Below, in pieces: positions 1 through 64,000 of a stretch of 64,000 bases of DNA. Each line of letters opens with the position of its first letter. Position 1 is the stretch's first letter. The translations under genes were made by a program, and so were the position numbers. Location: positions 86,125 to 150,124 of the forward strand of contig CAYZFD010000001.1 of NCBI GenBank assembly GCA_964477735.1, written 5' to 3'. Origin of the DNA: an uncultured Flavobacteriaceae bacterium (GTDB lineage: Bacteria > Bacteroidota > Bacteroidia > Flavobacteriales > Flavobacteriaceae). The notes under the pieces were generated by a model that was given only the letters and a program-made list of their open reading frames with translations, searched no databases and was not told where the DNA came from.

Positions 1-779
1 TTGTTAAGGTGCATTCCAGGGGTATAGGAGGTATTTAGTGAAACTGACCAAGATTTTTGTGTAGGAAATTCTTTGGTGATGATATTTACAATTCCACCCG
101 TAAAATCGGCAGGCATATCGGCAGTTGCAGATTTAATCACCAACACATTGTCTAGGATGTTGGTTGGAAATAGATCCATTTGAATGGTATTGCGATCGGG
201 ATCAAGGCCAGGAATATCTACTCCGTTTAAAATCGATTTGGTGTAGCGGTCTCCCAACCCCCTCACAAACACATATTTCCCCCCTTCAACCGAGACTCCT
301 GGAACACTTTTCACGGCAGAAGCGATGTCACTTGCTCCTGTTTTCTTAAAACTTTCGGAAGAAAGCCCATCAAGCAAACTGGCTGATTTTTTTTGAAATG
401 TGAGCACTGCAGATTCTGTATTCTGTCGAGCACTCACAGAAACCACAACTTCGTCCAAACCTTCGGCAAGGACTTCTAAAACAGTATTGATTTCCACAGC
501 CGCATTGGGTTGCACCACCACATCAGTGACTTCGATGGTTTTATAGCCCAAAAACGAAAACGAAAGGGTGTAGGTTCCAGCTTCTAAGACCAGCTCGTAA
601 TGCCCATCAAAATCCGTAGTACCCCCTTGTTCGGTGCCTTTAACCACCACATTAGCAAAAGGGACAGGATCTTGAAAATCAGCATCTGTTACAGTACCAG
701 AAATGATGCCTTGTTGCGCCCATGCCCAATTTTGAAGAAGTAATATGAGGCAAAAACTAATTTTTCTTTTAAAAATCAT
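1..779 (-). CDS. TonB-dependent receptor, N-terminal part (gene continues beyond base 1)
   Basis: My own minus-strand translation from ATG at 779..777 gives MIFKRKISFCLILLLQNWAWAQQ (signal peptide). It continues with GTVTDADFQDPVPFANVVVKGTEQGGTTDFDGHYEL (CarboxypepD_reg-like) and VSVEGGKYVFVRGLGDRYTKSILNG (plug-type motif). It is not in the ORF track because the frame stays open to the window edge. Confidence 0.8.
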   Translation of the reverse strand, partial: MIFKRKISFCLILLLQNWAWAQQGIISGTVTDADFQDPVPFANVVVKGTEQGGTTDFDGHYELVLEAGTYTLSFSFLGYKTIEVTDVVVQPNAAVEINTVLEVLAEGLDEVVVSVSARQNTESAVLTFQKKSASLLDGLSSESFKKTGASDIASAVKSVPGVSVEGGKYVFVRGLGDRYTKSILNGVDIPGLDPDRNTIQMDLFPTNILDNVLVIKSATADMPADFTGGIVNIITKEFPTQKSWSVSLNTSYTPGMHLN

Positions 780-850
780 TATTGGATATTTTTTGCAAAT
801 ATCCCCTTGTGTGTTGTGTTGAATGTAAAGGAAATGTTATGGCTTGGTTA

Positions 851-879
851 AAAAAAACCCAGCTAAATGCTGGGTTTTT
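851..879 (-). terminator. Rho-independent terminator after the lipoprotein gene 901..2121
   Basis: A 10-bp stem aaaacccagc / gctgggtttt (854..863 with 869..878) has a 5-nt loop. A/T runs flank both sides, giving a U-run on the minus-strand transcript. Confidence 0.7.
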
Positions 880-900
880 AGATGTGATTTCAAAGGTTGA

Positions 901-2121
901 TTAAATACCTGAGCGATCTTTAGTGAAGGTCCAAGCAAAATCAGCTAAGTTGGCACCCACAGTAGCTGTAGTTACTGAAGTGGCAAAATCTCCAAATCCA
1001 GTGACTGTAACTGTGGTGGCTTTGTTGACAAAAACTGAGGCTGCAGTTACGCCATTAGGAACTATAATTTCCCAGTTAGAAAAAGTTAATTTTCCACTGT
1101 TGTAGTTTGTTGCAACACCATCATTATCGAGTTCAACATCTTTGCCTGCTGGAAATCCAGAAGCAAACACGTTGTTGCTGGTACCCATTGCATTACTTCT
1201 ATAGTCGGCATATTCACCATCAGCTGTGGTGGCATTTCCAACAAGTGTGATGTTGTTTAGTGTGAATGAACCTTCTGCGGCACCTTCGGGGCCGTCAATT
1301 TCTAATCCATGATCAGACACATCACCTAGCACAACCATTGAATTTGAAACAGTTCCACTATAGGCTTGGTCGATGTCTAAACCATCATCACCCTGTGCCC
1401 AAACCAGCAAGTTTGAAGCATTTACTGTGCCACCAAAGAACTCAATACCATCATCAACATTTCCAACAACTTCAATGTTTTGGATGACAGTTCCAGAACC
1501 AACACCTCCTAATGTTAAGCCATTGATTTCGTTACCTTCTCCAATAAGTGCTCCACCGTGGCGAATAGAAATATACTTCATGGTCCCAGAATTATCAGTG
1601 GGATTACTTCCGCCGTAAAGGCCATTGGTATCAGAAACAGGAATTCCCTCGATTTGGATTTCAGAAACGTCGTTTTTCAGAGAAGCAGGGGCGTTTCCAA
1701 GCACCAGTAAACCTCCCCATAAACCTCGGTTGTTTTGGTTTAGGTTTCCGCCAAACTTTTGACCTACCTGAATATCATCAGCAACTGAGGTCATCACGAT
1801 GGGCTTATCAGCAGTGCCTTGGGCATCAATCTTGGCTCCTCTAGCAATAATGAGTGTGCTGGCATTGGTGCCTGTACCTCCTTCGGCCTTAAGAATAGTT
1901 CCGGCTGGGATGGTCAAAGTAGCCCCATTGGTGACTGTTACACGCCCAGAGATTGTCCAGATGTGATCAGCAGACAAAGTTTTACTTTCTGTAATCTGTC
2001 CTTTAAGCACGTAAGATTCTGTTGTTTGAGTGTCATCAATAACAACGCTATCGTCAGAACAAGCCGTAAAAGCTAGAAATGATAGGGCTATTAAATAGTT
2101 GGTTTTTCGTAACATTTTCAT
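901..2121 (-). CDS. Surface lipoprotein of unknown function, beta-helix-like repeats
   Basis: 406-aa ORF with signal peptide and lipobox (LAFTAC) followed by acidic SDDSVVIDD. It has Gly/Asn/Asp-rich repeated strands (GNVDDGIEFFGG, GDDGLDIDQ, SDHGLEIDGPEG). It lies directly upstream of a TonB-dependent receptor gene. Confidence 0.55.
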   Translation of the reverse strand: MKMLRKTNYLIALSFLAFTACSDDSVVIDDTQTTESYVLKGQITESKTLSADHIWTISGRVTVTNGATLTIPAGTILKAEGGTGTNASTLIIARGAKIDAQGTADKPIVMTSVADDIQVGQKFGGNLNQNNRGLWGGLLVLGNAPASLKNDVSEIQIEGIPVSDTNGLYGGSNPTDNSGTMKYISIRHGGALIGEGNEINGLTLGGVGSGTVIQNIEVVGNVDDGIEFFGGTVNASNLLVWAQGDDGLDIDQAYSGTVSNSMVVLGDVSDHGLEIDGPEGAAEGSFTLNNITLVGNATTADGEYADYRSNAMGTSNNVFASGFPAGKDVELDNDGVATNYNSGKLTFSNWEIIVPNGVTAASVFVNKATTVTVTGFGDFATSVTTATVGANLADFAWTFTKDRSGI

Positions 2122-2261
2122 TGTTTAAATATTTTTCACAAAAAAACCGCATCAATTTAAACTTAGCGTTAGCTTGGGCTTAAGCTTGCATAAATAAAAT
2201 GTTAGGAAATTGTTGCCGACTTTCAATTCGAGTATTCAAACGAAATGCTTAATTTTCACAC

Positions 2262-3584
2262 ATGAATTGGGAACAACTACTTTCGCTAAAAAGGCAAGGC
2301 GACACCTCAAAAAGATTGAGAACCGAACAAGACGAGACACGTAGTGGTTTTGAAGTTGATTATGATCGAATTGTTTTTTCGGCAGCTTTTAGAAGTCTAC
2401 AAGACAAAACCCAGGTGGTCCCCTTGTCCAAAACAGGATTTGTTCACACGCGTCTCACCCACAGTATAGAAGTTTCAGTGGTTGGTCGAAGTTTAGGAAG
2501 AGCTGTGGGGATGGCCTTACTAAAACGTCACCCACACCTCAGAGAATCTTTGGGGTATCACAGTCATGATTTCGGAGCAATTGTTGCCGCAGCCAGTTTG
2601 GCACACGACATTGGGAACCCTCCTTTTGGGCACAGTGGAGAAAAAGCAATAGGAGATTTTTTTAAAAATGGTGCAGGTGCATCTTTCAAAGATCACTTGA
2701 CCCCCAATCAGTTTCAAGATCTATGCAGCTTCGAAGGCAATGCAAACGGATTTAAGATACTAACTGAACATAGAGACGGAATTCCTGGCGGTTTACGCCT
2801 TAGTTATGCCACTTTAGGCGCCTTTACAAAATATCCAAAAAAAGCCCTTCCCCACAAACCCAGTTCTCATGTAGCGCATAAAAAATTTGGTTTTTTTGAT
2901 GCCCAAGCATCCTTTTTTGACGAAGTTGCCATCGAGCTTGGACTTCTCAAAGGCGATGGCACCTACCATAGACATCCGTTGGCTTTTTTGGTAGAAGCGG
3001 CGGATGACATTTGCTACACCCTCATAGACTTTGAAGACGGCATTAATTTGGGTTGGATTTCTGAAGATTATGCATTAGAATATCTCATCAAACTTGTTAA
3101 AAACAACATTGACCGCGACAAATACAACGCCCTCACCCAAACCGCAGACCGTGTGGCCTACCTTAGGGCTTTGTCGATTAGCACGCTTATCGAAGACGCC
3201 ACAAAAATTTTCCTTGACCATGAAGATGAAATCTTAAAAGGAAATTTCGACTGCGCTTTGATGGATAAAAGTGCCTATAAAGCACAAATGCGAGACATCA
3301 TTGACATCAGCATTCAAAAAGTTTATCAATCTGAAGAGGTGTTGCAAAAAGAGTTAAAAGGATATCGTTCACTTCATACCCTATTGGATCTTTTTGTAAA
3401 TGCTACTATCCATTCGGGCCAAAACAAATGCACAGTTTTCGATAACTTAATTCTAGCTTTTTTGCCCCCCGAACACAAGAATGAATCTTGGGGTACTTAC
3501 CAAAGGTTATTAGGAGCAAGTTCTTTTGTGGCTAGTTTAACCGACGGAAAAGTTTTTGAATGGCATCAGAAAATGGCAGGTTAA
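2262..3584 (+). CDS. dgt: dGTP triphosphohydrolase-family HD-domain protein
   Basis: 440-aa ORF with HD-domain motifs HTRLTHSIEV, LAHDIGNPPFGHSGE and VEAADDICY. Confidence 0.85.
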   Translation: MNWEQLLSLKRQGDTSKRLRTEQDETRSGFEVDYDRIVFSAAFRSLQDKTQVVPLSKTGFVHTRLTHSIEVSVVGRSLGRAVGMALLKRHPHLRESLGYHSHDFGAIVAAASLAHDIGNPPFGHSGEKAIGDFFKNGAGASFKDHLTPNQFQDLCSFEGNANGFKILTEHRDGIPGGLRLSYATLGAFTKYPKKALPHKPSSHVAHKKFGFFDAQASFFDEVAIELGLLKGDGTYHRHPLAFLVEAADDICYTLIDFEDGINLGWISEDYALEYLIKLVKNNIDRDKYNALTQTADRVAYLRALSISTLIEDATKIFLDHEDEILKGNFDCALMDKSAYKAQMRDIIDISIQKVYQSEEVLQKELKGYRSLHTLLDLFVNATIHSGQNKCTVFDNLILAFLPPEHKNESWGTYQRLLGASSFVASLTDGKVFEWHQKMAG

Positions 3585-5278
3585 ACCAGTTTCAGTAAAA
3601 AATCACAAATTTGTTGGATAGCCAACCCAGCTTCTTGGCGTTGTTCCTCAACACTAGCTTGTTCTATAAAAGGATTGGCCACTCCAAGCAAGTGTATGTT
3701 GTTGTGCTGCTTATTTTGTTGTGCCCATTCCAGTATGGCACTACCTGCACCAGCAGCCAAAACGCCTTCTTCAACCACAACCACAGTTGCATAATCCGTG
3801 AAAAGATCGCTGAGCAACTGGTCGTCTAGTGGTACTATAAAGCCTAAATCATAATGTCCAAAAAGGAAATCGTTTTTAAGTTTTTCTAAAGCTTTCTGGA
3901 CCTGATGTGCCATAGTGCCCACACTTATCACTGCCACTTGAGTTCCCTTTTTAAGGCAGCTCCCTTTTCCAAATTCGAGTTTCTGAAAAGTGTTGTTACA
4001 AACCGCTTGAAGCACTTTTCCTCGTGGGTAACGAATGGCTATTGGTCCTTGAGTAAACTGAGCTGTATAGAGCAGATTTTGAAGTACTTCATGATTGCGT
4101 GGTGCTGCTATTACCAGGTTAGGAATTGCTCTGAGCTGTGCCATATCAAAAAGACCATGATGCGTTGCACCATCCTCACCCACAAAACCTGCCCGATCCA
4201 AACAAAAAACAACGGGAAGATTTTGTAGGCAAACATCGTGAATGACTTGGTCGTAGGCCCTTTGTAGGAAAGTGGCATAAATAAAACAATAGGGAATCAT
4301 ACCTTCGGCAGCCATCCCAGCAGCCATAGTGACGGCATGTTGCTCTGCGATTCCAACATCATAAGTTCTTAGCGGAAATTTCTTTTGCATTTCCTTAAGC
4401 CCACTCCCTTCAATCATAGCCGGACTGATGGCCACGATTTTTTCATTTTCAGCGGCCAATTTCACCATAGTTGCTCCAACAACAGACTGAAAGCTACTGC
4501 TTATTGATTTTTCAATTTTATTGGTTTCATCTTCGACTCCGGTTTTATGGGTTCTAACATGCACCACGCGAGGCTTAGAAAGTTTTAGTGCTTTGTTTAG
4601 CATCGCAATAATGGCTGGCAAATCTGTCCCATCAACAGGCCCCAAATAATCAATATTAAGACTTTCAAAAAACTGAGGAATGGCATCTTGTTTGGCCAAA
4701 GCATCGAAATGATGTCGCAAGGCACCCACACTGGGTTCTATGCCGAAGGCATTATCATTTAAAACAATGAGAACATTGGCTTGGCAATCGCCTAAAAAAT
4801 TTAAAGCTTCGAAAGCCATTCCTCCAACAATAGAGGCATCTCCAATCACTGCAATATGTTGTTTCTTTTCTTTTTTGAGGGCGCTACTAAGCGCCATTCC
4901 TGTTATGGCCGAAAGGCTGGTAGAGGCATGACCAGCACCAAATGGATCAAAGGCACTTTCGGTTTTTTTGGTGAAACCACTCAAGCCATTTTTTTGACGA
5001 ATGTTACCAAAATCTGAAAAACGACCCGTGAGGAGCTTGTGCGCATAAGCTTGGTGGCCAACATCCCATATAAGGTTGTCATGGGGGGTGTTAGAACAAT
5101 AATGCAAAGCAATGCTTAACTCAACAACTGCGAGGCTAGATTGTCTATGGCCGGCTTTTAGATTTGGGTTTTGGTGAAGTGTATGCTTAATTTCCTGGGC
5201 GAGCTGAAGCAAATCTAATACCGACCAACTTCGAAGAATTTCGGGTTTTGAGAGTTGTGGAAGGAATTTTAGCTTCAT
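3581..5278 (-). CDS. dxs: 1-deoxy-D-xylulose-5-phosphate synthase
   Basis: 565-aa ORF with DNLIWDVGHQAYAHKLLTGR, TPP-binding GDASIVGGMAFEALN...LNDN, AEQHAVTMAAGMA and DRAGFVGEDGATHHG. It is convergent with dgt, with a 4-nt overlap. Confidence 0.85.
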   Translation of the reverse strand: MKLKFLPQLSKPEILRSWSVLDLLQLAQEIKHTLHQNPNLKAGHRQSSLAVVELSIALHYCSNTPHDNLIWDVGHQAYAHKLLTGRFSDFGNIRQKNGLSGFTKKTESAFDPFGAGHASTSLSAITGMALSSALKKEKKQHIAVIGDASIVGGMAFEALNFLGDCQANVLIVLNDNAFGIEPSVGALRHHFDALAKQDAIPQFFESLNIDYLGPVDGTDLPAIIAMLNKALKLSKPRVVHVRTHKTGVEDETNKIEKSISSSFQSVVGATMVKLAAENEKIVAISPAMIEGSGLKEMQKKFPLRTYDVGIAEQHAVTMAAGMAAEGMIPYCFIYATFLQRAYDQVIHDVCLQNLPVVFCLDRAGFVGEDGATHHGLFDMAQLRAIPNLVIAAPRNHEVLQNLLYTAQFTQGPIAIRYPRGKVLQAVCNNTFQKLEFGKGSCLKKGTQVAVISVGTMAHQVQKALEKLKNDFLFGHYDLGFIVPLDDQLLSDLFTDYATVVVVEEGVLAAGAGSAILEWAQQNKQHNNIHLLGVANPFIEQASVEEQRQEAGLAIQQICDFLLKLV

Positions 5279-5327
5279 GTAGCAAATGTACGAGTTGAGT
5301 TTGTATTTTTAGAGCCAATAAAACAAC

Positions 5328-5780
5328 ATGGCAGATATTTTAGATCCTTTCGACGACGTTTATTTTATGCGTAAAGCATTAGACGAGGCTAAAAAGGCTT
5401 TCGACAGGGGAGAGGTTCCGATTGGTGCCGTGATTGTGGCCAACAACCAAATTATTGCTCGGTCTCATAACCTCACAGAAGCACTCAATGATGTCACTGC
5501 TCATGCAGAAATGCAAGCCATCACTGCCGCTGCCAACTATTTGGGTGGAAAATATTTAACAGACTGTTGTTTGTATGTCAGTTTAGAACCTTGTCCGATG
5601 TGTGCAGGAGCATTATTTTGGAGCCAAATTTCTAGGGTAGTTTATGGAGCAAAAGACCTACGAAGAAGTCGTGAGGTGAAAGGGCTGGAATATCACTCTA
5701 AAACCATTGTCGAAGGGGGAGTGATGGCAAAAGAAAGTTCAGATTTGTTGAATCTTTTTTTTGAAAACAAAAGAAAATAA
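5328..5780 (+). CDS. tadA: tRNA-specific adenosine deaminase
   Basis: 150-aa ORF with CDA zinc motifs HAEMQAI and PCPMCAGA. Its size is typical of TadA. Confidence 0.85.
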   Translation: MADILDPFDDVYFMRKALDEAKKAFDRGEVPIGAVIVANNQIIARSHNLTEALNDVTAHAEMQAITAAANYLGGKYLTDCCLYVSLEPCPMCAGALFWSQISRVVYGAKDLRRSREVKGLEYHSKTIVEGGVMAKESSDLLNLFFENKRK

Positions 5781-5781
5781 A

Positions 5782-5806
5782 AAACCCTCGCAAGCTGCAA
5801 GGGTTT
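5782..5806. terminator. Hairpin terminator between convergent tadA and csp genes
   Basis: Stem aaaccct(c)gc / gc(a)agggttt with loop aagct. The minus-strand transcript (csp) continues into a U-rich run (complement of aataaaaa at 5774..5781). Confidence 0.6.
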
Positions 5807-5828
5807 GTTGTTTAAAAATAAAATATTC

Positions 5829-6023
5829 TCAGTTGAGGCGCTGAATGTCTGTGGCCATTTTGCCTTTTCTTCCTTCTGCTTCAGAGTATTCTACTTTGTC
5901 TCCTTCTTCAATACGCAATCCGTCTAAAGAAGTAACATGAACGAAGATGTCTTCGCCCGTTTCATCGTTGGTTATGAATCCGAAACCTTTGGATCCATTA
6001 AAAAATTTAACTGTACCAGTCAT
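5829..6023 (-). CDS. Cold-shock protein, CspA family
   Basis: 64-aa ORF MTGTVKFFNGSKGFGFI... with the RNP-1 motif KGFGFI and RNP-2-like FVHV. Confidence 0.9.
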   Translation of the reverse strand: MTGTVKFFNGSKGFGFITNDETGEDIFVHVTSLDGLRIEEGDKVEYSEAEGRKGKMATDIQRLN

Positions 6024-6065
6024 GTAAATAAAATAAATTAAAGCGCAAATGTAGGGATTAAAAAG

Positions 6066-6344
6066 TTAGGAATTCCTTTTATCTGACTTTTTATTTTTTT
6101 TATTCTCTTTGAAATTCAATGAGTTAGACATTTCTTCCCATTTCTCGGCGTCCATTATGTAGTCATTAAGCTTTCTTTTTTTTGACCTATCGTATAAAAA
6201 CAAGGGCATGAGTACGAATGAAAATCCCAAAACGCTCAACCCAACCACCTTTGCGCCAAGTATTGGGTTAGTTCCTTTGATGACTAGGCCAACGCCAATT
6301 CCCAGAAAAATAATCACTGTTAAAAAAGGGAGAAATACCTTCAA
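6066..6344 (-). CDS. Small membrane protein, unknown function
   Basis: 92-aa ORF with two hydrophobic segments and a Lys-rich C-terminal tail. It sits between aspS and csp on the same strand. Confidence 0.5.
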   Translation of the reverse strand: MKVFLPFLTVIIFLGIGVGLVIKGTNPILGAKVVGLSVLGFSFVLMPLFLYDRSKKRKLNDYIMDAEKWEEMSNSLNFKENKKNKKSDKRNS

Positions 6345-6353
6345 AGATTTAGA

Positions 6354-8102
6354 TTAGGATTTTATGTTAAGGTTCAATTCTTCGAGCTGAGCACCATCGA
6401 GAGGCGCGGGGGCATCAATCATAACATCTCTTCCACTGTTGTTTTTAGGAAACGCAATATAGTCTCTGATGCTTTCCCTACCGTCGAGAATGGCCACGAG
6501 TCTGTCTAAACCAAAGGCAATACCTCCATGTGGGGGAGCGCCATAGCGAAAAGCCTCCATTAAAAACCCAAATTGGTTTTGAGCCTCTTGTTCGCTAAAA
6601 CCTAACAAATCAAACATTTGCTTTTGAAGCCATTGGTCATGAATTCTTATAGAACCTCCGCCAATTTCGTTTCCATTGAGGACCAAATCGTAGGCGTTGG
6701 CTTTAACTTCATTTGGCCGATCCTTTAACAAGGGGATTTGATCGGGTTTTGGGGCTGTGAAAGGGTGGTGCATGGCATGGAAGCGCTTGAGTTCTTCGTC
6801 CCATTCTAATAGGGGAAAATCCACGACCCAGAGTGGGGCAAACTGATTGGGATTCCGAAGGTTTAATGATTCTGCCAAGGCCATTCTTAGTGCAGAAAGT
6901 TGTGTTCGTGTTTGGTTTAATCCTCCAGCCATTACAAAAATAAGGTCGCCAGGTTTTGCTTCAGCTTTATGAGTCCAAGCTTCTAGGGCCTTTTGGTCAT
7001 AAAACTTGTCAACCGATGATTTGATGCTTTCATCTTTGTTATAACGCACCCACATAAGGCCTTTGGCTCCAATTTGTGGGCGCTTAACCCATTCTGTCCA
7101 ATGGTCGATTTCTTTTCGGGTGAAGGCAGCTCCATTGGGCACAGCGATGCCTAAAACGACTTCTTGTTGGTCAACCACTGCAAATCCTTTCCCTTGTGCC
7201 AAAATGGAGAGATCTCGAAGTTCCATTCCAAAACGAATATCGGGTTTGTCATTTCCAAAACGCGACATGGCTTCATCATAGCTCATTCTTGGAAAAGGAC
7301 CTACCTCAACATTTTTTAAGGTTTTTAACAGGTGTCGGGTGAGGCCTTCAAAAGTTTCTAGAATATCATCTTGTTCTACAAAAGCCATCTCGCAGTCGAT
7401 TTGGGTAAATTCGGGTTGTCGGTCGGCCCGTAAGTCTTCGTCTCTAAAACACTTAACAATCTGGAAATATCGATCCATACCGCCTACCATCAGCAGTTGT
7501 TTAAAGGTTTGTGGGGATTGTGGTAAGGCATAAAACTGTCCAGCATTCATTCTCGAAGGCACCACAAAATCACGTGCCCCTTCTGGGGTTGATTTAATTA
7601 AATAAGGGGTTTCGATTTCTGAAAAACCTAAATCAGACAGGTAGTTTCTAACCCCCATAGCCACCTTATGTCTAAACAACAATTTGTTTTTGATGGGGTT
7701 GCGACGGATGTCTAAATAGCGATATTTCATCCTTAAGTCTTCGCCTCCATCGGTTTCGTTTTCAATCGTAAAAGGGGGTGTGAGTGCCTGATTTAAAACC
7801 GTTAAATTTTCAACCAAAACTTCAACATCGCCCGTTTGAATGTCTTTGTTTTTGGATTCTCTTTCAATGACAACGCCTTCCACTTGAACAACAAATTCGC
7901 GCCCCAAATTTTTAGCTTGCTCTAGCACTTTTTGAGAACTGCGTTCAGCATCAAAAATCAGTTGGGTTATGCCATATCGATCGCGCAAATCTACCCATAC
8001 CACAAAACCTTTATCTCTAATTTTTTGAACCCAACCCGAAAGCACAACCTTTTGGTTTAAGTGCTGAATTCGGAGTTCGCCACATGAATGACTGCGCAAC
8101 AT
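6354..8102 (-). CDS. aspS: Aspartate--tRNA ligase
   Basis: 582-aa ORF with class II motifs [26 protein letters not shown] and [10 protein letters not shown]. Confidence 0.95.
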
Positions 8103-8313
8103 AATGTCTTAGTTTGAAGCCGTAAAAATACGAAGATTGTGTCTTCTAAGATCTATATATGTATACAAACTGGGGCTATTGAATCATATTTATAAAACAA
8201 ACAAGTATTTATAAATCAATGAGTTAATGCTGCAATGTAAAATTAATGTTAAGAAAATGTTTGAAAATAGTTAATTATGGCTTAAATTGGACGTGAATTT
8301 AATTCTACGAAAC

Positions 8314-8661
8314 ATGAAAAATTTATTTTTTACACTAGCTCTTTTTAGTAGTATGGCGCTATTTTCTCAGCATACGACTCAGGTCGAAGACCTATCAGAT
8401 GGTCTTCGAAAAATAACTACTTTTTATGAAGACGGTACCGTAAATCAAATAGGTTACATGAAGAACAGCAAACTTCATGGGGAGTGGAAATCTTTTGCGC
8501 AAGATGGCAGCAAACAAACCGTTGGTTATTTCGAGAATGGTCGAAAGCAAGGCAAATGGTTTTTTTGGAAAAAAGATGTTTTAAAAGAGGTAGATTTTAA
8601 AGACAATAAAGCTGTTTCGGTGATTGAATGGAATAGCCAAAATGCCTTGGCCACGAAGTAA
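8314..8661 (+). CDS. Secreted MORN-variant-repeat protein (YwqK-like), unknown function
   Basis: The ORF track starts at a TTG at 8287. The ATG at 8314 gives the signal peptide MKNLFFTLALFSSMALFSQ. Repeats GEWKSFAQDGSKQTVGYFENGRKQGKWFFW resemble MORN variant repeats. Confidence 0.55.
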   Translation: MKNLFFTLALFSSMALFSQHTTQVEDLSDGLRKITTFYEDGTVNQIGYMKNSKLHGEWKSFAQDGSKQTVGYFENGRKQGKWFFWKKDVLKEVDFKDNKAVSVIEWNSQNALATK

Positions 8662-8680
8662 TTATTTATAAATATAGTTT

Positions 8681-8710
8681 AAGCCACGCCAATTTGGCGT
8701 GGCTTTTTTT
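8681..8710 (+). terminator. Strong rho-independent terminator
   Basis: A 10-bp GC-rich stem aagccacgcc / ggcgtggctt has loop aattt and is followed by a T-run (8704..8710). The T-run overlaps the stop codon of the convergent RND gene. Confidence 0.8.
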
Positions 8711-11700
8711 ATGCGCTTATTTTTTTAAATCGAATGGCCGCTCTTTTGCTCAAATAAAAAGTAACTGGGACAATGATTAGGGTGAGGAAGGTGGCAAAGC
8801 TGAGTCCAAAAATGACGGTCCATGCTAGCGGTCCCCAAAAAATCACGTTGTCTCCTCCTAAATATATTTGTGGGTCTCCTTCAATAAAAAGTGAAAAAAA
8901 GTTGATGTTTAGACCAATTGCCAATGGGATAAGCCCCAAAATAGTGGTAATGGCCGTGAGCAGAACAGGGCGCAACCTGGCTTTTCCACCATTCACAACG
9001 GCTTCAAAAATGACTTCTTTGGGCAGCAATTGATCATCTGCGACAGCTAAGCTAGCGCGTTGACGATCTAACAAAAGCTGGGTGTAATCTAGGAGTACAA
9101 CACTGTTGTTTACCACAATTCCTGCTAAAGAAATGATGCCCATCATGGTCATGATGATGACAAAAGTCATGTTGAAAACAACCAAACCTAAAAAGACCCC
9201 AATAAAACTCAAAAAAATGGTGAGTAGGATGATGATGGGTTTATTGATGGAATTAAACTGAAATACGAGCAGCAGCATGATAAGCATGAGTCCCATTAAC
9301 AATGCTTTAGACAAAAACGCCATGTTTTCATCTTGTTTCTCAATTTCTCCTGTGAAGGCTATGTTCACATCTGTTGGAAGGGCGTAATCTTGAGTGAGCC
9401 CTTTGAGTTGGTTTACAATTTCCACAGCGTTGTAGCCTGGAAGAATAGAAGAATATACAGTTACCAAACGTTTGAGTTGGCGATGCTTTATGGCGCTATA
9501 AGAAACAGTGTTTTGGTGCTGAACTAGTGCGGCCACTGGGACTTCCTTGATACGGCCTGTGGCCTGATCTCTAAAGGTGATGGATTGGTTGAATAAAAGC
9601 TCAGGTTTGTAGCGATCTTCAGCATTAAACCGAACATTAATATCATAATCATCACCATCTTTTTTGTACACACTGGCTTTTTCGCCAAAGAGCGATCGTC
9701 TCAGTTGCAACCCAATCTGACCTGCTGAAATGCCAAGTTCTCCCGCTTTTTGGCGGTCAACCTCAATTCTCATTCCAGGCTTATTGCGGTTGACGTCAAT
9801 TTTAAGTTGTTCAATCCCAGCAACGTTTTTGTCGTTTAGAAATTGGCGTAAACGTTCCGCCTCGAAAATGAGTTGGGCATAATCATCTCCTGTAATTTCT
9901 ATGTTAACGGGATAGCCTGCCGGTGGTCCTGCTTGATCTTTTTCAACAGAAATAGCCACCCCTGGGAACCGTCCAAATAGCGCAGCCTGCACTTTTTGTC
10001 TTAAGGCTTCACTGGATTGCCCCCTTCTATATTTAAACTCTCGCATGGTGGCAGTGATGCGCCCTTTGTGTGGCAATTCTGCCTCTGAGCCACTATCGGT
10101 TTCGGGGTTTCCTGCTCCTGCTCCTACTTGTGCCACAATAGATTCTACCATATAATTTTCATCACCATCCATGTAGAGCGGATCGTTGATGACCTTATAC
10201 ACAATTTGCTCGACCTGTTTTGTGATGGCGTTGGTTTTTTCAATGTCTGTTCCCTGTGGATATTCTATATAAACATTGATTTGATTGGGCTGGTTGTCTG
10301 GAAAAAACTCTACTTTAGGTGCTGCCAGTCCAACAATGACAAAGGTGAGAAACAACAAAACTATTGTGCTCCCAAGAAACAAATAGGCGCGTTTGCCACG
10401 CATGGCAAATCTCAAAAAATGCTCATATTTATTTTCTAACCAAACCAAAAATTGAAATTGAAAATAGGTTGCCCACTTTTTGATGAAGAATTTATAGGTC
10501 CAAAACAGCACCACTATGGCCCACATCAAGCTGCCAAGTCCACGCCAAAAGCCCCCACTAAGCACCAATAATAACCCCATGATCCCTAGAATTCCAGTGA
10601 GGCGCCACAAGCTTTTTTGACTCAAATTTCTGTCTTCTATTTCCATGAAACGGGATACTAGCATGGAGTTGAAGAATATGGCAACGATTAGTGAAGATCC
10701 TAGCACGATTGAGAGTGTGATAGGGAAATAAATCATAAACTCTCCCATGATTCCTGGCCACATGCCTAACGGAAGGAATGCAGCAACAGTTGTTGCGGTT
10801 GAAACTATGATGGGGAATGCAATTTCACCTATCCCAACCTTGGCTGCTTCGATACGGCTCAAACCTTCTTTTTCCATCAGTCGATAAACATTTTCCACCA
10901 CCACAATGCCATTGTCAACCAACATACCCAAGCCCATTACCAGAGCAAACAACACCATGGTGTTCATGGTATAGCCCAAGGTTTGTAATATCATTAACGA
11001 CATAAACATTGACATGGGAATAGCAAAGCCCACAAAGAGCGCATTTCGAAATCCAAGGAAAAACATTAAAACAGTGACTACCAACAACACGCCAAAAAAG
11101 ATGTTGTTCACCAAATCGTTCACTTGGTTTATGGTGAGTGATGACTGATCGTTGGTGATAGAAAGCTTGATGTTATTGCCCCATTCTAGTTGGGCCAAAC
11201 TCACGATGCCACTAATTTTTTCGGCGGCTTCGATCAGGTTTTTCCCAGCTCTTTTTTTCACATCGAGCATCACCACATTTTCGCCTTGCTTCCGAGCATA
11301 AGTTGTTTTTTCCTTTTCTTTAAAACGAATTGTTGCCAAATCCTTGAGGTAAATAGGTCCTTTTTCGTTTTTGACGACAAAGTTTTCCAATTCACGCGGA
11401 TCATCGATTTCTCCTTTAATGCGAATGGTACGGCGCAAACCACTTGCAACAATATTTCCGGCGGCAGTGGTGGTGTTTTCGCGACGAATGGCATTTAGAA
11501 TGTCATCAAAGCTAATTCTTGAGGCTTTCATTTTTTGAATGTCAACCGCCACCTCAATTTCCTTGTCTTGAGCCCCACGAATGTCAACTTCCTTTATTTC
11601 TTCTAGCCTTTCAATTCTATCTTCAAGAATTTGCCCAAGTTCTTTGAGTTGTTCTACTGGTTTATCGGCCTGAATATTCACATTGAGAATGGGCATCTCC

Positions 11701-12152
11701 TCCGACATATTGAGATCGAAAACATTAGGTTCAATTTTAGCATTATTAAAAGTGGGCCAGTCTTCACTAGAAATCACAGCGTCTATGTTGTCTTTCACCT
11801 TTTGCTTGGCACTTTCCACTAAAATATCCTCATCAAATTCGAGTTTTATAATGGCGTAGTCTTCTTGGGAAGTTGAGGTGATTTCAACTAAGTTACTTAT
11901 CCCCTTAACTGCCTCTTCGATAGGGTCTGTGATGAGTCGTTCTACATCTTCTGCGGTGTTTCCAGGATAGGGAATACTGAGAAAGATGTTGGTTTGCTTG
12001 ATTTCGGGAAAATTTTCTCTGGGCATACTAAGGTAAGCCGATAGGCCCATATACAGGAAAATGGCCATGACCACATAAATGATGGTTTTGTGGTCTATTG
12101 CCCAGCTAGAGAGGGCAAATTCCTTATTTTTTTTTGATTTAATCTCAGACAT
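8709..12152 (-). CDS. RND efflux transporter permease (AcrB/HAE family)
   Basis: 1147-aa ORF with two blocks of hydrophobic segments separated by large soluble loops. It is last in a TolC-MFP-RND operon, and its start overlaps the adaptor stop by 1 nt. Confidence 0.9.
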   Translation of the reverse strand: MSEIKSKKNKEFALSSWAIDHKTIIYVVMAIFLYMGLSAYLSMPRENFPEIKQTNIFLSIPYPGNTAEDVERLITDPIEEAVKGISNLVEITSTSQEDYAIIKLEFDEDILVESAKQKVKDNIDAVISSEDWPTFNNAKIEPNVFDLNMSEEMPILNVNIQADKPVEQLKELGQILEDRIERLEEIKEVDIRGAQDKEIEVAVDIQKMKASRISFDDILNAIRRENTTTAAGNIVASGLRRTIRIKGEIDDPRELENFVVKNEKGPIYLKDLATIRFKEKEKTTYARKQGENVVMLDVKKRAGKNLIEAAEKISGIVSLAQLEWGNNIKLSITNDQSSLTINQVNDLVNNIFFGVLLVVTVLMFFLGFRNALFVGFAIPMSMFMSLMILQTLGYTMNTMVLFALVMGLGMLVDNGIVVVENVYRLMEKEGLSRIEAAKVGIGEIAFPIIVSTATTVAAFLPLGMWPGIMGEFMIYFPITLSIVLGSSLIVAIFFNSMLVSRFMEIEDRNLSQKSLWRLTGILGIMGLLLVLSGGFWRGLGSLMWAIVVLFWTYKFFIKKWATYFQFQFLVWLENKYEHFLRFAMRGKRAYLFLGSTIVLLFLTFVIVGLAAPKVEFFPDNQPNQINVYIEYPQGTDIEKTNAITKQVEQIVYKVINDPLYMDGDENYMVESIVAQVGAGAGNPETDSGSEAELPHKGRITATMREFKYRRGQSSEALRQKVQAALFGRFPGVAISVEKDQAGPPAGYPVNIEITGDDYAQLIFEAERLRQFLNDKNVAGIEQLKIDVNRNKPGMRIEVDRQKAGELGISAGQIGLQLRRSLFGEKASVYKKDGDDYDINVRFNAEDRYKPELLFNQSITFRDQATGRIKEVPVAALVQHQNTVSYSAIKHRQLKRLVTVYSSILPGYNAVEIVNQLKGLTQDYALPTDVNIAFTGEIEKQDENMAFLSKALLMGLMLIMLLLVFQFNSINKPIIILLTIFLSFIGVFLGLVVFNMTFVIIMTMMGIISLAGIVVNNSVVLLDYTQLLLDRQRASLAVADDQLLPKEVIFEAVVNGGKARLRPVLLTAITTILGLIPLAIGLNINFFSLFIEGDPQIYLGGDNVIFWGPLAWTVIFGLSFATFLTLIIVPVTFYLSKRAAIRFKKISA

Positions 12153-13315
12153 TATTTGATAATGTTTAATGGTTGACCTTCTGCAACACTTCTGGCACCT
12201 TCGACAATAACCGATTGTCCCGCTTCTAACCCTTGTTCAATTTCTATAAAATCTCCTTGAGAACGGCCTGTTTTCACAAGCACTTTTTGGGCTTTGTTTT
12301 CTCGTGTTGCAACAAAAACATATTCCTCCTCATTGGCATTTTCAGAAATGATGCTTTGGGGAACAAGTAGCGCATTTTCGTTGCGATAATCATTGATTTT
12401 GATTCGAGCATTAAGATTTGGGCTTAACTTTTCATTTGGGTTTGCCAGGGCTACTTCAATCCTAAAACTTCTGTTTTCGGGATTGATGTGCTTTCCTTTT
12501 TGCGTCACTGTAGCCATGAGAGAATCGTTTAAAACAGGAATAAAAACCTTCACTTTAGTTCCCTTTTGTATGGCAGTGAGATAGTTTTCGGGAACTTCTG
12601 CTTCAACATACATTTTCTGGGTGTTAATGACCCTGAAAAGCGGTGTCGAGCCAGGCGCTACTTGCATGCCCACCTCAGCCATCACTTGGTCAACGATTCC
12701 ATTAAAAGGAGCGTGAACTTTAGTTTTTTCTAGTTGATCTTCGAGTTGTTTTATGTTCTGTTGAAGTGTTTGATAGGCTGTTTTGGCTTGCAGAAATTGA
12801 ATTTCAGAACCAATTTTTTGATCCCAAAGCTTCTGCTGACGTTCAAATGTTGTTTTGGCTAATTTATACTGAATTTGTAGTCCTTTGAGTTGATCAGCTA
12901 ATCCACCATCTTCTATCTTCGCTAAAACCTGACCCTTTCTTACCGAAGTTCCTTGCTGAACCAAGACTTGCATGATTTTGCCGCCGTATTCTGGCCCAAC
13001 AAGCATGTTCTGGTCGGTTTTAATCGTGCCCTGAACCTCCGTGTAATGTTCGAATGTTTTTGGGCGAATGGTAACCACAGAAACCAAAGCTTTCTTTTGA
13101 GTGGTGTCGAGGGTTTCCAGCGCTTTTCCTAAGGCATCTATTTCCTTAGAAATTGTGGCTAAAGAGAGCATCAGCTCACTTCGCTTGGCTTCAATTTCAG
13201 CAATATTCTCTGAAGCAATGATGGCACTGGTTGTGTTTTTCTTTTTTTCGCCACAGGCAGCCATCAAAAGGCTTAGGGTAATCAGTGTAAATCCTAGTTT
13301 ATAAAATGTTTTCAT
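12152..13315 (-). CDS. RND efflux periplasmic adaptor (MFP/HlyD family)
   Basis: 387-aa ORF with lipobox LLMAAC, a coiled-coil hairpin (QQNIKQLEDQLEKTK) and a beta-barrel C-terminal part. Confidence 0.85.
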   Translation of the reverse strand: MKTFYKLGFTLITLSLLMAACGEKKKNTTSAIIASENIAEIEAKRSELMLSLATISKEIDALGKALETLDTTQKKALVSVVTIRPKTFEHYTEVQGTIKTDQNMLVGPEYGGKIMQVLVQQGTSVRKGQVLAKIEDGGLADQLKGLQIQYKLAKTTFERQQKLWDQKIGSEIQFLQAKTAYQTLQQNIKQLEDQLEKTKVHAPFNGIVDQVMAEVGMQVAPGSTPLFRVINTQKMYVEAEVPENYLTAIQKGTKVKVFIPVLNDSLMATVTQKGKHINPENRSFRIEVALANPNEKLSPNLNARIKINDYRNENALLVPQSIISENANEEEYVFVATRENKAQKVLVKTGRSQGDFIEIEQGLEAGQSVIVEGARSVAEGQPLNIIK

Positions 13316-14649
13316 TATTTGTTTTTATTGAGTTGGAGGGTTTCGAGTTCGGCCTTTGCGTTGATGAGTTTTATTACGGCCTCTATTTGATTGTTTTGGG
13401 CATTATAGAGTTGGTTTTGAGCTTGAAGTAAATCAAAACTACTGGCAAGCCCTTCTTGATATTTAATTCTATTTTTTTCTTCAATTCGTTGCGCCAATTC
13501 TAAGGCAAGCTGTGCTGTTTCGGCACCTTCTAGTGTAAATTCATAGTCCGATTTTTTAGCATCAAAATCTAATTTCAACTGCTGTTCTGCGGCGTTTAAG
13601 TTGTTTCGACTTTTTTTGAGCTCAATTTTGGCTTGTTGTGTTCTGGCAGTTCTTGCAAAAGCGCTAAAAACAGGGATGCTCAGATTAACACCGACTAGAG
13701 CGGAGCCGAACCAAGCTTGATTTTTTTCCAAAAAATTAAAAGTATTGTTGTTTCCGTCATAGCCTCCGCTAGCAAATGCAGACAAACTCGGCAATGCCTT
13801 AAACCGTTCTAATCTTAATAACAACCTTGATGATTCTACATCGTTTTTGACGATAAGGTAATCGATGTTTTCTTCTAAATCGAAGGTCTTATTAAGGGTT
13901 GTTTCATCGGCACTTAAAACCCATAGATCTTTTAGGTTTTCTGAGAGTTTTAGGGGAGTTTCGAGATCCATGCCCATAACCAATTTTAGCATTTTTGTAG
14001 AAATTTGGGCTACGCGCTCACTGTAGTTTTGTGCATTTTTGAGCTGGTTCAAGGTCAGTTGCAATTGCTCTAAGTCCTCTTCTTCCGAAAAACCACTTTC
14101 AACCATGGCCTGGGTTTGTTTGGTGAGCTGACTCAAAGTTGCTATGTTGTTGTTGAGCACTTCAAGTTGTGAGGTTGCAAGCAAAACGTTGGCATAGGCT
14201 GCAGTAACTTGCTTTTGGAGTTCTATGTCGGTTTTAATTTTAGCCCGATCTGAGATCTCTAAATAAACTTTTGAAGCTTGAACGCCCACTAAATAAGATC
14301 CATTAAAAATGAGCTGATCAACTCTAGCAGAGGCGTTAATACGTTGAGCGGTTCCAAAAGCCACTTGTGCAAAAGTGCCAGGTTCTCCACCAAAAATTTC
14401 TGCAGGAATGAGTGAAATGGGCTGTTGAATGTAGCGGGTATAATCTCCTTTAACAGAAATTTGTGGCAATCCACCAGCAATGGTTTCCCATCGTTTTTTT
14501 TCTGCAATTTGTTTGTCTAAAGATGCATTTACAGCCGTTGGATTGTGAACTAGTGCATAAGAAATGGCTTCATCGAGTGAAAAACTTTGCTGGGCAAAGA
14601 CGTTTGCAAACGATACAAAAACCAATAGAAATAGGGGTTTATTTATCAT
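13315..14649 (-). CDS. TolC-family outer-membrane efflux protein
   Basis: 444-aa ORF with a signal peptide and two OEP-type repeats carrying long coiled-coil stretches. Confidence 0.85.
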   Translation of the reverse strand: MINKPLFLLVFVSFANVFAQQSFSLDEAISYALVHNPTAVNASLDKQIAEKKRWETIAGGLPQISVKGDYTRYIQQPISLIPAEIFGGEPGTFAQVAFGTAQRINASARVDQLIFNGSYLVGVQASKVYLEISDRAKIKTDIELQKQVTAAYANVLLATSQLEVLNNNIATLSQLTKQTQAMVESGFSEEEDLEQLQLTLNQLKNAQNYSERVAQISTKMLKLVMGMDLETPLKLSENLKDLWVLSADETTLNKTFDLEENIDYLIVKNDVESSRLLLRLERFKALPSLSAFASGGYDGNNNTFNFLEKNQAWFGSALVGVNLSIPVFSAFARTARTQQAKIELKKSRNNLNAAEQQLKLDFDAKKSDYEFTLEGAETAQLALELAQRIEEKNRIKYQEGLASSFDLLQAQNQLYNAQNNQIEAVIKLINAKAELETLQLNKNK

Positions 14650-15250
14650 GATGTTTAGAGGTAATAAATTTGTTGAGTTCTGCGATTCCTTTTTCAGTTA
14701 CAATCGCCCTTAGGTGATATTCTAAATAGCTTTCCATTAAATAGTTTGGGCTAAATGTTTCAGCCGGAAAAAGGTCTAAATCCTTGATGCCATTCATACC
14801 ATTAAAGTAGAGTCTTGCAATAAAGTTTGGATTGATGTTGGCACGAAATAAGCCCATCTCCATTCCTTTTTCCAAACTGTGTATAACCGAGTCTAACATG
14901 TAATCGTGCTGTTTTTTTCGAATGGAGAAAAAAATATCAGGATAATATTTCTTGAGTTGATATTGTGGCGACACTTTTTCACCTTTCAAAAAGTGCATCA
15001 CAAAAAGCTTTACTTCGTAGAGTTCTGCAATGGGATGCGCTGCCGCCATTTTGATTTCCGAGATTGATTTTGTAATGGTCTGAAAAATCCCCTCAACGCA
15101 CGCTTCCACCAATTCTTGCTTGTTGGAAAAATGCTGGTAAATGGTTTTTTTGGAAATCCCAAGGCTATTGGAAATGTCGTCCATAGTCACACTCTTAAAT
15201 CCGAGCGTGAGGAATTGCTCAATCGAATGTTCGACAATGAGTGTTTTCAT
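14639..15250 (-). CDS. TetR/AcrR-family transcriptional regulator
   Basis: HTH motif GFKSVTMDDISNSLGISKKTIYQHFSNKQELV. The ORF track extends to 15328, but the ATG at 15250 (MKTLIVEHSIEQ...) fits TetR N-termini and leaves the upstream palindrome and -7 box noncoding. Confidence 0.85.
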   Translation of the reverse strand: MKTLIVEHSIEQFLTLGFKSVTMDDISNSLGISKKTIYQHFSNKQELVEACVEGIFQTITKSISEIKMAAAHPIAELYEVKLFVMHFLKGEKVSPQYQLKKYYPDIFFSIRKKQHDYMLDSVIHSLEKGMEMGLFRANINPNFIARLYFNGMNGIKDLDLFPAETFSPNYLMESYLEYHLRAIVTEKGIAELNKFITSKHHDK

Positions 15251-15258
15251 AGCGGATG

Positions 15259-15300
15259 CAAATATAGACATGGAAACTAAATAAACAAAAAAAGTTTCCA
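15259..15300 (-). promoter_or_regulatory. Candidate promoter (-7 box) plus inverted-repeat operator of the efflux operon
   Basis: The minus strand reads TGGAAACT-N14-AGTTTCCA (15300..15271), then TATATTTG (15266..15259, matching TAnnTTTG), then 8 nt and the ATG at 15250. Confidence 0.4.
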
Positions 15301-15355
15301 AGGTTTTTAAACGTGCATTGCTGTTCATTCAAAAATCGTATTGTAAATTAGCCAC

Positions 15356-16330
15356 ATGCAAGAGATAGGCGTATATCAAAAATTATTCGAGGCGCATTTG
15401 CTGCGTTTTTCGCAAAAGTCAAGCCCCGCGAATCTTTACGAACCCATCGCTTATTTACTCAGTTTAGAGGGTAAACGTTTGCGACCTATATTAGCCCTTA
15501 TGGCCGCCGATTGTTGGGGAACAGATCCTAAGCAAGCACTCCCTGCTGCCCAGGCAGTTGAAATTTTTCACAATTTCACACTTATGCATGACGACATTAT
15601 GGACGCCGCTCCTTTGAGAAGGGGTCAAGCTACTGTACACAAAAAATGGGATGTAAATACAGCAATCCTCTCAGGAGATGCCATGCTCATTGAGGCCTAT
15701 CAATGCCTTGAACCCTATTCCTCGGAATTGTTTATTTCACTGACAAGTTTGCTCAGCAAGACCGCATTAGAGGTCTGTGAAGGTCAACAGTTGGATATGG
15801 ATTTTTCTGTGCAATCCAAGATTAAGTTAGAAGACTATTTAGAAATGATTCGGCTAAAAACCGCTGTTTTGGTGGGGTGTTCACTAAAAATGGGTGCTTT
15901 GGTAGCTTTGGCCACAGAAGAAGAAGCTCAAAAAATCTATGATTTTGGAGTTTTGCTTGGAATTGCTTTTCAAATTCAAGACGACTGGCTCGATGTTTTT
16001 GGAAGTCAATCTGATGTTGGAAAGAAACTGGGAGGAGATATTGTTGAGAATAAAAAAACGATGCTCTATCACATGGCGCTCCAAAAAGCTTCACAGGCAC
16101 AACAAAATGCCCTCATGAAACTTTATGAACCCTCTTCAATGCCCCCCGACGAAAAAATTCGACAAGTGTTGGAAATTTTTGAGGCGACTGAGGCTTCTTC
16201 ACAAACGTTAGCCCAAGTAACACACTTCACGAATGAAGCTTACAAGTGTTTAGATTCATTAAATATTGACACGAATAAAAAGACGCTTTTAAAAGATTTT
16301 GGCAACTGGCTCATGAATCGAAAACACTAA
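15356..16330 (+). CDS. Polyprenyl (farnesyl/geranylgeranyl) diphosphate synthase
   Basis: 324-aa ORF with Asp-rich motifs LMHDDIMD and FQIQDDWLD. Confidence 0.85.
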   Translation: MQEIGVYQKLFEAHLLRFSQKSSPANLYEPIAYLLSLEGKRLRPILALMAADCWGTDPKQALPAAQAVEIFHNFTLMHDDIMDAAPLRRGQATVHKKWDVNTAILSGDAMLIEAYQCLEPYSSELFISLTSLLSKTALEVCEGQQLDMDFSVQSKIKLEDYLEMIRLKTAVLVGCSLKMGALVALATEEEAQKIYDFGVLLGIAFQIQDDWLDVFGSQSDVGKKLGGDIVENKKTMLYHMALQKASQAQQNALMKLYEPSSMPPDEKIRQVLEIFEATEASSQTLAQVTHFTNEAYKCLDSLNIDTNKKTLLKDFGNWLMNRKH

Positions 16331-17047
16331 CTAAACAATCCCTACCAGCATAGCGACAGCCATTGCAATCATGATGGCGTTTTCAATAAAAGTGGCTTCA
16401 GTCATAGGGAGTTTCAAAGCTGTTCCCAAACAAGCACACTGAATTTTTTTCTTTTCTAGTAAAGTTTTTGTTACGCCAAATGTCGTGATCCCCAAAAGAA
16501 CAAGGGTCGTCCAAAGTGCCAACTGTGTCTGCATGCGACTTAGAAATAAGATCCCCAACAAGGTCTCTAAAAAGGGATAGATCCAACCATAAAGATTAAG
16601 GCTTTTGGCCAAGGGATCATACATCTGAAAACTTGCGTGAAAACCTTTTAAATCCAACAGTTTAAAAAAGGCAAAAACAAGAAAGAAAAACCCCATAAAA
16701 TCTAACATCGCTTCCGGCGACAAGGGCCTAGGATAGTGTTTCCAAACCACCCCAACAACAAGGTATATAAAGATGAGAAATAAAGGCCTTAATTGTTTTA
16801 ATTTAGAGGGTGTTTGTGTTTCAAAATTGTTGTAGGGCTCCCCAGTGGTAGTGCTAACACGATATTTATCTGGAAGGTTTTTTTCAAGATCAGCGGCCCG
16901 AAGTGGCTGATCAGTTTGCATTGTAAGTTGGTGTTTTTGAAGAGAAACTTCAACTTTTGCTTTGGGAAAGGCAGCCTGCAATTTTTCTTCAACCGATTTT
17001 CTGCAGCCGTCACAAGTCATGCCTTGTATTTTGAAAGTTTGCTTCAT
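16331..17047 (-). CDS. Heavy-metal-associated (HMA) domain fused to a MauE/DoxX-like membrane domain
   Basis: 238-aa ORF. The N-terminus MKQTFKIQGMTCDGCRKSVEEKL carries the GMTCxxC motif. It is followed by about four hydrophobic segments and a CACLG motif. Confidence 0.65.
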   Translation of the reverse strand: MKQTFKIQGMTCDGCRKSVEEKLQAAFPKAKVEVSLQKHQLTMQTDQPLRAADLEKNLPDKYRVSTTTGEPYNNFETQTPSKLKQLRPLFLIFIYLVVGVVWKHYPRPLSPEAMLDFMGFFFLVFAFFKLLDLKGFHASFQMYDPLAKSLNLYGWIYPFLETLLGILFLSRMQTQLALWTTLVLLGITTFGVTKTLLEKKKIQCACLGTALKLPMTEATFIENAIMIAMAVAMLVGIV

Positions 17048-17058
17048 GAGCTGTTTTT

Positions 17059-17772
17059 TTAGGGTTCCATAGGGATTTCAACAATCAGCACTTTTGCTTC
17101 TGAAAGGGTTTGAATTTCAAAACCTTGGGTGTCCCAAACACCAAGCGCATCTCTTTTTTCAAGTATTTGATTTCCAATTTTAACCGTTCCAGAAATCACA
17201 AAAACATAAGCTCCTTGATTGGTTTTGTGCATTTGGTAATTGGCATCAATTTTGGGCGCTGCATCTAGCATATAAATCCAAGCATCTTGATAAATCCATA
17301 CCCCAGCATCGTCAGCTTTTGGGGAGAGCAACTGATAGCATTTGTTTTTTTGATGCAAGGATGCAATTTCTAATTGTTGATAGCGAGGTTCAACCTGACG
17401 CTGGTTGGGAAAAATCCACAGTTGCAGGAGGTTGATGGGTTGGTCGGAGTTTTTGTTAAATTCACTGTGATGTATTCCCGTTCCAGCACTCATCACCTGA
17501 ATATCACCAGCACTGATAGTGGCCGTATGTCCCATGCTGTCTTTGTGTTCAAGTGCGCCTTCTATAGGAATTGTGATGATTTCCATGTTGTCGTGAGGGT
17601 GGGTGCCAAAGCCCATACCTCCTTGAATAATGTCATCATTGAGAACCCTCAGTGCGCCAAATTGAATGCGTTCGGGATGAAACCATCCGGCAAAACTAAA
17701 GCTGTGTCGGGCTTCGAGCCAACCATGATGGGCATAGCCCCTTGAGTTTGAAGGGTGAAAAACAGTTTTCAT
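17059..17772 (-). CDS. Pirin-family cupin protein
   Basis: 237-aa ORF with HPHDNMEIITIPIEGALEHKDSMGH and a bicupin layout. Confidence 0.85.
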   Translation of the reverse strand: MKTVFHPSNSRGYAHHGWLEARHSFSFAGWFHPERIQFGALRVLNDDIIQGGMGFGTHPHDNMEIITIPIEGALEHKDSMGHTATISAGDIQVMSAGTGIHHSEFNKNSDQPINLLQLWIFPNQRQVEPRYQQLEIASLHQKNKCYQLLSPKADDAGVWIYQDAWIYMLDAAPKIDANYQMHKTNQGAYVFVISGTVKIGNQILEKRDALGVWDTQGFEIQTLSEAKVLIVEIPMEP

Positions 17773-17831
17773 AGCATAAAATTCAAAACCTTTTTGACTT
17801 CAAATTTATAAAATTTGAAGGTCTATTTTTT

Positions 17832-17870
17832 AAAAATAAAGCTTATAAATCCCTTTTAAAGTTTATAAGC
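17832..17870 (-). terminator. Candidate terminator after the M28 peptidase gene
   Basis: A 9-bp stem gcttataaa / tttataagc (17841..17849 with 17862..17870) is followed on the minus strand by tttattttt. The stem is AT-rich, so confidence is moderate. Confidence 0.45.
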
Positions 17871-17883
17871 CATTCCATTTAAT

Positions 17884-19209
17884 TCAAAAAACACTTGAGG
17901 GAAAAATAACTGGGCTTTCGTGGCCGTTGTGACCAACAGCAGCCACGCCAAAGAAAAAGTTGTCAATAACAACCCCTTCTAGTGTGTAGGCATCAACATC
18001 CCCAACCCATCGACTATTTTCCCATGTTGGGGCCGTAGTGTTTCGCCAATAAATTTTATAGCCCTTTGCATCAGGAACTTTTTCCCACTTGAGCTTGGCC
18101 GCTGGGGCTACCACACCACCAATACTCACGTTTTTAGGGGCTGGAGGGGCCCATGCCAAACTGGCCAAATTAATCATATTAACTGCTGTCAGCTTGCTGG
18201 CATACTCAAAGTTAACACCCTCTAGCACATCGCCATAAGCGATTCCATTTTCAGTCCTCAAATCTTGGTGTTGACGGTTGTAGTTTTCGTGGGCTTCCAT
18301 GATGCGAACCCCAGCAAATCCTACATCATTAAAAGGGCGATGATGCCCCCCTCGACCAAATCTGTCCAAGCGATAAACCATCATCGGATTCATGTTTGGC
18401 ATATAGGTTTTTACTTGTTTGTGTATATACCGAGCGAGTTGACGAGAAATGCCGTCAACTTCGCCACCATAAAACCTTCTCATACGGCGCTGACGTTCTG
18501 TTTCGGTTGGAGGAGTTGGTTCGGAGAAAATCCGAAAAGTCCGGTTATCAATTACACCGTCGACACCTTCAATATTGCCAATCATGTCGTTGTTTAACAC
18601 ACCAATAATGTCCCAACCATGTTCCAAAGCATGTTTGGCTAATCCTTGGCCACCATAGAGACCCTGTTCTTCTCCCGATAGGCCAACGAATGCAATGCTG
18701 TTTTCGAAAGTGTATTGACTCAGTACTCTGGCAGCCTCTATGGTTCCAGCCATGCCGCTGGCGTTGTCGTTGGCACCGGGTGATGGGTCTGTAAAATTGT
18801 TGGGATCGCTGATTCTACTGTCAATATCGCCGCTCATGATCACGTATCGATTTGGGTATTTTGTGCCCCTAAGTACGGCCACTACATTATTGATCCAAAC
18901 GTCTCTCGTTAGTCGCCTGCCATCTGATTCAAAAAAATTGTTTTGATAAAACACTTCTAAACATTTACCGCAATCTTCGCTAATTTGTTCGAATTCTTTT
19001 TTAATCCAACGTCTTGCCGCTCCAATGCCTTGGGTTTCGGAAAGGGTATCTGACAAGGTGTGGCGGGTTCCGAAACCAGCCAATTTTGTAATGTCGTTTT
19101 TGATTCGAGAGGAAGAAACAGCTTCTATAATATCGTAAATTCTTGAATCGTGCTGGGCATCAAGTAGTGTGAGCGACAGCAAGGCCAAAAGGGTATAAGT
19201 TTTTTTCAT
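17884..19209 (-). CDS. M28-family aminopeptidase with C-terminal fibronectin-III-like domain
   Basis: 441-aa ORF with a signal peptide and metal-ligand motifs GANDNASGMAGTIEAARVL and GLSGEEQGLYGG. The C-terminal KLKWEKVPDAKGYKIYWR region is FN3-like. Confidence 0.85.
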   Translation of the reverse strand: MKKTYTLLALLSLTLLDAQHDSRIYDIIEAVSSSRIKNDITKLAGFGTRHTLSDTLSETQGIGAARRWIKKEFEQISEDCGKCLEVFYQNNFFESDGRRLTRDVWINNVVAVLRGTKYPNRYVIMSGDIDSRISDPNNFTDPSPGANDNASGMAGTIEAARVLSQYTFENSIAFVGLSGEEQGLYGGQGLAKHALEHGWDIIGVLNNDMIGNIEGVDGVIDNRTFRIFSEPTPPTETERQRRMRRFYGGEVDGISRQLARYIHKQVKTYMPNMNPMMVYRLDRFGRGGHHRPFNDVGFAGVRIMEAHENYNRQHQDLRTENGIAYGDVLEGVNFEYASKLTAVNMINLASLAWAPPAPKNVSIGGVVAPAAKLKWEKVPDAKGYKIYWRNTTAPTWENSRWVGDVDAYTLEGVVIDNFFFGVAAVGHNGHESPVIFPSSVF

Positions 19210-19211
19210 GA

Positions 19212-19874
19212 TTAATCGTTTTTTCTAAAAGTCCAAATTTCGTGAAGAGGATCTCCCTTACTGCTAAAACCTTGGTGAAACCAATCGTCTTTTTGAAGTT
19301 CGTATTTGAAATTGAGGCTCTTGCCCACTTTTGTGTCATCCCTTGAGAAGTATTCTAGGGCTTCTACATATTCACCATCTTGAGCCACATAAGTGCCTCC
19401 TCCACAGCCGTAAAAAGCAAAGTTTTCGGTGTCGAATGCCGTCCATTGAAAATGACCGTTCTGTAATAATTTCATGGTTTTTCGACTTCGATTTATAGGC
19501 CGTCTTTGCTCAATTCCGTCTCGGACCCTTCCTGCCATGAGCCATTTTCCTTCAAAAGCTTGTTTGGCTGGAGGTGTTGCCACCCACTGCTCCTTGGAGG
19601 AATAACGGATTTTTTCTAATCCGTCATTTTTGTGATTAGAATTGAATTCAAAATCGACAACAAGGTCGCTGTCAATGTTACTGAAAAAGCCACCACGTGT
19701 GAGAATGAAAGCGCCGTTAGTGGACTTAAATTGTGTTTCGATGAGGTAATCGTTTTCTATCAATATTCGATGTGTAACAGTTTCATTTCCTGATTGACTG
19801 TTGTAACTGTAAACTTGAGCTTTTAAACTTAAAGAAGTATATAAAATGCCCAAAATGGTTGCATATCGGCGCAT
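19212..19874 (-). CDS. Secreted protein of unknown function
   Basis: 220-aa ORF with signal peptide MRRYATILGILYTSLSLKAQ. It lies 2 nt downstream of the M28 gene. I recognise no motif. Confidence 0.5.
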   Translation of the reverse strand: MRRYATILGILYTSLSLKAQVYSYNSQSGNETVTHRILIENDYLIETQFKSTNGAFILTRGGFFSNIDSDLVVDFEFNSNHKNDGLEKIRYSSKEQWVATPPAKQAFEGKWLMAGRVRDGIEQRRPINRSRKTMKLLQNGHFQWTAFDTENFAFYGCGGGTYVAQDGEYVEALEYFSRDDTKVGKSLNFKYELQKDDWFHQGFSSKGDPLHEIWTFRKND

Positions 19875-20019
19875 ACAATTGCTTAATGAGATGAAACAAA
19901 AACTTTAACTTTTGAAAGGTACAAACTTTTTAGAAAGTTCAGACTTGTGGCGTGTTAAAACCTTAGTTTTAATCTCAATAAATTTGGGCAACTAGATTTT
20001 TAATTGTTTACTTAGAAAT

Positions 20020-20214
20020 TTATAGATCTGATTCAAAAATATCCTCGATTGGCTTTTTAAAAAGTTTTGAAATTCGGAAGGCTGTTGGCAAACTAGGGTC
20101 AAACTTTTCTTTTTCGATGGCGTTGATGGTTTGTCTCGAAACGCCAATATGAGCTGCTAAATCTTCCTGAGTCATGTTATGTTCGGCCCTGAGAACGCGA
20201 AGTTTGTTTTTCAT
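20020..20214 (-). CDS. XRE/Cro-family helix-turn-helix transcriptional regulator
   Basis: 64-aa ORF with MTQEDLAAHIGVSRQTINAIEKEKFDPSL, a typical HTH_3 motif. Confidence 0.85.
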   Translation of the reverse strand: MKNKLRVLRAEHNMTQEDLAAHIGVSRQTINAIEKEKFDPSLPTAFRISKLFKKPIEDIFESDL

Positions 20215-20600
20215 TGGTAGCGCTTGTTGTTTAGGAGTAGTGCAGTCATGTAGCTCACCCCAATAAAACCCACTAAAAGGCCAATTTCTGCATCAAAGTT
20301 GATGAGGTTGCTCGAGTCTAAAAGCGAATAACTTAAGCCCACCACAACTGTTAGGCCAAGCGTAATGGCTAAAGCTTCTAAATGAATTTTTCTTTCCAAC
20401 TCATCAAAATTGTTAAAAAGACGGCGGTTGGCTAAAATCATTAATAGTCCGATTAAAAAATTCAATATGATGGCTATCGGGGTTAAGATGGGTTGATTTT
20501 CCCAAATAAATTTTGGACCAAAAGTAGCCAAAGCTAGGGTGGCTACCCAGCTCCATGTCCAAACGGCCAATTGCACGGTTCTCTTTTTTCTTTCTTGCAT
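20211..20600 (-). CDS. Small multi-pass membrane protein (DUF2178-like partner of the XRE regulator)
   Basis: 129-aa ORF with four hydrophobic segments. It overlaps the downstream HTH gene by 4 nt, a common gene pair. Confidence 0.55.
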   Translation of the reverse strand: MQERKKRTVQLAVWTWSWVATLALATFGPKFIWENQPILTPIAIILNFLIGLLMILANRRLFNNFDELERKIHLEALAITLGLTVVVGLSYSLLDSSNLINFDAEIGLLVGFIGVSYMTALLLNNKRYQ

Positions 20601-20682
20601 TTTGTCAGTTTTTATTTACAAAAAGTAATGTTTACTTGACAAAACTAAAACTTTTTTGAATACAATCAAAATTTAATTTCAA

Positions 20683-22227
20683 TTATGCGTCAACAACAAC
20701 TTTATAGGTGGGATCCTCAAGAACGTTGACTTCGATAAGCGTGTCTGCTTTGTGCAACAATTTTTGACAATCAGGGCTAAGGTGTTTAAGATGAAGTGTT
20801 TTGCCGAGCTTCAAATATCGTTCGGTTAGTTTATTGAGCGCTTCAATGGCGGACATGTCCACGACACGACTTTCTCGGAAATCAATAATCACTTCATTGG
20901 GATCATTAATGACGTCAAATTTTTCTTGAAAGGCGGTAACAGAACCAAAAAACAAGGGGCCATAAATTTCATAATGTTTCCTACCGTTTTCGTCTAAATG
21001 TTTTCTTGCACGAATTCTTTTGGCATTGTCCCAGGCAAACACAAGTGCTGCAATAATGACTCCAACGACAACAGCAAGTGCCAAATTGTGTAGAAAAACG
21101 GTGACTAAAGTTACGAGCACCATGACAAGCACATCGGACTTTGGCATTTTGTTAAAAGTTTTTAGGCTGGCCCATTCAAAAGTTCCTATAGAGACCATAA
21201 TCATTAGTCCAACTAGGGCTGCCATGGGCACTTTTTCTATAAGAGAGGAGCCAAACATCACAAACATGAGTAACATAATTGAGGCCACAATACCCGAGAG
21301 TCGTGCCCTTGCTCCATTAGAGACATTGATGAGGCTTTGGCCAATCATGGCACAGCCACCCATCCCAGAAAAAAGTCCTGACAGTATGTTGGCAACGCCT
21401 TGGGCCACAGCTTCTTTGTTGCCGCTTCCGCGGGTTTCGGTAATTTCATCGACAATATTGAGGGTGAGCAAGCTTTCGATTAGTCCCACGCCAGCCACTA
21501 TAGCGGCAAAGGGAAAAATGATGCTTAAGGTTTCAAAGTTGAGCGGAACTTTAGGCAGATGAAAAGGAGGAAAAGAACCCTGTATTGAGGCTAAATCACC
21601 AACAGTTTTGGTTTCAATCTCAAAAAAAGTAACCAATCCAAAGATGACCAAAATGGCGGTAAGCGAAGCCGGGATGGCTTTTGTGATTTTGGGCAATCCA
21701 AAAATAACACCCATTGTTAAACAAACTAACCCCAGCAAAACATAGAGTTCCTGGCCTTGGAGCCACTGCCCTGAAGGGTCCTTGAACTGGTCGAGCTGCG
21801 ACATGAATATGATAATGGCCAAGCCATTTACGAAACCAAAAATAACAGGATGGGGCACGAGCCGTATAAATTTCCCTAGACGGAGGCTTCCTGCAATAAA
21901 CTGCAATAGGCCTGCAAGAATGATGGTAGCAAAAACATATTCAACGCCAAAGTCTTTAACCAACACCACCAAAACCACGGCCACTGCACCTGTGGCTCCT
22001 GAGATCATTCCAGGACGGCCGCCAAATATGGAGGTAATCAATCCCATAACAAAAGCCGCATAGAGTCCTGTTAAGGGAGAAAGTCCCGCAATGAGCGCAA
22101 AAGCAACAGCTTCTGGCACCAACGCAAGGGCCACTGTGAGGCCAGATAGAATTTCGGTTCTATAATTAACTTTTAAAGAAAGATCGAAGAGGTTGAATAC
22201 TTTTCGCATAATAGTGTTTTTGTGCAA
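20683..22227 (-). CDS. SulP-family anion transporter with C-terminal STAS domain
   Basis: 514-aa ORF with many hydrophobic segments and a C-terminal STAS-like IDFRESRVVDMSAIEALNKL. The true start may be the second ATG (MRKVFNLF, 22209). Confidence 0.85.
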   Translation of the reverse strand: MHKNTIMRKVFNLFDLSLKVNYRTEILSGLTVALALVPEAVAFALIAGLSPLTGLYAAFVMGLITSIFGGRPGMISGATGAVAVVLVVLVKDFGVEYVFATIILAGLLQFIAGSLRLGKFIRLVPHPVIFGFVNGLAIIIFMSQLDQFKDPSGQWLQGQELYVLLGLVCLTMGVIFGLPKITKAIPASLTAILVIFGLVTFFEIETKTVGDLASIQGSFPPFHLPKVPLNFETLSIIFPFAAIVAGVGLIESLLTLNIVDEITETRGSGNKEAVAQGVANILSGLFSGMGGCAMIGQSLINVSNGARARLSGIVASIMLLMFVMFGSSLIEKVPMAALVGLMIMVSIGTFEWASLKTFNKMPKSDVLVMVLVTLVTVFLHNLALAVVVGVIIAALVFAWDNAKRIRARKHLDENGRKHYEIYGPLFFGSVTAFQEKFDVINDPNEVIIDFRESRVVDMSAIEALNKLTERYLKLGKTLHLKHLSPDCQKLLHKADTLIEVNVLEDPTYKVVVDA

Positions 22228-22351
22228 AGGCGTTTGTGCCTAAAAAGTGGCAAAACTAAGAAATCTTAAAGGTTTTGGCGCTAAGCCCCGTCCCTATAGT
22301 GTGTCTTAAACAAATTTGATTAACTTTACATCTAAACTTTAATTCGATCCT

Positions 22352-22546
22352 ATGGAAGCTACTTATACCTGTTCGCAATGTGGAATGGCCGTTAAGGCAC
22401 AATGTGCTAAATGCAATACACCCTTAGAAAATGGTGTGCTCGTTCTTGAAGACGGAACAAGTGTGCAAATTTCTCAATGTCCAAGTTGCGAAGGAAAAAT
22501 CAAATCTCCTCAATGTTGTGGCGCAGACATGACCTGTGCAAATTAA
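22352..22546 (+). CDS. Cys-rich small protein (zinc-ribbon-like), hypothetical
   Basis: 64-aa ORF with 9 Cys arranged as CSQC, CAKC, CPSC, then CC and C. It is divergent from the SulP gene. Coding status is not independently supported. Confidence 0.4.
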   Translation: MEATYTCSQCGMAVKAQCAKCNTPLENGVLVLEDGTSVQISQCPSCEGKIKSPQCCGADMTCAN

Positions 22547-22859
22547 CCGTCATTGAATACACTTCGCATTTAGGCTACTTTTTTTAAATCTTTAACTGCA
22601 ATTTGTGAAACAACTGTTGTGCATGTTCACAATGGTCTAATGTTGCTCAATTCAGACATTGAATTTATCAACACTACAACAAACTAGTTAAACAAAATTT
22701 AGATCACACATTTCGTTTAGAACAAAAGCTTCCTTCAAAATATTTTAAGAAATCTTGCACAGTTTTTCATAAATAAAAGCAATGTGATTCAAAGATTTTA
22801 AAGCTATTTTTTTAGAAATTTTGTTTTATTTAACAAAAAAAGAGCGAATTATTTGTTTA

Positions 22860-22873
22860 TGTAATCGATTACT
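22860..22873. promoter_or_regulatory. LacI-type operator candidate, site 1 (TGTAATCGATTACT)
   Basis: It matches 13 of 14 positions of the palindrome TGTAATCGATTACA. It lies 76 nt upstream of the ATG of the giant pectinesterase gene. Confidence 0.55.
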
Positions 22874-22948
22874 TTTTATATTTAACCAAATTTTCAAATA
22901 ATTTTTTTGACTACTAGTCAATCAATTAACAACAACGTAATATATATT

Positions 22949-25900
22949 ATGAAAAACATTTTTTACTTCTTTACGCTAATGACAAGTATGTTTGTGTCTT
23001 TTGCACAGACTAGCTTGTCTAATGCTACCGCAGGAGCAACAATTACTTACGATTTTGCCAATGGTTTAACAATATCGGGAGATACGTCTAGGTTGGACAG
23101 CTTTCAAACAGCCGACAATCTTGTAGGCTTTACGAGTGTGAACACCAACAACGATAGAAAGTTTTGGTGGCATGATACTCAGCATGGGGTTAATTTTTAT
23201 GTAAACAACACAGTTGAAATTTCAGTTGCTGGACGTGCACAAATCACTTTTTATACGTGTACCTATGGAGGGCCAAACACTTTCATCGAATTTTCGGATG
23301 CCTCTGGAAATGTTTTGGGCACTGTTCGAGCAGACAACAGGGGTGACACAGATGGGCAAGGATTTACCTTCGACTATACTGGTCAAGCAGGCATTGTTAC
23401 TGCTACTTTTGTTGGAGATGACAAAGCCATCTATATTCATGGATTAAAAGTTGAAAATTCAAACGGTTTAGCTGATGTTTGGGACTTTGGCGCAGAACAA
23501 TTGGATGCCAATTTGTATGACAATATGCTCGATGTGGCCACCATTAATGGATGGTATGACGCTGCGATTACGCCTGGTTCAAACGGCAACACTTTACCAG
23601 ATTTTACAGTTGGTGCCGTTTCATGGGTAGGAAATCCTGCAAGTGATCGTTTGAGAACTACAAACACCAGTTTAACCAGAAAAGATGAAAACATCTATGG
23701 GGCCACCGATGCCACAGGACTTGTGTATGCCAATGGGACCACTGACGGATCGATTCGTTATTTTACGATTGACGCTCAAGAAAACGATGAAATCACATTC
23801 AAAGCTAGGTCTGGAAATAGTGGCGGAAATTTAAGATTCCATTTGGTTTCAGACCCTACGGTTCAAGATGAATTTTCTGAAAACTTGGGTGATATTAAAG
23901 ATCATACATTTGTGGCCAAGCAAACAGGCACCTACAAATTATATGATGCTGCTGATAAATTGATTGTTTATAGAATCACTCAAAAGGAAGCAAACTACAA
24001 ATTACTTTCAGGAACTGTTGATGTTTCAGCAGCAGGTGGAATACCCTCAGATTTTCAGATTGTTTTCACCAATCAATTTGGAGAGGAATGGGCCGTAACA
24101 CCTTCTGGAGGCAACTATAGTGTGAGCATTCCTGAAGGGCAAAACTACACATATAGCTTATCCAATGCTCCAGGCTATCAGTTTCAACTTGCTGCATCAG
24201 CAACTCCTAGTTTTACTTATGACGCTAGTGTAACAGGATTAAATATTGCAATAGAAGCTGTTAAAGCTAAAGTTTGGGACTTTGGCGCCGAGCAATTTGA
24301 TGCCAATTTGTTTGAAAACATGCTCGATGTGGCCACCATTAATGCATGGTATGACGCTGCGATTACGCCTGGTTCAAACGGCAACACTTTACCAGATTTT
24401 ACAGTTGGTGCCGTTTCATGGGTAGGAAATCCTGCAAGTGATCGTTTGAGAACTACAAACACCAGTTTAACCAGAAAAGATGAAAACATCTATGGGGCCA
24501 CCGATGCCACAGGACTTGTGTATGCCAATGGGACCACTGACGGATCGATTCGTTATTTTACGATTGACGCTCAAGAAAACGATGAAATCACATTCAAAGC
24601 TAGGTCTGGAAATAGTGGCGGAAATTTAAGATTCCATTTGGTTTCAGACCCTACGGTTCAAGATGAATTTTCTGAAAACTTGGGTGATATTAAAGATCAT
24701 ACATTTGTGGCCAAGCAAACAGGCACCTACAAATTATATGATGCTGCTGATAAATTGATTGTTTATAGAATCACTCAAAAACAACCCATTTACCAAACCC
24801 TAACAGGGGCTGTTGACGTGAGTTTAGCACCTGGAATCCCTGCCAATTACGGGATTGTTTTTACAAACGAATTTGGAAAACCTTTCACCGCGACCATGTC
24901 TGGGGGCAGTTATAGCGCCACCCTACCTTCGGGTTATGATTATCAAATTTCTCTTGAAAACGCCAATGGCTACGTATTGTCTGTTACAGAAGTTGCCGTA
25001 GATGAAACCACCAAAGTACTCAATTTGGCTATTGTCAAAGCGGTTGTTTATCAAGTTTCAGGATCCATTTCTGGTCTAGGCTCAGACATAAGCAATTTGG
25101 CACTGACCTACGCAGCAGATCCAGCCGCAGGAAAACTTTTTGTGCCTAAGCCCAAAATTAATGCAGCCGCAGGTACTTACACTGTAGAACTAGAGGCCAA
25201 CGTTGCCTATACCATCACAGCAAGTGGGGTTAACGATTACACGCTAAGTCCAGAGACGATCACTATTGGTGAAGCAGCCGAAACGGCTAATCTCACCTTT
25301 ACGGAGAAACCTAAATATGCCATTACCATCACTTCCGATGATTTGGATGCCACACAATTAGGAAAGTTGGCGCTAACGTTCACAAACGTCAATGAAACAG
25401 GCTACGAATACACTTTTGCGGACGTATCTACAGTTGAGCTTCGTGACGGAACCTATACTTTAAGCTATTCAGGTTTGGATGAATATCCGCTAGAAATGGC
25501 CCTCACCTCCAACCTAACCGTTGATGGTGCCGCAGGATCTAAAAACCTGAGCTTTAACAAAGTAACAAATTGGAGTTTTGATGACAGGGTTATTGTCCTT
25601 GCCGACACGCATTACAAAGGACTTCAGCTCACACAAGTGAAAAATGAAATTGCAAAAGGTCATGTAGGGGTTAGCACTGCTGCCACGATCAAAGTCCCTG
25701 TTGGGGTTAATGAAAAAATGACAGTGAGCTATTATTATGCAGCCAACTTCTCAATCGATGGAGGCACTGCAATTACAACCTCATCGGGAAGCACTTCAGT
25801 GATTGAAACCGCAGAATACATCAACACAGGAGCAGCTGCAACTTATGTCACCTTGACTTTTGGAGGAACCACCTACATCACCAACATCAACGTTGATAGG

Positions 25901-27934
25901 ATTGTTCCTTACAAAGAAGTGGTCACTGTGGGTGTTGATAAAGACTATCTCACAATAAATGGAGCTATCGAAGACATCAACAAAATGGTGAGAACTGAAA
26001 CTCAGCGTGTAACCGTTTTGATTGATCCAGGAAACTACGAGGAAATGGTCGTCATCTCAAGCCCAAATATCACATTCAAAAACGCCGCATCGATGCCTAG
26101 TATCGCTTTGGCTAACCAAGGCGTTGATATTGACGACAATGCCGTAAGAATTACTTCATATTATGGCTTTGGCTACCATTATTATAGCCAGGGAGATGAC
26201 AACAAATGGAATGCTGAAGTTTTAGAAGTAAATAAAGCCAACGGATATCGTTCAAATGATAATGTTTCTGGAACGACTAAGGCCTCATATTGGAATGCCA
26301 CAGTGGTTGTGAGCAGCACAGGATTTACTGCGGAAGACATCATCTTCGAAAACTCATTCAACCAATACATTTCACTTAAAGAATCACAAGATGTTGTTGT
26401 TGAGGGCAATGGCACTAAAGGGCCTAGGCCAACAACAGTCGGAGATGTTTCTGTTCAAAACCGAAGCTTTGTAGAACGTGCAGCAGCCATAGGAATTGCT
26501 GGCGGAGCAGACAAAGTTGTCCTTAACAATTGTCGTGTGGTTGGTCGTCAAGATGCCTTCTTCGGAAACCGCGGTGCGCGAGTAGCCGTATATCGAGGTG
26601 CCATGATGGGGGCTGTTGATTACATTTTTGGTGGCATGACAGCGGTGTTCTATCACACAGACTTTGTGCTCAATACCAGTGATACTGCAGGTGATGCAGC
26701 CTACATTACTGCAGCACAACAAGATGGTGGTCGAGGATATCTGATGTATGAATGTAATGTTATTTCAACAATTCCAGAAGTTGAAACAGCTTCATTATAT
26801 GGGGCCAAACCAGGATACTTTGGTCGTCCATGGCAAGCCAACACAAGTGAAGTGGTGTTCTATAAAACCAAAATTGATACGTCAACCTACCCAGGTGACG
26901 AAGGTAAATCTCTAATTTCTGCAGAGGGATGGACAAGCTCACTTGGCGGAGAGTCTGCAGGAATGTATGAATTTCAGACGGTTGAGAAATCTGGAGTTGA
27001 CAACACTGCAAGTCGTGCGAGTTGGGCCACGCTGCTCACAACTCCAACCCTCAACGATGGAACTGACATCACCACTTTTAACTTCACCAAAGGCAGCGAC
27101 GATTGGGATCCATTCCCAGCCCTTAGAGCTGCTGATGATACCGACGGCGACACCATCGTTGATTTAGATGAAATTGAAAATGGTACAGATCCATCAAAAG
27201 CAGACACCGATGGCGACGGAAAAGATGATGCCGAAGAAGGCCTAACAGATTTCGACGGAGATGGCATTATTGATGCTTTAGAATCTAGCACAAATGACGA
27301 AGACGGCGACGGTTTGGCCGATGAAAAAGACGTGGACAATCTTGATCCTCTTTCTGATTCTGATGGCGATGGCTATTTAGATTATGATGAAACCACTCAA
27401 AATCAAAGTGATGCGAACGATGCCACCTCTGTTCCGCTTGACACTGATGGGGATGGAACATCAAACCTGAATGACGACGACGATGATGATGACGGTTTAA
27501 CTGATGCACAAGAAGCCTTGATTGGATCGAATCCTACCTTGGTTGACTCTGATGGCGATGGTGTTAATGATTTAATAGACAACTGTCCCACCACCAGCAA
27601 CGCCGATCAGTCAGATCTTGATTTCGATGGAATTGGAGACGTTTGTGATGATTTAAAAATTACAGCATCTCAAGCCATCACTCCCAATGGCGATGGCATT
27701 AACGACACTTGGTTGGTGGAAAATATTCTCAACCATCCAAAGAGCGTGATCCGTGTCTATAACCGTTGGGGTGCTGAGGTTTTCTCAGTTGTTAATTACC
27801 AAAACGATTGGGATGGTCGTCGCAATACAGACAGCGCCTCTAGGCTGCCTAGCGGGTCATACTACTACACCATTGATTTAGATGGTGATGGCTCACCAGA
27901 AGACAAGGGATGGATTTATATAGCGTCGAACTAA
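22949..27934 (+). CDS. Giant secreted multidomain pectinesterase (CE8) with Ig-like domains, thrombospondin-type-3 repeats and a T9SS type-B C-terminal sorting domain
   Basis: The ORF track starts at a TTG at 22907. The ATG at 22949 gives the signal peptide MKNIFYFFTLMTSMFVSFAQ (1661 aa). CE8 motifs are GRQDAFFG, DYIFGG and FGRPW. TSP3-like repeats include DTDGDG, DSDGDG and DFDGDG. The C-terminus reads ITPNGDGINDTWLVENI...VYNRWGAEVF...GSYYYTIDL. Confidence 0.85.
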   Translation: MKNIFYFFTLMTSMFVSFAQTSLSNATAGATITYDFANGLTISGDTSRLDSFQTADNLVGFTSVNTNNDRKFWWHDTQHGVNFYVNNTVEISVAGRAQITFYTCTYGGPNTFIEFSDASGNVLGTVRADNRGDTDGQGFTFDYTGQAGIVTATFVGDDKAIYIHGLKVENSNGLADVWDFGAEQLDANLYDNMLDVATINGWYDAAITPGSNGNTLPDFTVGAVSWVGNPASDRLRTTNTSLTRKDENIYGATDATGLVYANGTTDGSIRYFTIDAQENDEITFKARSGNSGGNLRFHLVSDPTVQDEFSENLGDIKDHTFVAKQTGTYKLYDAADKLIVYRITQKEANYKLLSGTVDVSAAGGIPSDFQIVFTNQFGEEWAVTPSGGNYSVSIPEGQNYTYSLSNAPGYQFQLAASATPSFTYDASVTGLNIAIEAVKAKVWDFGAEQFDANLFENMLDVATINAWYDAAITPGSNGNTLPDFTVGAVSWVGNPASDRLRTTNTSLTRKDENIYGATDATGLVYANGTTDGSIRYFTIDAQENDEITFKARSGNSGGNLRFHLVSDPTVQDEFSENLGDIKDHTFVAKQTGTYKLYDAADKLIVYRITQKQPIYQTLTGAVDVSLAPGIPANYGIVFTNEFGKPFTATMSGGSYSATLPSGYDYQISLENANGYVLSVTEVAVDETTKVLNLAIVKAVVYQVSGSISGLGSDISNLALTYAADPAAGKLFVPKPKINAAAGTYTVELEANVAYTITASGVNDYTLSPETITIGEAAETANLTFTEKPKYAITITSDDLDATQLGKLALTFTNVNETGYEYTFADVSTVELRDGTYTLSYSGLDEYPLEMALTSNLTVDGAAGSKNLSFNKVTNWSFDDRVIVLADTHYKGLQLTQVKNEIAKGHVGVSTAATIKVPVGVNEKMTVSYYYAANFSIDGGTAITTSSGSTSVIETAEYINTGAAATYVTLTFGGTTYITNINVDRIVPYKEVVTVGVDKDYLTINGAIEDINKMVRTETQRVTVLIDPGNYEEMVVISSPNITFKNAASMPSIALANQGVDIDDNAVRITSYYGFGYHYYSQGDDNKWNAEVLEVNKANGYRSNDNVSGTTKASYWNATVVVSSTGFTAEDIIFENSFNQYISLKESQDVVVEGNGTKGPRPTTVGDVSVQNRSFVERAAAIGIAGGADKVVLNNCRVVGRQDAFFGNRGARVAVYRGAMMGAVDYIFGGMTAVFYHTDFVLNTSDTAGDAAYITAAQQDGGRGYLMYECNVISTIPEVETASLYGAKPGYFGRPWQANTSEVVFYKTKIDTSTYPGDEGKSLISAEGWTSSLGGESAGMYEFQTVEKSGVDNTASRASWATLLTTPTLNDGTDITTFNFTKGSDDWDPFPALRAADDTDGDTIVDLDEIENGTDPSKADTDGDGKDDAEEGLTDFDGDGIIDALESSTNDEDGDGLADEKDVDNLDPLSDSDGDGYLDYDETTQNQSDANDATSVPLDTDGDGTSNLNDDDDDDDGLTDAQEALIGSNPTLVDSDGDGVNDLIDNCPTTSNADQSDLDFDGIGDVCDDLKITASQAITPNGDGINDTWLVENILNHPKSVIRVYNRWGAEVFSVVNYQNDWDGRRNTDSASRLPSGSYYYTIDLDGDGSPEDKGWIYIASN
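23477..24780 (+). repeat. Intragenic tandem duplication, period 795 bp
   Basis: 23477..23985 aligns with 24272..24780. By my count there are seven mismatches in the first 74 bp. Then 23551..23985 equals 24346..24780 exactly (435 bp). The segments that follow each copy are only distantly similar. Confidence 0.9.
25919..27115 (+). other. CE8 pectinesterase catalytic region of the giant protein (approximate bounds)
   Basis: The region runs from VVTVGVDKDYLTINGAIEDINK to about DDWDPF. It contains GRQDAFFG (26543..26566), DYIFGG (26618..26635) and FGRPW. Confidence 0.7.
27134..27652 (+). repeat. Asp-rich thrombospondin-type-3-like calcium-binding repeats (protein-level repeat)
   Basis: Reiterated DxDxDGxxDxxE-type units: DTDGDTIVDLDE, DTDGDGKDDAEE, DFDGDGIIDALE, DEDGDGLADEKD, DSDGDGYLDYDE, DTDGDGTSNLND, DSDGDGVNDLID and DFDGIGDVCDD. 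Confidence 0.8.
27659..27931 (+). other. T9SS type-B (gliding-motility-associated) C-terminal sorting domain
   Basis: ITASQAITPNGDGINDTWLVENILNHPKSVIRVYNRWGAEVFSVVNYQNDWDG...LPSGSYYYTIDLDGDG...GWIYIASN shows the characteristic TPNGDGxND, YNRWG and YYY features. Confidence 0.8.
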
Positions 27935-27956
27935 GTTGAATTTTTAAACACAGAAA

Positions 27957-28841
27957 ATGAAAAAATTAAAATTATATACCACTGCACTTTTTTTAGGAGT
28001 CATGACCTTTTCATGGTCTCAGCAAGAAAGCTCTGTTTATCAGTTCAATGACTTGATGCTGATTTACAACCCAGCTTATGCAGGCACCAGCACACAAGCA
28101 AACATTACCACCGCCTATGTTAAAGAATGGGCGGGGGTAGCTTTGTCTCCCGAAACGAAATTCTTAAGCTATGATAAGGCCCTAGGTAAGGGCTTGGGCT
28201 TGGGACTTTCGGTGATCAACGACAACACATTTGTGGAAACACAAAACCTTTTGTCGTTAGACTTTTCATTTAAAATCCAGGTTAGTGAAGAAACAGATTT
28301 GTTTTTTGGATTAAGAGCTACAGGAATGTTTTACAACCTCAATGCTAGCGGACTTGAGACATTGAGCAGCGTCTCTGATCCAAGTTTGGTTGACATTAGC
28401 TTATTCAAACCCAACATGGGCTTTGGATTTCACCTCAAAAACCACAAATGGAATATGGCGTTGTCGATTCCTCGTTTTTTCAATACCAGCCGCATCTCAG
28501 AAGAAAATGGGATTGCATTGTTGTCCACGGGTAAAACCCACGTCTATGGATCAGCCAGTTATAACTTTGCCCTCGATGGCGCAAACACTTTTGTGCTAAG
28601 ACCTGGAGTGTTCTTTAGATATGCCGGCGGAATTCCAATTTCTACTGACCTTAACGCCACCTTAATTTATAATCAAAAAGTTGAGTTTGGGGCGACTTAT
28701 AGAGTGGACAGTAATTTTGCCGCATTATATGCCGTTCAAGTTTCACCAAAATTTAAATTGGGTGTAGCCTATGGCATGAGTGCACGAGATTTGCAGGACA
28801 TAGATAGTAATTATGAGTTTATGCTCAAATATAGCTTTTAG
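27957..28841 (+). CDS. PorP/SprF-family type IX secretion system membrane protein
   Basis: 294-aa ORF with a signal peptide. It has the N-terminal YQFNDLMLIYNPAYAG motif and beta-barrel-like alternating pattern typical of PorP/SprF. It lies 22 nt downstream of a type-B CTD gene. Confidence 0.8.
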   Translation: MKKLKLYTTALFLGVMTFSWSQQESSVYQFNDLMLIYNPAYAGTSTQANITTAYVKEWAGVALSPETKFLSYDKALGKGLGLGLSVINDNTFVETQNLLSLDFSFKIQVSEETDLFFGLRATGMFYNLNASGLETLSSVSDPSLVDISLFKPNMGFGFHLKNHKWNMALSIPRFFNTSRISEENGIALLSTGKTHVYGSASYNFALDGANTFVLRPGVFFRYAGGIPISTDLNATLIYNQKVEFGATYRVDSNFAALYAVQVSPKFKLGVAYGMSARDLQDIDSNYEFMLKYSF

Positions 28842-28864
28842 TCAAGCAGTTTATTAATTTTAAC

Positions 28865-28912
28865 ACACCTAATCTATCGAGCAAAGATGCTTTTTAGGTT
28901 AGGTGTTTTTTC
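28865..28912 (+). terminator. Weak candidate terminator after the PorP/SprF gene
   Basis: An 8-bp stem acacctaa / ttaggtgt (28865..28872 with 28899..28906) is followed by tttttt. The loop is long (26 nt), so confidence is low. Confidence 0.3.
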
Positions 28913-28921
28913 CCGCTTAAC

Positions 28922-30643
28922 ATGAAATACATTGTTTCAACTTTAACGCTGCTTTTCGTTTGGGCTTGCTCCAAAAGCGAAACTGTTGAAGAACAAAAGC
29001 CAACAGCGGTTCTTGTGCAAAAAATAACGATTGTTGGCCAGAATATTTCAGATGGCACAACCCAACAATTAAGCGCTACCATTTCTCCAACAGACGCCTC
29101 CAATAAAAGCATTACTTGGTCCACCTCCGATGCTTCTATTGCAACCATAGACCAAAAAGGATTGCTCTCGGCAGTGAGTAACGGAACCGTAAATGTTAAG
29201 GCCACGGCTAATGATGCTTCTAAAACCATTGGTCAAAAATCTTTCTTGGTCTCAGGAGTTGTCATTGCCGTACAAAGTGTTAATATACAAGGAGGACGTG
29301 ACATTACAGACACCAAAAGCTTGCAACTAGAAGCACAAGTGCTTCCTTCAAACGCCACCAACAAGGCGGTGGAGTGGGCTGTTTCGGATGCCAATATTGC
29401 TGAGATTTCCCAAACGGGCTTGCTAACACCCAAAACCAATGGCGCCGTTGTGGTCACACTCACCTCTAAAGCATCAGCTTCGATTCATAGCCAAATTACC
29501 ATTAACATCTCAGGATTCAATGGACAGGGAACCAACCTAAACACGGCCCAGCAGATCATGGCCGCTATTGGGAATGCACAACCAGGCGATGTCATCACCA
29601 TTGATGCCGGCACCTATGCTTTTGGATCTTCAATTGGGCTTTCTAAATCTGGGACAAATAGCGCCCCAATTACCCTTCAGGCCAACCCCAATACTACCGA
29701 TAGGGTTGTATTCGATTTTTCTTCAATGTCAACATCATCTTCCAATCGGGGTGTTCGCCTCTCGGGGTCTTATTGGCATGTGAAGCAAATTGATTTTGTT
29801 GGTGCAGGCGACAATGGCATGTATCTTTCGGGGAATTATAACATCGTAGAAAATTGTGTTTTTAAGGAAAACAAAGACACTGGACTTCAATTAGGAGGAG
29901 GCGCCACTAAAAATAAAATTATAAATTGTGATTCCTTCGATAATGTTGACCCAACACATGAAAATGCTGATGGCTATGCAGCCAAAATGGATGTAGGAAC
30001 AGAAAACGAATTTATAGGTTGTCGTGCTTGGCAAAACTCCGATGATGGCTTTGATGGCTACCTTAGGGGTGCAGATAATGTCACCACTTATTATTCTGAT
30101 TGTTGGGCTTTTAGCAATGGCTATTTTGCAAATGGATCAAAAACAACAGGCGACGGAAACGGATTTAAAACCGGTGGAAGCGACAACAAGCTGTTAAAAC
30201 ATCACACCGTGTTTAACAACTGCATTGCAGCAAACAATGTAGCCGATGGATTTGACCACAACAGCAACAGAGGGGATATTGTCATTAACAATGGATCCTC
30301 CTACAAAAACGGGCGTAATGTTAGCTTTAGCAACACAAACATTGCCAATAATTTAACCATAAAAAACACCTTGTCTTTTGATGGTGTCAACAGCGACAGC
30401 GTAAAAGCAACCAATCTAGACGTTACCAACAACAGTTGGCAAGATGGTCTAGCCGCATCAGCCGACGATTTTGTGAGCATTAACCTCGACTTGCTGAAAT
30501 CGCCAAGAAATGCTGACGGCTCATTGCCTGTGATTGACTTTTTAAAGCTTAAAACATCAAGCGATCTCATTGATAAAGGGGTAGATGTTGGGCTTCCCTA
30601 TTTAGGCAACGCCCCTGATTTGGGTGCTTTTGAACTTAAATAA
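28922..30643 (+). CDS. Pectate lyase, PL9-like parallel beta-helix, with two N-terminal Big_2 Ig-like domains; lipoprotein
   Basis: 573-aa ORF with lipobox VWAC followed by SKSETVEE. There are two Big_2-like segments (..LSATISPTDASNKSITWSTSDASIATID.. and ..LEAQVLPSNATNKAVEWAVSDANIAEIS..). The beta-helix region has GDNGMYLSG, ENADGYAAK, WQNSDDGFDGY and GDGNGFKTGG. Confidence 0.7.
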   Translation: MKYIVSTLTLLFVWACSKSETVEEQKPTAVLVQKITIVGQNISDGTTQQLSATISPTDASNKSITWSTSDASIATIDQKGLLSAVSNGTVNVKATANDASKTIGQKSFLVSGVVIAVQSVNIQGGRDITDTKSLQLEAQVLPSNATNKAVEWAVSDANIAEISQTGLLTPKTNGAVVVTLTSKASASIHSQITINISGFNGQGTNLNTAQQIMAAIGNAQPGDVITIDAGTYAFGSSIGLSKSGTNSAPITLQANPNTTDRVVFDFSSMSTSSSNRGVRLSGSYWHVKQIDFVGAGDNGMYLSGNYNIVENCVFKENKDTGLQLGGGATKNKIINCDSFDNVDPTHENADGYAAKMDVGTENEFIGCRAWQNSDDGFDGYLRGADNVTTYYSDCWAFSNGYFANGSKTTGDGNGFKTGGSDNKLLKHHTVFNNCIAANNVADGFDHNSNRGDIVINNGSSYKNGRNVSFSNTNIANNLTIKNTLSFDGVNSDSVKATNLDVTNNSWQDGLAASADDFVSINLDLLKSPRNADGSLPVIDFLKLKTSSDLIDKGVDVGLPYLGNAPDLGAFELK

Positions 30644-30724
30644 CAACATGAGTATATTGCCAAAAATAAAATGTTTTTTGAGGAAGATAACAGATTTATT
30701 TTATAAAAAAGTCCTGCAAAATCA

Positions 30725-30744
30725 TATCTTTGCAATCGATTACT
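30725..30744 (+). promoter_or_regulatory. -7 box TATCTTTG overlapping LacI-type operator candidate, site 2 (TGCAATCGATTACT)
   Basis: TATCTTTG (30725..30732) matches the Bacteroidota TAnnTTTG consensus. The operator lies at 30731..30744, and the kduI ATG is at 30758. Confidence 0.55.
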
Positions 30745-30757
30745 AAAAATTAAAATT

Positions 30758-31594
30758 ATGTATGCTAATAAAACGTATCTAGCCACCCACCCAACAGAGT
30801 TTAAAAAATTAGACACTCAGGAACTAAGAGATCGTTTCTTAATAGCATCACTTTTTGAGCAAGATCAGCTGAGTTGTTACTACACAACCTATGATCGTTT
30901 TGTTGTTGGTGGAGCCATGCCCGTTTCCAAGGATCTAAAACTTCAGCCTATTGATGAGTTGCGCGCTCAATATTTCTTAGAAAGAAGAGAATTAGGCATC
31001 ATCAATGTTGGTGAAACGGGAACCGTTTTGGTTGATGGTGTACGCTATGAACTAGAAAAAGAAGAAGCGCTATATGTAGGCAGAGGCGTTAAGGAGGTTG
31101 TTTTTGAGGCTGTTAAAAACAAACGCCCCATGTTTTATTTTAATTCTACGCCTGCACATGCTGCTTATCCCACTGAAAAAATATCTTCTGACCGTGCACA
31201 ATATGTTGAGCTTGGTGACCTAAAGTTTTCTAACCGAAGAACCATCAAAAAACTCATTGTTCAAGAGATTATCCCAACTTGTCAGCTACAAATGGGTCTA
31301 ACAAAATTACATGAGGGAAGTGTTTGGAACACCATGCCAGCACACACACATTTGAGAAGAATGGAGGTTTATTTTTATTATGACATACTGCCCAAAAGTA
31401 CTGTTTGTCATTTTATTGGAGAACCTCAAGAAACCAGACACCTGTTTCTCCAAAATCACCAGGCTGCGATTTCTCCAGCTTGGTCGATTCATTCAGGATC
31501 TGGAACATCTAACTACACCTTCATTTGGGGAATGGCTGGAGAAAACCTAGATTATGGAGACATGGACGCTGTTGAAGTAGAAGATTTAATGTAA
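30758..31594 (+). CDS. kduI: 5-dehydro-4-deoxy-D-glucuronate isomerase
   Basis: 278-aa ORF that is colinear with E. coli KduI: YFLERRELGIINVG, NRRTIKK, WNTMPAHTHLRRMEVYFYY, GEPQETRH and SIHSGSGTSNYTFIWGMAGEN. Confidence 0.95.
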   Translation: MYANKTYLATHPTEFKKLDTQELRDRFLIASLFEQDQLSCYYTTYDRFVVGGAMPVSKDLKLQPIDELRAQYFLERRELGIINVGETGTVLVDGVRYELEKEEALYVGRGVKEVVFEAVKNKRPMFYFNSTPAHAAYPTEKISSDRAQYVELGDLKFSNRRTIKKLIVQEIIPTCQLQMGLTKLHEGSVWNTMPAHTHLRRMEVYFYYDILPKSTVCHFIGEPQETRHLFLQNHQAAISPAWSIHSGSGTSNYTFIWGMAGENLDYGDMDAVEVEDLM

Positions 31595-31596
31595 TC

Positions 31597-32379
31597 ATGA
31601 ATTTATTTGATTTAAAAAATAAAACTGCTTTTGTTTCGGGGGCCACCCACGGGTTGGGCATGGCCATAGCTACAGGGCTGGCCGAGGCTGGAGCTAAAAT
31701 CATTGTTTCAAGTACAAATCAAGACAAACTTCAAGCCGCCCTAAAAGCATATCATGACAGTGGCTTTGAGGCCGAAGGCGTAGTGCTAGACATCACGAAC
31801 GAAGACCAGGTGAAATCAGTAACCTCCAAAATTTTGGCCAATCAAAAAATAGATATTTTGGTGAACAATGCTGGTATTATTAAAAGAATTCCTGCTTTAG
31901 AAATGAGTGTCGCTGATTTTAAATCGGTCATAGATGTTCATCTTACGGGTTCTTTCCACATGGCACAACAATTTGCAAAACAAATGGTAGAAACTGGCGG
32001 TGGAAAAATCATTAACATTTGCTCCATGATGAGTGAGTTAGGACGAAACAGCGTTACCGCCTATGCTGCAGCGAAAGGAGGGCTTAAAATGCTCACCAGA
32101 AATTTAGCCACTGAGTGGGCCAAATACAACATTCAAGTTAATGGAATTGGCCCTGGATATTTTGAAACCAGCCAAACCGCACCCATTCGAGTAGATGGGC
32201 ACCCGTTTAACGATTTTATTGTGAACAGAACGCCAGCAGGCCGATGGGGAAAAACAGAAGATTTGAAAGGAGCAGCCATATTTTTAGCCACCAAAGCCAG
32301 CGATTTTGTAAACGGACAAATCATTTATGTTGACGGTGGTATATTGGCTACCATTGGCAAACCAAACAACGAAAAATAA
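31597..32379 (+). CDS. kduD: SDR oxidoreductase, 2-dehydro-3-deoxy-D-gluconate 5-dehydrogenase / gluconate-5-dehydrogenase type
   Basis: 260-aa ORF with SGATHGLG cofactor motif, LVNNAG and YAAAKGG catalytic YxxxK. It lies immediately after kduI. Confidence 0.75.
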   Translation: MNLFDLKNKTAFVSGATHGLGMAIATGLAEAGAKIIVSSTNQDKLQAALKAYHDSGFEAEGVVLDITNEDQVKSVTSKILANQKIDILVNNAGIIKRIPALEMSVADFKSVIDVHLTGSFHMAQQFAKQMVETGGGKIINICSMMSELGRNSVTAYAAAKGGLKMLTRNLATEWAKYNIQVNGIGPGYFETSQTAPIRVDGHPFNDFIVNRTPAGRWGKTEDLKGAAIFLATKASDFVNGQIIYVDGGILATIGKPNNEK

Positions 32380-33788
32380 TGACGGCTAACAACAACTTTT
32401 TAGACAAAGACTTTTTGCTTTTCAACGACTACTCCAAGTCGTTATACCACCAATATGCAGCACCCCAACCCATCATAGATTACCATTGTCATTTGTCTCC
32501 AAAACTGATTGCCGAAAACCATCAGTTTGAGAACATTACCAAAATTTGGATAGATGGAGATCATTATAAATGGCGCGCCATGCGCACCCTCGGTGTCAAC
32601 GAAAAATACATTACAGGTGACGCTTCAGACAAGGAAAAATTTTTGAAATGGGCAGCATGTGTCCCTAAACTTATCCGAAACCCATTATATCACTGGACGC
32701 ATCTAGAACTGCAACGTTATTTCAACATCGACACTTTGCTAAACCCCGAAACAGCAGAAGATATATATGAAAAAACCACGGCCATGCTTCAACAGCCCGA
32801 TTATAGTTGTTTGGGCTTGTTAAAGAAGATGAATGTTTCTGTCGTTTGTACTACTGAAGATCCTATCGACACACTAAACTATCACGAGCAATTCAAAAAC
32901 CACCCATCTGGCCTCATCCTTTCAACGGCATTTAGGCCTGATAAAGCCATTGAAATTCAACAAGATAACTTCTTAGGCTATCTCAAGCAGTTGGAAAAAG
33001 TTGCTCAAATTAGCATTAATTCATACGAAACCCTTAAAGAAGCACTTTCCTTAAGAATGGACTATTTTGATGCTCATGGATGCAAATTGTCTGATCATGG
33101 TTTAGAATATGTTCCCTTTGCTTCTTGCTCTGAAACTCAGGCTGCTGCCATCCTTCAAAAAAGATTTCAAGGCGAAGAACTTTCAACATTAGAAGTCCAT
33201 CAGTTTAAAACTGCCATCACCTTGTTTCTAGCCAAATCCTATCACATAAGGGGATGGGTGCAGCAGTTTCATTTGGGCGCCATGCGTAACAACAATAAGC
33301 GGATGCTCTCTGAACTTGGACCCGACACGGGTTGGGATTCTATAGGAAATTACAACCAGGCAGCAGGGCTTTCGAAATTTCTAGACACCTTAGACGGGAG
33401 TGATCAGTTGGCCAAAACCATTTTATACAATTTAAATCCTGCCGACAACGAAATTTTCGCAACCATGATTGGAAACTTCAATGACGGAAGCGTGAAGGGA
33501 AAAGTGCAATTCGGTTCGGGATGGTGGTTTTTAGATCAGCTAGATGGCATGACAAAACAAATCAATGCACTTTCAAACATGGGCGTGCTAAGTACTTTTG
33601 TTGGCATGCTCACCGATTCGAGGAGTTTTATGTCTTTCCCTAGACACGAATATTTTCGAAGATTGTTATGCCAGCTTATAGGGGCTGATATCGATCAGGG
33701 ATTGCTTCCAAATGATATGAAATCCATCGGACAGATCGTTGAAGACATTTGTTTTAACAACGCACAAAACTTTTTTAATTTTAAATAA
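32379..33788 (+). CDS. uxaC: Glucuronate (uronate) isomerase
   Basis: 469-aa ORF with PIIDYHCHL, GDHYKWRAMR, NPLYHWTHLEL and WWFLDQ, all typical of UxaC. Confidence 0.95.
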   Translation: MTANNNFLDKDFLLFNDYSKSLYHQYAAPQPIIDYHCHLSPKLIAENHQFENITKIWIDGDHYKWRAMRTLGVNEKYITGDASDKEKFLKWAACVPKLIRNPLYHWTHLELQRYFNIDTLLNPETAEDIYEKTTAMLQQPDYSCLGLLKKMNVSVVCTTEDPIDTLNYHEQFKNHPSGLILSTAFRPDKAIEIQQDNFLGYLKQLEKVAQISINSYETLKEALSLRMDYFDAHGCKLSDHGLEYVPFASCSETQAAAILQKRFQGEELSTLEVHQFKTAITLFLAKSYHIRGWVQQFHLGAMRNNNKRMLSELGPDTGWDSIGNYNQAAGLSKFLDTLDGSDQLAKTILYNLNPADNEIFATMIGNFNDGSVKGKVQFGSGWWFLDQLDGMTKQINALSNMGVLSTFVGMLTDSRSFMSFPRHEYFRRLLCQLIGADIDQGLLPNDMKSIGQIVEDICFNNAQNFFNFK

Positions 33789-33818
33789 CATTACATCAAC
33801 CAAACAAAACACACCCTA

Positions 33819-34859
33819 ATGAATAAAGTAGTCACATTTGGAGAAATTATGCTTAGACTTTCTCCTTCAGGTTTTTTAAGATTCTCTCAAGCAGACAATT
33901 TCGATGTTGTTTATGGCGGTGGGGAGTCTAACGTAGCCGTATCTTTAGCCAATTATAACGTTCCAGTTGAGTTCGTTACTCGACTGCCCAAAAATGACAT
34001 TGGTCAATGTGCCATGATGGAAATGCGAAAAAGAGGGGTAGGCGTTTCTCACATTGCCTATGGCGGAGACCGCTTGGGGATTTATTTTTTAGAAACCGGT
34101 GCTGTTTCTCGGGGGAGCAAAGTGGTCTATGATCGTGCTCACTCAGCAATGGCAGAAATAAAACCTGGAATGATCGATTGGAAAACGGTTTTTAAAGGAG
34201 CCAATTGGTTCCACTGGACAGGGATCACTCCAGCCATTTCTCAAGGCTCAGCCGATGCTTGTTTAGAAGCCGTTAAAGTAGCCAGTGAGATGGGAATTAC
34301 CATTTCAACAGACTTAAATTACCGAGCAAAACTTTGGAATTATGGTGGTGATCGTGAAAAAATCATGACCGAACTCACCAATCATTGCGACATTATTTTG
34401 GGCAACGAAGAAGATGCCGAAAAACATTTTGGAATAAAACCCGAAGGCCTAGACATTACCACACAAGGAGAACACGTGAAAGCAGAAGCTTTCTTGTCTG
34501 TATGTAAACAGATGATGAAAAAATTCCCTAAGGCCAAAAAAGTAATCACAACATTAAGGGGCTCAATTTCCGCATCTCACAACACTTGGGCAGGGGTTTT
34601 GTATGATGGCAAAACCATGTACAAATCAGCACAATACCAAATCACCGATATCGTTGATCGTGTGGGTGGTGGTGATTCCTTTATGGGTGGACTTATTTAC
34701 GGACTTTTGGCCTACCAAAACGACGATCAAAAAGCATTAGATTTTGCCGTTGCGGCCTCATGCCTTAAACACACAATCAAAGGCGACGCCAATTTGGCAA
34801 CAATAGACGAGGTTGAAAAATTAATGGGCGGTGATGCCTCTGGTAGGGTAGCCCGATAA
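33819..34859 (+). CDS. kdgK: 2-dehydro-3-deoxygluconokinase (PfkB family)
   Basis: 346-aa ORF with N-terminal VVTFGEIMLRLSP, GGGESNVAVSLA and C-terminal DRVGGGDSFMGGLIY. Confidence 0.85.
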   Translation: MNKVVTFGEIMLRLSPSGFLRFSQADNFDVVYGGGESNVAVSLANYNVPVEFVTRLPKNDIGQCAMMEMRKRGVGVSHIAYGGDRLGIYFLETGAVSRGSKVVYDRAHSAMAEIKPGMIDWKTVFKGANWFHWTGITPAISQGSADACLEAVKVASEMGITISTDLNYRAKLWNYGGDREKIMTELTNHCDIILGNEEDAEKHFGIKPEGLDITTQGEHVKAEAFLSVCKQMMKKFPKAKKVITTLRGSISASHNTWAGVLYDGKTMYKSAQYQITDIVDRVGGGDSFMGGLIYGLLAYQNDDQKALDFAVAASCLKHTIKGDANLATIDEVEKLMGGDASGRVAR

Positions 34860-34870
34860 AAATTAAGAAA

Positions 34871-35539
34871 ATGAGTCAGTATTCAAGATTAGAAGTCGCC
34901 CAAGCCATGAAAAAAACAGGTCTTGTGCCTTTGTTTTTTCATGCAGATATAGAGGTAAGTAAAAACGTTCTAAAAGCTTGCTATGAAGGGGGCGCTCGAT
35001 TGTTAGAGTTCACTGCAAGAGGTGATTTTGCCCATGAAATTTTCGGAGCTCTAAACAAATATGCATTAAAAGAATTGCCAGGGATGATTCTGGGCGTTGG
35101 CTCAGTGACAGATGCTGCGCAAGCCTCATTATATATGGCTTTGGGGGCAAACTTTGTCGTGACCCCAGTGTTGAGAGAAGATATTTCTTTGGCTTGCAAT
35201 AGAAGAAAGGTTCTTTGGTCTTCGGGATGTGGATCCTTATCGGAAATAGCACGCGCCGAAGAATTGGGGTGTGAAGTTGTGAAGCTATTCCCTGGGGATG
35301 TATATGGGCCCAATTTTGTTAAGGGCATCAAAGGGCCTCAGCCTTGGACAAGCATTATGCCAACAGGAGGGGTCTCCCCTGAAGAATCTAACCTTCGAGC
35401 CTGGTTCGATGCTGGAGTAATTTGTGTGGGAATGGGATCTAAATTACTCACCAAAGAAATTATTTCGAATGGACAATACGATAAGTTACGTGAAGATGTT
35501 GCCCAAACCCTAAAGCTCATTGAAAAAGTTAGAACATAA
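34871..35539 (+). CDS. eda: KDPG / 4-hydroxy-2-oxoglutarate aldolase
   Basis: 222-aa ORF with LEFTARG, VKLFPG and PTGGVSP motifs. It follows kdgK. Confidence 0.85.
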   Translation: MSQYSRLEVAQAMKKTGLVPLFFHADIEVSKNVLKACYEGGARLLEFTARGDFAHEIFGALNKYALKELPGMILGVGSVTDAAQASLYMALGANFVVTPVLREDISLACNRRKVLWSSGCGSLSEIARAEELGCEVVKLFPGDVYGPNFVKGIKGPQPWTSIMPTGGVSPEESNLRAWFDAGVICVGMGSKLLTKEIISNGQYDKLREDVAQTLKLIEKVRT

Positions 35540-35618
35540 TCGTATTAAATATCGAAAATGAAATTTCTCGCCGTTTTTGCGAGGTGAAGCATCGCTTTGA
35601 AGGCTACAAACAAATGAC

Positions 35619-36593
35619 ATGAGATTGATGAAAAAAGGATTGTTTTTATTGAGTTTTATTACACTAATGGCTTGCACCACTTCTAGTGGCGTGAAAACAA
35701 TTCGGCTGGGCCATGGACTAGACACTAACCATTCGGTGCACAAAGCGATGGTGAAGATGGGTGAAGAGTTGGCCAAATTGTCTAAGGGCAAAATGCAAAT
35801 TAAAATTTATCCCAACCAACAATTAGGGTCTGAGCGCGAATGTTTGGAATTGCTCCAAATAGGCAGTTTAGACATCACCAAAGTTTCTGCGGGTGTGATG
35901 GAAAATTTTTCGCCCAACATGAAAGTTTTTGGACTTCCCTATTTGTTTAGAGATAAAGCACATGCCTATAGCGTGATGGACGGATCAATCGGCAAAAAAT
36001 TACTAAACGAAACCTTGCAGTTTCGCATTAAGGGCCTTGCTTATTACGACGCTGGAAGCCGGAGTTTCTATACCAAAAGCAAACCTGTTCACAATCCGTC
36101 AGACCTTGAAGGGCTCAAGATTAGGGTAATGGAAAGTGTAACGGCCATGAAAATGGTTGAAAGTATGGGGGGTTCACCAACGCCCATTTCTTGGGGAGAG
36201 CTCTACACCTCACTTCAGCAAGAAGTCGTGGATGGGGCCGAAAACAATCCCCCAAGTTTCTATTTGTCAAAACAATTTGAGGTTTGTAAATATTATACCC
36301 TCGATGAACACACCACTCTCCCTGATGTATTGGTGGGAAGCTCCTATCTATGGGAATCGCTAACGACTCAAGAAAAAGCTTGGTTGGAAGAAGCAGTGTC
36401 TATTTCTGTGGCCTATCAAAGAGAACTTTGGGCGGCCTCGGAAGCAGAATCGCTTAGTGCGCTTGAAAAAGCAGGGGTCGAGATTATTTACCCCGACAAA
36501 ACTCAATTTTCTAAAACAGTTCAGCCTGTTTACGATATGTTTAGTGCCAACGAAAGCATCAATAACCTTGTTTTGGCCATTCAAAATCAATAA
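35619..36593 (+). CDS. TRAP transporter substrate-binding protein (DctP family), probable uronate binder
   Basis: 324-aa ORF with lipobox-like LMACT and a DctP-like body (LGSERECLELLQIGSLDITKVS, GLKIRVMES). The true start is possibly the second ATG at 35628. Confidence 0.8.
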   Translation: MRLMKKGLFLLSFITLMACTTSSGVKTIRLGHGLDTNHSVHKAMVKMGEELAKLSKGKMQIKIYPNQQLGSERECLELLQIGSLDITKVSAGVMENFSPNMKVFGLPYLFRDKAHAYSVMDGSIGKKLLNETLQFRIKGLAYYDAGSRSFYTKSKPVHNPSDLEGLKIRVMESVTAMKMVESMGGSPTPISWGELYTSLQQEVVDGAENNPPSFYLSKQFEVCKYYTLDEHTTLPDVLVGSSYLWESLTTQEKAWLEEAVSISVAYQRELWAASEAESLSALEKAGVEIIYPDKTQFSKTVQPVYDMFSANESINNLVLAIQNQ

Positions 36594-36599
36594 GTTTAT

Positions 36600-37067
36600 A
36601 TGAATAATGTGCAACAAAAACTCGATAGAACTTTAGAATATATTTTGGTGATTTTATTGGCCGTTATGGTCATTAACGTCAGTTGGCAAGTCTTTTCTAG
36701 ATATGTGCTCGAAAATCCAAGTTCTTTTACCGATGAGCTGGCCAGATATTTAATGATTTGGCTTGGCGTTTTGGGAACTGCCTATGTTTCGGGAAAAAGA
36801 CTGCACGTAGCCATAAACATATTGCCAGAACGCCTAGATGATAAAGGCCAAAAAAAATTAAACAACATTATTCATAGTATTATCATTTTGTTTGCCATAA
36901 GTGTTTTTATCATTGGTGGAAGCCGATTGGTTTACTTAAGTTTTGTTTTAGGACAGAAATCTGCAGCACTTCAAATTCCGCTTTATTTGGTCTATCTGTG
37001 TATTCCTATTAGTGGCCTTTGTATTGTGTTTTACAAACTATGTGATCTCATTAAAAAAGAAGTGTAA
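36600..37067 (+). CDS. TRAP transporter small permease (DctQ family)
   Basis: 155-aa ORF with four hydrophobic segments and FSRYVLENPSSFTDELARYLMIWL, typical of DctQ. Confidence 0.8.
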   Translation: MNNVQQKLDRTLEYILVILLAVMVINVSWQVFSRYVLENPSSFTDELARYLMIWLGVLGTAYVSGKRLHVAINILPERLDDKGQKKLNNIIHSIIILFAISVFIIGGSRLVYLSFVLGQKSAALQIPLYLVYLCIPISGLCIVFYKLCDLIKKEV

Positions 37068-38362
37068 TGGAATATTTATCAGTTGGCATCTTGCTTTTAA
37101 GCTTTTTAGTCTTATTGTCTATTGGAACCCCTGTGGCGTGGAGCATCACCATTTCTTCTGTTTTTACGCTCATTGTAAGTGTTCCTGCTTTGCCTGCACT
37201 CACCACAATTGCACAAAGAATGGGAACAGGGATCGATAGTTTTGCCTTGTTGGCCATTCCGTTTTTTATCCTCTCTGGTGAACTGATGAACAAAGGAGGC
37301 ATTGCCCACCGATTGGTGGCCTTTGCCAAAGCACTGGTTGGATTTTTGCCTGGGGGCCTTGCACTGATTAATATCATTTCGGCCATGCTCATGGGTGCTG
37401 TTGCGGGCTCTGCCATGGCTTCTGCTTCGGCCATGGGGAGTATTCTCGGACCAGAAATGGAAAAGGAAGGCTACCCCAAGGGTTTTGGAGTGGCTGTAAA
37501 TATAACATCGGCCACTACGGGTTTAATTATTCCACCCAGTAATGTTTTAATCGTTTATTCCCTAGCCAGTGGTGGGGCTTCAATCGCAGCCTTGTTTTTA
37601 GCAGGGTATATCCCTGGAATTATCACTGGATTATTCTTAATGATTGTGGCCATGGTTTGGGCCAAAAAGAACAAATTCAAAACAGGAAAAAGAGCACCTT
37701 TATCTGTTGTAGCCAAAACTTTTGTCCACGCTTTTCCTAGTCTGATGCTGCTTGTGGTGGTCATAGGTGGTATTGTATCAGGAGTATTCACCGCAACAGA
37801 GGCGTCAGCAGTAGCCGTAATTTATACCCTTATTCTTGGTTTTGCCTACAAAGAAATTAATGTGAAAAGCCTTTTTGGAATTTTGTTAAATGCGAGCTCA
37901 ACAACAGCCATTGTAATGTTTTTAATTGCAGCTTCGATGAGCATGTCATGGGTATTGTCCTACGAAAACATTCCCGAAATGATTAGTCATAGTTTGATTT
38001 CTTTGAGTGACAATAAAATCGTTATTCTTTTAATGATAAACCTAATATTATTGTTCGTAGGAATTTTTATGGACATGACACCTGCTGTCCTTATTTTCAC
38101 GCCCATATTTCTTCCTGTTGTGACCCAACTTGGCATGGACCCAGTTCATTTTGGAATGATCATGGTATTAAACCTTTGCATTGGGCTATGTACACCTCCT
38201 GTTGGAAGTGTGTTGTTTGTGGGGATCGGCGTAGCCAAAACAACCATACAAAAAGTGATTAGACCTTTGCTTCCGCTATTTATTGCCATGATTTTTGCTT
38301 TGATGTTGGTAACCTATATCCCAGCACTTTCCCTTTGGTTACCATCTCTGTTTAATTTATAA
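37067..38362 (+). CDS. TRAP transporter large permease (DctM family)
   Basis: 431-aa polytopic ORF. Its start overlaps the dctQ-like stop by 1 nt. Confidence 0.85.
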   Translation: MEYLSVGILLLSFLVLLSIGTPVAWSITISSVFTLIVSVPALPALTTIAQRMGTGIDSFALLAIPFFILSGELMNKGGIAHRLVAFAKALVGFLPGGLALINIISAMLMGAVAGSAMASASAMGSILGPEMEKEGYPKGFGVAVNITSATTGLIIPPSNVLIVYSLASGGASIAALFLAGYIPGIITGLFLMIVAMVWAKKNKFKTGKRAPLSVVAKTFVHAFPSLMLLVVVIGGIVSGVFTATEASAVAVIYTLILGFAYKEINVKSLFGILLNASSTTAIVMFLIAASMSMSWVLSYENIPEMISHSLISLSDNKIVILLMINLILLFVGIFMDMTPAVLIFTPIFLPVVTQLGMDPVHFGMIMVLNLCIGLCTPPVGSVLFVGIGVAKTTIQKVIRPLLPLFIAMIFALMLVTYIPALSLWLPSLFNL

Positions 38363-38373
38363 TTCTCAACAAC

Positions 38374-39822
38374 TTGAAACCACTCAATAGACTAAATGTC
38401 GAAACCACATCAAACCTACCCATCAAAATCATACAATTTGGGGAGGGAAACTTTCTAAGGGCTTTTGTAGATTATGCAATCGATCAACTCAACGCCAAAA
38501 CAGATTTTTCTGGGGCTGTTGCCGTTGTGCAACCCATCATTCATGGCATGGTTGATGTCTTAGATAAGCAAGATGGCCTATATACGTTGTTTTTAAAAGG
38601 AATTTCGAACGGTGAAATTATTGAACAGCATCATTTGGTAACAGCTGTTCAACAAAGCATCAATCCGTTTGAAGACTTCGAAAGTTTTCGTCAATTGGCA
38701 CTACTTGACTCCCTTGAATTTGTGTTCTCAAATACCACAGAGGCTGGGATAGTTTTTGATGAAAATGATCAATATGATTCGGTTCCTCCAAACACTTTTC
38801 CAGCCAAACTCACCTATTTTTTACACCAACGCTATAAACATTTTTCTGGTGATGTTTCTAAAGGACTCCACATTATCCCATGCGAGTTAATCAATTACAA
38901 TGCCGATAAACTTAAAACTTGCATACTTCAATATGCATCGTTGTGGTCATTAGATTCAGGATTTTCGAATTGGGTTGAACAGGCCAATAGTTTTCACAAC
39001 ACTTTGGTGGACAGAATTGTTCCTGGCTACCCAAGAGAGCAAGTGAGCGAATACACCAAATTGTTGGGTTATGAAGATCAATTGATGGTGAGTGCCGAAA
39101 ATTTCTTCTTATGGGTTATCGAAGGGGATCAAGCTTTGAAAAGCAAATTACCCTTCGAAAAAACTGCCCTAGATGTTAAATTCGTACCTTCGATTCAGCC
39201 CTACCGAACACGAAAAGTTAGAGTTCTAAATGGCATACACACAGCCATGGTGCCACTTTGCTATTTGCATGGCCACAGAACAGTCAGAGAATCTATTGAT
39301 GACCCTTTCACTTTTGAGTTTATTAAAACATTGGCTTTCAACGAAATTGTGCCTAGTGTGGATTTAGACAAAAATGAAATGGAACAATACACCCTCGAGG
39401 TATTTGATCGTTTCAGAAATCCTTTTGTTGTGCATAAACTAGAGAGCATTGCTTTAAATTCAATTTCAAAATTTTCTGTCAGAGTACTCCCCACTATGCT
39501 TTCTTACAGGGAAAAGTTTAATAAAATTCCACAAAATTGCGCCTTGTCCTTTGCTGCATTATTGTTATTCTATAAAGGAAATTGGAACGAGCGAGCGCTT
39601 CCTGTACAAGACGATGAAGCTGTTGTAAACTTTTTCGTACAGCTGTGGAAAGAAAACCCCACAAACGTTGTGGTTGAAAAAGCATTGGCTAATGACACCT
39701 TTTGGGGCGAAGACCTCACCAAAATCGAAGGTCTAGCCCATCAAGTGACGCATTGGCTTTCTTTATTGGAAAATCAAGGAACCACCGTGGCCATACAACA
39801 ATGTTTAGCACAAACAAAATGA
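38374..39822 (+). CDS. uxaB: Tagaturonate reductase (altronate oxidoreductase)
   Basis: 482-aa ORF with a TTG start. Its N-terminus (M)KPLNRLN...IKIIQFGEGNFLRAF parallels E. coli UxaB MKTLNR...IIQFGEGNFLRAF, which supports the TTG. Confidence 0.9.
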   Translation: MKPLNRLNVETTSNLPIKIIQFGEGNFLRAFVDYAIDQLNAKTDFSGAVAVVQPIIHGMVDVLDKQDGLYTLFLKGISNGEIIEQHHLVTAVQQSINPFEDFESFRQLALLDSLEFVFSNTTEAGIVFDENDQYDSVPPNTFPAKLTYFLHQRYKHFSGDVSKGLHIIPCELINYNADKLKTCILQYASLWSLDSGFSNWVEQANSFHNTLVDRIVPGYPREQVSEYTKLLGYEDQLMVSAENFFLWVIEGDQALKSKLPFEKTALDVKFVPSIQPYRTRKVRVLNGIHTAMVPLCYLHGHRTVRESIDDPFTFEFIKTLAFNEIVPSVDLDKNEMEQYTLEVFDRFRNPFVVHKLESIALNSISKFSVRVLPTMLSYREKFNKIPQNCALSFAALLLFYKGNWNERALPVQDDEAVVNFFVQLWKENPTNVVVEKALANDTFWGEDLTKIEGLAHQVTHWLSLLENQGTTVAIQQCLAQTK

Positions 39823-41429
39823 TGAAAAGTCCAATTTTGCAACTCGAGGCCACCGATAATGTAGTAGTGGCTCTAGAAAATCTTACAGCAGGAACCACGG
39901 TGACTACAGAGGGGTTTTCCATTGAGGTTAAAGAAAACATAAAAGCCAAACACAAAATGGCACTTCATGACTTTAACATTGGCGACGCCATTGTTATGTA
40001 TGGTTTGCTGGTTGGTAAAGCAACAGAGCACATAGCTGCTGGAACGGCACTTCACGTGGACAATGTGAAACATAGTAAAAGTGAAGCCGCTATTCTAGAC
40101 ACCAATTATCAATGGACATCACCCAATATCACTGCCTGGCAAAACCGAACTTTTATGGGTTATCACAGAGCCGATGGACAGGTTGGTACAGAAAATGTAT
40201 GGCTTTTCTTTCCACTGGTTTTTTGTGAAAACAAAAATATTGAGGCCCTTAAAGAGGTTTTTGAGAAAGAGTTAGGAATTTCGTCCGAAATGGAGCTTAG
40301 AAATTATTTTCGCTCGTTGATTGGAGGTCGTGAAGAAACCCATGTAGAGCCAAAAGCAAATCCTATACTTTCCAATATATCACTAAGGTTTTTAACCCAC
40401 CAGGGCGGATGTGGGGGCACTCGCGAAGATGCTGTTATGTTGGCCAAGCTGCTTGCAGGTTATGTCAATAATCCCAATGTGGCAGGGGTCACTGTACTTA
40501 GTTTAGGATGCCAAAACCTACAAGTTGAGATTTTCAAGAAAGCACTGCATGACATCAATCCAAACATTGAAAAACCTGTTTTGATTTTTGACCAACAAGA
40601 GTCGGGGAATAATGACAAAATGATGCAAAAAATCATTGCAGAAACTTTTGAAGCCTTGAAAACAGCCAATAATATCGTTCGTCAGCCCGCACCGCTATCT
40701 AAACTTAGTGTTGGGTTAGAGTGTGGAGGTTCTGATGGTTTTTCGGGGATTTCGGCAAACCCTGTTTTGGGGCGCGTGAGTGATATTTTGGTGGCCTTAA
40801 AAGGCAAAGCTATTCTTGCAGAATTTCCTGAACTATGTGGTGTTGAACAAAACTTAATTGACCGCTGCGTTAAGCCTCAATCAGCGCATAGATTTTTGGA
40901 ACTCATGAAAGCCTTCGAAGCTTCGGCCATAAAAGCAGGCTCTGGTTTTGATATGAACCCATCTCCAGGGAACATCAAAGATGGCCTAATTACAGATGCG
41001 ATGAAAAGTGCTGGTGCTGCTAAAAAAGGAGGTACCGCGCCCATCGTTAATGTGGCAGACTATGCTGAATATTGTAACGAAGAGGGACTACACCTGCTCT
41101 GCACGCCAGGAAATGATGTTGAAAGCACTACGGCCTTGGCCGCATCGGGCACCAACATTATTTTGTTTACAACAGGATTGGGAACACCTACTGGCAACCC
41201 TGTTGTGCCAGTCATAAAAGTATCTTCGAACAGTCACCTTTTTGAAAAAATGGGCGATATAATTGACTTTGATGCAGGAACTGTTATTACAGGGAATGAA
41301 AGTCTAGAAGAGGCTGCCGACCGTTTGTTAAACTACATTGTTGACGTGGCTAGTGGCCACTCCACAACAAAAGCTGTTCAGAATAAACAATATGATTTTA
41401 TCCCTTGGAAAAGAGGGGTGTCGCTTTAG
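39819..41429 (+). CDS. uxaA: Altronate dehydratase
   Basis: The ORF track begins at 39702 inside uxaB. The ATG at 39819 (ATGA overlap with the uxaB stop) gives 536 aa starting MMKSPILQLEATDNVVVAL (SAF domain). Later motifs include GLECGGSDGFSG and LLCTPGND. Confidence 0.9.
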   Translation: MMKSPILQLEATDNVVVALENLTAGTTVTTEGFSIEVKENIKAKHKMALHDFNIGDAIVMYGLLVGKATEHIAAGTALHVDNVKHSKSEAAILDTNYQWTSPNITAWQNRTFMGYHRADGQVGTENVWLFFPLVFCENKNIEALKEVFEKELGISSEMELRNYFRSLIGGREETHVEPKANPILSNISLRFLTHQGGCGGTREDAVMLAKLLAGYVNNPNVAGVTVLSLGCQNLQVEIFKKALHDINPNIEKPVLIFDQQESGNNDKMMQKIIAETFEALKTANNIVRQPAPLSKLSVGLECGGSDGFSGISANPVLGRVSDILVALKGKAILAEFPELCGVEQNLIDRCVKPQSAHRFLELMKAFEASAIKAGSGFDMNPSPGNIKDGLITDAMKSAGAAKKGGTAPIVNVADYAEYCNEEGLHLLCTPGNDVESTTALAASGTNIILFTTGLGTPTGNPVVPVIKVSSNSHLFEKMGDIIDFDAGTVITGNESLEEAADRLLNYIVDVASGHSTTKAVQNKQYDFIPWKRGVSL

Positions 41430-42448
41430 GACTTAAGAATTTGTGATGACTTTCGAACGAGTAGTTCTGGCTTGAGCTTGGCTGATTGTTCTAAAACAAC
41501 ATCTTTATTGTTCACTTTTTCCAAAAATATTCTTGCAGCACTTTCACCCATCACAATGGGGTTTTGTTCGATAGAAGTAATGGAGAGCTCGAGCAAACTG
41601 GTAAAAGGTTCGTTACTAAATCCTACAACAGCAATTTCATCGGGAATTCTTACCTTAAGACTTTGTAAATGCTGAATTACACCCAAGGCCACATAGTCAG
41701 AAGAACAAAAAACAGCATTAGGGATTTTAGGTAAATTCAATATTTTTTTGGCAACCTTTTTTCCAGAGGCGATATCACTTGTGGCCTCGAAAACCAATTC
41801 TTTGTCAAAAGGGATGTTGTTGTTGCCCAGTGTAGATTTGTAACCGTCAAATCTATTTTTGTAAATCCCTAACTTTAAATCTCCTGAGACGAAGGCAATT
41901 CTTTTTCTATTTTGATCAATAAGATGTTGAGTACCCAAAATCCCTCCCGTATAATCATCAAGCGTAATAGAACTTGTGCCTGGGGTGTCGAACTTTCGGT
42001 CAAAAAATATTAGGGGCGTGCCACTATTGACCACTTTTCGAAAATGAGCGTCACTTGTTGTTTTTTTGGACAATGAAATGATGATGCCATCAACTTGATT
42101 GTTGAGCAAGGTTTCAATAATCTCCTCTTCTCTTTTTTCTGATTCGTTGGTTTGAAAAATCATAACTTGATATCCTTTTGGATACAAAGTTTCCTCTACA
42201 CCTCTAATCACATTAGAGAAAAAATGGCGGTTGATGGTGGGCACTACCAACCCAACCACGTAGGTCTGCCCACTTTTGAGTGCCAAGGCATGCTTGTTTT
42301 TGTTGTAATTTAACTCTTCAGCAGTTTTCAGAACCAGTTTACGTGTTTTCTCACTAATCAATTTACTGTTGTTTAGTGCTCTAGAAACGGTCGCTGCCGT
42401 GATGTTCAGTTTTGAAGCAATGTCATAAATGGTTGCTTTCTTACTCAT
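41426..42448 (-). CDS. LacI-family transcriptional regulator (candidate pectin-locus repressor)
   Basis: 340-aa ORF with N-terminal HTH ATIYDIASKLNITAATVSRALNN and a periplasmic-binding-protein-like sugar-binding body. It is divergent from the susC-like gene. Confidence 0.9.
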   Translation of the reverse strand: MSKKATIYDIASKLNITAATVSRALNNSKLISEKTRKLVLKTAEELNYNKNKHALALKSGQTYVVGLVVPTINRHFFSNVIRGVEETLYPKGYQVMIFQTNESEKREEEIIETLLNNQVDGIIISLSKKTTSDAHFRKVVNSGTPLIFFDRKFDTPGTSSITLDDYTGGILGTQHLIDQNRKRIAFVSGDLKLGIYKNRFDGYKSTLGNNNIPFDKELVFEATSDIASGKKVAKKILNLPKIPNAVFCSSDYVALGVIQHLQSLKVRIPDEIAVVGFSNEPFTSLLELSITSIEQNPIVMGESAARIFLEKVNNKDVVLEQSAKLKPELLVRKSSQILKS

Positions 42449-42515
42449 TTATATTTTTTAGTTGTCAATTCCTCAAAATTATGAATAATTATTTTGGTAT
42501 ATGGGAAAATTTTAA

Positions 42516-42537
42516 TAATATTGTGTAATCGATTACA
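42516..42537. promoter_or_regulatory. -7-like box TAATATTG abutting a perfect LacI-type operator palindrome, site 3 (TGTAATCGATTACA)
   Basis: The perfect 14-bp palindrome lies at 42524..42537, in the 108-bp gap between the regulator start (42448) and the susC-like ATG (42557). TAATATTG at 42516..42523 is one mismatch from TAnnTTTG. Confidence 0.65.
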
Positions 42538-42556
42538 TAACAACTTAATAAGAATT

Positions 42557-45500
42557 ATGAAAAATTTATGTGAAAACTTATTATTCAAGCGGTTCCATGC
42601 TGCGAAGCACATGGTTGTCTTGTTTATCTTTTTTGCTTTTCATTTGGCCTCTGCACAACAGTCTGTTTCGGGCGTTGTATCAGATGAAGCAAGTGGAGCG
42701 CCTTTGGCGGGGGTCACCGTCGTAGAAAAGGGCACAAACAATGGTGTGGTTTCAGATTTTGATGGAAATTTCACCATTCGCGTCGCATCCAGCAATGCGG
42801 TTTTAACGTTCTCTTATTTGGGCTACAAAACCGTTGAACAAAGTGCTGGAAATGGTGCGCAACTCAACGTAACCATGTCAGAAGACTTCGAAACCCTAGA
42901 TGAGGTTGTTGTGGTTGACTATGGTTATGGAAAAGTGAGAAAAGAGAACATGACAGGTTCTGTTGCCAGTATTTCAAGCAAGGAGCTCGCCAACATTCCT
43001 GTTTCAAGTGCGGCCGAAGCTTTGTCTGGTCGTTTGCCAGGGGTAAAGGTTACAACTTCTGATGGTGAGCCTGGTGCTGAAATTACCATTCGTGTTCGTG
43101 GAGGGGGATCTATCACACAAGACAACTCTCCCCTCTATGTTGTTGATGGGTTCATTGTGAGCTCTATCAGTGACATTCCGCCCACAGATATTTTGTCTAT
43201 CGACGTACTAAAGGATGCTGCAGCTACAGCTGTATATGGTGCACAGGCTTCAAACGGGGTTGTGGTGATCACCACCAAGAGTCCCTCAGAGGGCAAGGTA
43301 GAAGTCGCCTACAACAACTTTTTTCAATTTAACACACTTCCCGAAGATAGAAGATATGAGGTGTTATCCCCTTATGAATTTGTGTTGGCCAACTATGAGT
43401 ATTCACTCCTAAAAGGGGCTACTGATTTGCAAAGATTTGAAAGATTTTTCGGAGTTTATGATGATTTAGATCTCTACAAATCCAAGCAAGGAACCGACTG
43501 GCAAGATGAACTCTTTGGAGGGCCAAGAATGTCTGCGTTTCATAATTTCACTGTGAGCGGTGGTACAGAAATGACAAAGATGAGATTGAGTGTTTCGAAA
43601 AACCAAGATGAAGGTTTGTTAGAGGGCTCAGCATATGACCGTACCGCCATTAACTTTAAGGTCAATCAAAAAATTAGTGAGAAGTTAATTTTGGATGTTT
43701 CTACACGTCTAACTTCTACTCAAATTGATGGGGCTGGTACTTCCACCAATGCTCAGCTTAAAATTAAAGATGCTGTTCAAACCCGACCTGTGAACGGGAT
43801 TGCCGATGAGCTTGACATTGATTTAACGAACATCAATTCTGATGACGATTTTCAGTCCTTTTTGCTCAGCCTTGTGAACCCTAAAGAGTTGGTGAAACAA
43901 GACTGGAGACAACGCAATGACAAGGATTACATCATAAATGCAAGCTTGTCTTGGAATGTAACCGATGATTTAACTTTTAAAACTTCTTACACCAACAACA
44001 GACGTTTTAGAGAAGATCTACGTTTTTATGGGCCTCTTACAAGTGAGTCTTACCAAAACGGAGGGAGCATGCCTTTGGGTAAAAAGACCAATACCGACTA
44101 TGAGTCCTACAGGCTGATTAACACCCTTAACTTTAGAAAGGAATGGGGAAAAAACAAATTTGACGCACTGATTGGTAATGAAATTTCATCAAGTGGTGGG
44201 AAAGAGTTTTTCTTAAGAGCCGAAGATTTTCGTTTGTCCATAACACCCGAAGAACTTTTTGCTAACATGGCCTTTGGTCGTGCCGATCAACACTACACAA
44301 GAGATTTTACCAATTCTAACAGAGAATCTTATTTTGGGCGTTTAGACTATCAATTCAACAACCTTATTGTTCTAACAGGAACCTTCCGTGCCGATCAATC
44401 GAGTCGTTTCTCGAAAGAAAATCGTTTAGGATTCTTCCCCGCAGGAGCACTAGCCGTTAAACTCGATAAATTGGAATTTTTCAAAAGCCTAGGCTTTATT
44501 GACCAATTGAAAGTACGTTTAACATATGGTGAAACAGGTAACGACCGAATTGATGCCACCGCAACGCAATTCTTGTTTAGCGCAACTACTGATAGAGGGG
44601 TAGGATTTAACAATTACTTCAATGTCTATTACACCCCAAGCAGCTCTGCTTTGTATAACCCCGATTTGGTTTGGGAAACAACAGCCAGTGCCAACCTAGG
44701 GCTTGACTTTGGATTGTTTAACAACAGAATTAGAGGGTCTTTAGATGTTTATCAGAACACGACAAGAGATCTTCTATTGCAGTCTGCCATCCCAAACAAT
44801 ACTGGATTTAATACGCAGTGGAACAATGTAGGATCTACCCAAAACCAAGGTTTTGAATTGGGGTTAAATGCAGCACTTGTCCGCAATGATAATTTCAATA
44901 TGTCATTAGACTTTAATATTGGTAAAAACGATTTCAGAATAGTTGAGCTTGATGGCACAACCGAAAGATTCGAACGTTCAAATTGGGCAAGTACAGACCT
45001 TAATAACATCAACGATTACTACCTTCAGCTCGGAGGAAGAGTTGGTGATATTTATGGATATGTAACCGATGGATATTATGCCACTTCAGACTTTGCTTCA
45101 TACGACGCTTCCTCTGATAAATATACACTCAATGCCGATGTGCCTTCATCTGGAGCAGTTGTAGGAAACATCAACGTAAGACCAGGATTCTTAAAATTAA
45201 AAGACCTCAATGGTGATGGTGCTATTAATGCTGATGACAGAACAGTTATCGGAAATGCAACTCCAGATTTCCAAGGTGGTTTTGGATTGAATCTTAACTT
45301 TAAAAACTTTGACTTGTCATCGTTCTTCAACTTCCAAGTTGGAAATGAAGTGTATAACACAGGAAAGATTCAATATAACCAATTTAGAAGGGTTACTTTC
45401 GGCAATATGCTAAACACCATGAACATGGCGAATCGCTTTAGTTATTTAGATGTTGATGGAACCTATACTGGAACTGCTGGAGGTTTAGTGACCGATCTTG

Positions 45501-45838
45501 ATGATTTGGCCGCGATGAACCAAGGCAAAACCATGTGGTCGCATGCAAGTCACGGAATCGCTGGTGCAGTGATTCACTCTTGGGCTGTTGAAGACGGATC
45601 TTTCATAAGGTTGAACAACCTTACCCTGGGATATACCTTGCCTCAAACCCTATCCTCAAAGTTCGGAGTTTCTAGGTTAAGAATGTTTGCAACAGGTCGA
45701 AACCTAAAAATCTGGACAAATTATTCAGGTTATGACCCTGAAGTTGACAACATCAAAAACCCATTAACCCCTGGGGTTGACTACTCTTCTTTCCCAAGAA
45801 GTCGTTCTTATACAATTGGTCTAAACATTACTTTTTAA
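42557..45838 (+). CDS. SusC/RagA-family TonB-linked outer-membrane transporter
   Basis: The ORF track starts at a TTG at 42494. The ATG at 42557 gives MKNLCENLL... (1093 aa). It has a CarboxypepD_reg-like VSGVVSDEASGAPLAGVTVVEKGTNNGVVSDFDGNFTI, a plug region and a C-terminal ...YTIGLNITF. Confidence 0.95.
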   Translation: MKNLCENLLFKRFHAAKHMVVLFIFFAFHLASAQQSVSGVVSDEASGAPLAGVTVVEKGTNNGVVSDFDGNFTIRVASSNAVLTFSYLGYKTVEQSAGNGAQLNVTMSEDFETLDEVVVVDYGYGKVRKENMTGSVASISSKELANIPVSSAAEALSGRLPGVKVTTSDGEPGAEITIRVRGGGSITQDNSPLYVVDGFIVSSISDIPPTDILSIDVLKDAAATAVYGAQASNGVVVITTKSPSEGKVEVAYNNFFQFNTLPEDRRYEVLSPYEFVLANYEYSLLKGATDLQRFERFFGVYDDLDLYKSKQGTDWQDELFGGPRMSAFHNFTVSGGTEMTKMRLSVSKNQDEGLLEGSAYDRTAINFKVNQKISEKLILDVSTRLTSTQIDGAGTSTNAQLKIKDAVQTRPVNGIADELDIDLTNINSDDDFQSFLLSLVNPKELVKQDWRQRNDKDYIINASLSWNVTDDLTFKTSYTNNRRFREDLRFYGPLTSESYQNGGSMPLGKKTNTDYESYRLINTLNFRKEWGKNKFDALIGNEISSSGGKEFFLRAEDFRLSITPEELFANMAFGRADQHYTRDFTNSNRESYFGRLDYQFNNLIVLTGTFRADQSSRFSKENRLGFFPAGALAVKLDKLEFFKSLGFIDQLKVRLTYGETGNDRIDATATQFLFSATTDRGVGFNNYFNVYYTPSSSALYNPDLVWETTASANLGLDFGLFNNRIRGSLDVYQNTTRDLLLQSAIPNNTGFNTQWNNVGSTQNQGFELGLNAALVRNDNFNMSLDFNIGKNDFRIVELDGTTERFERSNWASTDLNNINDYYLQLGGRVGDIYGYVTDGYYATSDFASYDASSDKYTLNADVPSSGAVVGNINVRPGFLKLKDLNGDGAINADDRTVIGNATPDFQGGFGLNLNFKNFDLSSFFNFQVGNEVYNTGKIQYNQFRRVTFGNMLNTMNMANRFSYLDVDGTYTGTAGGLVTDLDDLAAMNQGKTMWSHASHGIAGAVIHSWAVEDGSFIRLNNLTLGYTLPQTLSSKFGVSRLRMFATGRNLKIWTNYSGYDPEVDNIKNPLTPGVDYSSFPRSRSYTIGLNITF

Positions 45839-45841
45839 TCC

Positions 45842-47674
45842 ATGAAAACACTAAAAAACATTATTGTAAAATCAACATTCATCATCGGTGCAAGCTTGAT
45901 GTTGAGTTCTTGTGAAAAGGATTTTCTTGATCCTGCATCACTTTCTACATTCGACAAAAACTTCGTGTTTTCTAACGTTGATGATGCACGAAATGCCGTA
46001 AACGCCATTTACTCACACTTCAATCAAGATGCTTTCAGGTCACGTTTATCGAATAACATGACAGGAAACACAGACATTGAGCATTCATCAGGATGGACTT
46101 CCGACGGAGACAGATACCAAATTTGGCGCCTAGATGCGGTGACTTCAAACCGTGATTTAGACATTGTTTGGACCTATGCTTTTAGAGCCATCCGAGACGC
46201 CAATATTGCCATTGAGGGGATTAACGCCAGCGGAAATCTAGAAGCCAACGATGCTGTGACCCGAAACACTTTTAATCATTTGTTGGGAGAAGCACACACG
46301 CTCAGAGCCTATTGGTATAGCATGCTATGCTACTTCTTTGGTGATGTACCCTATGTGACCTCTGCTCCTGTTGCAGGAGGTAATTTTTTACTTCCCAAAA
46401 CAGACCGCAATGAAATTCTTTCTGCTGAAATTGAGGCCCTAAAAAGTGTTGAAGAAAACATGCAATGGGCCGATCAACTGCGATATGGAGTTGAGCAAGT
46501 GAACAGAGAATATACCCTAGGTATGATTGCAAGATTAGCCCTTCAAAGAGGGGGCTATTTTCTTAAGCCAGACCTTACTCTAGACCGTGCTTCAGACTTT
46601 GCAGATTATTATCAAGTTGCACATACCTATACCAAAAAGTTAATCGACAACAAAGACAGAGAACTTCCAACAGATTTTCGTCAAATTTTCATGAATTTAC
46701 ACAAGTTCATCAAGCCGGTTAATGAAGAAATTCTTTTCGAAGTGCCCTTCCCCATTGGAAGTGGTGATGTAGCCTGGAATATTGGTATTGATGTGGTGGG
46801 TGGTGCCAACGCTAGCCACGACTATGGCTCTGGTAATAACTACATGAAAATGCCATTGACCTATTTCCTTTCTTTTGATTCTAAAGACCTTCGAAGAGAA
46901 GTCACTTGTGGATTATACCGCATTGATGAGAATTTTGAATATGACTGGATTACAAGAGGAATTTCTCAAGGAAAATTTGGCCGCCATTGGCTAGACAATC
47001 CTCCTGGGAAATCAACCGCAAAAGGAACCGGAATTAACTGGCCCATGCTAAGATATGCCGATATTTTGCTCATGTTTGCAGAAGCAGAAAACGAACTTAA
47101 CGGTCCAACTGCTGCTGCAAAAGAGGCCCTCACCAGAGTACGTAAAAGAGCCTTTGATGCTGCCGACTGGACGGATAAAGTTGATCAGTATGTGACCAAC
47201 GTTTCCAGTTCAAAAGCCGATTTCTTTAACGCCATTGTTGACGAAAGAGCATGGGAGTTTGGTGGTGAAATGATTCGTAAATACGAACTCATTCGATGGG
47301 GACTTTATGATGATAAGGTAGAAGCCACAGTTCAAGGCCTTAAAGATTTGGCCGATAAAATAGACACTGCAGCCACCTACGATCTCCCTGATTACATCTA
47401 TTGGAGAGTGAATGGAAGTGGTGAGTTTGAAGTGTACAATCCTGATTTTTATGTAGCAGCAGCTCCCGACGAAACCTGGAATAGACAATCTTTTGTTGCC
47501 GGGTTATGGAATAGCTCCACCTCAAACTATCAAGATTATATTCTTAGAGACTGGGAAAACCATCTATCGCCCTCTTGGGGAGGTGATTTCCCTCGCTATA
47601 TATTCCCAATTCCAACTTCAGCAGTTGAAGCTAGTCAAGGGACACTTAAAAACGATGGTTACCAATTTAATTAA
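45842..47674 (+). CDS. SusD/RagB-family nutrient-binding outer-membrane lipoprotein
   Basis: 610-aa ORF with lipobox LMLSSC followed by EKDFLD and a TPR-like helical body (RAYWYSML, LRYADILLMFAEAENELNG, ERAWEFGGE). It lies 3 nt after the susC-like gene. Confidence 0.95.
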   Translation: MKTLKNIIVKSTFIIGASLMLSSCEKDFLDPASLSTFDKNFVFSNVDDARNAVNAIYSHFNQDAFRSRLSNNMTGNTDIEHSSGWTSDGDRYQIWRLDAVTSNRDLDIVWTYAFRAIRDANIAIEGINASGNLEANDAVTRNTFNHLLGEAHTLRAYWYSMLCYFFGDVPYVTSAPVAGGNFLLPKTDRNEILSAEIEALKSVEENMQWADQLRYGVEQVNREYTLGMIARLALQRGGYFLKPDLTLDRASDFADYYQVAHTYTKKLIDNKDRELPTDFRQIFMNLHKFIKPVNEEILFEVPFPIGSGDVAWNIGIDVVGGANASHDYGSGNNYMKMPLTYFLSFDSKDLRREVTCGLYRIDENFEYDWITRGISQGKFGRHWLDNPPGKSTAKGTGINWPMLRYADILLMFAEAENELNGPTAAAKEALTRVRKRAFDAADWTDKVDQYVTNVSSSKADFFNAIVDERAWEFGGEMIRKYELIRWGLYDDKVEATVQGLKDLADKIDTAATYDLPDYIYWRVNGSGEFEVYNPDFYVAAAPDETWNRQSFVAGLWNSSTSNYQDYILRDWENHLSPSWGGDFPRYIFPIPTSAVEASQGTLKNDGYQFN

Positions 47675-49338
47675 TGCCTATCACAATGAAAAAACATAAC
47701 ATTATTTTACAAAATCTTAAGCTTTTTACCTTCTTGTTATTAGGGGTGTTGGCTTTTATCGGATGCGAAAAAGACGAGGCTACCTCCGAAGAACAAGTTC
47801 GGATGTTTCGCCCTGTTTTAAATGAAGATTTGTTTGCAGAAGGCAATCATATTATTGTCAATATGGGCAAACTAAAATCTGCCATAAGCTACTACATCGA
47901 GGTGAGTAGAGACAGTTTTGCTACCGTTGATTACCAAATTTCATCGGACACCAATTATGTCAGAATCAACAACGATCTTATTGGGGAAGATCTTTTCTGG
48001 AACGCACTTTACCAAGTGAGAGGAAAAGCAGTGCACGCAGACGCTAATTTTGATAGTAAATTATCAGACTTTGGATCTGTTAGAACAGAAAAGTTTCCGA
48101 GTATCTTATACTCTCCAGTCTCCTATGACATGATTGACGTTGCTGCTCGTATGAGATGGCAATTGTTGGGTGCTGCAGTAACGCATGTAAAAGTCTATGC
48201 CGCAGACGACCTGAAACTCAAAACTCCGTTGGCTGTTGTAGAAGTTCCTACCGCTGACCAAGCCGCTGGCCAAACCATTGTGGGGGGATTAAACCCCCTA
48301 ACAACCTATCAGTTGGCCATCTTTAGTGGGGAAACTTTGAGAGGTTGGGAAAACTATACGACGATCGCCGCTGATATTGACCCCACTGCAGCCAATGTGG
48401 TTGACCTCAGAGAATCCACCTCGACTTCAGACCTTCAAACGGCCATGGCTTCTGCTGCAGAAGGCGCTATTTTGTTGGTGAGCCATGGTTCAGAACATAT
48501 AATCGATGCGCCATCGCCTGTGAGCTCTTCCTTTACGGTTCGTGCAGCGCTTGGGTTTGGCCCTCAAAAAGCAAAAGTAGTCATGCCTGCCAACTTAGAC
48601 TTGGCCAGCGGTGCTACTGTAGATCACATTCGTTTCGTGAATCTTGAACTTAGAGGTACAGATTGGGGTGCAAAATATGTAATGAACGTCAGTCAGCCCG
48701 GAACCATCAATGAAGTGAGATTCGACAATTGTTTTATCACCAACCACAGAGGTGTATTTAGAATTAAAACAAATGGCGTTACCCTCGACAAATACATCAT
48801 TAACGAGTCTATTGTGGATAGTATTGGTTCATATGCTGTGGTTACGCAAGATAAAAATGGAAGTGTGCTGAATCATATTGAATTCACTAAGAGTACGTTC
48901 AACCACTTACAGTATTATTTTATTGTATCTAGAAACAATTCAGAAACCATCAACATTGAAGATTGTACCATAGCAAACGCTACAGATGGAAGAGAGTTAT
49001 TTAGATATCGTGAGGCTGGCTTAGATCAAGTTACGGGTGGAATCAATATTTCAAACACCATTTTAGGCCGTCGATGGGATTACAAAAATGAAGAATTATA
49101 CGGTGTGAAGGGTATTCAAGGACTGGATCAAACGGTATTCAATGTGTCCAATTGTTTTTCAACAACCGATTTAGTTTGGGATGGAGACAATTCAATACCA
49201 AACTTCCCGCTAGGAAATGCTGGCGCCACCCAAGAAGAACTTTGGGTTGATCCTGACAGCGGTGATTTTAATTTTGAAGACAAAGGCTTCATTGGAAAAT
49301 CATCTGCAGGAGATCCAAGATGGAGAGTTCAATTATAA
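47674..49338 (+). CDS. PUL-encoded surface lipoprotein of unknown function (SusE-position; DUF4957/DUF5123-like)
   Basis: 554-aa ORF with lipobox AFIGC followed by EKDEATSEE. It has an FN3-like N-terminal part, beta-helix-like repeats and ends in AGDPRWRVQL. Its start overlaps the susD-like stop. Confidence 0.6.
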   Translation: MPITMKKHNIILQNLKLFTFLLLGVLAFIGCEKDEATSEEQVRMFRPVLNEDLFAEGNHIIVNMGKLKSAISYYIEVSRDSFATVDYQISSDTNYVRINNDLIGEDLFWNALYQVRGKAVHADANFDSKLSDFGSVRTEKFPSILYSPVSYDMIDVAARMRWQLLGAAVTHVKVYAADDLKLKTPLAVVEVPTADQAAGQTIVGGLNPLTTYQLAIFSGETLRGWENYTTIAADIDPTAANVVDLRESTSTSDLQTAMASAAEGAILLVSHGSEHIIDAPSPVSSSFTVRAALGFGPQKAKVVMPANLDLASGATVDHIRFVNLELRGTDWGAKYVMNVSQPGTINEVRFDNCFITNHRGVFRIKTNGVTLDKYIINESIVDSIGSYAVVTQDKNGSVLNHIEFTKSTFNHLQYYFIVSRNNSETINIEDCTIANATDGRELFRYREAGLDQVTGGINISNTILGRRWDYKNEELYGVKGIQGLDQTVFNVSNCFSTTDLVWDGDNSIPNFPLGNAGATQEELWVDPDSGDFNFEDKGFIGKSSAGDPRWRVQL

Positions 49339-49360
49339 ATCAATTCGTAATATCATTCAA

Positions 49361-49395
49361 ACAAGGCGTTTTTTCTAAGGCGCCTTGTTTTTGTT
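49361..49395 (+). terminator. Intra-locus rho-independent terminator/attenuator after the susC-susD-lipoprotein unit
   Basis: An 8-bp stem acaaggcg / cgccttgt (49361..49368 with 49381..49388) is followed by tttttgttt. It lies only about 10 nt before the PL1 ATG at 49406. Confidence 0.6.
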
Positions 49396-49405
49396 TAATC
49401 TCACC

Positions 49406-50950
49406 ATGAAAAAACACCTATTTCTATTTGTTTTCTTGACCCTTTCTTTTTTAGGAAGTTGTGCAACAGAAAACCCAATTCAACTACCCCAACAATCACA
49501 AAACTCAGACAACTCTGATGACAGCAGTGACAATTCTTCCACTACTGACAACAGCAACACCGGTGGTGACAACTCCACTAGTGACCAGCCAGTACAATCA
49601 AGCGACGAAACTAAAGCTTTTCCGTCTGCTGAGGGTTTTGGAATGAATACTACTGGAGGGCGTGGTGGAAAGGTCTTGTTTGTGACCAATCTCAACGATG
49701 ATGGAGCAGGAAGTTTTAGACGTGCCATAAACACAAGTGGCGCCCGATATATTTTGTTTAAAGTATCAGGCACCATTCAATTAAAATCATCACTTTCGGT
49801 TAACATAGGAAACCTCACCATTGCTGGACAAACGGCCCCTGGAGATGGGATTTGCATTGCTGGATATCCTTTTTCAATTAATGCCGACAATGTGATCATT
49901 CGTTTTATGAGATTTAGGCTGGGAGACATCAATAATGTAGAGGCTGATGGTCTTGAGTCGAGGTTTCACAAAAACATTATTATAGACCATTGCTCTGTAA
50001 GTTGGTCAGTTGATGAATGCCTGTCTTTTTATGGCAATGAAAACACAACCATTCAGTGGACTTTTGTTACTGAAAGCTTGCGATCTTCTGTACATTCCAA
50101 AGGTAACCATGGTTATGGAGGTATTTGGGGCGGTAAATACGCCAGTTTTCATCACAACTTAATTGCGCATCACGACAGTCGAAATCCAAGGCTTGGCGAA
50201 CCAGCAGGAGATGTTTTTGCCCTAACCGATTTGGTTGACTTAAGAAACAACGTCATCTACAATTGGGGAGGCAATAGTGCCTATGGTGGCGAAGCCATGA
50301 ACGTGAATATTGTCAATTGTTATTACAAACCAGGCCCGGCATCAAAAAACACGAGTCGCATCATTTCTATCGATAAAAATACGGACAGCTCTACGCCCAT
50401 TTACAACAAATGGGGAAAATACTATATTAGAGGAAATGTTATGGAAGGCAATGCCTCGGTCACAAACAACAACTGGAAGTATGGAGTAGAAAATCAGTTT
50501 AACAGCAAGTATGGCACTTTAACCCAGTCTGAACTTGATCAAATCAACATTAGTGAACCACACAACATTAACAACAATGTGGTTACGCATACTGCCCAAG
50601 AAGCCTACGAAAAAGTGTTGGAAGTGGGAGGCGCTTCATTGGCTAGAGACGTTAACGACAAACGAATTGTTCGTGAAGTCGAAAACAAAAACTACACTTT
50701 CAGCGGATCTGCTGGAAGCACGAATGGTTTGATTGACTCGCAGAAAGATGTGGGCGGTTGGCCAGCTTTAAACAGTGCAACATATCCCACAGACAGTTCA
50801 GGTGATGGCATGCCAGATGCTTGGAAAGAAAGCATGAAATTATCGGTTTCTGCAAACAACCCCAACGGAAATGAGCTAAGCACTGCGTACGATAACATCG
50901 AAGTTTATATCAACAGTTTGGTTAAAGAAATTGTAGAAAAACAAAAGTAG
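49406..50950 (+). CDS. Pectate lyase, PL1 family, lipoprotein with Ser/Asp/Asn-rich linker
   Basis: The ATG at 49406 gives MKKHLFLFVFLTLSFLGSC (lipobox), 514 aa. Motifs are AFPSAEGFGMNTTGGRGGKVLFVTNLNDDGAGSFRRAI, IIIDHCSVSWSVDE and SRNPRLG. A low-complexity linker lies at 49490..49609. Confidence 0.85.
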   Translation: MKKHLFLFVFLTLSFLGSCATENPIQLPQQSQNSDNSDDSSDNSSTTDNSNTGGDNSTSDQPVQSSDETKAFPSAEGFGMNTTGGRGGKVLFVTNLNDDGAGSFRRAINTSGARYILFKVSGTIQLKSSLSVNIGNLTIAGQTAPGDGICIAGYPFSINADNVIIRFMRFRLGDINNVEADGLESRFHKNIIIDHCSVSWSVDECLSFYGNENTTIQWTFVTESLRSSVHSKGNHGYGGIWGGKYASFHHNLIAHHDSRNPRLGEPAGDVFALTDLVDLRNNVIYNWGGNSAYGGEAMNVNIVNCYYKPGPASKNTSRIISIDKNTDSSTPIYNKWGKYYIRGNVMEGNASVTNNNWKYGVENQFNSKYGTLTQSELDQINISEPHNINNNVVTHTAQEAYEKVLEVGGASLARDVNDKRIVREVENKNYTFSGSAGSTNGLIDSQKDVGGWPALNSATYPTDSSGDGMPDAWKESMKLSVSANNPNGNELSTAYDNIEVYINSLVKEIVEKQK

Positions 50951-50951
50951 C

Positions 50952-52265
50952 ATGCCTAAAAACATAAAGCACTTCACCTCGATCTTTTTCTTGACAGCGT
51001 TTTCACTTGTTTCAGCTCAAGAGCTGGCTTTTCCAACAGCTGAAGGATTTGGAAAGTTCGCCACTGGTGGTAGAGAAGGCGTTTTATATAGAGTCACCAA
51101 TTTAAACGACCAGGGTGAGGGCAGTTTAAGAAATGGCATTAAACAAAAAAAGGCACGCATCATTGTTTTTGATGTGGCCGGAACCATTTTTCTAGAATCT
51201 GCAATAAGTGTCAATTACGGAGATTTAACCATTTTGGGACAAACAGCGCCTGCGCCTGGAATCACAATTTCGGGTTATCCTTTCGAAATTCAATCCGACA
51301 ATGTTATCGTTCGATATATGACAATAAAATTGGGGGATATCAACAAGGTTGAGGGCGACGCTTTAGAGTGTAAAGACACCAGAAATGTAATTTTAGACCA
51401 TTTGTCAATTGGATGGGGGGTTGATGAAAATGCTTCGTTTTATCGAAACCAAAACTTCACCATACAATGGTGTTCCGTTTCAGAGTCACTCAACAACTCA
51501 CTACACAAAAAAGGGGCTCATGGCTATGGGGGTATTTGGGGTGGAAGACAAGTGAGTTTTCACCACAATTTTTTGGCATGCAACGCAAGTCGAAACCCCA
51601 GATTTTGCGGTTCAAGAGCTTATTTAAGAAACACAGACGAGCATGTTTCTTTCTATAATAATGTTGTTTACAACTGGAGCGAGTATGCCGTTTATGGTGG
51701 CGAAGCAGGAACCTATAACATCATCAACAACATGTTTGTTCCAGGCCCTGCTACTGCGAAATCTAAAAGAGCACATTTCCTAACGCCCTATGAACCCTAT
51801 GGAGGGTATTATGTAGCCGGAAACCATTTGTGGGGAAATGAAGCAGTGAACATAGACAACACTAAGGGCGTTAACATCAAAGAAATTGAATCTGTTTGGC
51901 AATCTGAACCCTACCCTATGCTTGACAAAGAGTTCATTGAACCAACTTTCTTGGCCTTCGAAAAAGTGTTGAGATTTGCAGGGAATAGTATCAATCGTGA
52001 CAAAGCCGACTTGCGTATTTTTTCATATTTAATTGACAATACTAAGCCCCAAGGCATTGGAATTATTGATTCGCAAGAACAAGTGGGCGGATGGGAAACA
52101 AATCAGCCTTTTATTCCAAAAATAGACTCAGATCTAGATGGTATGCCTGATGCCTGGGAAATAAGCCATGACCTCGACCCAAACACCTACAACCCCATGG
52201 AAAAGCAATGTCACCCCTATTACACGAATATTGAAGTATATAGCCAAAACTGCATTAACCTTTAA
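50952..52265 (+). CDS. Pectate lyase, PL1 family (signal peptidase I type signal)
   Basis: 437-aa ORF, a paralogue of the preceding gene. Motifs are AFPTAEGFGKFATGGREGVLYRVTNLNDQGEGSLRNGI, VILDHLSIGWGVDE and SRNPRF. Confidence 0.85.
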   Translation: MPKNIKHFTSIFFLTAFSLVSAQELAFPTAEGFGKFATGGREGVLYRVTNLNDQGEGSLRNGIKQKKARIIVFDVAGTIFLESAISVNYGDLTILGQTAPAPGITISGYPFEIQSDNVIVRYMTIKLGDINKVEGDALECKDTRNVILDHLSIGWGVDENASFYRNQNFTIQWCSVSESLNNSLHKKGAHGYGGIWGGRQVSFHHNFLACNASRNPRFCGSRAYLRNTDEHVSFYNNVVYNWSEYAVYGGEAGTYNIINNMFVPGPATAKSKRAHFLTPYEPYGGYYVAGNHLWGNEAVNIDNTKGVNIKEIESVWQSEPYPMLDKEFIEPTFLAFEKVLRFAGNSINRDKADLRIFSYLIDNTKPQGIGIIDSQEQVGGWETNQPFIPKIDSDLDGMPDAWEISHDLDPNTYNPMEKQCHPYYTNIEVYSQNCINL

Positions 52266-52275
52266 GCAATAGAAT

Positions 52276-53679
52276 ATGATGAAAAATATAAAACTATTAT
52301 GTGTTTTTTTTACCTTGAGTTCCTTGTCGATTTCTTGTCAAGAACTTAGCATTGAAGAAAGAGCCGAAGCCATTAAGCAACAAATTGAGCGCCCCACAAT
52401 TCCAAATCGCACCTTTTCAATTTTAGATTTTGGTGCTCAAGACAACCTCGCTCATGACTCCTCAAAAGCTTTCCAAAAAGCTATGGCAGCTAGCAAAGCT
52501 GCTGGAGGAGGAACGATTGTTGTCCCCAAAGGGTCATATTTAACGGGCCCTATCCATTTTGAAAGCCACACTGCACTTCATCTAGAGGAAGGTGCAACAG
52601 TTTACTTTAAAACCGATCCTAGTGCATACCTTCCTGTTGTTCATACTTCCTACGAGGGGATAGAACTCATGAATTATTCTCCTTTGATTTATGCCAAAAA
52701 CAAAGAAAACATTGCCATAACAGGTTCGGGAACTTTAAATGGTCAAGCCAACAATCAACACTGGTGGCCGTGGGCAGGTAAAGACGTTTATGGTTATAAA
52801 GAAGGAGAACCAAAGCAACATGATGCCCACAACATTCCTCGGCTTCATGCCTTTAATGAAAATCAAATCCCTGTAGAAGAACGTGTTTTTGGAGAAGGGC
52901 ATCACATCAGACCAACCTTTATTCAACCTTTCGAATCCACTAAGATTCTAATTCAAGGAATCACCATTTTAAATGCGCCCTTTTGGATTATCCATCCTCT
53001 GAAATCCAGTCATGTAACGGTTGAGAATGTAACCGTAATTAGCCATGGTCCTAACAATGATGGTTGTGATCCAGAATACTCAAAAAACGTTCAAATTCTA
53101 AATTGTGTTTTTGACACAGGCGATGATTGTATTGCCATCAAGTCGGGCAGGAATGAAGATGGTAGAAGGGTAAATATTCCTAGCGAAAACATTTTGGTTG
53201 AAGGTTGCATCATGAAAGATGGCCATGGTGGTGTTGTGATGGGGAGTGAAATTTCAGCTGGTGTACGAAACGTGGTGGTGCTCAATTGCGCCATGGACAG
53301 CCCAAACTTAGATCGTGCTATTCGAATCAAAACCAATACACTCAGAGGCGGTTTTGTTGATGGGGTGTATGTAAAAAATGTTCAAATTGGCCAAGTCAAA
53401 GAGGCAGTACTAAAAATTAACACCTATTATGGCATCTATGGTGTTCAAGAGGGAACATTCATTCCTAGAATAGAAAACATCTATTTTGAAGATGTTCGTG
53501 CCAAAAACGGAGGCAAACATGGCATTCTAATTAAAGGCAGGGAAGCATCTCCAGTTAAAAACATTCGATTTGAGCGTGTTGAAATAGAAAGCATTAAGAA
53601 AAGTCCTGTGATTGAAAACGCAGAGCCAATTCAACTTGTGAAGTCCAAAATTAATGGTTTAAATAACGAAATAAAATGA
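52276..53679 (+). CDS. GH28 polygalacturonase / exo-poly-alpha-galacturonosidase
   Basis: 467-aa ORF with GH28 signature residues NNDGCDP, GDDCIAIKSG, GHGGVVMGSE and RIKT. Confidence 0.9.
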   Translation: MMKNIKLLCVFFTLSSLSISCQELSIEERAEAIKQQIERPTIPNRTFSILDFGAQDNLAHDSSKAFQKAMAASKAAGGGTIVVPKGSYLTGPIHFESHTALHLEEGATVYFKTDPSAYLPVVHTSYEGIELMNYSPLIYAKNKENIAITGSGTLNGQANNQHWWPWAGKDVYGYKEGEPKQHDAHNIPRLHAFNENQIPVEERVFGEGHHIRPTFIQPFESTKILIQGITILNAPFWIIHPLKSSHVTVENVTVISHGPNNDGCDPEYSKNVQILNCVFDTGDDCIAIKSGRNEDGRRVNIPSENILVEGCIMKDGHGGVVMGSEISAGVRNVVVLNCAMDSPNLDRAIRIKTNTLRGGFVDGVYVKNVQIGQVKEAVLKINTYYGIYGVQEGTFIPRIENIYFEDVRAKNGGKHGILIKGREASPVKNIRFERVEIESIKKSPVIENAEPIQLVKSKINGLNNEIK

Positions 53680-54611
53680 AACTAAAACACTTATTCCTAC
53701 TGTTGGCCACAGTCTTTTCCTGGGCACAAGAAACAGCAGTGCTCCCAGAAGCATCAGCCGAAATTTCTGTAAAAGAAGGCGGGTCTTGGAATGGACGCGT
53801 TTATGAAGGCGGAACTTTTGTAAACAAGAAAAAGATGACAGTTCCTGACGCACACACCGATCATTCTTTTTATATCCGCTATGAAGGTCCAGGTTGGGAA
53901 AGCGAAAAGGTGGGGTATCGCCTCTATTTAGATTGGAGAAACGCGATTGACGTTTTTGGAAAACGCAAACAAGGGCTTGCCCTTAGGAACGTGGGTCAGG
54001 ATGGATTTGACTCCTACCATGCCTATGCAGATTGGGGACAAGACATCCTGAAAGTTGGTCCTTCTTTGGGAATAGGGGGCTATGCACGCTATGCCGACGG
54101 AAAAACACAAAAGTTTGAGGAAGTGGGGGAAACAGAAGTTTGCATTCGAAACACCCCCAAAAAATCAACCATCCATATCGAATATGAAGATTGGAAGGTC
54201 AGAGACATCCTTTTAAATTTGGATGCAAAAATATCGATTAAGCCAGGAGACCGTTTTTCTAAAATAACCCTAAAAACCAACAAAACCACCAATGACTTGT
54301 GTACGGGCATCGTGAAGCACGATGAGATTCCACTTCTTCAAGGAAGTGGGAAAGAATGGGCCTATATTGCTACCCACGGTCCACAAGTAATTGAAAGTGA
54401 AACAGAACTATTAGGCATGGGAATCGTTTACAGAAAAACCGATGCCGTGCTCGTTCCAGAGGATAAAGAAAATCATTTGCTACTTTTTAGTGAAGGTAAA
54501 AAACATGAATATTGGATAGTGGCGGCCTGGAGCGAAGAAATGCAACCCATTAAAGACCAATCGGCTTTCACAACTTTGCTAGAGCATAAAATTAAAGAAT
54601 TAGAAAAATAA
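53676..54611 (+). CDS. DUF4861-like secreted protein of unknown function
   Basis: 311-aa ORF with signal peptide MKLKHLFLLLATVFSWAQE and an ATGA overlap with GH28. As far as I recall, this family commonly accompanies kdu/pectin genes in Bacteroidota. The assignment is from memory of the family and was not searched. Confidence 0.5.
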   Translation: MKLKHLFLLLATVFSWAQETAVLPEASAEISVKEGGSWNGRVYEGGTFVNKKKMTVPDAHTDHSFYIRYEGPGWESEKVGYRLYLDWRNAIDVFGKRKQGLALRNVGQDGFDSYHAYADWGQDILKVGPSLGIGGYARYADGKTQKFEEVGETEVCIRNTPKKSTIHIEYEDWKVRDILLNLDAKISIKPGDRFSKITLKTNKTTNDLCTGIVKHDEIPLLQGSGKEWAYIATHGPQVIESETELLGMGIVYRKTDAVLVPEDKENHLLLFSEGKKHEYWIVAAWSEEMQPIKDQSAFTTLLEHKIKELEK

Positions 54612-54612
54612 C

Positions 54613-55854
54613 ATGAATCGAAAACCAATGAAAACCAAATTTGATATACAGATGAAGAATACTAAAAGAATTTTTGTGATTTTTCTTTTACTAATACTAC
54701 AAGTCAATGTTTTGGCTCAAAACACACAGCTTTTAAAAGATGCAGATACTTGGGCCGAAAAACTTATGATTTCCGAAATGCTTCGGTTTCCAGATCCAAC
54801 AAAATTAGATTTTGCCAAAAAATCTCATTGGAATTATACCAACGGTCTGTTATTAAAGGCCAGCTTGGCTCTCTACAATAAAACGGGTCAAAAAGCCTAT
54901 TATGATTATGCCTATAGCTATTTAGATCAGATGATCAATCAAGATGGCACCATCAATACTTATGACATCAGAAAATATAATCTTGATATGCTCAATTCTG
55001 GAAAAGTATTGCTAGATATCTATCAACAAACCAAAGAAGAAAGATTTTTATTAGCCCTACACCTTTTGAGAAGTCAACTTGTCAATCATCCACGCACTTC
55101 CGATGGAGGTTTTTGGCACAAAAAAAGATACACCCACCAAATGTGGTTAGATGGACTCTACATGGGGCATCCTTTTTACGCCCAATATGCAACAGTTTTT
55201 GAAGATGAAGCCACTGCCAAAAGCTCATTAGAAGACATTATTTTGCAGTTCGATTTGGTAACCCAGCATCACAAAGATCCTGTCACAGGGCTTTGGTATC
55301 ATGGTTGGGACGAAAGCAAAACCCAAAAATGGGCCAACCCAGAAACAGGAACCTCACCCCATTTTTGGCTGCGCTCAATTGGGTGGTATTCCATGGCTTT
55401 GGTCGATGTGTTAGATTTTATTCCCGAAGATTTTGAAGGAAGAGACCGAATCATTCAAAACCTAAACGATTTGGCCAACACGATTGTGAAATACCAAGAC
55501 AAGACTGGTTTATGGTATCAGGTAGTGGATATGCCCGATGAAGCTGGAAATTATTTAGAGTCATCAGGAACTTCTATGTTTACCTATACTTTAGCCAAGG
55601 CTGTTCGAATGGGTTATATCCCAAAAAAATACATGAAAAATGCACGCAAAGCTTACAAAGGCCTGTTAAAACTTATGATAGAAAAAGACCAAGAAGGACT
55701 TTACAATCTTAACCAAAATTGCGCCGTAGCAGGATTGGGAGGAAACCCCTACAGGGACGGATCCTTTACCTATTATGTCAACGAACCCATCAGGGCCAAC
55801 GACCCAAAAGGCACAGGACCCTTTATTCTAGCCAGCTTAGAATTGAATAGATAA
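54613..55854 (+). CDS. GH105 unsaturated rhamnogalacturonyl/galacturonyl hydrolase (Glyco_hydro_88 fold)
   Basis: 413-aa ORF with WNYTNGLLLKA, HQMWLDGLYMGHPFYAQYA, WYHGWDES and a C-terminal alpha/alpha-barrel pattern. The likely true start is the ATG at 54652 (MKNTKRIFVIFLL). Confidence 0.8.
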   Translation: MNRKPMKTKFDIQMKNTKRIFVIFLLLILQVNVLAQNTQLLKDADTWAEKLMISEMLRFPDPTKLDFAKKSHWNYTNGLLLKASLALYNKTGQKAYYDYAYSYLDQMINQDGTINTYDIRKYNLDMLNSGKVLLDIYQQTKEERFLLALHLLRSQLVNHPRTSDGGFWHKKRYTHQMWLDGLYMGHPFYAQYATVFEDEATAKSSLEDIILQFDLVTQHHKDPVTGLWYHGWDESKTQKWANPETGTSPHFWLRSIGWYSMALVDVLDFIPEDFEGRDRIIQNLNDLANTIVKYQDKTGLWYQVVDMPDEAGNYLESSGTSMFTYTLAKAVRMGYIPKKYMKNARKAYKGLLKLMIEKDQEGLYNLNQNCAVAGLGGNPYRDGSFTYYVNEPIRANDPKGTGPFILASLELNR

Positions 55855-55859
55855 ACAAA

Positions 55860-57461
55860 ATGAACCGTTCTTTCGTCATTGCTTTTTATTTTATAAGCAT
55901 TTTGCTTCAGGCTCAAGGATTCAATTCGAATTTTGATGAGAATAATTATCAAAATCCAATCCTCCATTCCGACTACTCCGACCCTGATGTCGTTCGGGTT
56001 GGAGAGGATTATTATATGGTCTCTTCGAGTTTCAATGCGGCCCCTGGACTTCCTATCCTACATTCCAAAGACATGGTGCATTGGAAAATTGTGAATCATG
56101 CCCTTCCGAAATTATACCCCATCGAAAACTTTAACAAGCCCCAACACGGAAATGGCGTTTGGGCACCCTGTATTCGATTTCACGACAATAATTTCTTCAT
56201 TTATTGGGGCGACCCAGATTTTGGCATATATATGGTTAAAACCCAAAACCCTTTAGGGGCATGGAGCGTGCCCAAATTGGTGCTTGAAGGAAAAGGGTTG
56301 ATCGACCCATCTCCACTTTGGGATGACAACGGAAAAGCCTATCTCGTGCATGCTTGGGCAGGAAGTCGGGCAGGTGTTAAAAGTCTTTTGACCTTACACG
56401 AAATGGATCCTGATGGCACTTCTGTTCTCGACGAAGGAACCCACATATACGACGGACACCTTGTAAACCCAACCATTGAAGGCCCAAAGTTTTATAAGCG
56501 AGGAGGCTATTATTACATTTTTGCCCCTGCTGGTGGAGTCGAATATGGATGGCAATTGGCATTGCGTTCCAAAAACATTTACGGTCCCTATGAGGTCAAA
56601 AAAGTTTTAGAGCAAGGTTCAACAAACATCAACGGCCCTCATCAAGGAGCATGGGTGCAAACGCCAAGTGGATCGGATTGGTTTTATCACTTTCAAGACA
56701 AAGGCCCCTATGGTCGAATTGTGCACCTACAACCCATGAAATGGCAAGATGATTGGCCTTTTATGGGTCAAGATTTCGACAACAACGGCATTGGCGAACC
56801 CGTATTAGAACATCCTAAACCATTGCCCTCGACAACCGCCAATCAAACCATTCAAACTTCTGATTTTTTCGAAGGAGATCATGTTGGATTGCAGTGGCAA
56901 TGGAATGCTAACTCTAGCATTAAATGGTATGCAAAACTTCCAGAAAATAACTTCTTAAGACTTTTCCCATTTAGGCCCTATGACAATCACTTACTATACA
57001 ACCCAAACCTATTGTTGCAAAAGTTTCCCGCGCCCAATTTTCAGGCAACTACAAAGCTGAAACTTACACCCGAAAACAGCTCGAAAATTCAAGCAGGTTT
57101 GGTTGTTATGGGCTTCGATTACGCCAGCCTTTCAGTCGATTTTGAAAACAATCAATATTCAGTGCAACAACGTGTCAATGAACAAGCACATAAGGATGGC
57201 CAAGAGAAACGAATTGCTTCAGTTAAACTGTTGAACACAGACACCGTTTGGCTTCGGGTTGCTGTTGAAGCTCCAGATGCGCGTTGCGTTTTTAGTTATA
57301 GCACCGATGGGGTCGAGTTTGTGAATATAGGAACTGAGTTTTACGCAAAAGAAGGGGGGTGGATTGGTGCCAAAGTTGGTCTATTTTGCACTAAACCTTT
57401 CGCTACCAAAGCGGGTGGTTTTGCCGACTTTTATGATTTTAAGGTAAAAATAAAACCATGA
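55860..57461 (+). CDS. GH43 glycoside hydrolase (arabinofuranosidase/xylosidase type) with C-terminal beta-sandwich
   Basis: 533-aa ORF with NPILHSDYSDPDVVRVGEDYYMVSSSF, WAPCIRFH and IEGPKFYKRGGYYYIF, the GH43 five-bladed-propeller catalytic motifs. Confidence 0.85.
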   Translation: MNRSFVIAFYFISILLQAQGFNSNFDENNYQNPILHSDYSDPDVVRVGEDYYMVSSSFNAAPGLPILHSKDMVHWKIVNHALPKLYPIENFNKPQHGNGVWAPCIRFHDNNFFIYWGDPDFGIYMVKTQNPLGAWSVPKLVLEGKGLIDPSPLWDDNGKAYLVHAWAGSRAGVKSLLTLHEMDPDGTSVLDEGTHIYDGHLVNPTIEGPKFYKRGGYYYIFAPAGGVEYGWQLALRSKNIYGPYEVKKVLEQGSTNINGPHQGAWVQTPSGSDWFYHFQDKGPYGRIVHLQPMKWQDDWPFMGQDFDNNGIGEPVLEHPKPLPSTTANQTIQTSDFFEGDHVGLQWQWNANSSIKWYAKLPENNFLRLFPFRPYDNHLLYNPNLLLQKFPAPNFQATTKLKLTPENSSKIQAGLVVMGFDYASLSVDFENNQYSVQQRVNEQAHKDGQEKRIASVKLLNTDTVWLRVAVEAPDARCVFSYSTDGVEFVNIGTEFYAKEGGWIGAKVGLFCTKPFATKAGGFADFYDFKVKIKP

Positions 57462-58267
57462 AAAACCTTCTTTTTTTTAAACTTTACTTCATAGTTATAG
57501 CCATCGAAATGTTTGGCCACCAAAGTGTATTTTCTCAAGGGTCGAACATTTTTTTGATGGGAGATTCTACCATGGCCAATTACGAAGACAACTATGATGT
57601 TGGAGTGGATTATTATGAAACCCGATTTCCGGTAACGGGTTGGGGGCAAGCATTCAAAATGTGGATGAATGTGGATAGTCTAAAACAAATTAAACATTTT
57701 GTGAAACCATCCAAAACCAAGCTGATCAATTTGGCTCGTGGAGGTCGAAGCACACGAACTTTTTTTCAGGAAGGACGATGGCGTCAAATTGACCAACAGT
57801 TGAAACCCAAAGACTTGGTTATCATTCAGTTTGGGCACAATGATGCTGCCAAAAATAAACCCGAACGCTATGTGGATGTTGAGGGCTTTAAAACTTTTTT
57901 AAGGTTTTATGTTGAAACAGTTCGTTCAAAAAAAGCCATTCCTGTTTTGCTAACTCCAGTGGCCAGGAATTATCCTTGGGAAAATGGAGTCTTACAAAAT
58001 GTACATGGGGAATATGACGAAGCGGTTAAGGAAATTGCTAGAGAAACCGAATGTTTTTTCATAGACCTAAACGAATTATCGAGGTCTTATTTTACTGCTG
58101 TTGGCCAAGAAATGACTACCCAAAAATACTTTATGAACCTTGAAGCAGGAAAATATAAAGCCTATCCCGAAGGACAAAAAGACAACACTCACTTTCAGCC
58201 AGAGGGGGCTAGAGCTGTGGCTCAATTAGTTTTTAATGAATTGGTTGCTTTTAAAAATAGAAAATGA
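57458..58267 (+). CDS. CE12 rhamnogalacturonan acetylesterase (SGNH hydrolase)
   Basis: 269-aa ORF with SGNH blocks IFLMGDSTMANY, GGRSTRTF, IQFGHNDA and DNTHF. It has an ATGA overlap with GH43. Confidence 0.85.
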   Translation: MKNLLFFKLYFIVIAIEMFGHQSVFSQGSNIFLMGDSTMANYEDNYDVGVDYYETRFPVTGWGQAFKMWMNVDSLKQIKHFVKPSKTKLINLARGGRSTRTFFQEGRWRQIDQQLKPKDLVIIQFGHNDAAKNKPERYVDVEGFKTFLRFYVETVRSKKAIPVLLTPVARNYPWENGVLQNVHGEYDEAVKEIARETECFFIDLNELSRSYFTAVGQEMTTQKYFMNLEAGKYKAYPEGQKDNTHFQPEGARAVAQLVFNELVAFKNRK

Positions 58268-59211
58268 AGAGATTCGCAAAAGGAAATATCAACTTAGTTG
58301 TTTTACTGATCATAACGGGATATTTATCTGCTCAAGTTTCGCCACCCCAAGCACGACCCTACACGCTGACCTCAACCTATGAAAAGCATATAAAAAAGTA
58401 TCCTTTTATTTCCCTTCCATCTATCGAGTCAGTTTCTGGGGTGAAAAAACTTGAAAATATTGCCTATCAATCGTCGGCTCAAGACTCTAAAACTTTGGAT
58501 TTGTTCTTGCCACAATCCGAAAAGCCATCCGCTCTTGTGATTATGGTGCACGGTGGTGGCTGGATTTCTGGAGTCAGAGAAAATTTAAATGATTTGGCTG
58601 TTGCACTGTCTAACAAAGGTTTTGCAGTGGCCAACCTAAGCTACACCCTAAGTGCCGAAGCGCCCTATCCAAAAAGTGTTTTAGACATTAAAGAGGCTTT
58701 AGTTTTTTTGAAAAACAACAGTCAAAAATGGGATTATAACCCCAATAAAATAGCTTTGTTAGGTTGTTCTGCAGGGGCGCAATTGGCCGCATTGGTGGCG
58801 CTCACTCCAAACCACCCCAAGTTTCCTGTTCAACATGTTGTTTCCGAAAACGTTCAAGCCATTGTCAATGTTGATGGTATAGTTTCTTTTATTCATAAAG
58901 AAGCTTCATCCGAAGGCCTTTATGCTGCCTATTGGTTAGGGGGGCATAAAGAAACCCACTTTGAGCAGTGGAAAGAGGCTTCTCCCTTAGAGTACCTTAA
59001 TGCGCAATCCCCTCCAATTTTATTTTTGAATAGTGCTTTTCCAAGATTTCATGCTGGAAGAGACGACATGATTGCACAGCTAAATCAATGGGGAATTGCC
59101 TCTGAAGTACAAACTTTTGATGATGCACCACATTCGTTTTGGTTGCTTGAACCTTGGTTTTCACCAACGACAGATTACATCGCTAACTTTTTAAATAAGA
59201 TATTCGAATGA
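58264..59211 (+). CDS. Alpha/beta-hydrolase esterase (carbohydrate esterase-like, specificity unknown)
   Basis: 315-aa ORF with a signal peptide, oxyanion HGGGW, nucleophile elbow GCSAGAQLA and C-terminal DDAPHSF. It overlaps both neighbours by 4 nt. Confidence 0.75.
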   Translation: MKRFAKGNINLVVLLIITGYLSAQVSPPQARPYTLTSTYEKHIKKYPFISLPSIESVSGVKKLENIAYQSSAQDSKTLDLFLPQSEKPSALVIMVHGGGWISGVRENLNDLAVALSNKGFAVANLSYTLSAEAPYPKSVLDIKEALVFLKNNSQKWDYNPNKIALLGCSAGAQLAALVALTPNHPKFPVQHVVSENVQAIVNVDGIVSFIHKEASSEGLYAAYWLGGHKETHFEQWKEASPLEYLNAQSPPILFLNSAFPRFHAGRDDMIAQLNQWGIASEVQTFDDAPHSFWLLEPWFSPTTDYIANFLNKIFE

Positions 59212-60176
59212 GAACTTTTTTAATCTTTTTATTCAGCGCCTCAGTTTTGTTGACCACCCAAAAAACGATGGCAAATGTTCCTCAAAAAACAATTGTTGTA
59301 GATGCGCAAGGCACAGGTGATTATAAGAGCGTTCAGGACGCGGTCTATGCTGTGAGGGCTTTTCTAGACACTACCACAGTCATTCGAATTAAGCCTGGGG
59401 TGTATTTTGAAAAAATCACCATCCCATCTTGGGTTCAGCACTTACAATTGATTGGAGACACTCCCGAAAATACGGTCATTCAATTTGATGATTATTCAGG
59501 AAAAAATGTTGGAGGCACTACGTTGGGCACTTTCAATTCCCACACCATGTTGGTGCAAGGAAATCATGTTCAGCTCAAAAATTTGACCGTACAAAACATT
59601 AGTTGTAATCAAGGTCAGGCTGTTGCGTTGCATGTCGAAGGAGATCGTTTTTCGGCCCTTAATGTTCAGCTTTTGGGTTGTCAAGACACTTTATATGCTG
59701 GCTCTCCAAACAGTTCACAATATTACCGTGATTGCTATATCGAAGGCACTACAGATTTTATTTTTGGCAGTGCTACAGTTTTCTTTGACAATTGCACCAT
59801 TAAAAGTTTAAAAAATTCCTACATCACTGCGGCCTCAACTCCTCAAGAAAATGAATATGGTTTCGTTTTTAGGGAATGTAAATTGGTGGCTGCAGAAGGT
59901 GTTGATCGTGTCTTTTTGGGACGGCCTTGGAGGCCCCACGCCAAAACTGTTTTTATCGGTTGTGAGCTTCAATCACATATTGTTAAAGAAGGATGGGATC
60001 CATGGAAGGGCGACAAAACCTTTCCAAACAAGGAGAAAACAGCCTTTTACGCTGAATATGAAAATCATGGAGCAGGCGCATCCGCTCAAGACAGGGTGTA
60101 TTGGTCTCACCAGCTCACGCCCGATCAAGCAGAACGCTACACTGTTGATCTTGTCTTAGGAGATCGTTTTTGGTAA
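59208..60176 (+). CDS. CE8 pectinesterase (pectin methylesterase)
   Basis: 322-aa ORF with canonical GQAVALHV, GCQDTLYAG, DFIFG and LGRPW motifs. Confidence 0.9.
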   Translation: MRTFLIFLFSASVLLTTQKTMANVPQKTIVVDAQGTGDYKSVQDAVYAVRAFLDTTTVIRIKPGVYFEKITIPSWVQHLQLIGDTPENTVIQFDDYSGKNVGGTTLGTFNSHTMLVQGNHVQLKNLTVQNISCNQGQAVALHVEGDRFSALNVQLLGCQDTLYAGSPNSSQYYRDCYIEGTTDFIFGSATVFFDNCTIKSLKNSYITAASTPQENEYGFVFRECKLVAAEGVDRVFLGRPWRPHAKTVFIGCELQSHIVKEGWDPWKGDKTFPNKEKTAFYAEYENHGAGASAQDRVYWSHQLTPDQAERYTVDLVLGDRFW

Positions 60177-60185
60177 ATTCATCAC

Positions 60186-60959
60186 ATGAAAATAAAATAC
60201 ACCACCACTTGTTTGCTAGCCCTCTTTTGTGCTTTTTTGATGCAAGCACAGCCCACCATTTATTTAATAGGCGATTCGACAATGTCTAACAAAAAAGATC
60301 CTGAAATAAATCCTGAAAGGGGGTGGGGTCATGTTCTTCCTTTTTTTCTTAACAATTTGCAAGTAGAAAACCATGCGGTGAATGGTCGAAGTACAAAAAG
60401 TTTTATTGATGAAGGCCGCTGGGAAGTAGTGAAAAAATCACTTCGGCCCCAAGATTATGTTTTTATCCAGTTTGGTCACAATGATGCTAAGGCTTATGAC
60501 CCTAGTCGCTATACGAACCCCCTGACCACTTACAAAAGTAACTTAGCCACTTTTGTGCGAGAGTCCAGAGACTTGGGGGCCTTTCCAATTTTATTTACCT
60601 CAGTAGCAAGAAGAAATTTTAATGAAGAAGGCAGTTTTGTAGATACCCATGGCCTCTATCCTTTGGCGGTTCATTTATTGGCGCAGGAGCTTAAAGTTCC
60701 GTTGATTGATTTGCATCTGCTCTCTGAGCAACTCGAGCTTGCTTATGGCCTTGAAGGCTCTAAAAAACTCCACCTTCATTTCAGCAAAGGATCACATCCC
60801 TACTACAAAGAAGACAAAGCAGACAACACCCATTATTCTGTGTTGGGTGCCGGAGAGATTGCCAAAATCGTAGTCCAAGAACTTCGTCAAAAAAACATCT
60901 TGCTGCCTTATCTTAAGGAGAATTTCGATGAATATTTCGAAAACTTAGAGCTTCACTAA
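60186..60959 (+). CDS. CE12 rhamnogalacturonan acetylesterase (SGNH hydrolase), second copy
   Basis: 257-aa ORF with IYLIGDSTMSN, NGRSTKSF, IQFGHNDA and DNTHY. Confidence 0.85.
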   Translation: MKIKYTTTCLLALFCAFLMQAQPTIYLIGDSTMSNKKDPEINPERGWGHVLPFFLNNLQVENHAVNGRSTKSFIDEGRWEVVKKSLRPQDYVFIQFGHNDAKAYDPSRYTNPLTTYKSNLATFVRESRDLGAFPILFTSVARRNFNEEGSFVDTHGLYPLAVHLLAQELKVPLIDLHLLSEQLELAYGLEGSKKLHLHFSKGSHPYYKEDKADNTHYSVLGAGEIAKIVVQELRQKNILLPYLKENFDEYFENLELH

Positions 60960-62324
60960 TTCACTTACCTTGATTTTCTGACCACTTTCAATACTCTTAT
61001 TGGCCGCAATTCCTATTAGGGCAGAAAGCGCGCCATCACGAACCCCAGCCTGGTGATTGTAGGGATCGGGGTTTTTTTGGTCTGAAAACAAATGGTTGTG
61101 TAATCGAATGTCACCCCCACCATGTCCTGATTTTTCCATACCCACAATTTCTTTCTGATGCCCCTTCCAAAGTGGATGAACAATTATAGGTTCATAATCC
61201 ATTTCTTTGCTGTTGGTCTGAAGCATTTCAATTTTGTGTAGTTCTTCCTGTGAAATTTTGTTTTCTTGATCGTAGGGAATTCCTAAACCAGCTTCAATAC
61301 GCCCTTTGGTGCCGTTAAAGGCAATTCGCCAACCTTCGAAAGGAGAATAGGTGGTGAGCGAATAATTAACAATAGTCTCGTTTTGATATTTAATTTGAAC
61401 AGACATTTTATCATAAATATCCACTTCTTTTCTAAAAAGGCAATTGTCTCTCACATAACCATCAAATTTTTCATTGTCGGTGTAGAGTTTCGTCAAGTGT
61501 TTATCTTTGGTAATGTCCCAGTAAAAATCACATGACTTTTGATGCGCACAAGTTCTGCAATTGTCACCCCGAAATGGCCCGTTTGCTCCATAATGTTCTA
61601 AAGCACCATAGGCAAACACTTCTTCAGGCATTGATGATAACCACCAATTCACCAAGTCAAAATGATGTGTAGATTTATGAATGAGTAAGGATCCACTTGA
61701 AGACCGCTCTCCGTGCCACCTTCTGAAATAGGAAGCCCCATGGTAGGTGTTTAGGTACCAATGAAAATCTACAGAGGTTACTTTCCCAATGGTGTTTTCA
61801 GTTAATAATTGTTTGATTTTTGTCATGTAAGGACTCCAACGATAGTTAAAACCTACCAACAATTTCTTGTTCGATTTTTTTTCTGCGTCGATGATTTCTT
61901 GGCACTTAAACTCATCTGTTGTAAGCGGTTTTTCTGTTAACACATCACAACCCAATTCCAAACCCCTAACAATAAACTGGTGGTGGGTGGCGTCTTTGGT
62001 GCACACGATAACAAGATCGGGTTTTGCTTCATGAACCATTTTGTCAAAGTCGGTATATATCGGCGTTTGAGGCACGCCCATGAACTGCCGGGCATACTGA
62101 AGTCTTCCTAAATTATGATCAAAGAGTCCCACATAATCAATGAGTTCACCATAGTCATCTACAAGTCGTTTCCCCCAAAATCCAGTGCCTCGAATTCCTG
62201 TTCCTGCTAAAGCAACTTTTAATTTTTTATTGCCCAATCCAAAGCCCCAAGACGGTAGTGGAACCATAGTGCCTGCTGCAAGCATGCTTGCAGATAGCAA
62301 AAACTTTCTTCTAGATGTTGTCAT
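60945..62324 (-). CDS. Tat-exported Gfo/Idh/MocA-family NAD(P)-dependent oxidoreductase
   Basis: 459-aa ORF with twin-arginine signal MTTSRRKFLLSASMLAAGTMV and Rossmann N-terminus LKVALAGTGIRGTGFWG. Further motifs are TEKPL and a C-terminal GHGGGD. It lies 2 nt downstream of the esterase gene. Confidence 0.8.
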   Translation of the reverse strand: MTTSRRKFLLSASMLAAGTMVPLPSWGFGLGNKKLKVALAGTGIRGTGFWGKRLVDDYGELIDYVGLFDHNLGRLQYARQFMGVPQTPIYTDFDKMVHEAKPDLVIVCTKDATHHQFIVRGLELGCDVLTEKPLTTDEFKCQEIIDAEKKSNKKLLVGFNYRWSPYMTKIKQLLTENTIGKVTSVDFHWYLNTYHGASYFRRWHGERSSSGSLLIHKSTHHFDLVNWWLSSMPEEVFAYGALEHYGANGPFRGDNCRTCAHQKSCDFYWDITKDKHLTKLYTDNEKFDGYVRDNCLFRKEVDIYDKMSVQIKYQNETIVNYSLTTYSPFEGWRIAFNGTKGRIEAGLGIPYDQENKISQEELHKIEMLQTNSKEMDYEPIIVHPLWKGHQKEIVGMEKSGHGGGDIRLHNHLFSDQKNPDPYNHQAGVRDGALSALIGIAANKSIESGQKIKVSELVKL

Positions 62325-62326
62325 AA

Positions 62327-63265
62327 TTATTTATTTAAAATTTTTATTGATTTTAACCATTGTTCACAATCTTTGAGCCAGCGGCTGCTTTCCTCATCTT
62401 TTCCCAAACCAAATCCGTGGCCACCCGATTCAACCAACAATAACCGATTAGGCACGTGTTGAACATTAAGCGCTTTTTGCAGCAGCTCACTATTTGCTGG
62501 TATAACCGATTTGTCGTCTTTAGCATGAACCATATAAACAGGGGGCATTTGGCTGTGTGCTTGCTTTTCTAAAGAAAAAAAATTTTCCCATTTTCCCTCT
62601 GGGTTCTGACCCAATAAATGTTGTTTAGACCCTGCATGTGTAATGCCATCTTGCATCGAAACTACAGGATAGACCAATATTCCAAAATTGGGTTTTGCAG
62701 AGACAGGCCATTCGTTTTGATAGGTTTCATAATTATAATGCGTTAGCAAAGTGGCCGCCAAATGCCCCCCTGCTGAAAATCCCATTATGCCAATTTTCTC
62801 TGGATTTAACCCCCATTTTTTGTGGTTAATCCTCACCCATCTAAGTGCATGCTGTGCATCTTGCAAAGGACCCCATTTAGGATCTTTCATTATCAAAGCA
62901 CTCGGCAAACGATATTTCAAAACAAAAGCTGTTATGCCTAAATCATTCAACCACTTGGCAACTTTAACGCCCTCCTTTTCAAATGCCAAATGTCGATAAC
63001 CACCACCAGGACAAATCAAAACCGATAGGCCATTGCTGTTTTTGGGCTCAAAAACTGTTAGTGTAGGCAACTTCACTTGAGATGTTTTTACGAGATTGTT
63101 GTGGGCATCAAAAATTGGCGCTTCAGTATATGCGGAATTTGAAAGGGCATCGGGAACTTCTTGCCATAAATCAAAGGTTTGTGCAAAAGAGAATACAGGA
63201 CATAAGTACAGTAGAAATTTGACTAAGCTTTGTTTCAAAAACTGAAAACCATTTGTGTAATTCAT
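62327..63265 (-). CDS. Alpha/beta-hydrolase esterase (acetyl/feruloyl-esterase-like)
   Basis: 312-aa ORF with a signal peptide, CPGGGY oxyanion region, GFSAGGHLA nucleophile elbow and C-terminal GGHGF. Confidence 0.75.
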   Translation of the reverse strand: MNYTNGFQFLKQSLVKFLLYLCPVFSFAQTFDLWQEVPDALSNSAYTEAPIFDAHNNLVKTSQVKLPTLTVFEPKNSNGLSVLICPGGGYRHLAFEKEGVKVAKWLNDLGITAFVLKYRLPSALIMKDPKWGPLQDAQHALRWVRINHKKWGLNPEKIGIMGFSAGGHLAATLLTHYNYETYQNEWPVSAKPNFGILVYPVVSMQDGITHAGSKQHLLGQNPEGKWENFFSLEKQAHSQMPPVYMVHAKDDKSVIPANSELLQKALNVQHVPNRLLLVESGGHGFGLGKDEESSRWLKDCEQWLKSIKILNK

Positions 63266-63302
63266 AAACCAGGAAACATGTCAATAAATTTAAACAAAAA
63301 AT

Positions 63303-63316
63303 TGTAATCGATTTCA
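63303..63316. promoter_or_regulatory. LacI-type operator candidate, site 4 (TGTAATCGATTTCA)
   Basis: It matches 13 of 14 positions of the palindrome. It lies 38 nt upstream of the minus-strand start codon at 63265. Confidence 0.55.
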
Positions 63317-63426
63317 TTTTAATTTTTTCAACTCATTATCATGACTTTACTCTTGAAAATAAATGATTCGCTTGTTAAGAATTTTTAAAGTTTACAAAAG
63401 GGTTGTATTTTTGAGAAAAATGCAAT

Positions 63427-63609
63427 ATGGAAGATAATAAACCCACCATTCAAATTTCTAAAACTGGAAAATTAACCGTGCTCAATGCCAAAGGCGTTGT
63501 ATTGCTTGATTCTGATGGTCAAGTAATTCCCACAAGAAGTCGCTTTTCGCTTTGCAATTGTGGCAAAACCTCAGATGGGCCTTTTTGTGATGGGTCACAC
63601 AACGGCTAG
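63427..63609 (+). CDS. CDGSH-type iron-sulfur domain protein
   Basis: 60-aa ORF with CNCGKTSDGPFCDGSH, matching the CDGSH [2Fe-2S] signature C-x-C-x2-(S/T)-x3-P-x-C-D-G-(S/A/T)-H. Confidence 0.8.
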   Translation: MEDNKPTIQISKTGKLTVLNAKGVVLLDSDGQVIPTRSRFSLCNCGKTSDGPFCDGSHNG

Positions 63610-63676
63610 CTAAACGTCCTTGTTATTGGTTAAAAGGTTGTTTAGGAGAAGCAATAACCATTGATTTAAGCTTGTT

Positions 63677-64000
63677 ATGAATTTTTCCTATTGGGAAACT
63701 GAAACATTTCTAAATAAGATTGACTATACCATAGTTGGAAGTGGCATTGTAGGATTGAGTTGCGCACTAGCATTAAGGGAAAAGCATCCAAATGCGCGTA
63801 TTATAGTTTTAGAAAGAAGTGTTTTACCCAATGGGGCCAGCACCAAAAACGCTGGTTTTGCCTGTTTTGGAAGTGTGTCTGAAATTCTTAATGATCTCGA
63901 AACACATACACCCGATGAGGTTTTGCAACTTCTTCGTGCGCGCTTTGTTGGACTACAAAAACTTCGTGCACGTTTGGGAGATCAGGTCATTGACTTTAAA
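63677..64000 (+). CDS. FAD-dependent oxidoreductase (DAO family), N-terminal part; continues beyond window
   Basis: My own translation from the ATG at 63677 gives MNFSYWETETFLNKIDYTIVGSGIVGLSCALALREKHP... with the GxGxxG dinucleotide fold. The frame is open to base 64000. Confidence 0.7.
   Translation, partial: MNFSYWETETFLNKIDYTIVGSGIVGLSCALALREKHPNARIIVLERSVLPNGASTKNAGFACFGSVSEILNDLETHTPDEVLQLLRARFVGLQKLRARLGDQVIDFK

Follow-up and report, generated by a model that had tools for sequence, protein, structure and literature searches.

The question raised by this locus is where a predicted carbohydrate-active enzyme is sent when it carries a C-terminal domain (CTD) of type B for T9SS export and is encoded next to a PorP/SprF-family carrier at the edge of a pectin locus. 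Type-B cargo requires a cognate PorP/SprF protein encoded directly downstream (PMC12618676) and, according to PMC9143113 and PMC10202324, is anchored through binding of its uncleaved CTD to a PorP-like protein. According to a recent proposal, whether a T9SS substrate is released, LPS-anchored, statically tethered or track-driven depends on its CTD type and on which PorP/SprF carrier it has; the basis of this model is a set of engineered swaps in a single species, with substrates that are all putative adhesins. The window, i.e., the whole stretch of 64,000 nucleotides analyzed here, comes from a marine flavobacterium and has as its nearest GTDB species representative a Flavobacteriaceae MAG (76-78% identical). 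The two genes and their parts are as follows.

22949..27934, + strand: gene for the giant type-B cargo of the T9SS, 1661 aa (ORF call and profile matches)
22949..23005, + strand: Sec signal peptide, MKNIFYFFTLMTSMFVSFA followed by QT (read by eye)
23006..23476, + strand: N1 module, ~157 aa, CBM-like beta-jelly-roll (AF2 and Foldseek)
23477..23986, + strand: RA1 module, 170 aa (aa 177-346), CBM-like (96% identical to RA2; fold as for RA2)
23987..24271, + strand: beta-rich spacer 1, ~90 aa (module comparison)
24272..24781, + strand: RA2 module, 170 aa (aa 442-611), CBM-like (AF2 and Foldseek)
24782..25573, + strand: three more beta-rich spacers (aa 612-875) with mutual relatedness by hhalign
25574..25900, + strand: X2 module, 109 aa (aa 876-984; family comparison)
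25901..27103, + strand: CE8 pectin methylesterase-type beta-helix core, aa 985-1385 (PF01095, PDB 9mm2_A)
27104..27661, + strand: acidic TSP3 repeat stalk, aa 1386-1571 (repeat profiles, DxDxDG motifs)
27662..27931, + strand: type-B T9SS CTD, aa 1572-1661 (TIGR04131, PF13585)
27957..28841, + strand: PorP/SprF-family outer-membrane carrier gene, 294 aa (TIGR03519, PF11751)
28865..28912, + strand: intrinsic terminator hairpin and U-run closing the two-gene unit (direct folding)

The ATG at 22949 opens an ORF of 1661 aa ending at 27934, as originally predicted, and both the predicted module order (N1, RA1, spacer, RA2, spacer, two further spacers, X2, CE8, TSP3, CTD) and the predicted motifs (GRQDAFFG at aa 1199, DYIFGG at 1224, FGRPW at 1291, ITPNGDG at 1577) were recovered. 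The Sec signal peptide that T9SS cargo should carry was recognized by inspection; the NCBI-derived protein P0001 begins at Met11, which clips it. The type-B CTD is matched over nearly the full length of both profiles, TIGR04131 (56.4 bits, cutoff 35, aa 1573-1656) and PF13585 (CHU_C; 92.3 bits, cutoff 27). In a scan of the whole protein TSP_3 (22.5 bits) and TSP3_bac (18.1 bits) fell just under the gathering score, and PF02412 and PF18884 passed when the region was scanned alone (26.1 and 26.7 bits, cutoff 25). The stalk matches COMP and thrombospondin-2 (E = 1e-14 to 1e-10, COMP at 1e-14), consists to 34% of Asp and Glu, and holds eight DxDxDG Ca-binding motifs.

The second gene follows after the 22-nt gap that had been claimed. 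Its product matches TIGR03519 over all positions (1-292 of 292) with 181.5 bits (cutoff 90.55) and PF11751 with 166.5 bits; a PDB sequence search returned no solved homologue. The terminator behind it exceeds the loop limit of the standard terminator scan and was recovered by direct folding (dG -23 kcal/mol, z = -5.63, equalled by 0 of 200 shuffles); beyond it lies a PL9 lipoprotein gene. The carrier has no cysteine and no C-terminal tail and ends at the barrel terminus (...NYEFMLKYSF); its CE8-linked relatives (P0126-P0132) likewise have no cysteine and end at the last barrel strand. Its closest relatives (50-52% identity, the only ones that close) adjoin CE8 type-B giants, and the next tier (37-38%) adjoins adhesin-like TSP_3/CHU_C cargo.

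The pair does stand at the head of a pectin locus, as had been claimed. The genes before it are of housekeeping type (Dxs, AspRS, RND efflux, SulP); downstream lie PL9, KduI/KduD/UxaC/KdgK/Eda, a TRAP transporter, UxaB/UxaA, LacI, SusC/SusD, DUF4957-DUF5123, GH28, GH88/105, GH43, several esterases and also a canonical CE8, the second of the locus. The locus thus combines a SusC/SusD pair, CAZymes, a regulator and a predicted operator shared by its operons; the T9SS core genes (GldKLMN, SprA) and gld genes are absent from the 64-kb window. Its regulatory features, and the second CE8, are the following.

22860..22873, unstranded: LacI-type operator-like palindrome TGTAATCGATTACT, 76 nt 5' of the giant-gene ATG, one mismatch from the perfect 14-bp palindrome
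30731..30744, unstranded: second operator site, 5' of kduI
42524..42537, unstranded: perfect operator palindrome, between the LacI and SusC genes
63303..63316, unstranded: fourth operator site, 5' of the divergent esterase operon on the minus strand
41426..42448, - strand: LacI-family regulator (PF00356 and Peripla_BP domains), candidate binder of the palindrome
59208..60176: second, canonical CE8 (225.8 bits)

The palindrome TGTAATCGATTACA precedes four operon heads in the window. With up to 3 mismatches allowed, it is matched 10 times in the window (2.8 expected), a number reached by 0 of 100 shuffles, and the palindrome is kept 5' of the orthologous giant genes in three related loci (L001, L002, L004). 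The claim of a LacI-type operator at 22860 holds, with the same palindrome before kduI, susC, the esterase operon and the orthologous giant genes, and the locus is a predicted LacI-controlled pectin/hexuronate PUL opened by the cargo/carrier pair.

The reading that we consider probable is that a LacI-repressible operon of two genes forms the 5' edge of this PUL and encodes a T9SS-exported CBM/CE8 enzyme tethered by its cognate carrier. The giant protein would pass the inner membrane by Sec export and then be translocated by the T9SS; the CBM-like modules N1, RA1 and RA2, together with four spacers of beta-sandwich type, would hold the CE8 core, which is followed by the putatively Ca-binding acidic stalk and a CTD that presumably stays uncleaved. 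The second gene product, as the cognate PorP/SprF-family outer-membrane beta-barrel, would, by analogy with the F. johnsoniae and P. gingivalis paradigms, pick up the CTD at the SprA translocon and remain bound to it, so that the enzyme would be non-covalently tethered at the cell surface. There the CBMs may bind pectin and the CE8 may de-esterify homogalacturonan, making the polymer cleavable by PL9, GH28 and other pectinases of the locus, the products of which would enter through SusCD and TRAP. Because the operon has neither a SprF-type twin-cysteine tail nor a PorE gene, the tether is probably neither track-driven nor peptidoglycan-pinned, and tethered, non-track-driven surface display appears most likely. 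The lack of PorE counts against this reading, since the static type-B cargo described in the literature comes with a PorE partner.

The carrier may do no more than extract its cargo from the translocon, with the esterase shed as a soluble, diffusible pectin methylesterase. Solubility is common among CAZymes exported by the T9SS, and the appearance of sfGFP-CTD(B) fusions in the culture supernatant of F. johnsoniae (PMC12618676) points the same way. We hold such release to be unlikely: a change from a type-A to a type-B CTD plus a dedicated carrier brings no obvious gain if the product is simply released.

Tethering might also load the esterase onto the gliding track, with a helical sweep like that of SprB and thus a conveyor-mounted CAZyme. 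This was taken seriously because no PorE-like (OmpA-family) gene occurs in the five CE8/PorP loci (those named being the window, L001, L002 and L084): type-B operons without a PorE gene (SprB, Fjoh_4750, Fjoh_1123) are dynamic, and the SprB CTD is enough to place the amylase AmyB on the track (Paillat et al., PMC12618676). Sustained track movement of SprF, however, needs a periplasmic tail at its C-terminus in which an invariant Cys-X-Cys forms a disulfide with GldK (PMC12635249). The window carrier and its CE8-linked relatives fail this twin-cysteine test, and their clade is not near any named SprF, which leaves the track-driven esterase very unlikely. The original assignment to the gliding-motility type-B class stands as regards the CTD and should not be taken to mean coupling to the track.

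A third destination for type-B cargo, so far undescribed, can also be envisaged, with a PorP-only tether that has neither a PorE-peptidoglycan link nor a GldK disulfide. A PUL enzyme of a kind that is normally type A, with A-LPS anchoring or release, would thereby become an 'enzyme-adhesin' that is bound to its carrier and moves laterally, and the substrate would switch on its surface display by way of the LacI repressor. We offer this generalization tentatively and regard it as rather doubtful. In its strongest form, the weak disulfide-independent track contacts still made by Cys-less SprF (PMC12635249) would be sufficient to drag the esterase along the cell.

The original prediction had left the two largest modules, N1 and RA, unassigned; according to AF2 models and Foldseek they are CBM-like beta-jelly-rolls. 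The RA2 model (pLDDT 94.9, pTM 0.91) matched 8x8h_A (E = 4e-7, TMt 0.68) and 8wc1 (E = 2e-6), followed by CBM36, CBM6 and CBM61. The N1 model (pLDDT 93.5) had as its top matches the same two structures (E about 1e-4), which represent the carbohydrate-binding domain of a putative pectate lyase, followed by CBM6, CBM4, CBM61, CBM36 and CBM35. TM values to 8x8h and 8wc1 were 0.56-0.68 for RA and 0.51-0.58 for N1. On these models N1, RA1 and RA2 are CBM-like modules that best resemble the pectate-lyase domain; they gave no match to a sequence family, and literature searches for 8WC1/8X8H and for the Monoglobus/cell-wall-repeat CE8 found no describing paper. Profile-profile tests revealed no significant relatedness among N1, RA and X2. 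At the places called 'Ig-like' in the original prediction there are indeed beta-rich spacers, mutually related (hhalign: Ig2-Ig3 94%, Ig3-Ig4 67%) and kept over aa 612-875 in all members of the CE8-cassette family; the Ig label itself is backed by no Pfam match at E up to 10. X2 also has no Pfam match at E up to 10; of the 120 family members listed, 118 have it directly before CE8 and only P0090 and P0092 lack it.

The CE8 core matches PF01095 with 64.9 bits (cutoff 27), though only over profile positions 92-297 of 298; its N-terminal half is covered by the match to PDB 9mm2_A (E = 5e-117). In an alignment with the plant PMEs 1xg2 and 1gq8, the catalytic Gln-Asp corresponds to Q1201-D1202, the nucleophile Asp to D1224, and the Arg and Trp of the LGRPW motif to R1293 and W1295. 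In the alignment, the first oxyanion-hole Gln ('QAVAL') of classical PMEs is absent from the whole CE8 clade, 9mm2 included, and replaced by ERAAAIG in an ambiguous register (Ala or Arg); this would count against a PME assignment of the clade. The protein might serve mainly as an inducible adhesin whose CBM array and stalk tether the cell to particles rich in pectin; its divergent CE8 would then act as a binding module or as an esterase that is weak or of altered specificity. The three CBM-like modules of so large a protein, the lost Gln and the presence of the canonical CE8 elsewhere in the locus all fit such a role. The catalytic QD, D and R/W are, however, invariant in the 13 aligned family members, and the core is the best-conserved part of the cassette family (60-79% identity), which argues for selection on catalysis and makes a mainly adhesive function a very improbable one.

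The RA-Ig-Ig-Ig-X2-CE8 cassette defines a Bacteroidota family, matched in 392 species genomes, which often sits in pectin PULs and normally carries a type-A CTD; the type-B CTD was found in only three of its lineages. In all five type-B loci (the window, L001, L002, L004 and L084, representing only three independent lineages) a PorP gene lies immediately downstream, at a gap of 22-26 nt. Among the 80 non-type-B loci (L003 and 79 further genomic relatives), none has a PorP gene within 6 kb or a type-B CTD by blastp and hmmsearch --max, the next best E-values being 0.26 and 0.017; of ten representative tails, all had TIGR04183 (type A) as best match, eight at or above its cutoff. The dedicated cargo/carrier pair that had been predicted is thus supported at the level of sequence. 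Coincidental adjacency, with the carrier serving another cargo, as the cross-talk and orphan pairs of F. johnsoniae (PMC12618676) might suggest, can practically be dismissed in view of this perfect covariation (5/5 against 0/80) across lineages with differing flanking genes, the short gap and the shared terminator.

The idea that in some relatives a pectate lyase replaces CE8 behind the N-terminal modules was rejected by segment BLAST: P0040, P0041 and P0068 hold PL1 together with the full CE8 cassette.

The enzyme is a member of a widespread T9SS type-A multi-CBM CE8 family. Aa 1528-1658 of the window protein are 48% identical to the tail of the L085 cargo, and in the first TSP3 repeats it shares 46% identity with L003, a relative of type A. 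Since tail and PorP resemble those of adhesin-type type-B operons, a cassette swap is suggested, in which recombination in the TSP3 array would have replaced the type-A CTD by 'last TSP3 repeat + type-B CTD + PorP' from such an operon; the low complexity of the TSP3 repeats counts against this reconstruction. The phrase 'undescribed front end' in the original prediction applies to part of the system: the enzyme cassette is widespread and usually type A, and the A-to-B swap with its PorP gene is rare. The locus is a probable natural tag-swap, not a new kind of system.

The proposed swap concerns one orthologous enzyme family: hundreds of species have it with the type-A tag, three lineages with a type-B tag plus private carrier. 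Both forms occur in otherwise equivalent pectin PULs, which provides a clean comparative system for what is gained by carrier-tethering a polysaccharide-modifying enzyme. The type-B/PorP paradigm is thereby widened from adhesins to a substrate-regulated predicted CAZyme, and a carrier subclass without either known anchoring feature (PorE partner, twin-Cys tail) is indicated. RA and N1, which occur in hundreds of genomes, are candidates for new CBM families with pectin as their ligand.

Among known systems, the type-A 'pectinesterase family protein' giants widespread in Bacteroidota, for instance C7S20_10495 of Christiangramia fulva (P0006/L003), share the RA-Ig-Ig-Ig-X2-CE8 cassette (CE8 73% identical), the TSP3 repeats, the pectin-PUL site and the operator motif; unlike the window protein they take the PorV/PorU route by a type-A CTD, with A-LPS anchoring or release, and lack a PorP gene. 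PDB 9mm2 ('putative cell wall binding repeat-containing protein') has a CE8 about 60% identical over 400 aa, with the same long insert and absent first Gln, but is anchored by its own cell-wall-binding repeats (presumably Gram-positive) and is without a CBM array or T9SS tag; a literature search for 9MM2 gave only unrelated 'mm2' matches, and no publication or activity data were found. CHU_3220 and CHU_1557 of C. hutchinsonii are likewise type-B cargo aiding polysaccharide utilisation, but they are non-catalytic or hypothetical and lie outside a SusCD PUL, with no dedicated adjacent PorP reported in the text consulted (PMC11611037).

In the PG1035-PorP-PorE complex of P. gingivalis (Gorasia 2022, PMC9143113), too, a PorP barrel binds a type-B CTD protein that is not cleaved and keeps it at the surface, an arrangement predicted from sequence for the window. 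No PorE is encoded near the window pair, however, and the P. gingivalis PorP is the single core T9SS PorP, whereas that of the window is a dedicated paralogue. The pairs SprB-SprF and Fjoh_3952-Fjoh_3951 of F. johnsoniae (Kulkarni 2019, as cited in PMC12618676; Paillat 2025) resemble the window pair in layout: a Sec-exported protein of very large size has a TIGR04131 CTD, its carrier is encoded directly downstream, and pairing is specific. Their cargo is adhesin, whereas that of the window is a predicted CAZyme in a substrate-regulated PUL; SprF has the twin-Cys tail that the window carrier lacks, and the Fjoh_3952/3951/3950 class includes a PorE gene, in contrast to the window operon. The engineered AmyB-CTD(SprB) fusion (Paillat 2025) is similarly an enzyme in which a type-B CTD has taken over from the native type-A one, but is artificial and track-loaded via SprF, whereas the window protein is natural and has its own cysteine-free carrier. 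If the esterase were indeed dragged along the cell by weak track contacts, it would be the natural counterpart of this engineered conveyor.

The giant gene opens with an ATG and is followed, after a gap of 22 nt, by a PorP/SprF-family gene. The main features of the region are as follows:

22949..27934, forward strand: giant gene, predicted T9SS type-B cargo of 1661 aa
27957..28841, forward strand: PorP/SprF-family gene, 294 aa
28922-30643: PL9 gene, adjoining the pair
49385-50950: gene for a protein of 521 aa
50952-52265: gene for a protein of 437 aa
59208-60176: second, conventional CE8, 322 aa

The type-B CTD, PorP/SprF, CE8 and TSP3 assignments of the original prediction were all recovered with profile HMMs, and its module order for the giant protein was borne out. 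The type-B CTD covers aa 1572-1658 (TIGR04131, 56.4 bits, cutoff 35; PF13585, 92.3, cutoff 27) and the CE8 domain aa 1165-1382 (PF01095, 64.9, cutoff 27); the PorP/SprF profiles match across the entire 294-aa protein (TIGR03519, 181.5, cutoff 90.55; PF11751, 166.5). TSP_3 and TSP3_bac were marginal in the whole giant protein; in a scan of the 186-aa acidic region by itself, both exceeded their gathering scores. This region contains eight DxDxDG motifs and matched COMP and thrombospondin-2 with E = 1e-14 to 1e-10. Directly 3' of the PorP/SprF gene, folding placed a hairpin (-23 kcal/mol, z = -5.6) with a U-run after it; because of this structure and the short spacing, the two genes form a discrete unit. 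The database copy of the giant protein (P0001, NCBI, 1651 aa) starts at Met11, which removes the n-region and half of the h-region of the signal peptide (window 22949-22978); the ATG at 22949 is the better start.

Type-B substrates need a cognate PorP/SprF carrier whose gene lies directly downstream (PMC12618676) and, according to two other papers, remain carrier-bound at the surface with the CTD uncleaved (PMC9143113; PMC10202324). The pair agrees with the published rule in having its PorP/SprF gene directly 3' of the cargo. Among 120 listed relatives, PF13585 was found only in the four closest to the giant protein, and TIGR04183 (type A) was the best match of all ten representative tails from the remainder. 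A CE8 protein with a type-B CTD and a PorP/SprF gene immediately after it occurs in the window and in the related loci L001, L004, L002 and L084, which together represent three lineages (L004 is of the same lineage as L001, and L084 of the same lineage as L002). Christiangramia fulva (L003, type-A CTD) and 79 other genomic relatives have no type-B CTD and no PorP gene within 6 kb, even under hmmsearch --max with custom profiles. The Fisher probability of this split (5/5 vs 0/80) is below 1e-6, or about 1e-5 when only the three independent lineages are counted. Genomic context is the decisive evidence for the dedicated cargo/carrier pair that had been proposed, and because the flanking genes differ between lineages, the pair travels as a unit. 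In its testable features it is a predicted type-B cargo/PorP-SprF system. In L084 (3192-8978, a MAG), gene calling splits the orthologous giant gene into one ORF of 1345 aa and, after it, one of 542 aa that carries CE8 and CHU_C; either the frame is shifted, the gene is a pseudogene, or the assembly is wrong here.

The window PorP has very few close relatives. Those at 50-52% identity are all CE8-linked, and those at 37-38% lie beside adhesin-like type-B cargo, which combines Laminin_G_3, TSP_3 and CHU_C in Salinimicrobium (L085) and OLF/HYR/PKD with CHU_C in a further locus (L086). The last TSP3 repeat and the CTD of the giant protein are 48% identical to the Salinimicrobium tail, and its initial TSP3 repeats are similar to those found in the type-A relative. 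The simplest reading, which rests partly on low-complexity sequence, would be that recombination within the TSP3 array put a type-B CTD plus carrier gene in place of a type-A CTD.

Regarding the destination of the enzyme, Paillat et al. linked operons that include a PorE gene to static anchoring, and operons that lack one to loading on the gliding machinery (PMC12618676). None of the five CE8/PorP pairs has a PorE-like gene with it, which would fit an enzyme driven along the surface by the gliding track. However, Liu et al. reported that SprF needs a Cys-X-Cys motif in its periplasmic C-tail, disulfide-bonded to GldK, for sustained movement on the track and does not need this motif for its carrier function (PMC12635249); unlike SprF, the window PorP and all its relatives have no cysteine and no C-terminal tail. 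Movement by the track is accordingly improbable, and because of the missing cysteine and tail we favour an enzyme that would be tethered to its carrier and not track-driven. Host T9SS genes were not seen within the 64-kb window.

A search with aa 1-1400 of the giant protein matched 186 relatives, and 392 genomes gave a match in a scan that represented each species by a single genome. Segment mapping showed a conserved cassette of about 950 aa (RA-spacer-spacer-spacer-X2-CE8), with identities of 40-79% across Flavobacteriia, Prolixibacteraceae, Lewinellaceae, Cytophagia and others; the count of N-terminal N1 and RA modules and the C-terminal tails vary. The CE8 core aligns with plant and bacterial PMEs via the catalytic QD, D and R/W, the first oxyanion-hole Gln being replaced throughout its clade, and over 400 residues it shares about 60% identity with the solved structure 9mm2. 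The giant protein belongs to a large CE8 family that is annotated and apparently uncharacterised. 'Undescribed front end', as originally claimed, is too strong for the enzyme and fair for the tag/carrier configuration. AlphaFold models of RA (pLDDT 94.9) and N1 (pLDDT 93.5) were confident; the best structural neighbours of both were two entries described as putative pectate lyase carbohydrate-binding domain, followed by CBM6, CBM35, CBM36, CBM61 and CBM4, and from these the N-terminal two-thirds are predicted to be a CBM array with beta-sandwich spacers. Pfam and profile-profile comparisons gave no assignment for X2 or for the exact spacer fold. RA1 and RA2 show 96% aa identity across 167 aa and 100% DNA identity in a tract of 360 nt (23576-23935 vs 24371-24730), whereas the spacers after each copy are only 45% identical; this indicates either recent gene conversion in a tandem duplication that is itself old, or an artefact of assembly. 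Outside the Bacteroidota, a Sedimentisphaerales MAG (Planctomycetota; L064, protein P0012) encodes an N1-RA-spacer-X2-CE8 cassette without a T9SS tail, and PDB 9mm2 is a 'cell wall binding repeat' protein; these members suggest that the clade may have spread between phyla with exchange of the anchoring module. Three relatives (P0040, P0041 and P0068), each about 2150-2190 aa long, are bifunctional: besides the full CE8 cassette, these giants carry CBM77, a PL1 pectate lyase and a type-A CTD.

Genes 5' of 22900 are housekeeping, and a complete pectin/hexuronate locus lies 3' of the pair. It encodes the PL9 lipoprotein, KduI, KduD, UxaC, KdgK, Eda, a TRAP transporter, UxaB, UxaA, a LacI-family regulator, SusC, SusD, a DUF4957-DUF5123 protein, GH28, GH88/105, GH43, GDSL and alpha/beta esterases and the second, canonical CE8 (PF01095, 225.8 bits, full-length). 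The presence of this classical pectinesterase in one locus with the divergent giant CE8 suggests a division of labour. The 521-aa and 437-aa proteins, encoded between the DUF4957-DUF5123 protein and GH28, had no Pfam match at E <= 0.001 and are possible candidates for uncharacterised pectin-active proteins. PL9 carries two Big_2 domains and a lipoprotein signal (…LLFVWAC), so that the locus mixes lipoprotein-anchored with predicted T9SS/PorP-tethered surface enzymes; no operator palindrome was found within 80 nt upstream of its gene.

Five places in the window match the palindrome TGTAATCGATTACA with two mismatches or fewer, and four of these stand directly 5' of operon heads (22860, 30731, 42524 and 63303); the site at 42524 is a perfect palindrome in the LacI-SusC intergenic region. 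The motif is enriched in the window (at up to three mismatches, 10 matches vs 2.8 expected, with none of 100 shuffles reaching 10), is found in three other loci upstream of the orthologous giant genes, at a distance of 45-100 nt, and is likewise present in the LacI-SusC spacer of one type-A relative. Since the sites stand at operon heads, are enriched and are conserved in orthologous loci, the proposed membership of the giant gene in the LacI regulon of the PUL is well supported at the sequence level, with the regulator as the putative binder of these sites. At kduI (30722-30744), a Bacteroidota -7-like element and the operator are immediately adjacent (TATCTTTG followed without a gap by CAATCG...). 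At susC (42494-42560), the palindrome falls within a mechanically called TTG-start ORF, so that SusC probably begins with the ATG at about 42556.

What is unusual in the pair is a carrier that lacks both known anchoring features, a presumed swap from type A recent enough for orthologous controls to exist, and a type-B route that would serve a PUL-regulated, presumably active CAZyme. Surveys have found type-B CAZymes to be rare (PMC10792170). Whereas other type-B substrates have a known or predicted role as adhesins (PMC12618676), the giant protein is a predicted CAZyme under putative PUL regulation.

Follow-up and report, generated by a model that had tools for sequence, protein, structure and literature searches.

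The 14-bp palindrome TGTAATCGATTACA between a LacI-family gene and susC in a flavobacterial pectin locus, together with its copies (consensus nGyAATCGATTrCn), very likely serves as the operator through which the LacI-family protein of the locus (41426-42448) represses at least five pectin and uronate promoters. This reading of regulator, operator and pectin regulon was the core of the original prediction for the 64-kb stretch of DNA analyzed here (the window), and it is upheld by a weight-matrix scan of the genome, by conservation of the sites in related genomes, by co-variation of the motif with the recognition helix of the regulator and by the phase of the sites with the -7 promoter box, each of which, like the motif itself, was directly observed.

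The Pectin Locus and Its LacI-Type Regulator

By its gene content, the locus is a flavobacterial pectin utilization locus joined to a kduI-to-uxaA catabolic operon with a TRAP transporter, and is arranged in four transcription units (Table 1). The third, a 16-gene susC/D enzyme operon whose two PL1 lyases are PelZ-like, encodes SusC (CarboxypepD_reg, Plug and barrel), then SusD_RagB, and then linked CAZymes (PL1-like, GH28, GH105, GH43, and CE8), the gene order expected of a PUL. In the fourth unit, the PaeX-like esterase gene is accompanied by a gene for a GFO/IDH/MocA oxidoreductase (60945-62324, minus strand), which matches the BT_2158 glycoside 3-dehydrogenase family weakly (E 3.6e-11, far under the cut-off). 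Small Cys-rich ORFs occur on both sides of the locus, both on the plus strand: 63427-63609 encodes a 60-aa CDGSH iron-sulfur protein (PF09360, E 1.1e-10) and 22352-22546 a 64-aa zinc-ribbon-like protein. The remainder of the window holds housekeeping genes and an RND efflux operon (8709-15328, minus strand; OEP, membrane-fusion protein, AcrB, and a TetR regulator) unrelated to the pectin regulon. Among all window ORFs of at least 100 aa, the only regulators found were this TetR (14639-15328) and the LacI-family protein. As predicted, no hybrid two-component or ECF/anti-sigma gene is present in the window, and these control genes of the Bacteroides-type pectin PUL were found neither in nor beside the locus.

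The HTH domain of the regulator (PF00356, residues 6-51) was detected with E 3.1e-13 and 49.7 bits against a cut-off of 27, and its recognition helix reads ITAATVSRALN. The hinge NKHALALKSG aligns with NRVAQQLAGK of LacI and SAVARSLKVN of PurR, the LacI and PurR reference sequences of the hinge and helix alignment being approximate, and the Leu column is kept in all groups; this Leu is presumably the lever residue (LacI L56/PurR L54). The effector core, which is similar to periplasmic binding proteins, matches PF00532 (E 6.4e-30) and PF13377 (E 4.5e-27). The closest solved structure is CcpA (3oqo, E 6.5e-47), PurR and RbsR are also full-length matches, and the protein scores under every cut-off of the NCBIfam equivalogs. 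Because it aligns end to end with the dimeric CcpA and PurR and lacks the C-terminal tetramerization tail of LacI type, one dimer per operator may be expected. Its nearest homologs are found in uncultured marine Flavobacteriaceae MAGs and single-cell genomes.

Putative Operators and Promoters in the Window

The palindrome is perfect over its 14 bp at 42524-42537 and is directly abutted on its 5′-side by the -7-like box, both as originally described. A search with up to two mismatches recovered the three near-copies that had been listed, at 22860, 30731, and 63303, and all four sites proved to be intergenic and 5′ of a transcription unit. The statement that the AATCGATT core occurs elsewhere only once also held: the window contains five cores, namely the four sites and 231-238, a copy without the TG/CA flanks (AAAATCGATTTG) inside the ORF of a TonB receptor. 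The divergent lacI-susC spacer measures 109 bp, not 108 (ATGs at 42448 for lacI and 42558 for susC), and the search returned a fifth match absent from the original prediction, TGTATTCGATTTCA at 56169, which lies in the GH43 coding region, scores 10.7 and is treated as chance.

The window sites are even palindromes with a central CG; in the LacI family, operators are typically even palindromes with this center, 30-140 nt 5′ of the start codon (PMC4052901). A hairpin or terminator was rejected as a reading of the palindrome, which is perfect over 14 bp, loop-free and located at promoters. A wider palindrome was discarded as well, as the flanks past 14 bp show AT-richness and the -7 box signal only in an analysis in which positions 2-13 were preset by the search pattern. 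The neighboring LacI-type repressor very probably binds at this palindrome. The site at 63303, which has the esterase gene on one side and the CDGSH gene on the other, is the least supported of the four, because PaeX-like esterase orthologs in five genomes have no positionally conserved proximal site matching it; it also scores below the lowest training site of the matrix (18.8).

Table 1. Putative operators, promoter elements, regulator and transcription units of the pectin locus (window coordinates), with the -7 box of the site on contig C94.
Feature	Position	Strand	Sequence or products	Details
Putative operator, susC	42524..42537		TGTAATCGATTACA	lacI-susC spacer, on susC promoter; matrix score 24.4, joint genome top
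Putative operator, kduI	30731..30744		TGCAATCGATTACT	14 nt 5′ of kduI ATG; score 20.4
Putative operator, giant CE8	22860..22873		TGTAATCGATTACT	76 nt 5′ of giant CE8/T9SS gene (ATG 22949); score 21.6
Putative operator, esterase (weaker)	63303..63316		TGTAATCGATTTCA	38 nt 5′ of PaeX-like pectin acetylesterase gene (minus strand); score 17.8
Candidate susC -7 box	42516..42523	+	TAATATTG	7/8 to TAnnTTTG; abuts operator
susC -33 element	42493-42496	+	TTTG	19 nt upstream of -7 box
kduI -7 box	30725..30732	+	TATCTTTG	perfect; operator overlaps by 2 nt
Giant CE8 box	22877-22884		TATATTTA	operator in spacer between TTTG and box
C94 (PL1) -7 box			TATATTTG	perfect; operator 9 nt 3′ of box
Best lacI -7 box candidate	42474..42481	-	TAATTTTG	26 nt before ATG, 42 nt from operator
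LacI-family regulator	41426..42448	-	340 aa	Pfam PF00356, PF00532, PF13377
Transcription unit 1	22949..30643	+	CE8 giant T9SS cargo, PorP/SprF, PL9 pectate lyase	
CE8 pectinesterase	22949-27934	+	1675 aa, type-B T9SS tail	Pfam/NCBIfam
PorP/SprF, then PL9 lyase	27957-30643	+		Pfam/NCBIfam
Transcription unit 2	30758..41429	+	kduI-kduD-uxaC-kdgK-eda-dctPQM (TRAP)-uxaB-uxaA	
Transcription unit 3	42558..60959	+	susC-susD-DUF5123 lipoprotein-two PL1-like-GH28-DUF4861-GH105-GH43-GDSL-CE-CE8-GDSL	
Transcription unit 4	60945..63265	-	PaeX-like pectin acetylesterase, GFO/IDH/MocA oxidoreductase	

According to the consensus cited in PMC7641319, promoters of Bacteroidota combine a -33 TTTG with a -7 TAnnTTTG. 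Perfect TAnnTTTG boxes lie within 40 nt of the 39 sites from all genomes in 17 cases, 16 of which end 0-2 nt from the operator start, and the abutting layout of box and operator at susC is found also in relatives. Since the operator is fixed in phase with the -7 box, a bound repressor would cover the transcription start and repress sterically.

In the following scheme, four elements are inferred from sequence: binding itself, the direction of regulation, the inducer and the dimer stoichiometry. One regulator dimer would occupy each operator, its two recognition helices reading the TGTAAT half-sites and its hinge-helix leucines being inserted at the central CpG. The bound dimer would span approximately -4 to +10, the classic position for steric repression, and block RNA polymerase. 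The regulated set would comprise the secreted CE8 and PL9 enzymes, kduI-to-uxaA with the TRAP transporter, the susC/D operon, the acetylesterase unit, and the PL1 lyase of contig C94. A cytoplasmic breakdown product of pectin, imported via the TRAP transporter, would release the repressor; because only monomers are expected to reach the cytoplasm by this route, galacturonate, 5-keto-4-deoxyuronate, and KDG are the candidate inducers. It is improbable that the LacI protein binds the same sites with another logic, requiring a co-repressor as PurR does or acting as an activator at some promoters. Ligand logic is not readable from sequence, PurR-type co-repression does occur in the LacI family (PMC4052901), and the lacI-proximal sites of relatives are not beside a -7 box; however, operators that lie on or abut the -7 box, over the start site, are consistent with repression, and for catabolic regulators of the LacI type, release by the substrate is the rule (PMC4052901).

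Autoregulation by the LacI-family repressor, also part of the original prediction, is not evident in this genome, where the lone spacer site is on the susC promoter and off the predicted lacI promoter. The lacI-divergent spacer of relatives usually contains two sites about 158-185 bp apart (L110, L114, L115, L116, L032, L091, and L126-L131), a strong one at the -7 box of the divergent gene and a weaker one of the TGTTATCGATTrCC type (TGTTATCGAT) 60-80 nt before the lacI ATG. Autoregulation is plausible in these relatives, and in the streamlined genome of the window the two-site spacer appears to have been reduced to a single site within 109 bp.

Conservation and Co-Variation with the Regulator

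Homologs 49-54% identical to the regulator are encoded in the genomes G015 (two copies), G059, G046, G073, G054, and G023, and in G030, which represents another family. The motif lies 5′ of kduI in six genomes other than that of the window (G015, G030, G073, G059, G054, and G046) and in the divergent lacI/uxaC-TRAP spacer in G023. Within this group it is found also before pectin susC, GH28, PL9, PL1, other T9SS lyase and giant CE8 genes; the giant CE8 ortholog of G073, 53% identical, has the site CGTAATCGATTACA. Sites near lacI are present in every genome of the group except G030, whose site is at kduI, and are likewise absent from ten orthologs of family f7. In a wider sampling of the order, all of 11 further orthologs of family f1, from three more genera, have one to three sites scoring at least 18 upstream of lacI. 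Counts with up to one mismatch in five genomes were 6, 4, 3, 9, and 2, against 1, 1, 1, 2, and 1 for a reversed-pattern control. On this evidence, the motif appears to be common to regulator orthologs in about ten genera of the Flavobacteriaceae and in one further family.

In the closest relatives (62-64% identical; L041-L048, marine MAGs and SAGs), the site is TGyAATCCATTACA with a central CC/GG at 8/8 loci; it lies partly over a perfect -7 box, 7 nt 5′ of kduI, and the sequence upstream of lacI is TGCAATGGATTGCA (e.g., L042, 2923 and 4079). The center of the motif is therefore not fixed, and a non-CG center is a known minority case in the LacI family (PMC4052901).

The half-sites change together with the recognition helix. 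In G061 (L062), G064 (L081), and G043 (L064), the LacI protein encoded next to kduI shows 39-40% identity, and TACAATCGATTGTA is the site at kduI. The helix of this second group reads I(D/N)(S/P)STVSRALN, as against ITAATVSRALN in the group of the window, with the hinge Leu kept in both; the differing positions are presumably equivalent to Y17 and Q18 of LacI. Genomes with a best homolog of 38-44% identity and neither LacI type beside kduI have no such site 5′ of kduI. The TACAAT group thus appears to be a natural specificity switch, in which S/P-S replaces A-A in the helix. Co-variation of motif and regulator is the standard comparative-genomics criterion for motif assignment (PMC4052901, PMC3878776), and by the pattern found here the motif is assigned to this regulator.

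The same observations bear on whether a different factor, a global catabolite regulator of the CcpA/cre or Crp type, binds the sites while the LacI gene is a bystander. The exact 14-mer is present in a paper on Staphylococcus aureus CcpA cre sites, the closest solved structure of the regulator is that of CcpA, and a Crp-like global sugar regulon was predicted in Bacteroides by Ravcheev et al. (2013) (PMC3878776). Likeness to cre is, however, expected, because CcpA is a LacI-family protein. Such a bystander role is very improbable: the top sites of the genome are restricted to pectin/uronate genes, the motif variant goes with the orthologous group of LacI and with its recognition helix, and the motif adjoins the lacI ortholog itself in about ten genera.

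Genome-Wide Specificity

The original prediction had proposed a weight-matrix scan of the whole genome in which intergenic and coding matches are counted. The matrix was derived from 32 sites of other genomes only, so that circularity was avoided, and was run over the whole 1.83-Mb assembly (110 contigs, 87% complete, 40% GC), of which approximately 93% is inside ORFs of at least 100 aa and approximately 7% outside. The outcome bore the prediction out: the top five scores (24.4, 24.4, 21.6, 20.4, and 17.8) belong to the four window sites and one on contig C94, all of them intergenic (5/5) and adjoining pectin genes, whereas matches scoring 16.3 or less are almost all coding.

With up to one mismatch, the whole assembly contains four sites, every one intergenic and pectin-linked: three lie in the window, and the fourth, at C94:1523, is perfect. 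The C94 site is flanked by the genes for a RhaT-like permease and a secreted PL1 multidomain lyase. The same arrangement, with its own operator, is found in G046, where the permease is 78% and the PL1 protein (a 926-aa PL1-domain protein) 55% identical. Given this C94 site and its G046-like arrangement, at least five promoters are counted in the partial genome; the proposed regulon of the locus stands, but not its size of four promoters, the fifth being on contig C94. Matches with two mismatches at C1:7984 and on C22, C30, C65, and C68 are all coding and were not counted, nor was the one at C9:15144, an intergenic match that has no CG and a score of 10.2.

That the palindromes arose by chance, or belong to AT-rich promoters without having a regulatory role, as a structural or restriction-site-related repeat would, has next to no probability left even though the genome is AT-rich, look-alikes with three mismatches number 121 in the assembly and control counts equal or exceed motif counts in some genomes, for this reading is effectively refuted by the shuffles (five matches with up to two mismatches in the window against a mean of 0.25 in 100 dinucleotide-preserving shuffles, 0/100 of which gave five), by the genome scan with its exclusively intergenic and pectin-linked matches at up to one mismatch, and by the ortholog sites, which are conserved at orthologous promoters across genera despite otherwise unalignable spacers.

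A second pectin-like locus, with susC, susD, two PL1-like genes, DUF6298, and GH28, is located on contig C5 (G000, 23700-39500). Between its PL1 and DUF6298 genes, just 5′ of the likely DUF6298 start, lies a hybrid site, TGTAATCGATTGTA (C5:29873), which was demoted to a weak candidate in view of its score of 15.6 and of the lack of an adjoining -7 box and of a site 5′ of the susC of that locus. The matrix scan detected no strong operator 5′ of the C5 susC. Control by the regulator therefore does not extend to every pectin gene, and the C5 locus is probably under different control.

Relation to Known Systems and Significance

Regulons of the LacI-family proteins KdgR, UxaR, UxuR, and UxmR for uronates have been predicted in Bacteroides by Ravcheev et al. 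(PMC3878776, PMC4052901). As judged from their description, KdgR, UxaR, and UxuR resemble the present regulator in that they are one-component LacI proteins of the same phylum, encoded beside uxaA, uxaB, uxaC, kdgK, and kdgA, and have palindromic sites through which they are predicted to govern the catabolism of galacturonate, glucuronate and KDG; one part of the Bacteroides regulon supplement contains no KdgR/UxaR sites. They differ in that three or four paralogs act on small catabolic operons and pectin loci are under hybrid two-component systems, whereas here the catabolic operon, the SusC/D locus and the enzymes secreted by the T9SS would all be under one regulator. Moreover, annotations of flavobacterial pectin loci routinely include LacI genes (PMC5306329). 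The departure from the Bacteroides pectin paradigm that had been pointed out is therefore real but not new, given the LacI control of uronate genes already predicted (PMC3878776) and these flavobacterial annotations.

AusR of Zobellia galactanivorans, a member of the GntR/FadR family, is the sole flavobacterial case in which operators at the -7 box have been dissected by experiment (PMC7641319). Like the regulator studied here, it belongs to the uronic-acid polysaccharide system of a marine flavobacterium and is a cytoplasmic one-component repressor with TAnnTTTG-linked operators that is released by degradation products, but it is of another protein family, its operators are TKGTN2-3ACMA pairs and its substrate is alginate. 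With LacI, PurR, CcpA, and RbsR, the regulator shares the domain architecture, the hinge Leu, an even palindrome with a central CG and an operator over the core promoter or start, and the window 14-mer fits the TGnAAnCGnTTnCA pattern of classical LacI/GalR repressors. Unlike in the latter, the promoter is of the Bacteroidota -33/-7 type, and conservation is confined to a short core of 12-14 bp, the flanks being AT-rich only. KdgR of Dickeya and Pectobacterium belongs to the IclR family and ExuR/UxuR of enterobacteria to the GntR family; these proteins repress pectinase, kduI/kduD, kdgK, and uxa genes, and repression is relieved by KDG or uronate intermediates. Their role is the same, but the families and operators are unrelated, so that the likeness is one of analogy only.

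Most knowledge of PUL regulation comes from gut Bacteroides, in which hybrid two-component systems dominate. In flavobacteria, PUL regulation has been experimentally worked out in very few cases (PMC7641319). The literature searched contained no description of the motif in Flavobacteriia, the exact string being found only in the S. aureus CcpA paper. Conceptually, the system is a standard LacI-type sugar regulon, well supported and of an ordinary kind. Tentatively, and with somewhat less than an even chance of being right, it may be regarded as an uncatalogued Flavobacteriaceae-wide pectin regulon in which one LacI repressor governs functions from T9SS esterases and lyases and SusC/D to KDPG aldolase, with an operator phase-locked to the end of the -7 box and with natural specificity switches (TGTAAT/AA versus TACAAT/SS or PS; CG versus CC in the streamlined pelagic clade).

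If the proposed regulon is real, a cytoplasmic sensor of monomers governs outer-membrane and secreted functions, and the specificity variants provide a ready-made recognition-code series. As a compact pair suited to the -33/-7 promoter, repressor and operator would be a genetic tool for Bacteroidota. An operator shared across genera would also allow pectin- and uronate-responsive genes to be predicted in marine genomes, MAGs and metagenomes, including unannotated ones such as those for DUF4861, DUF5123, DUF6298, and the GFO oxidoreductase.
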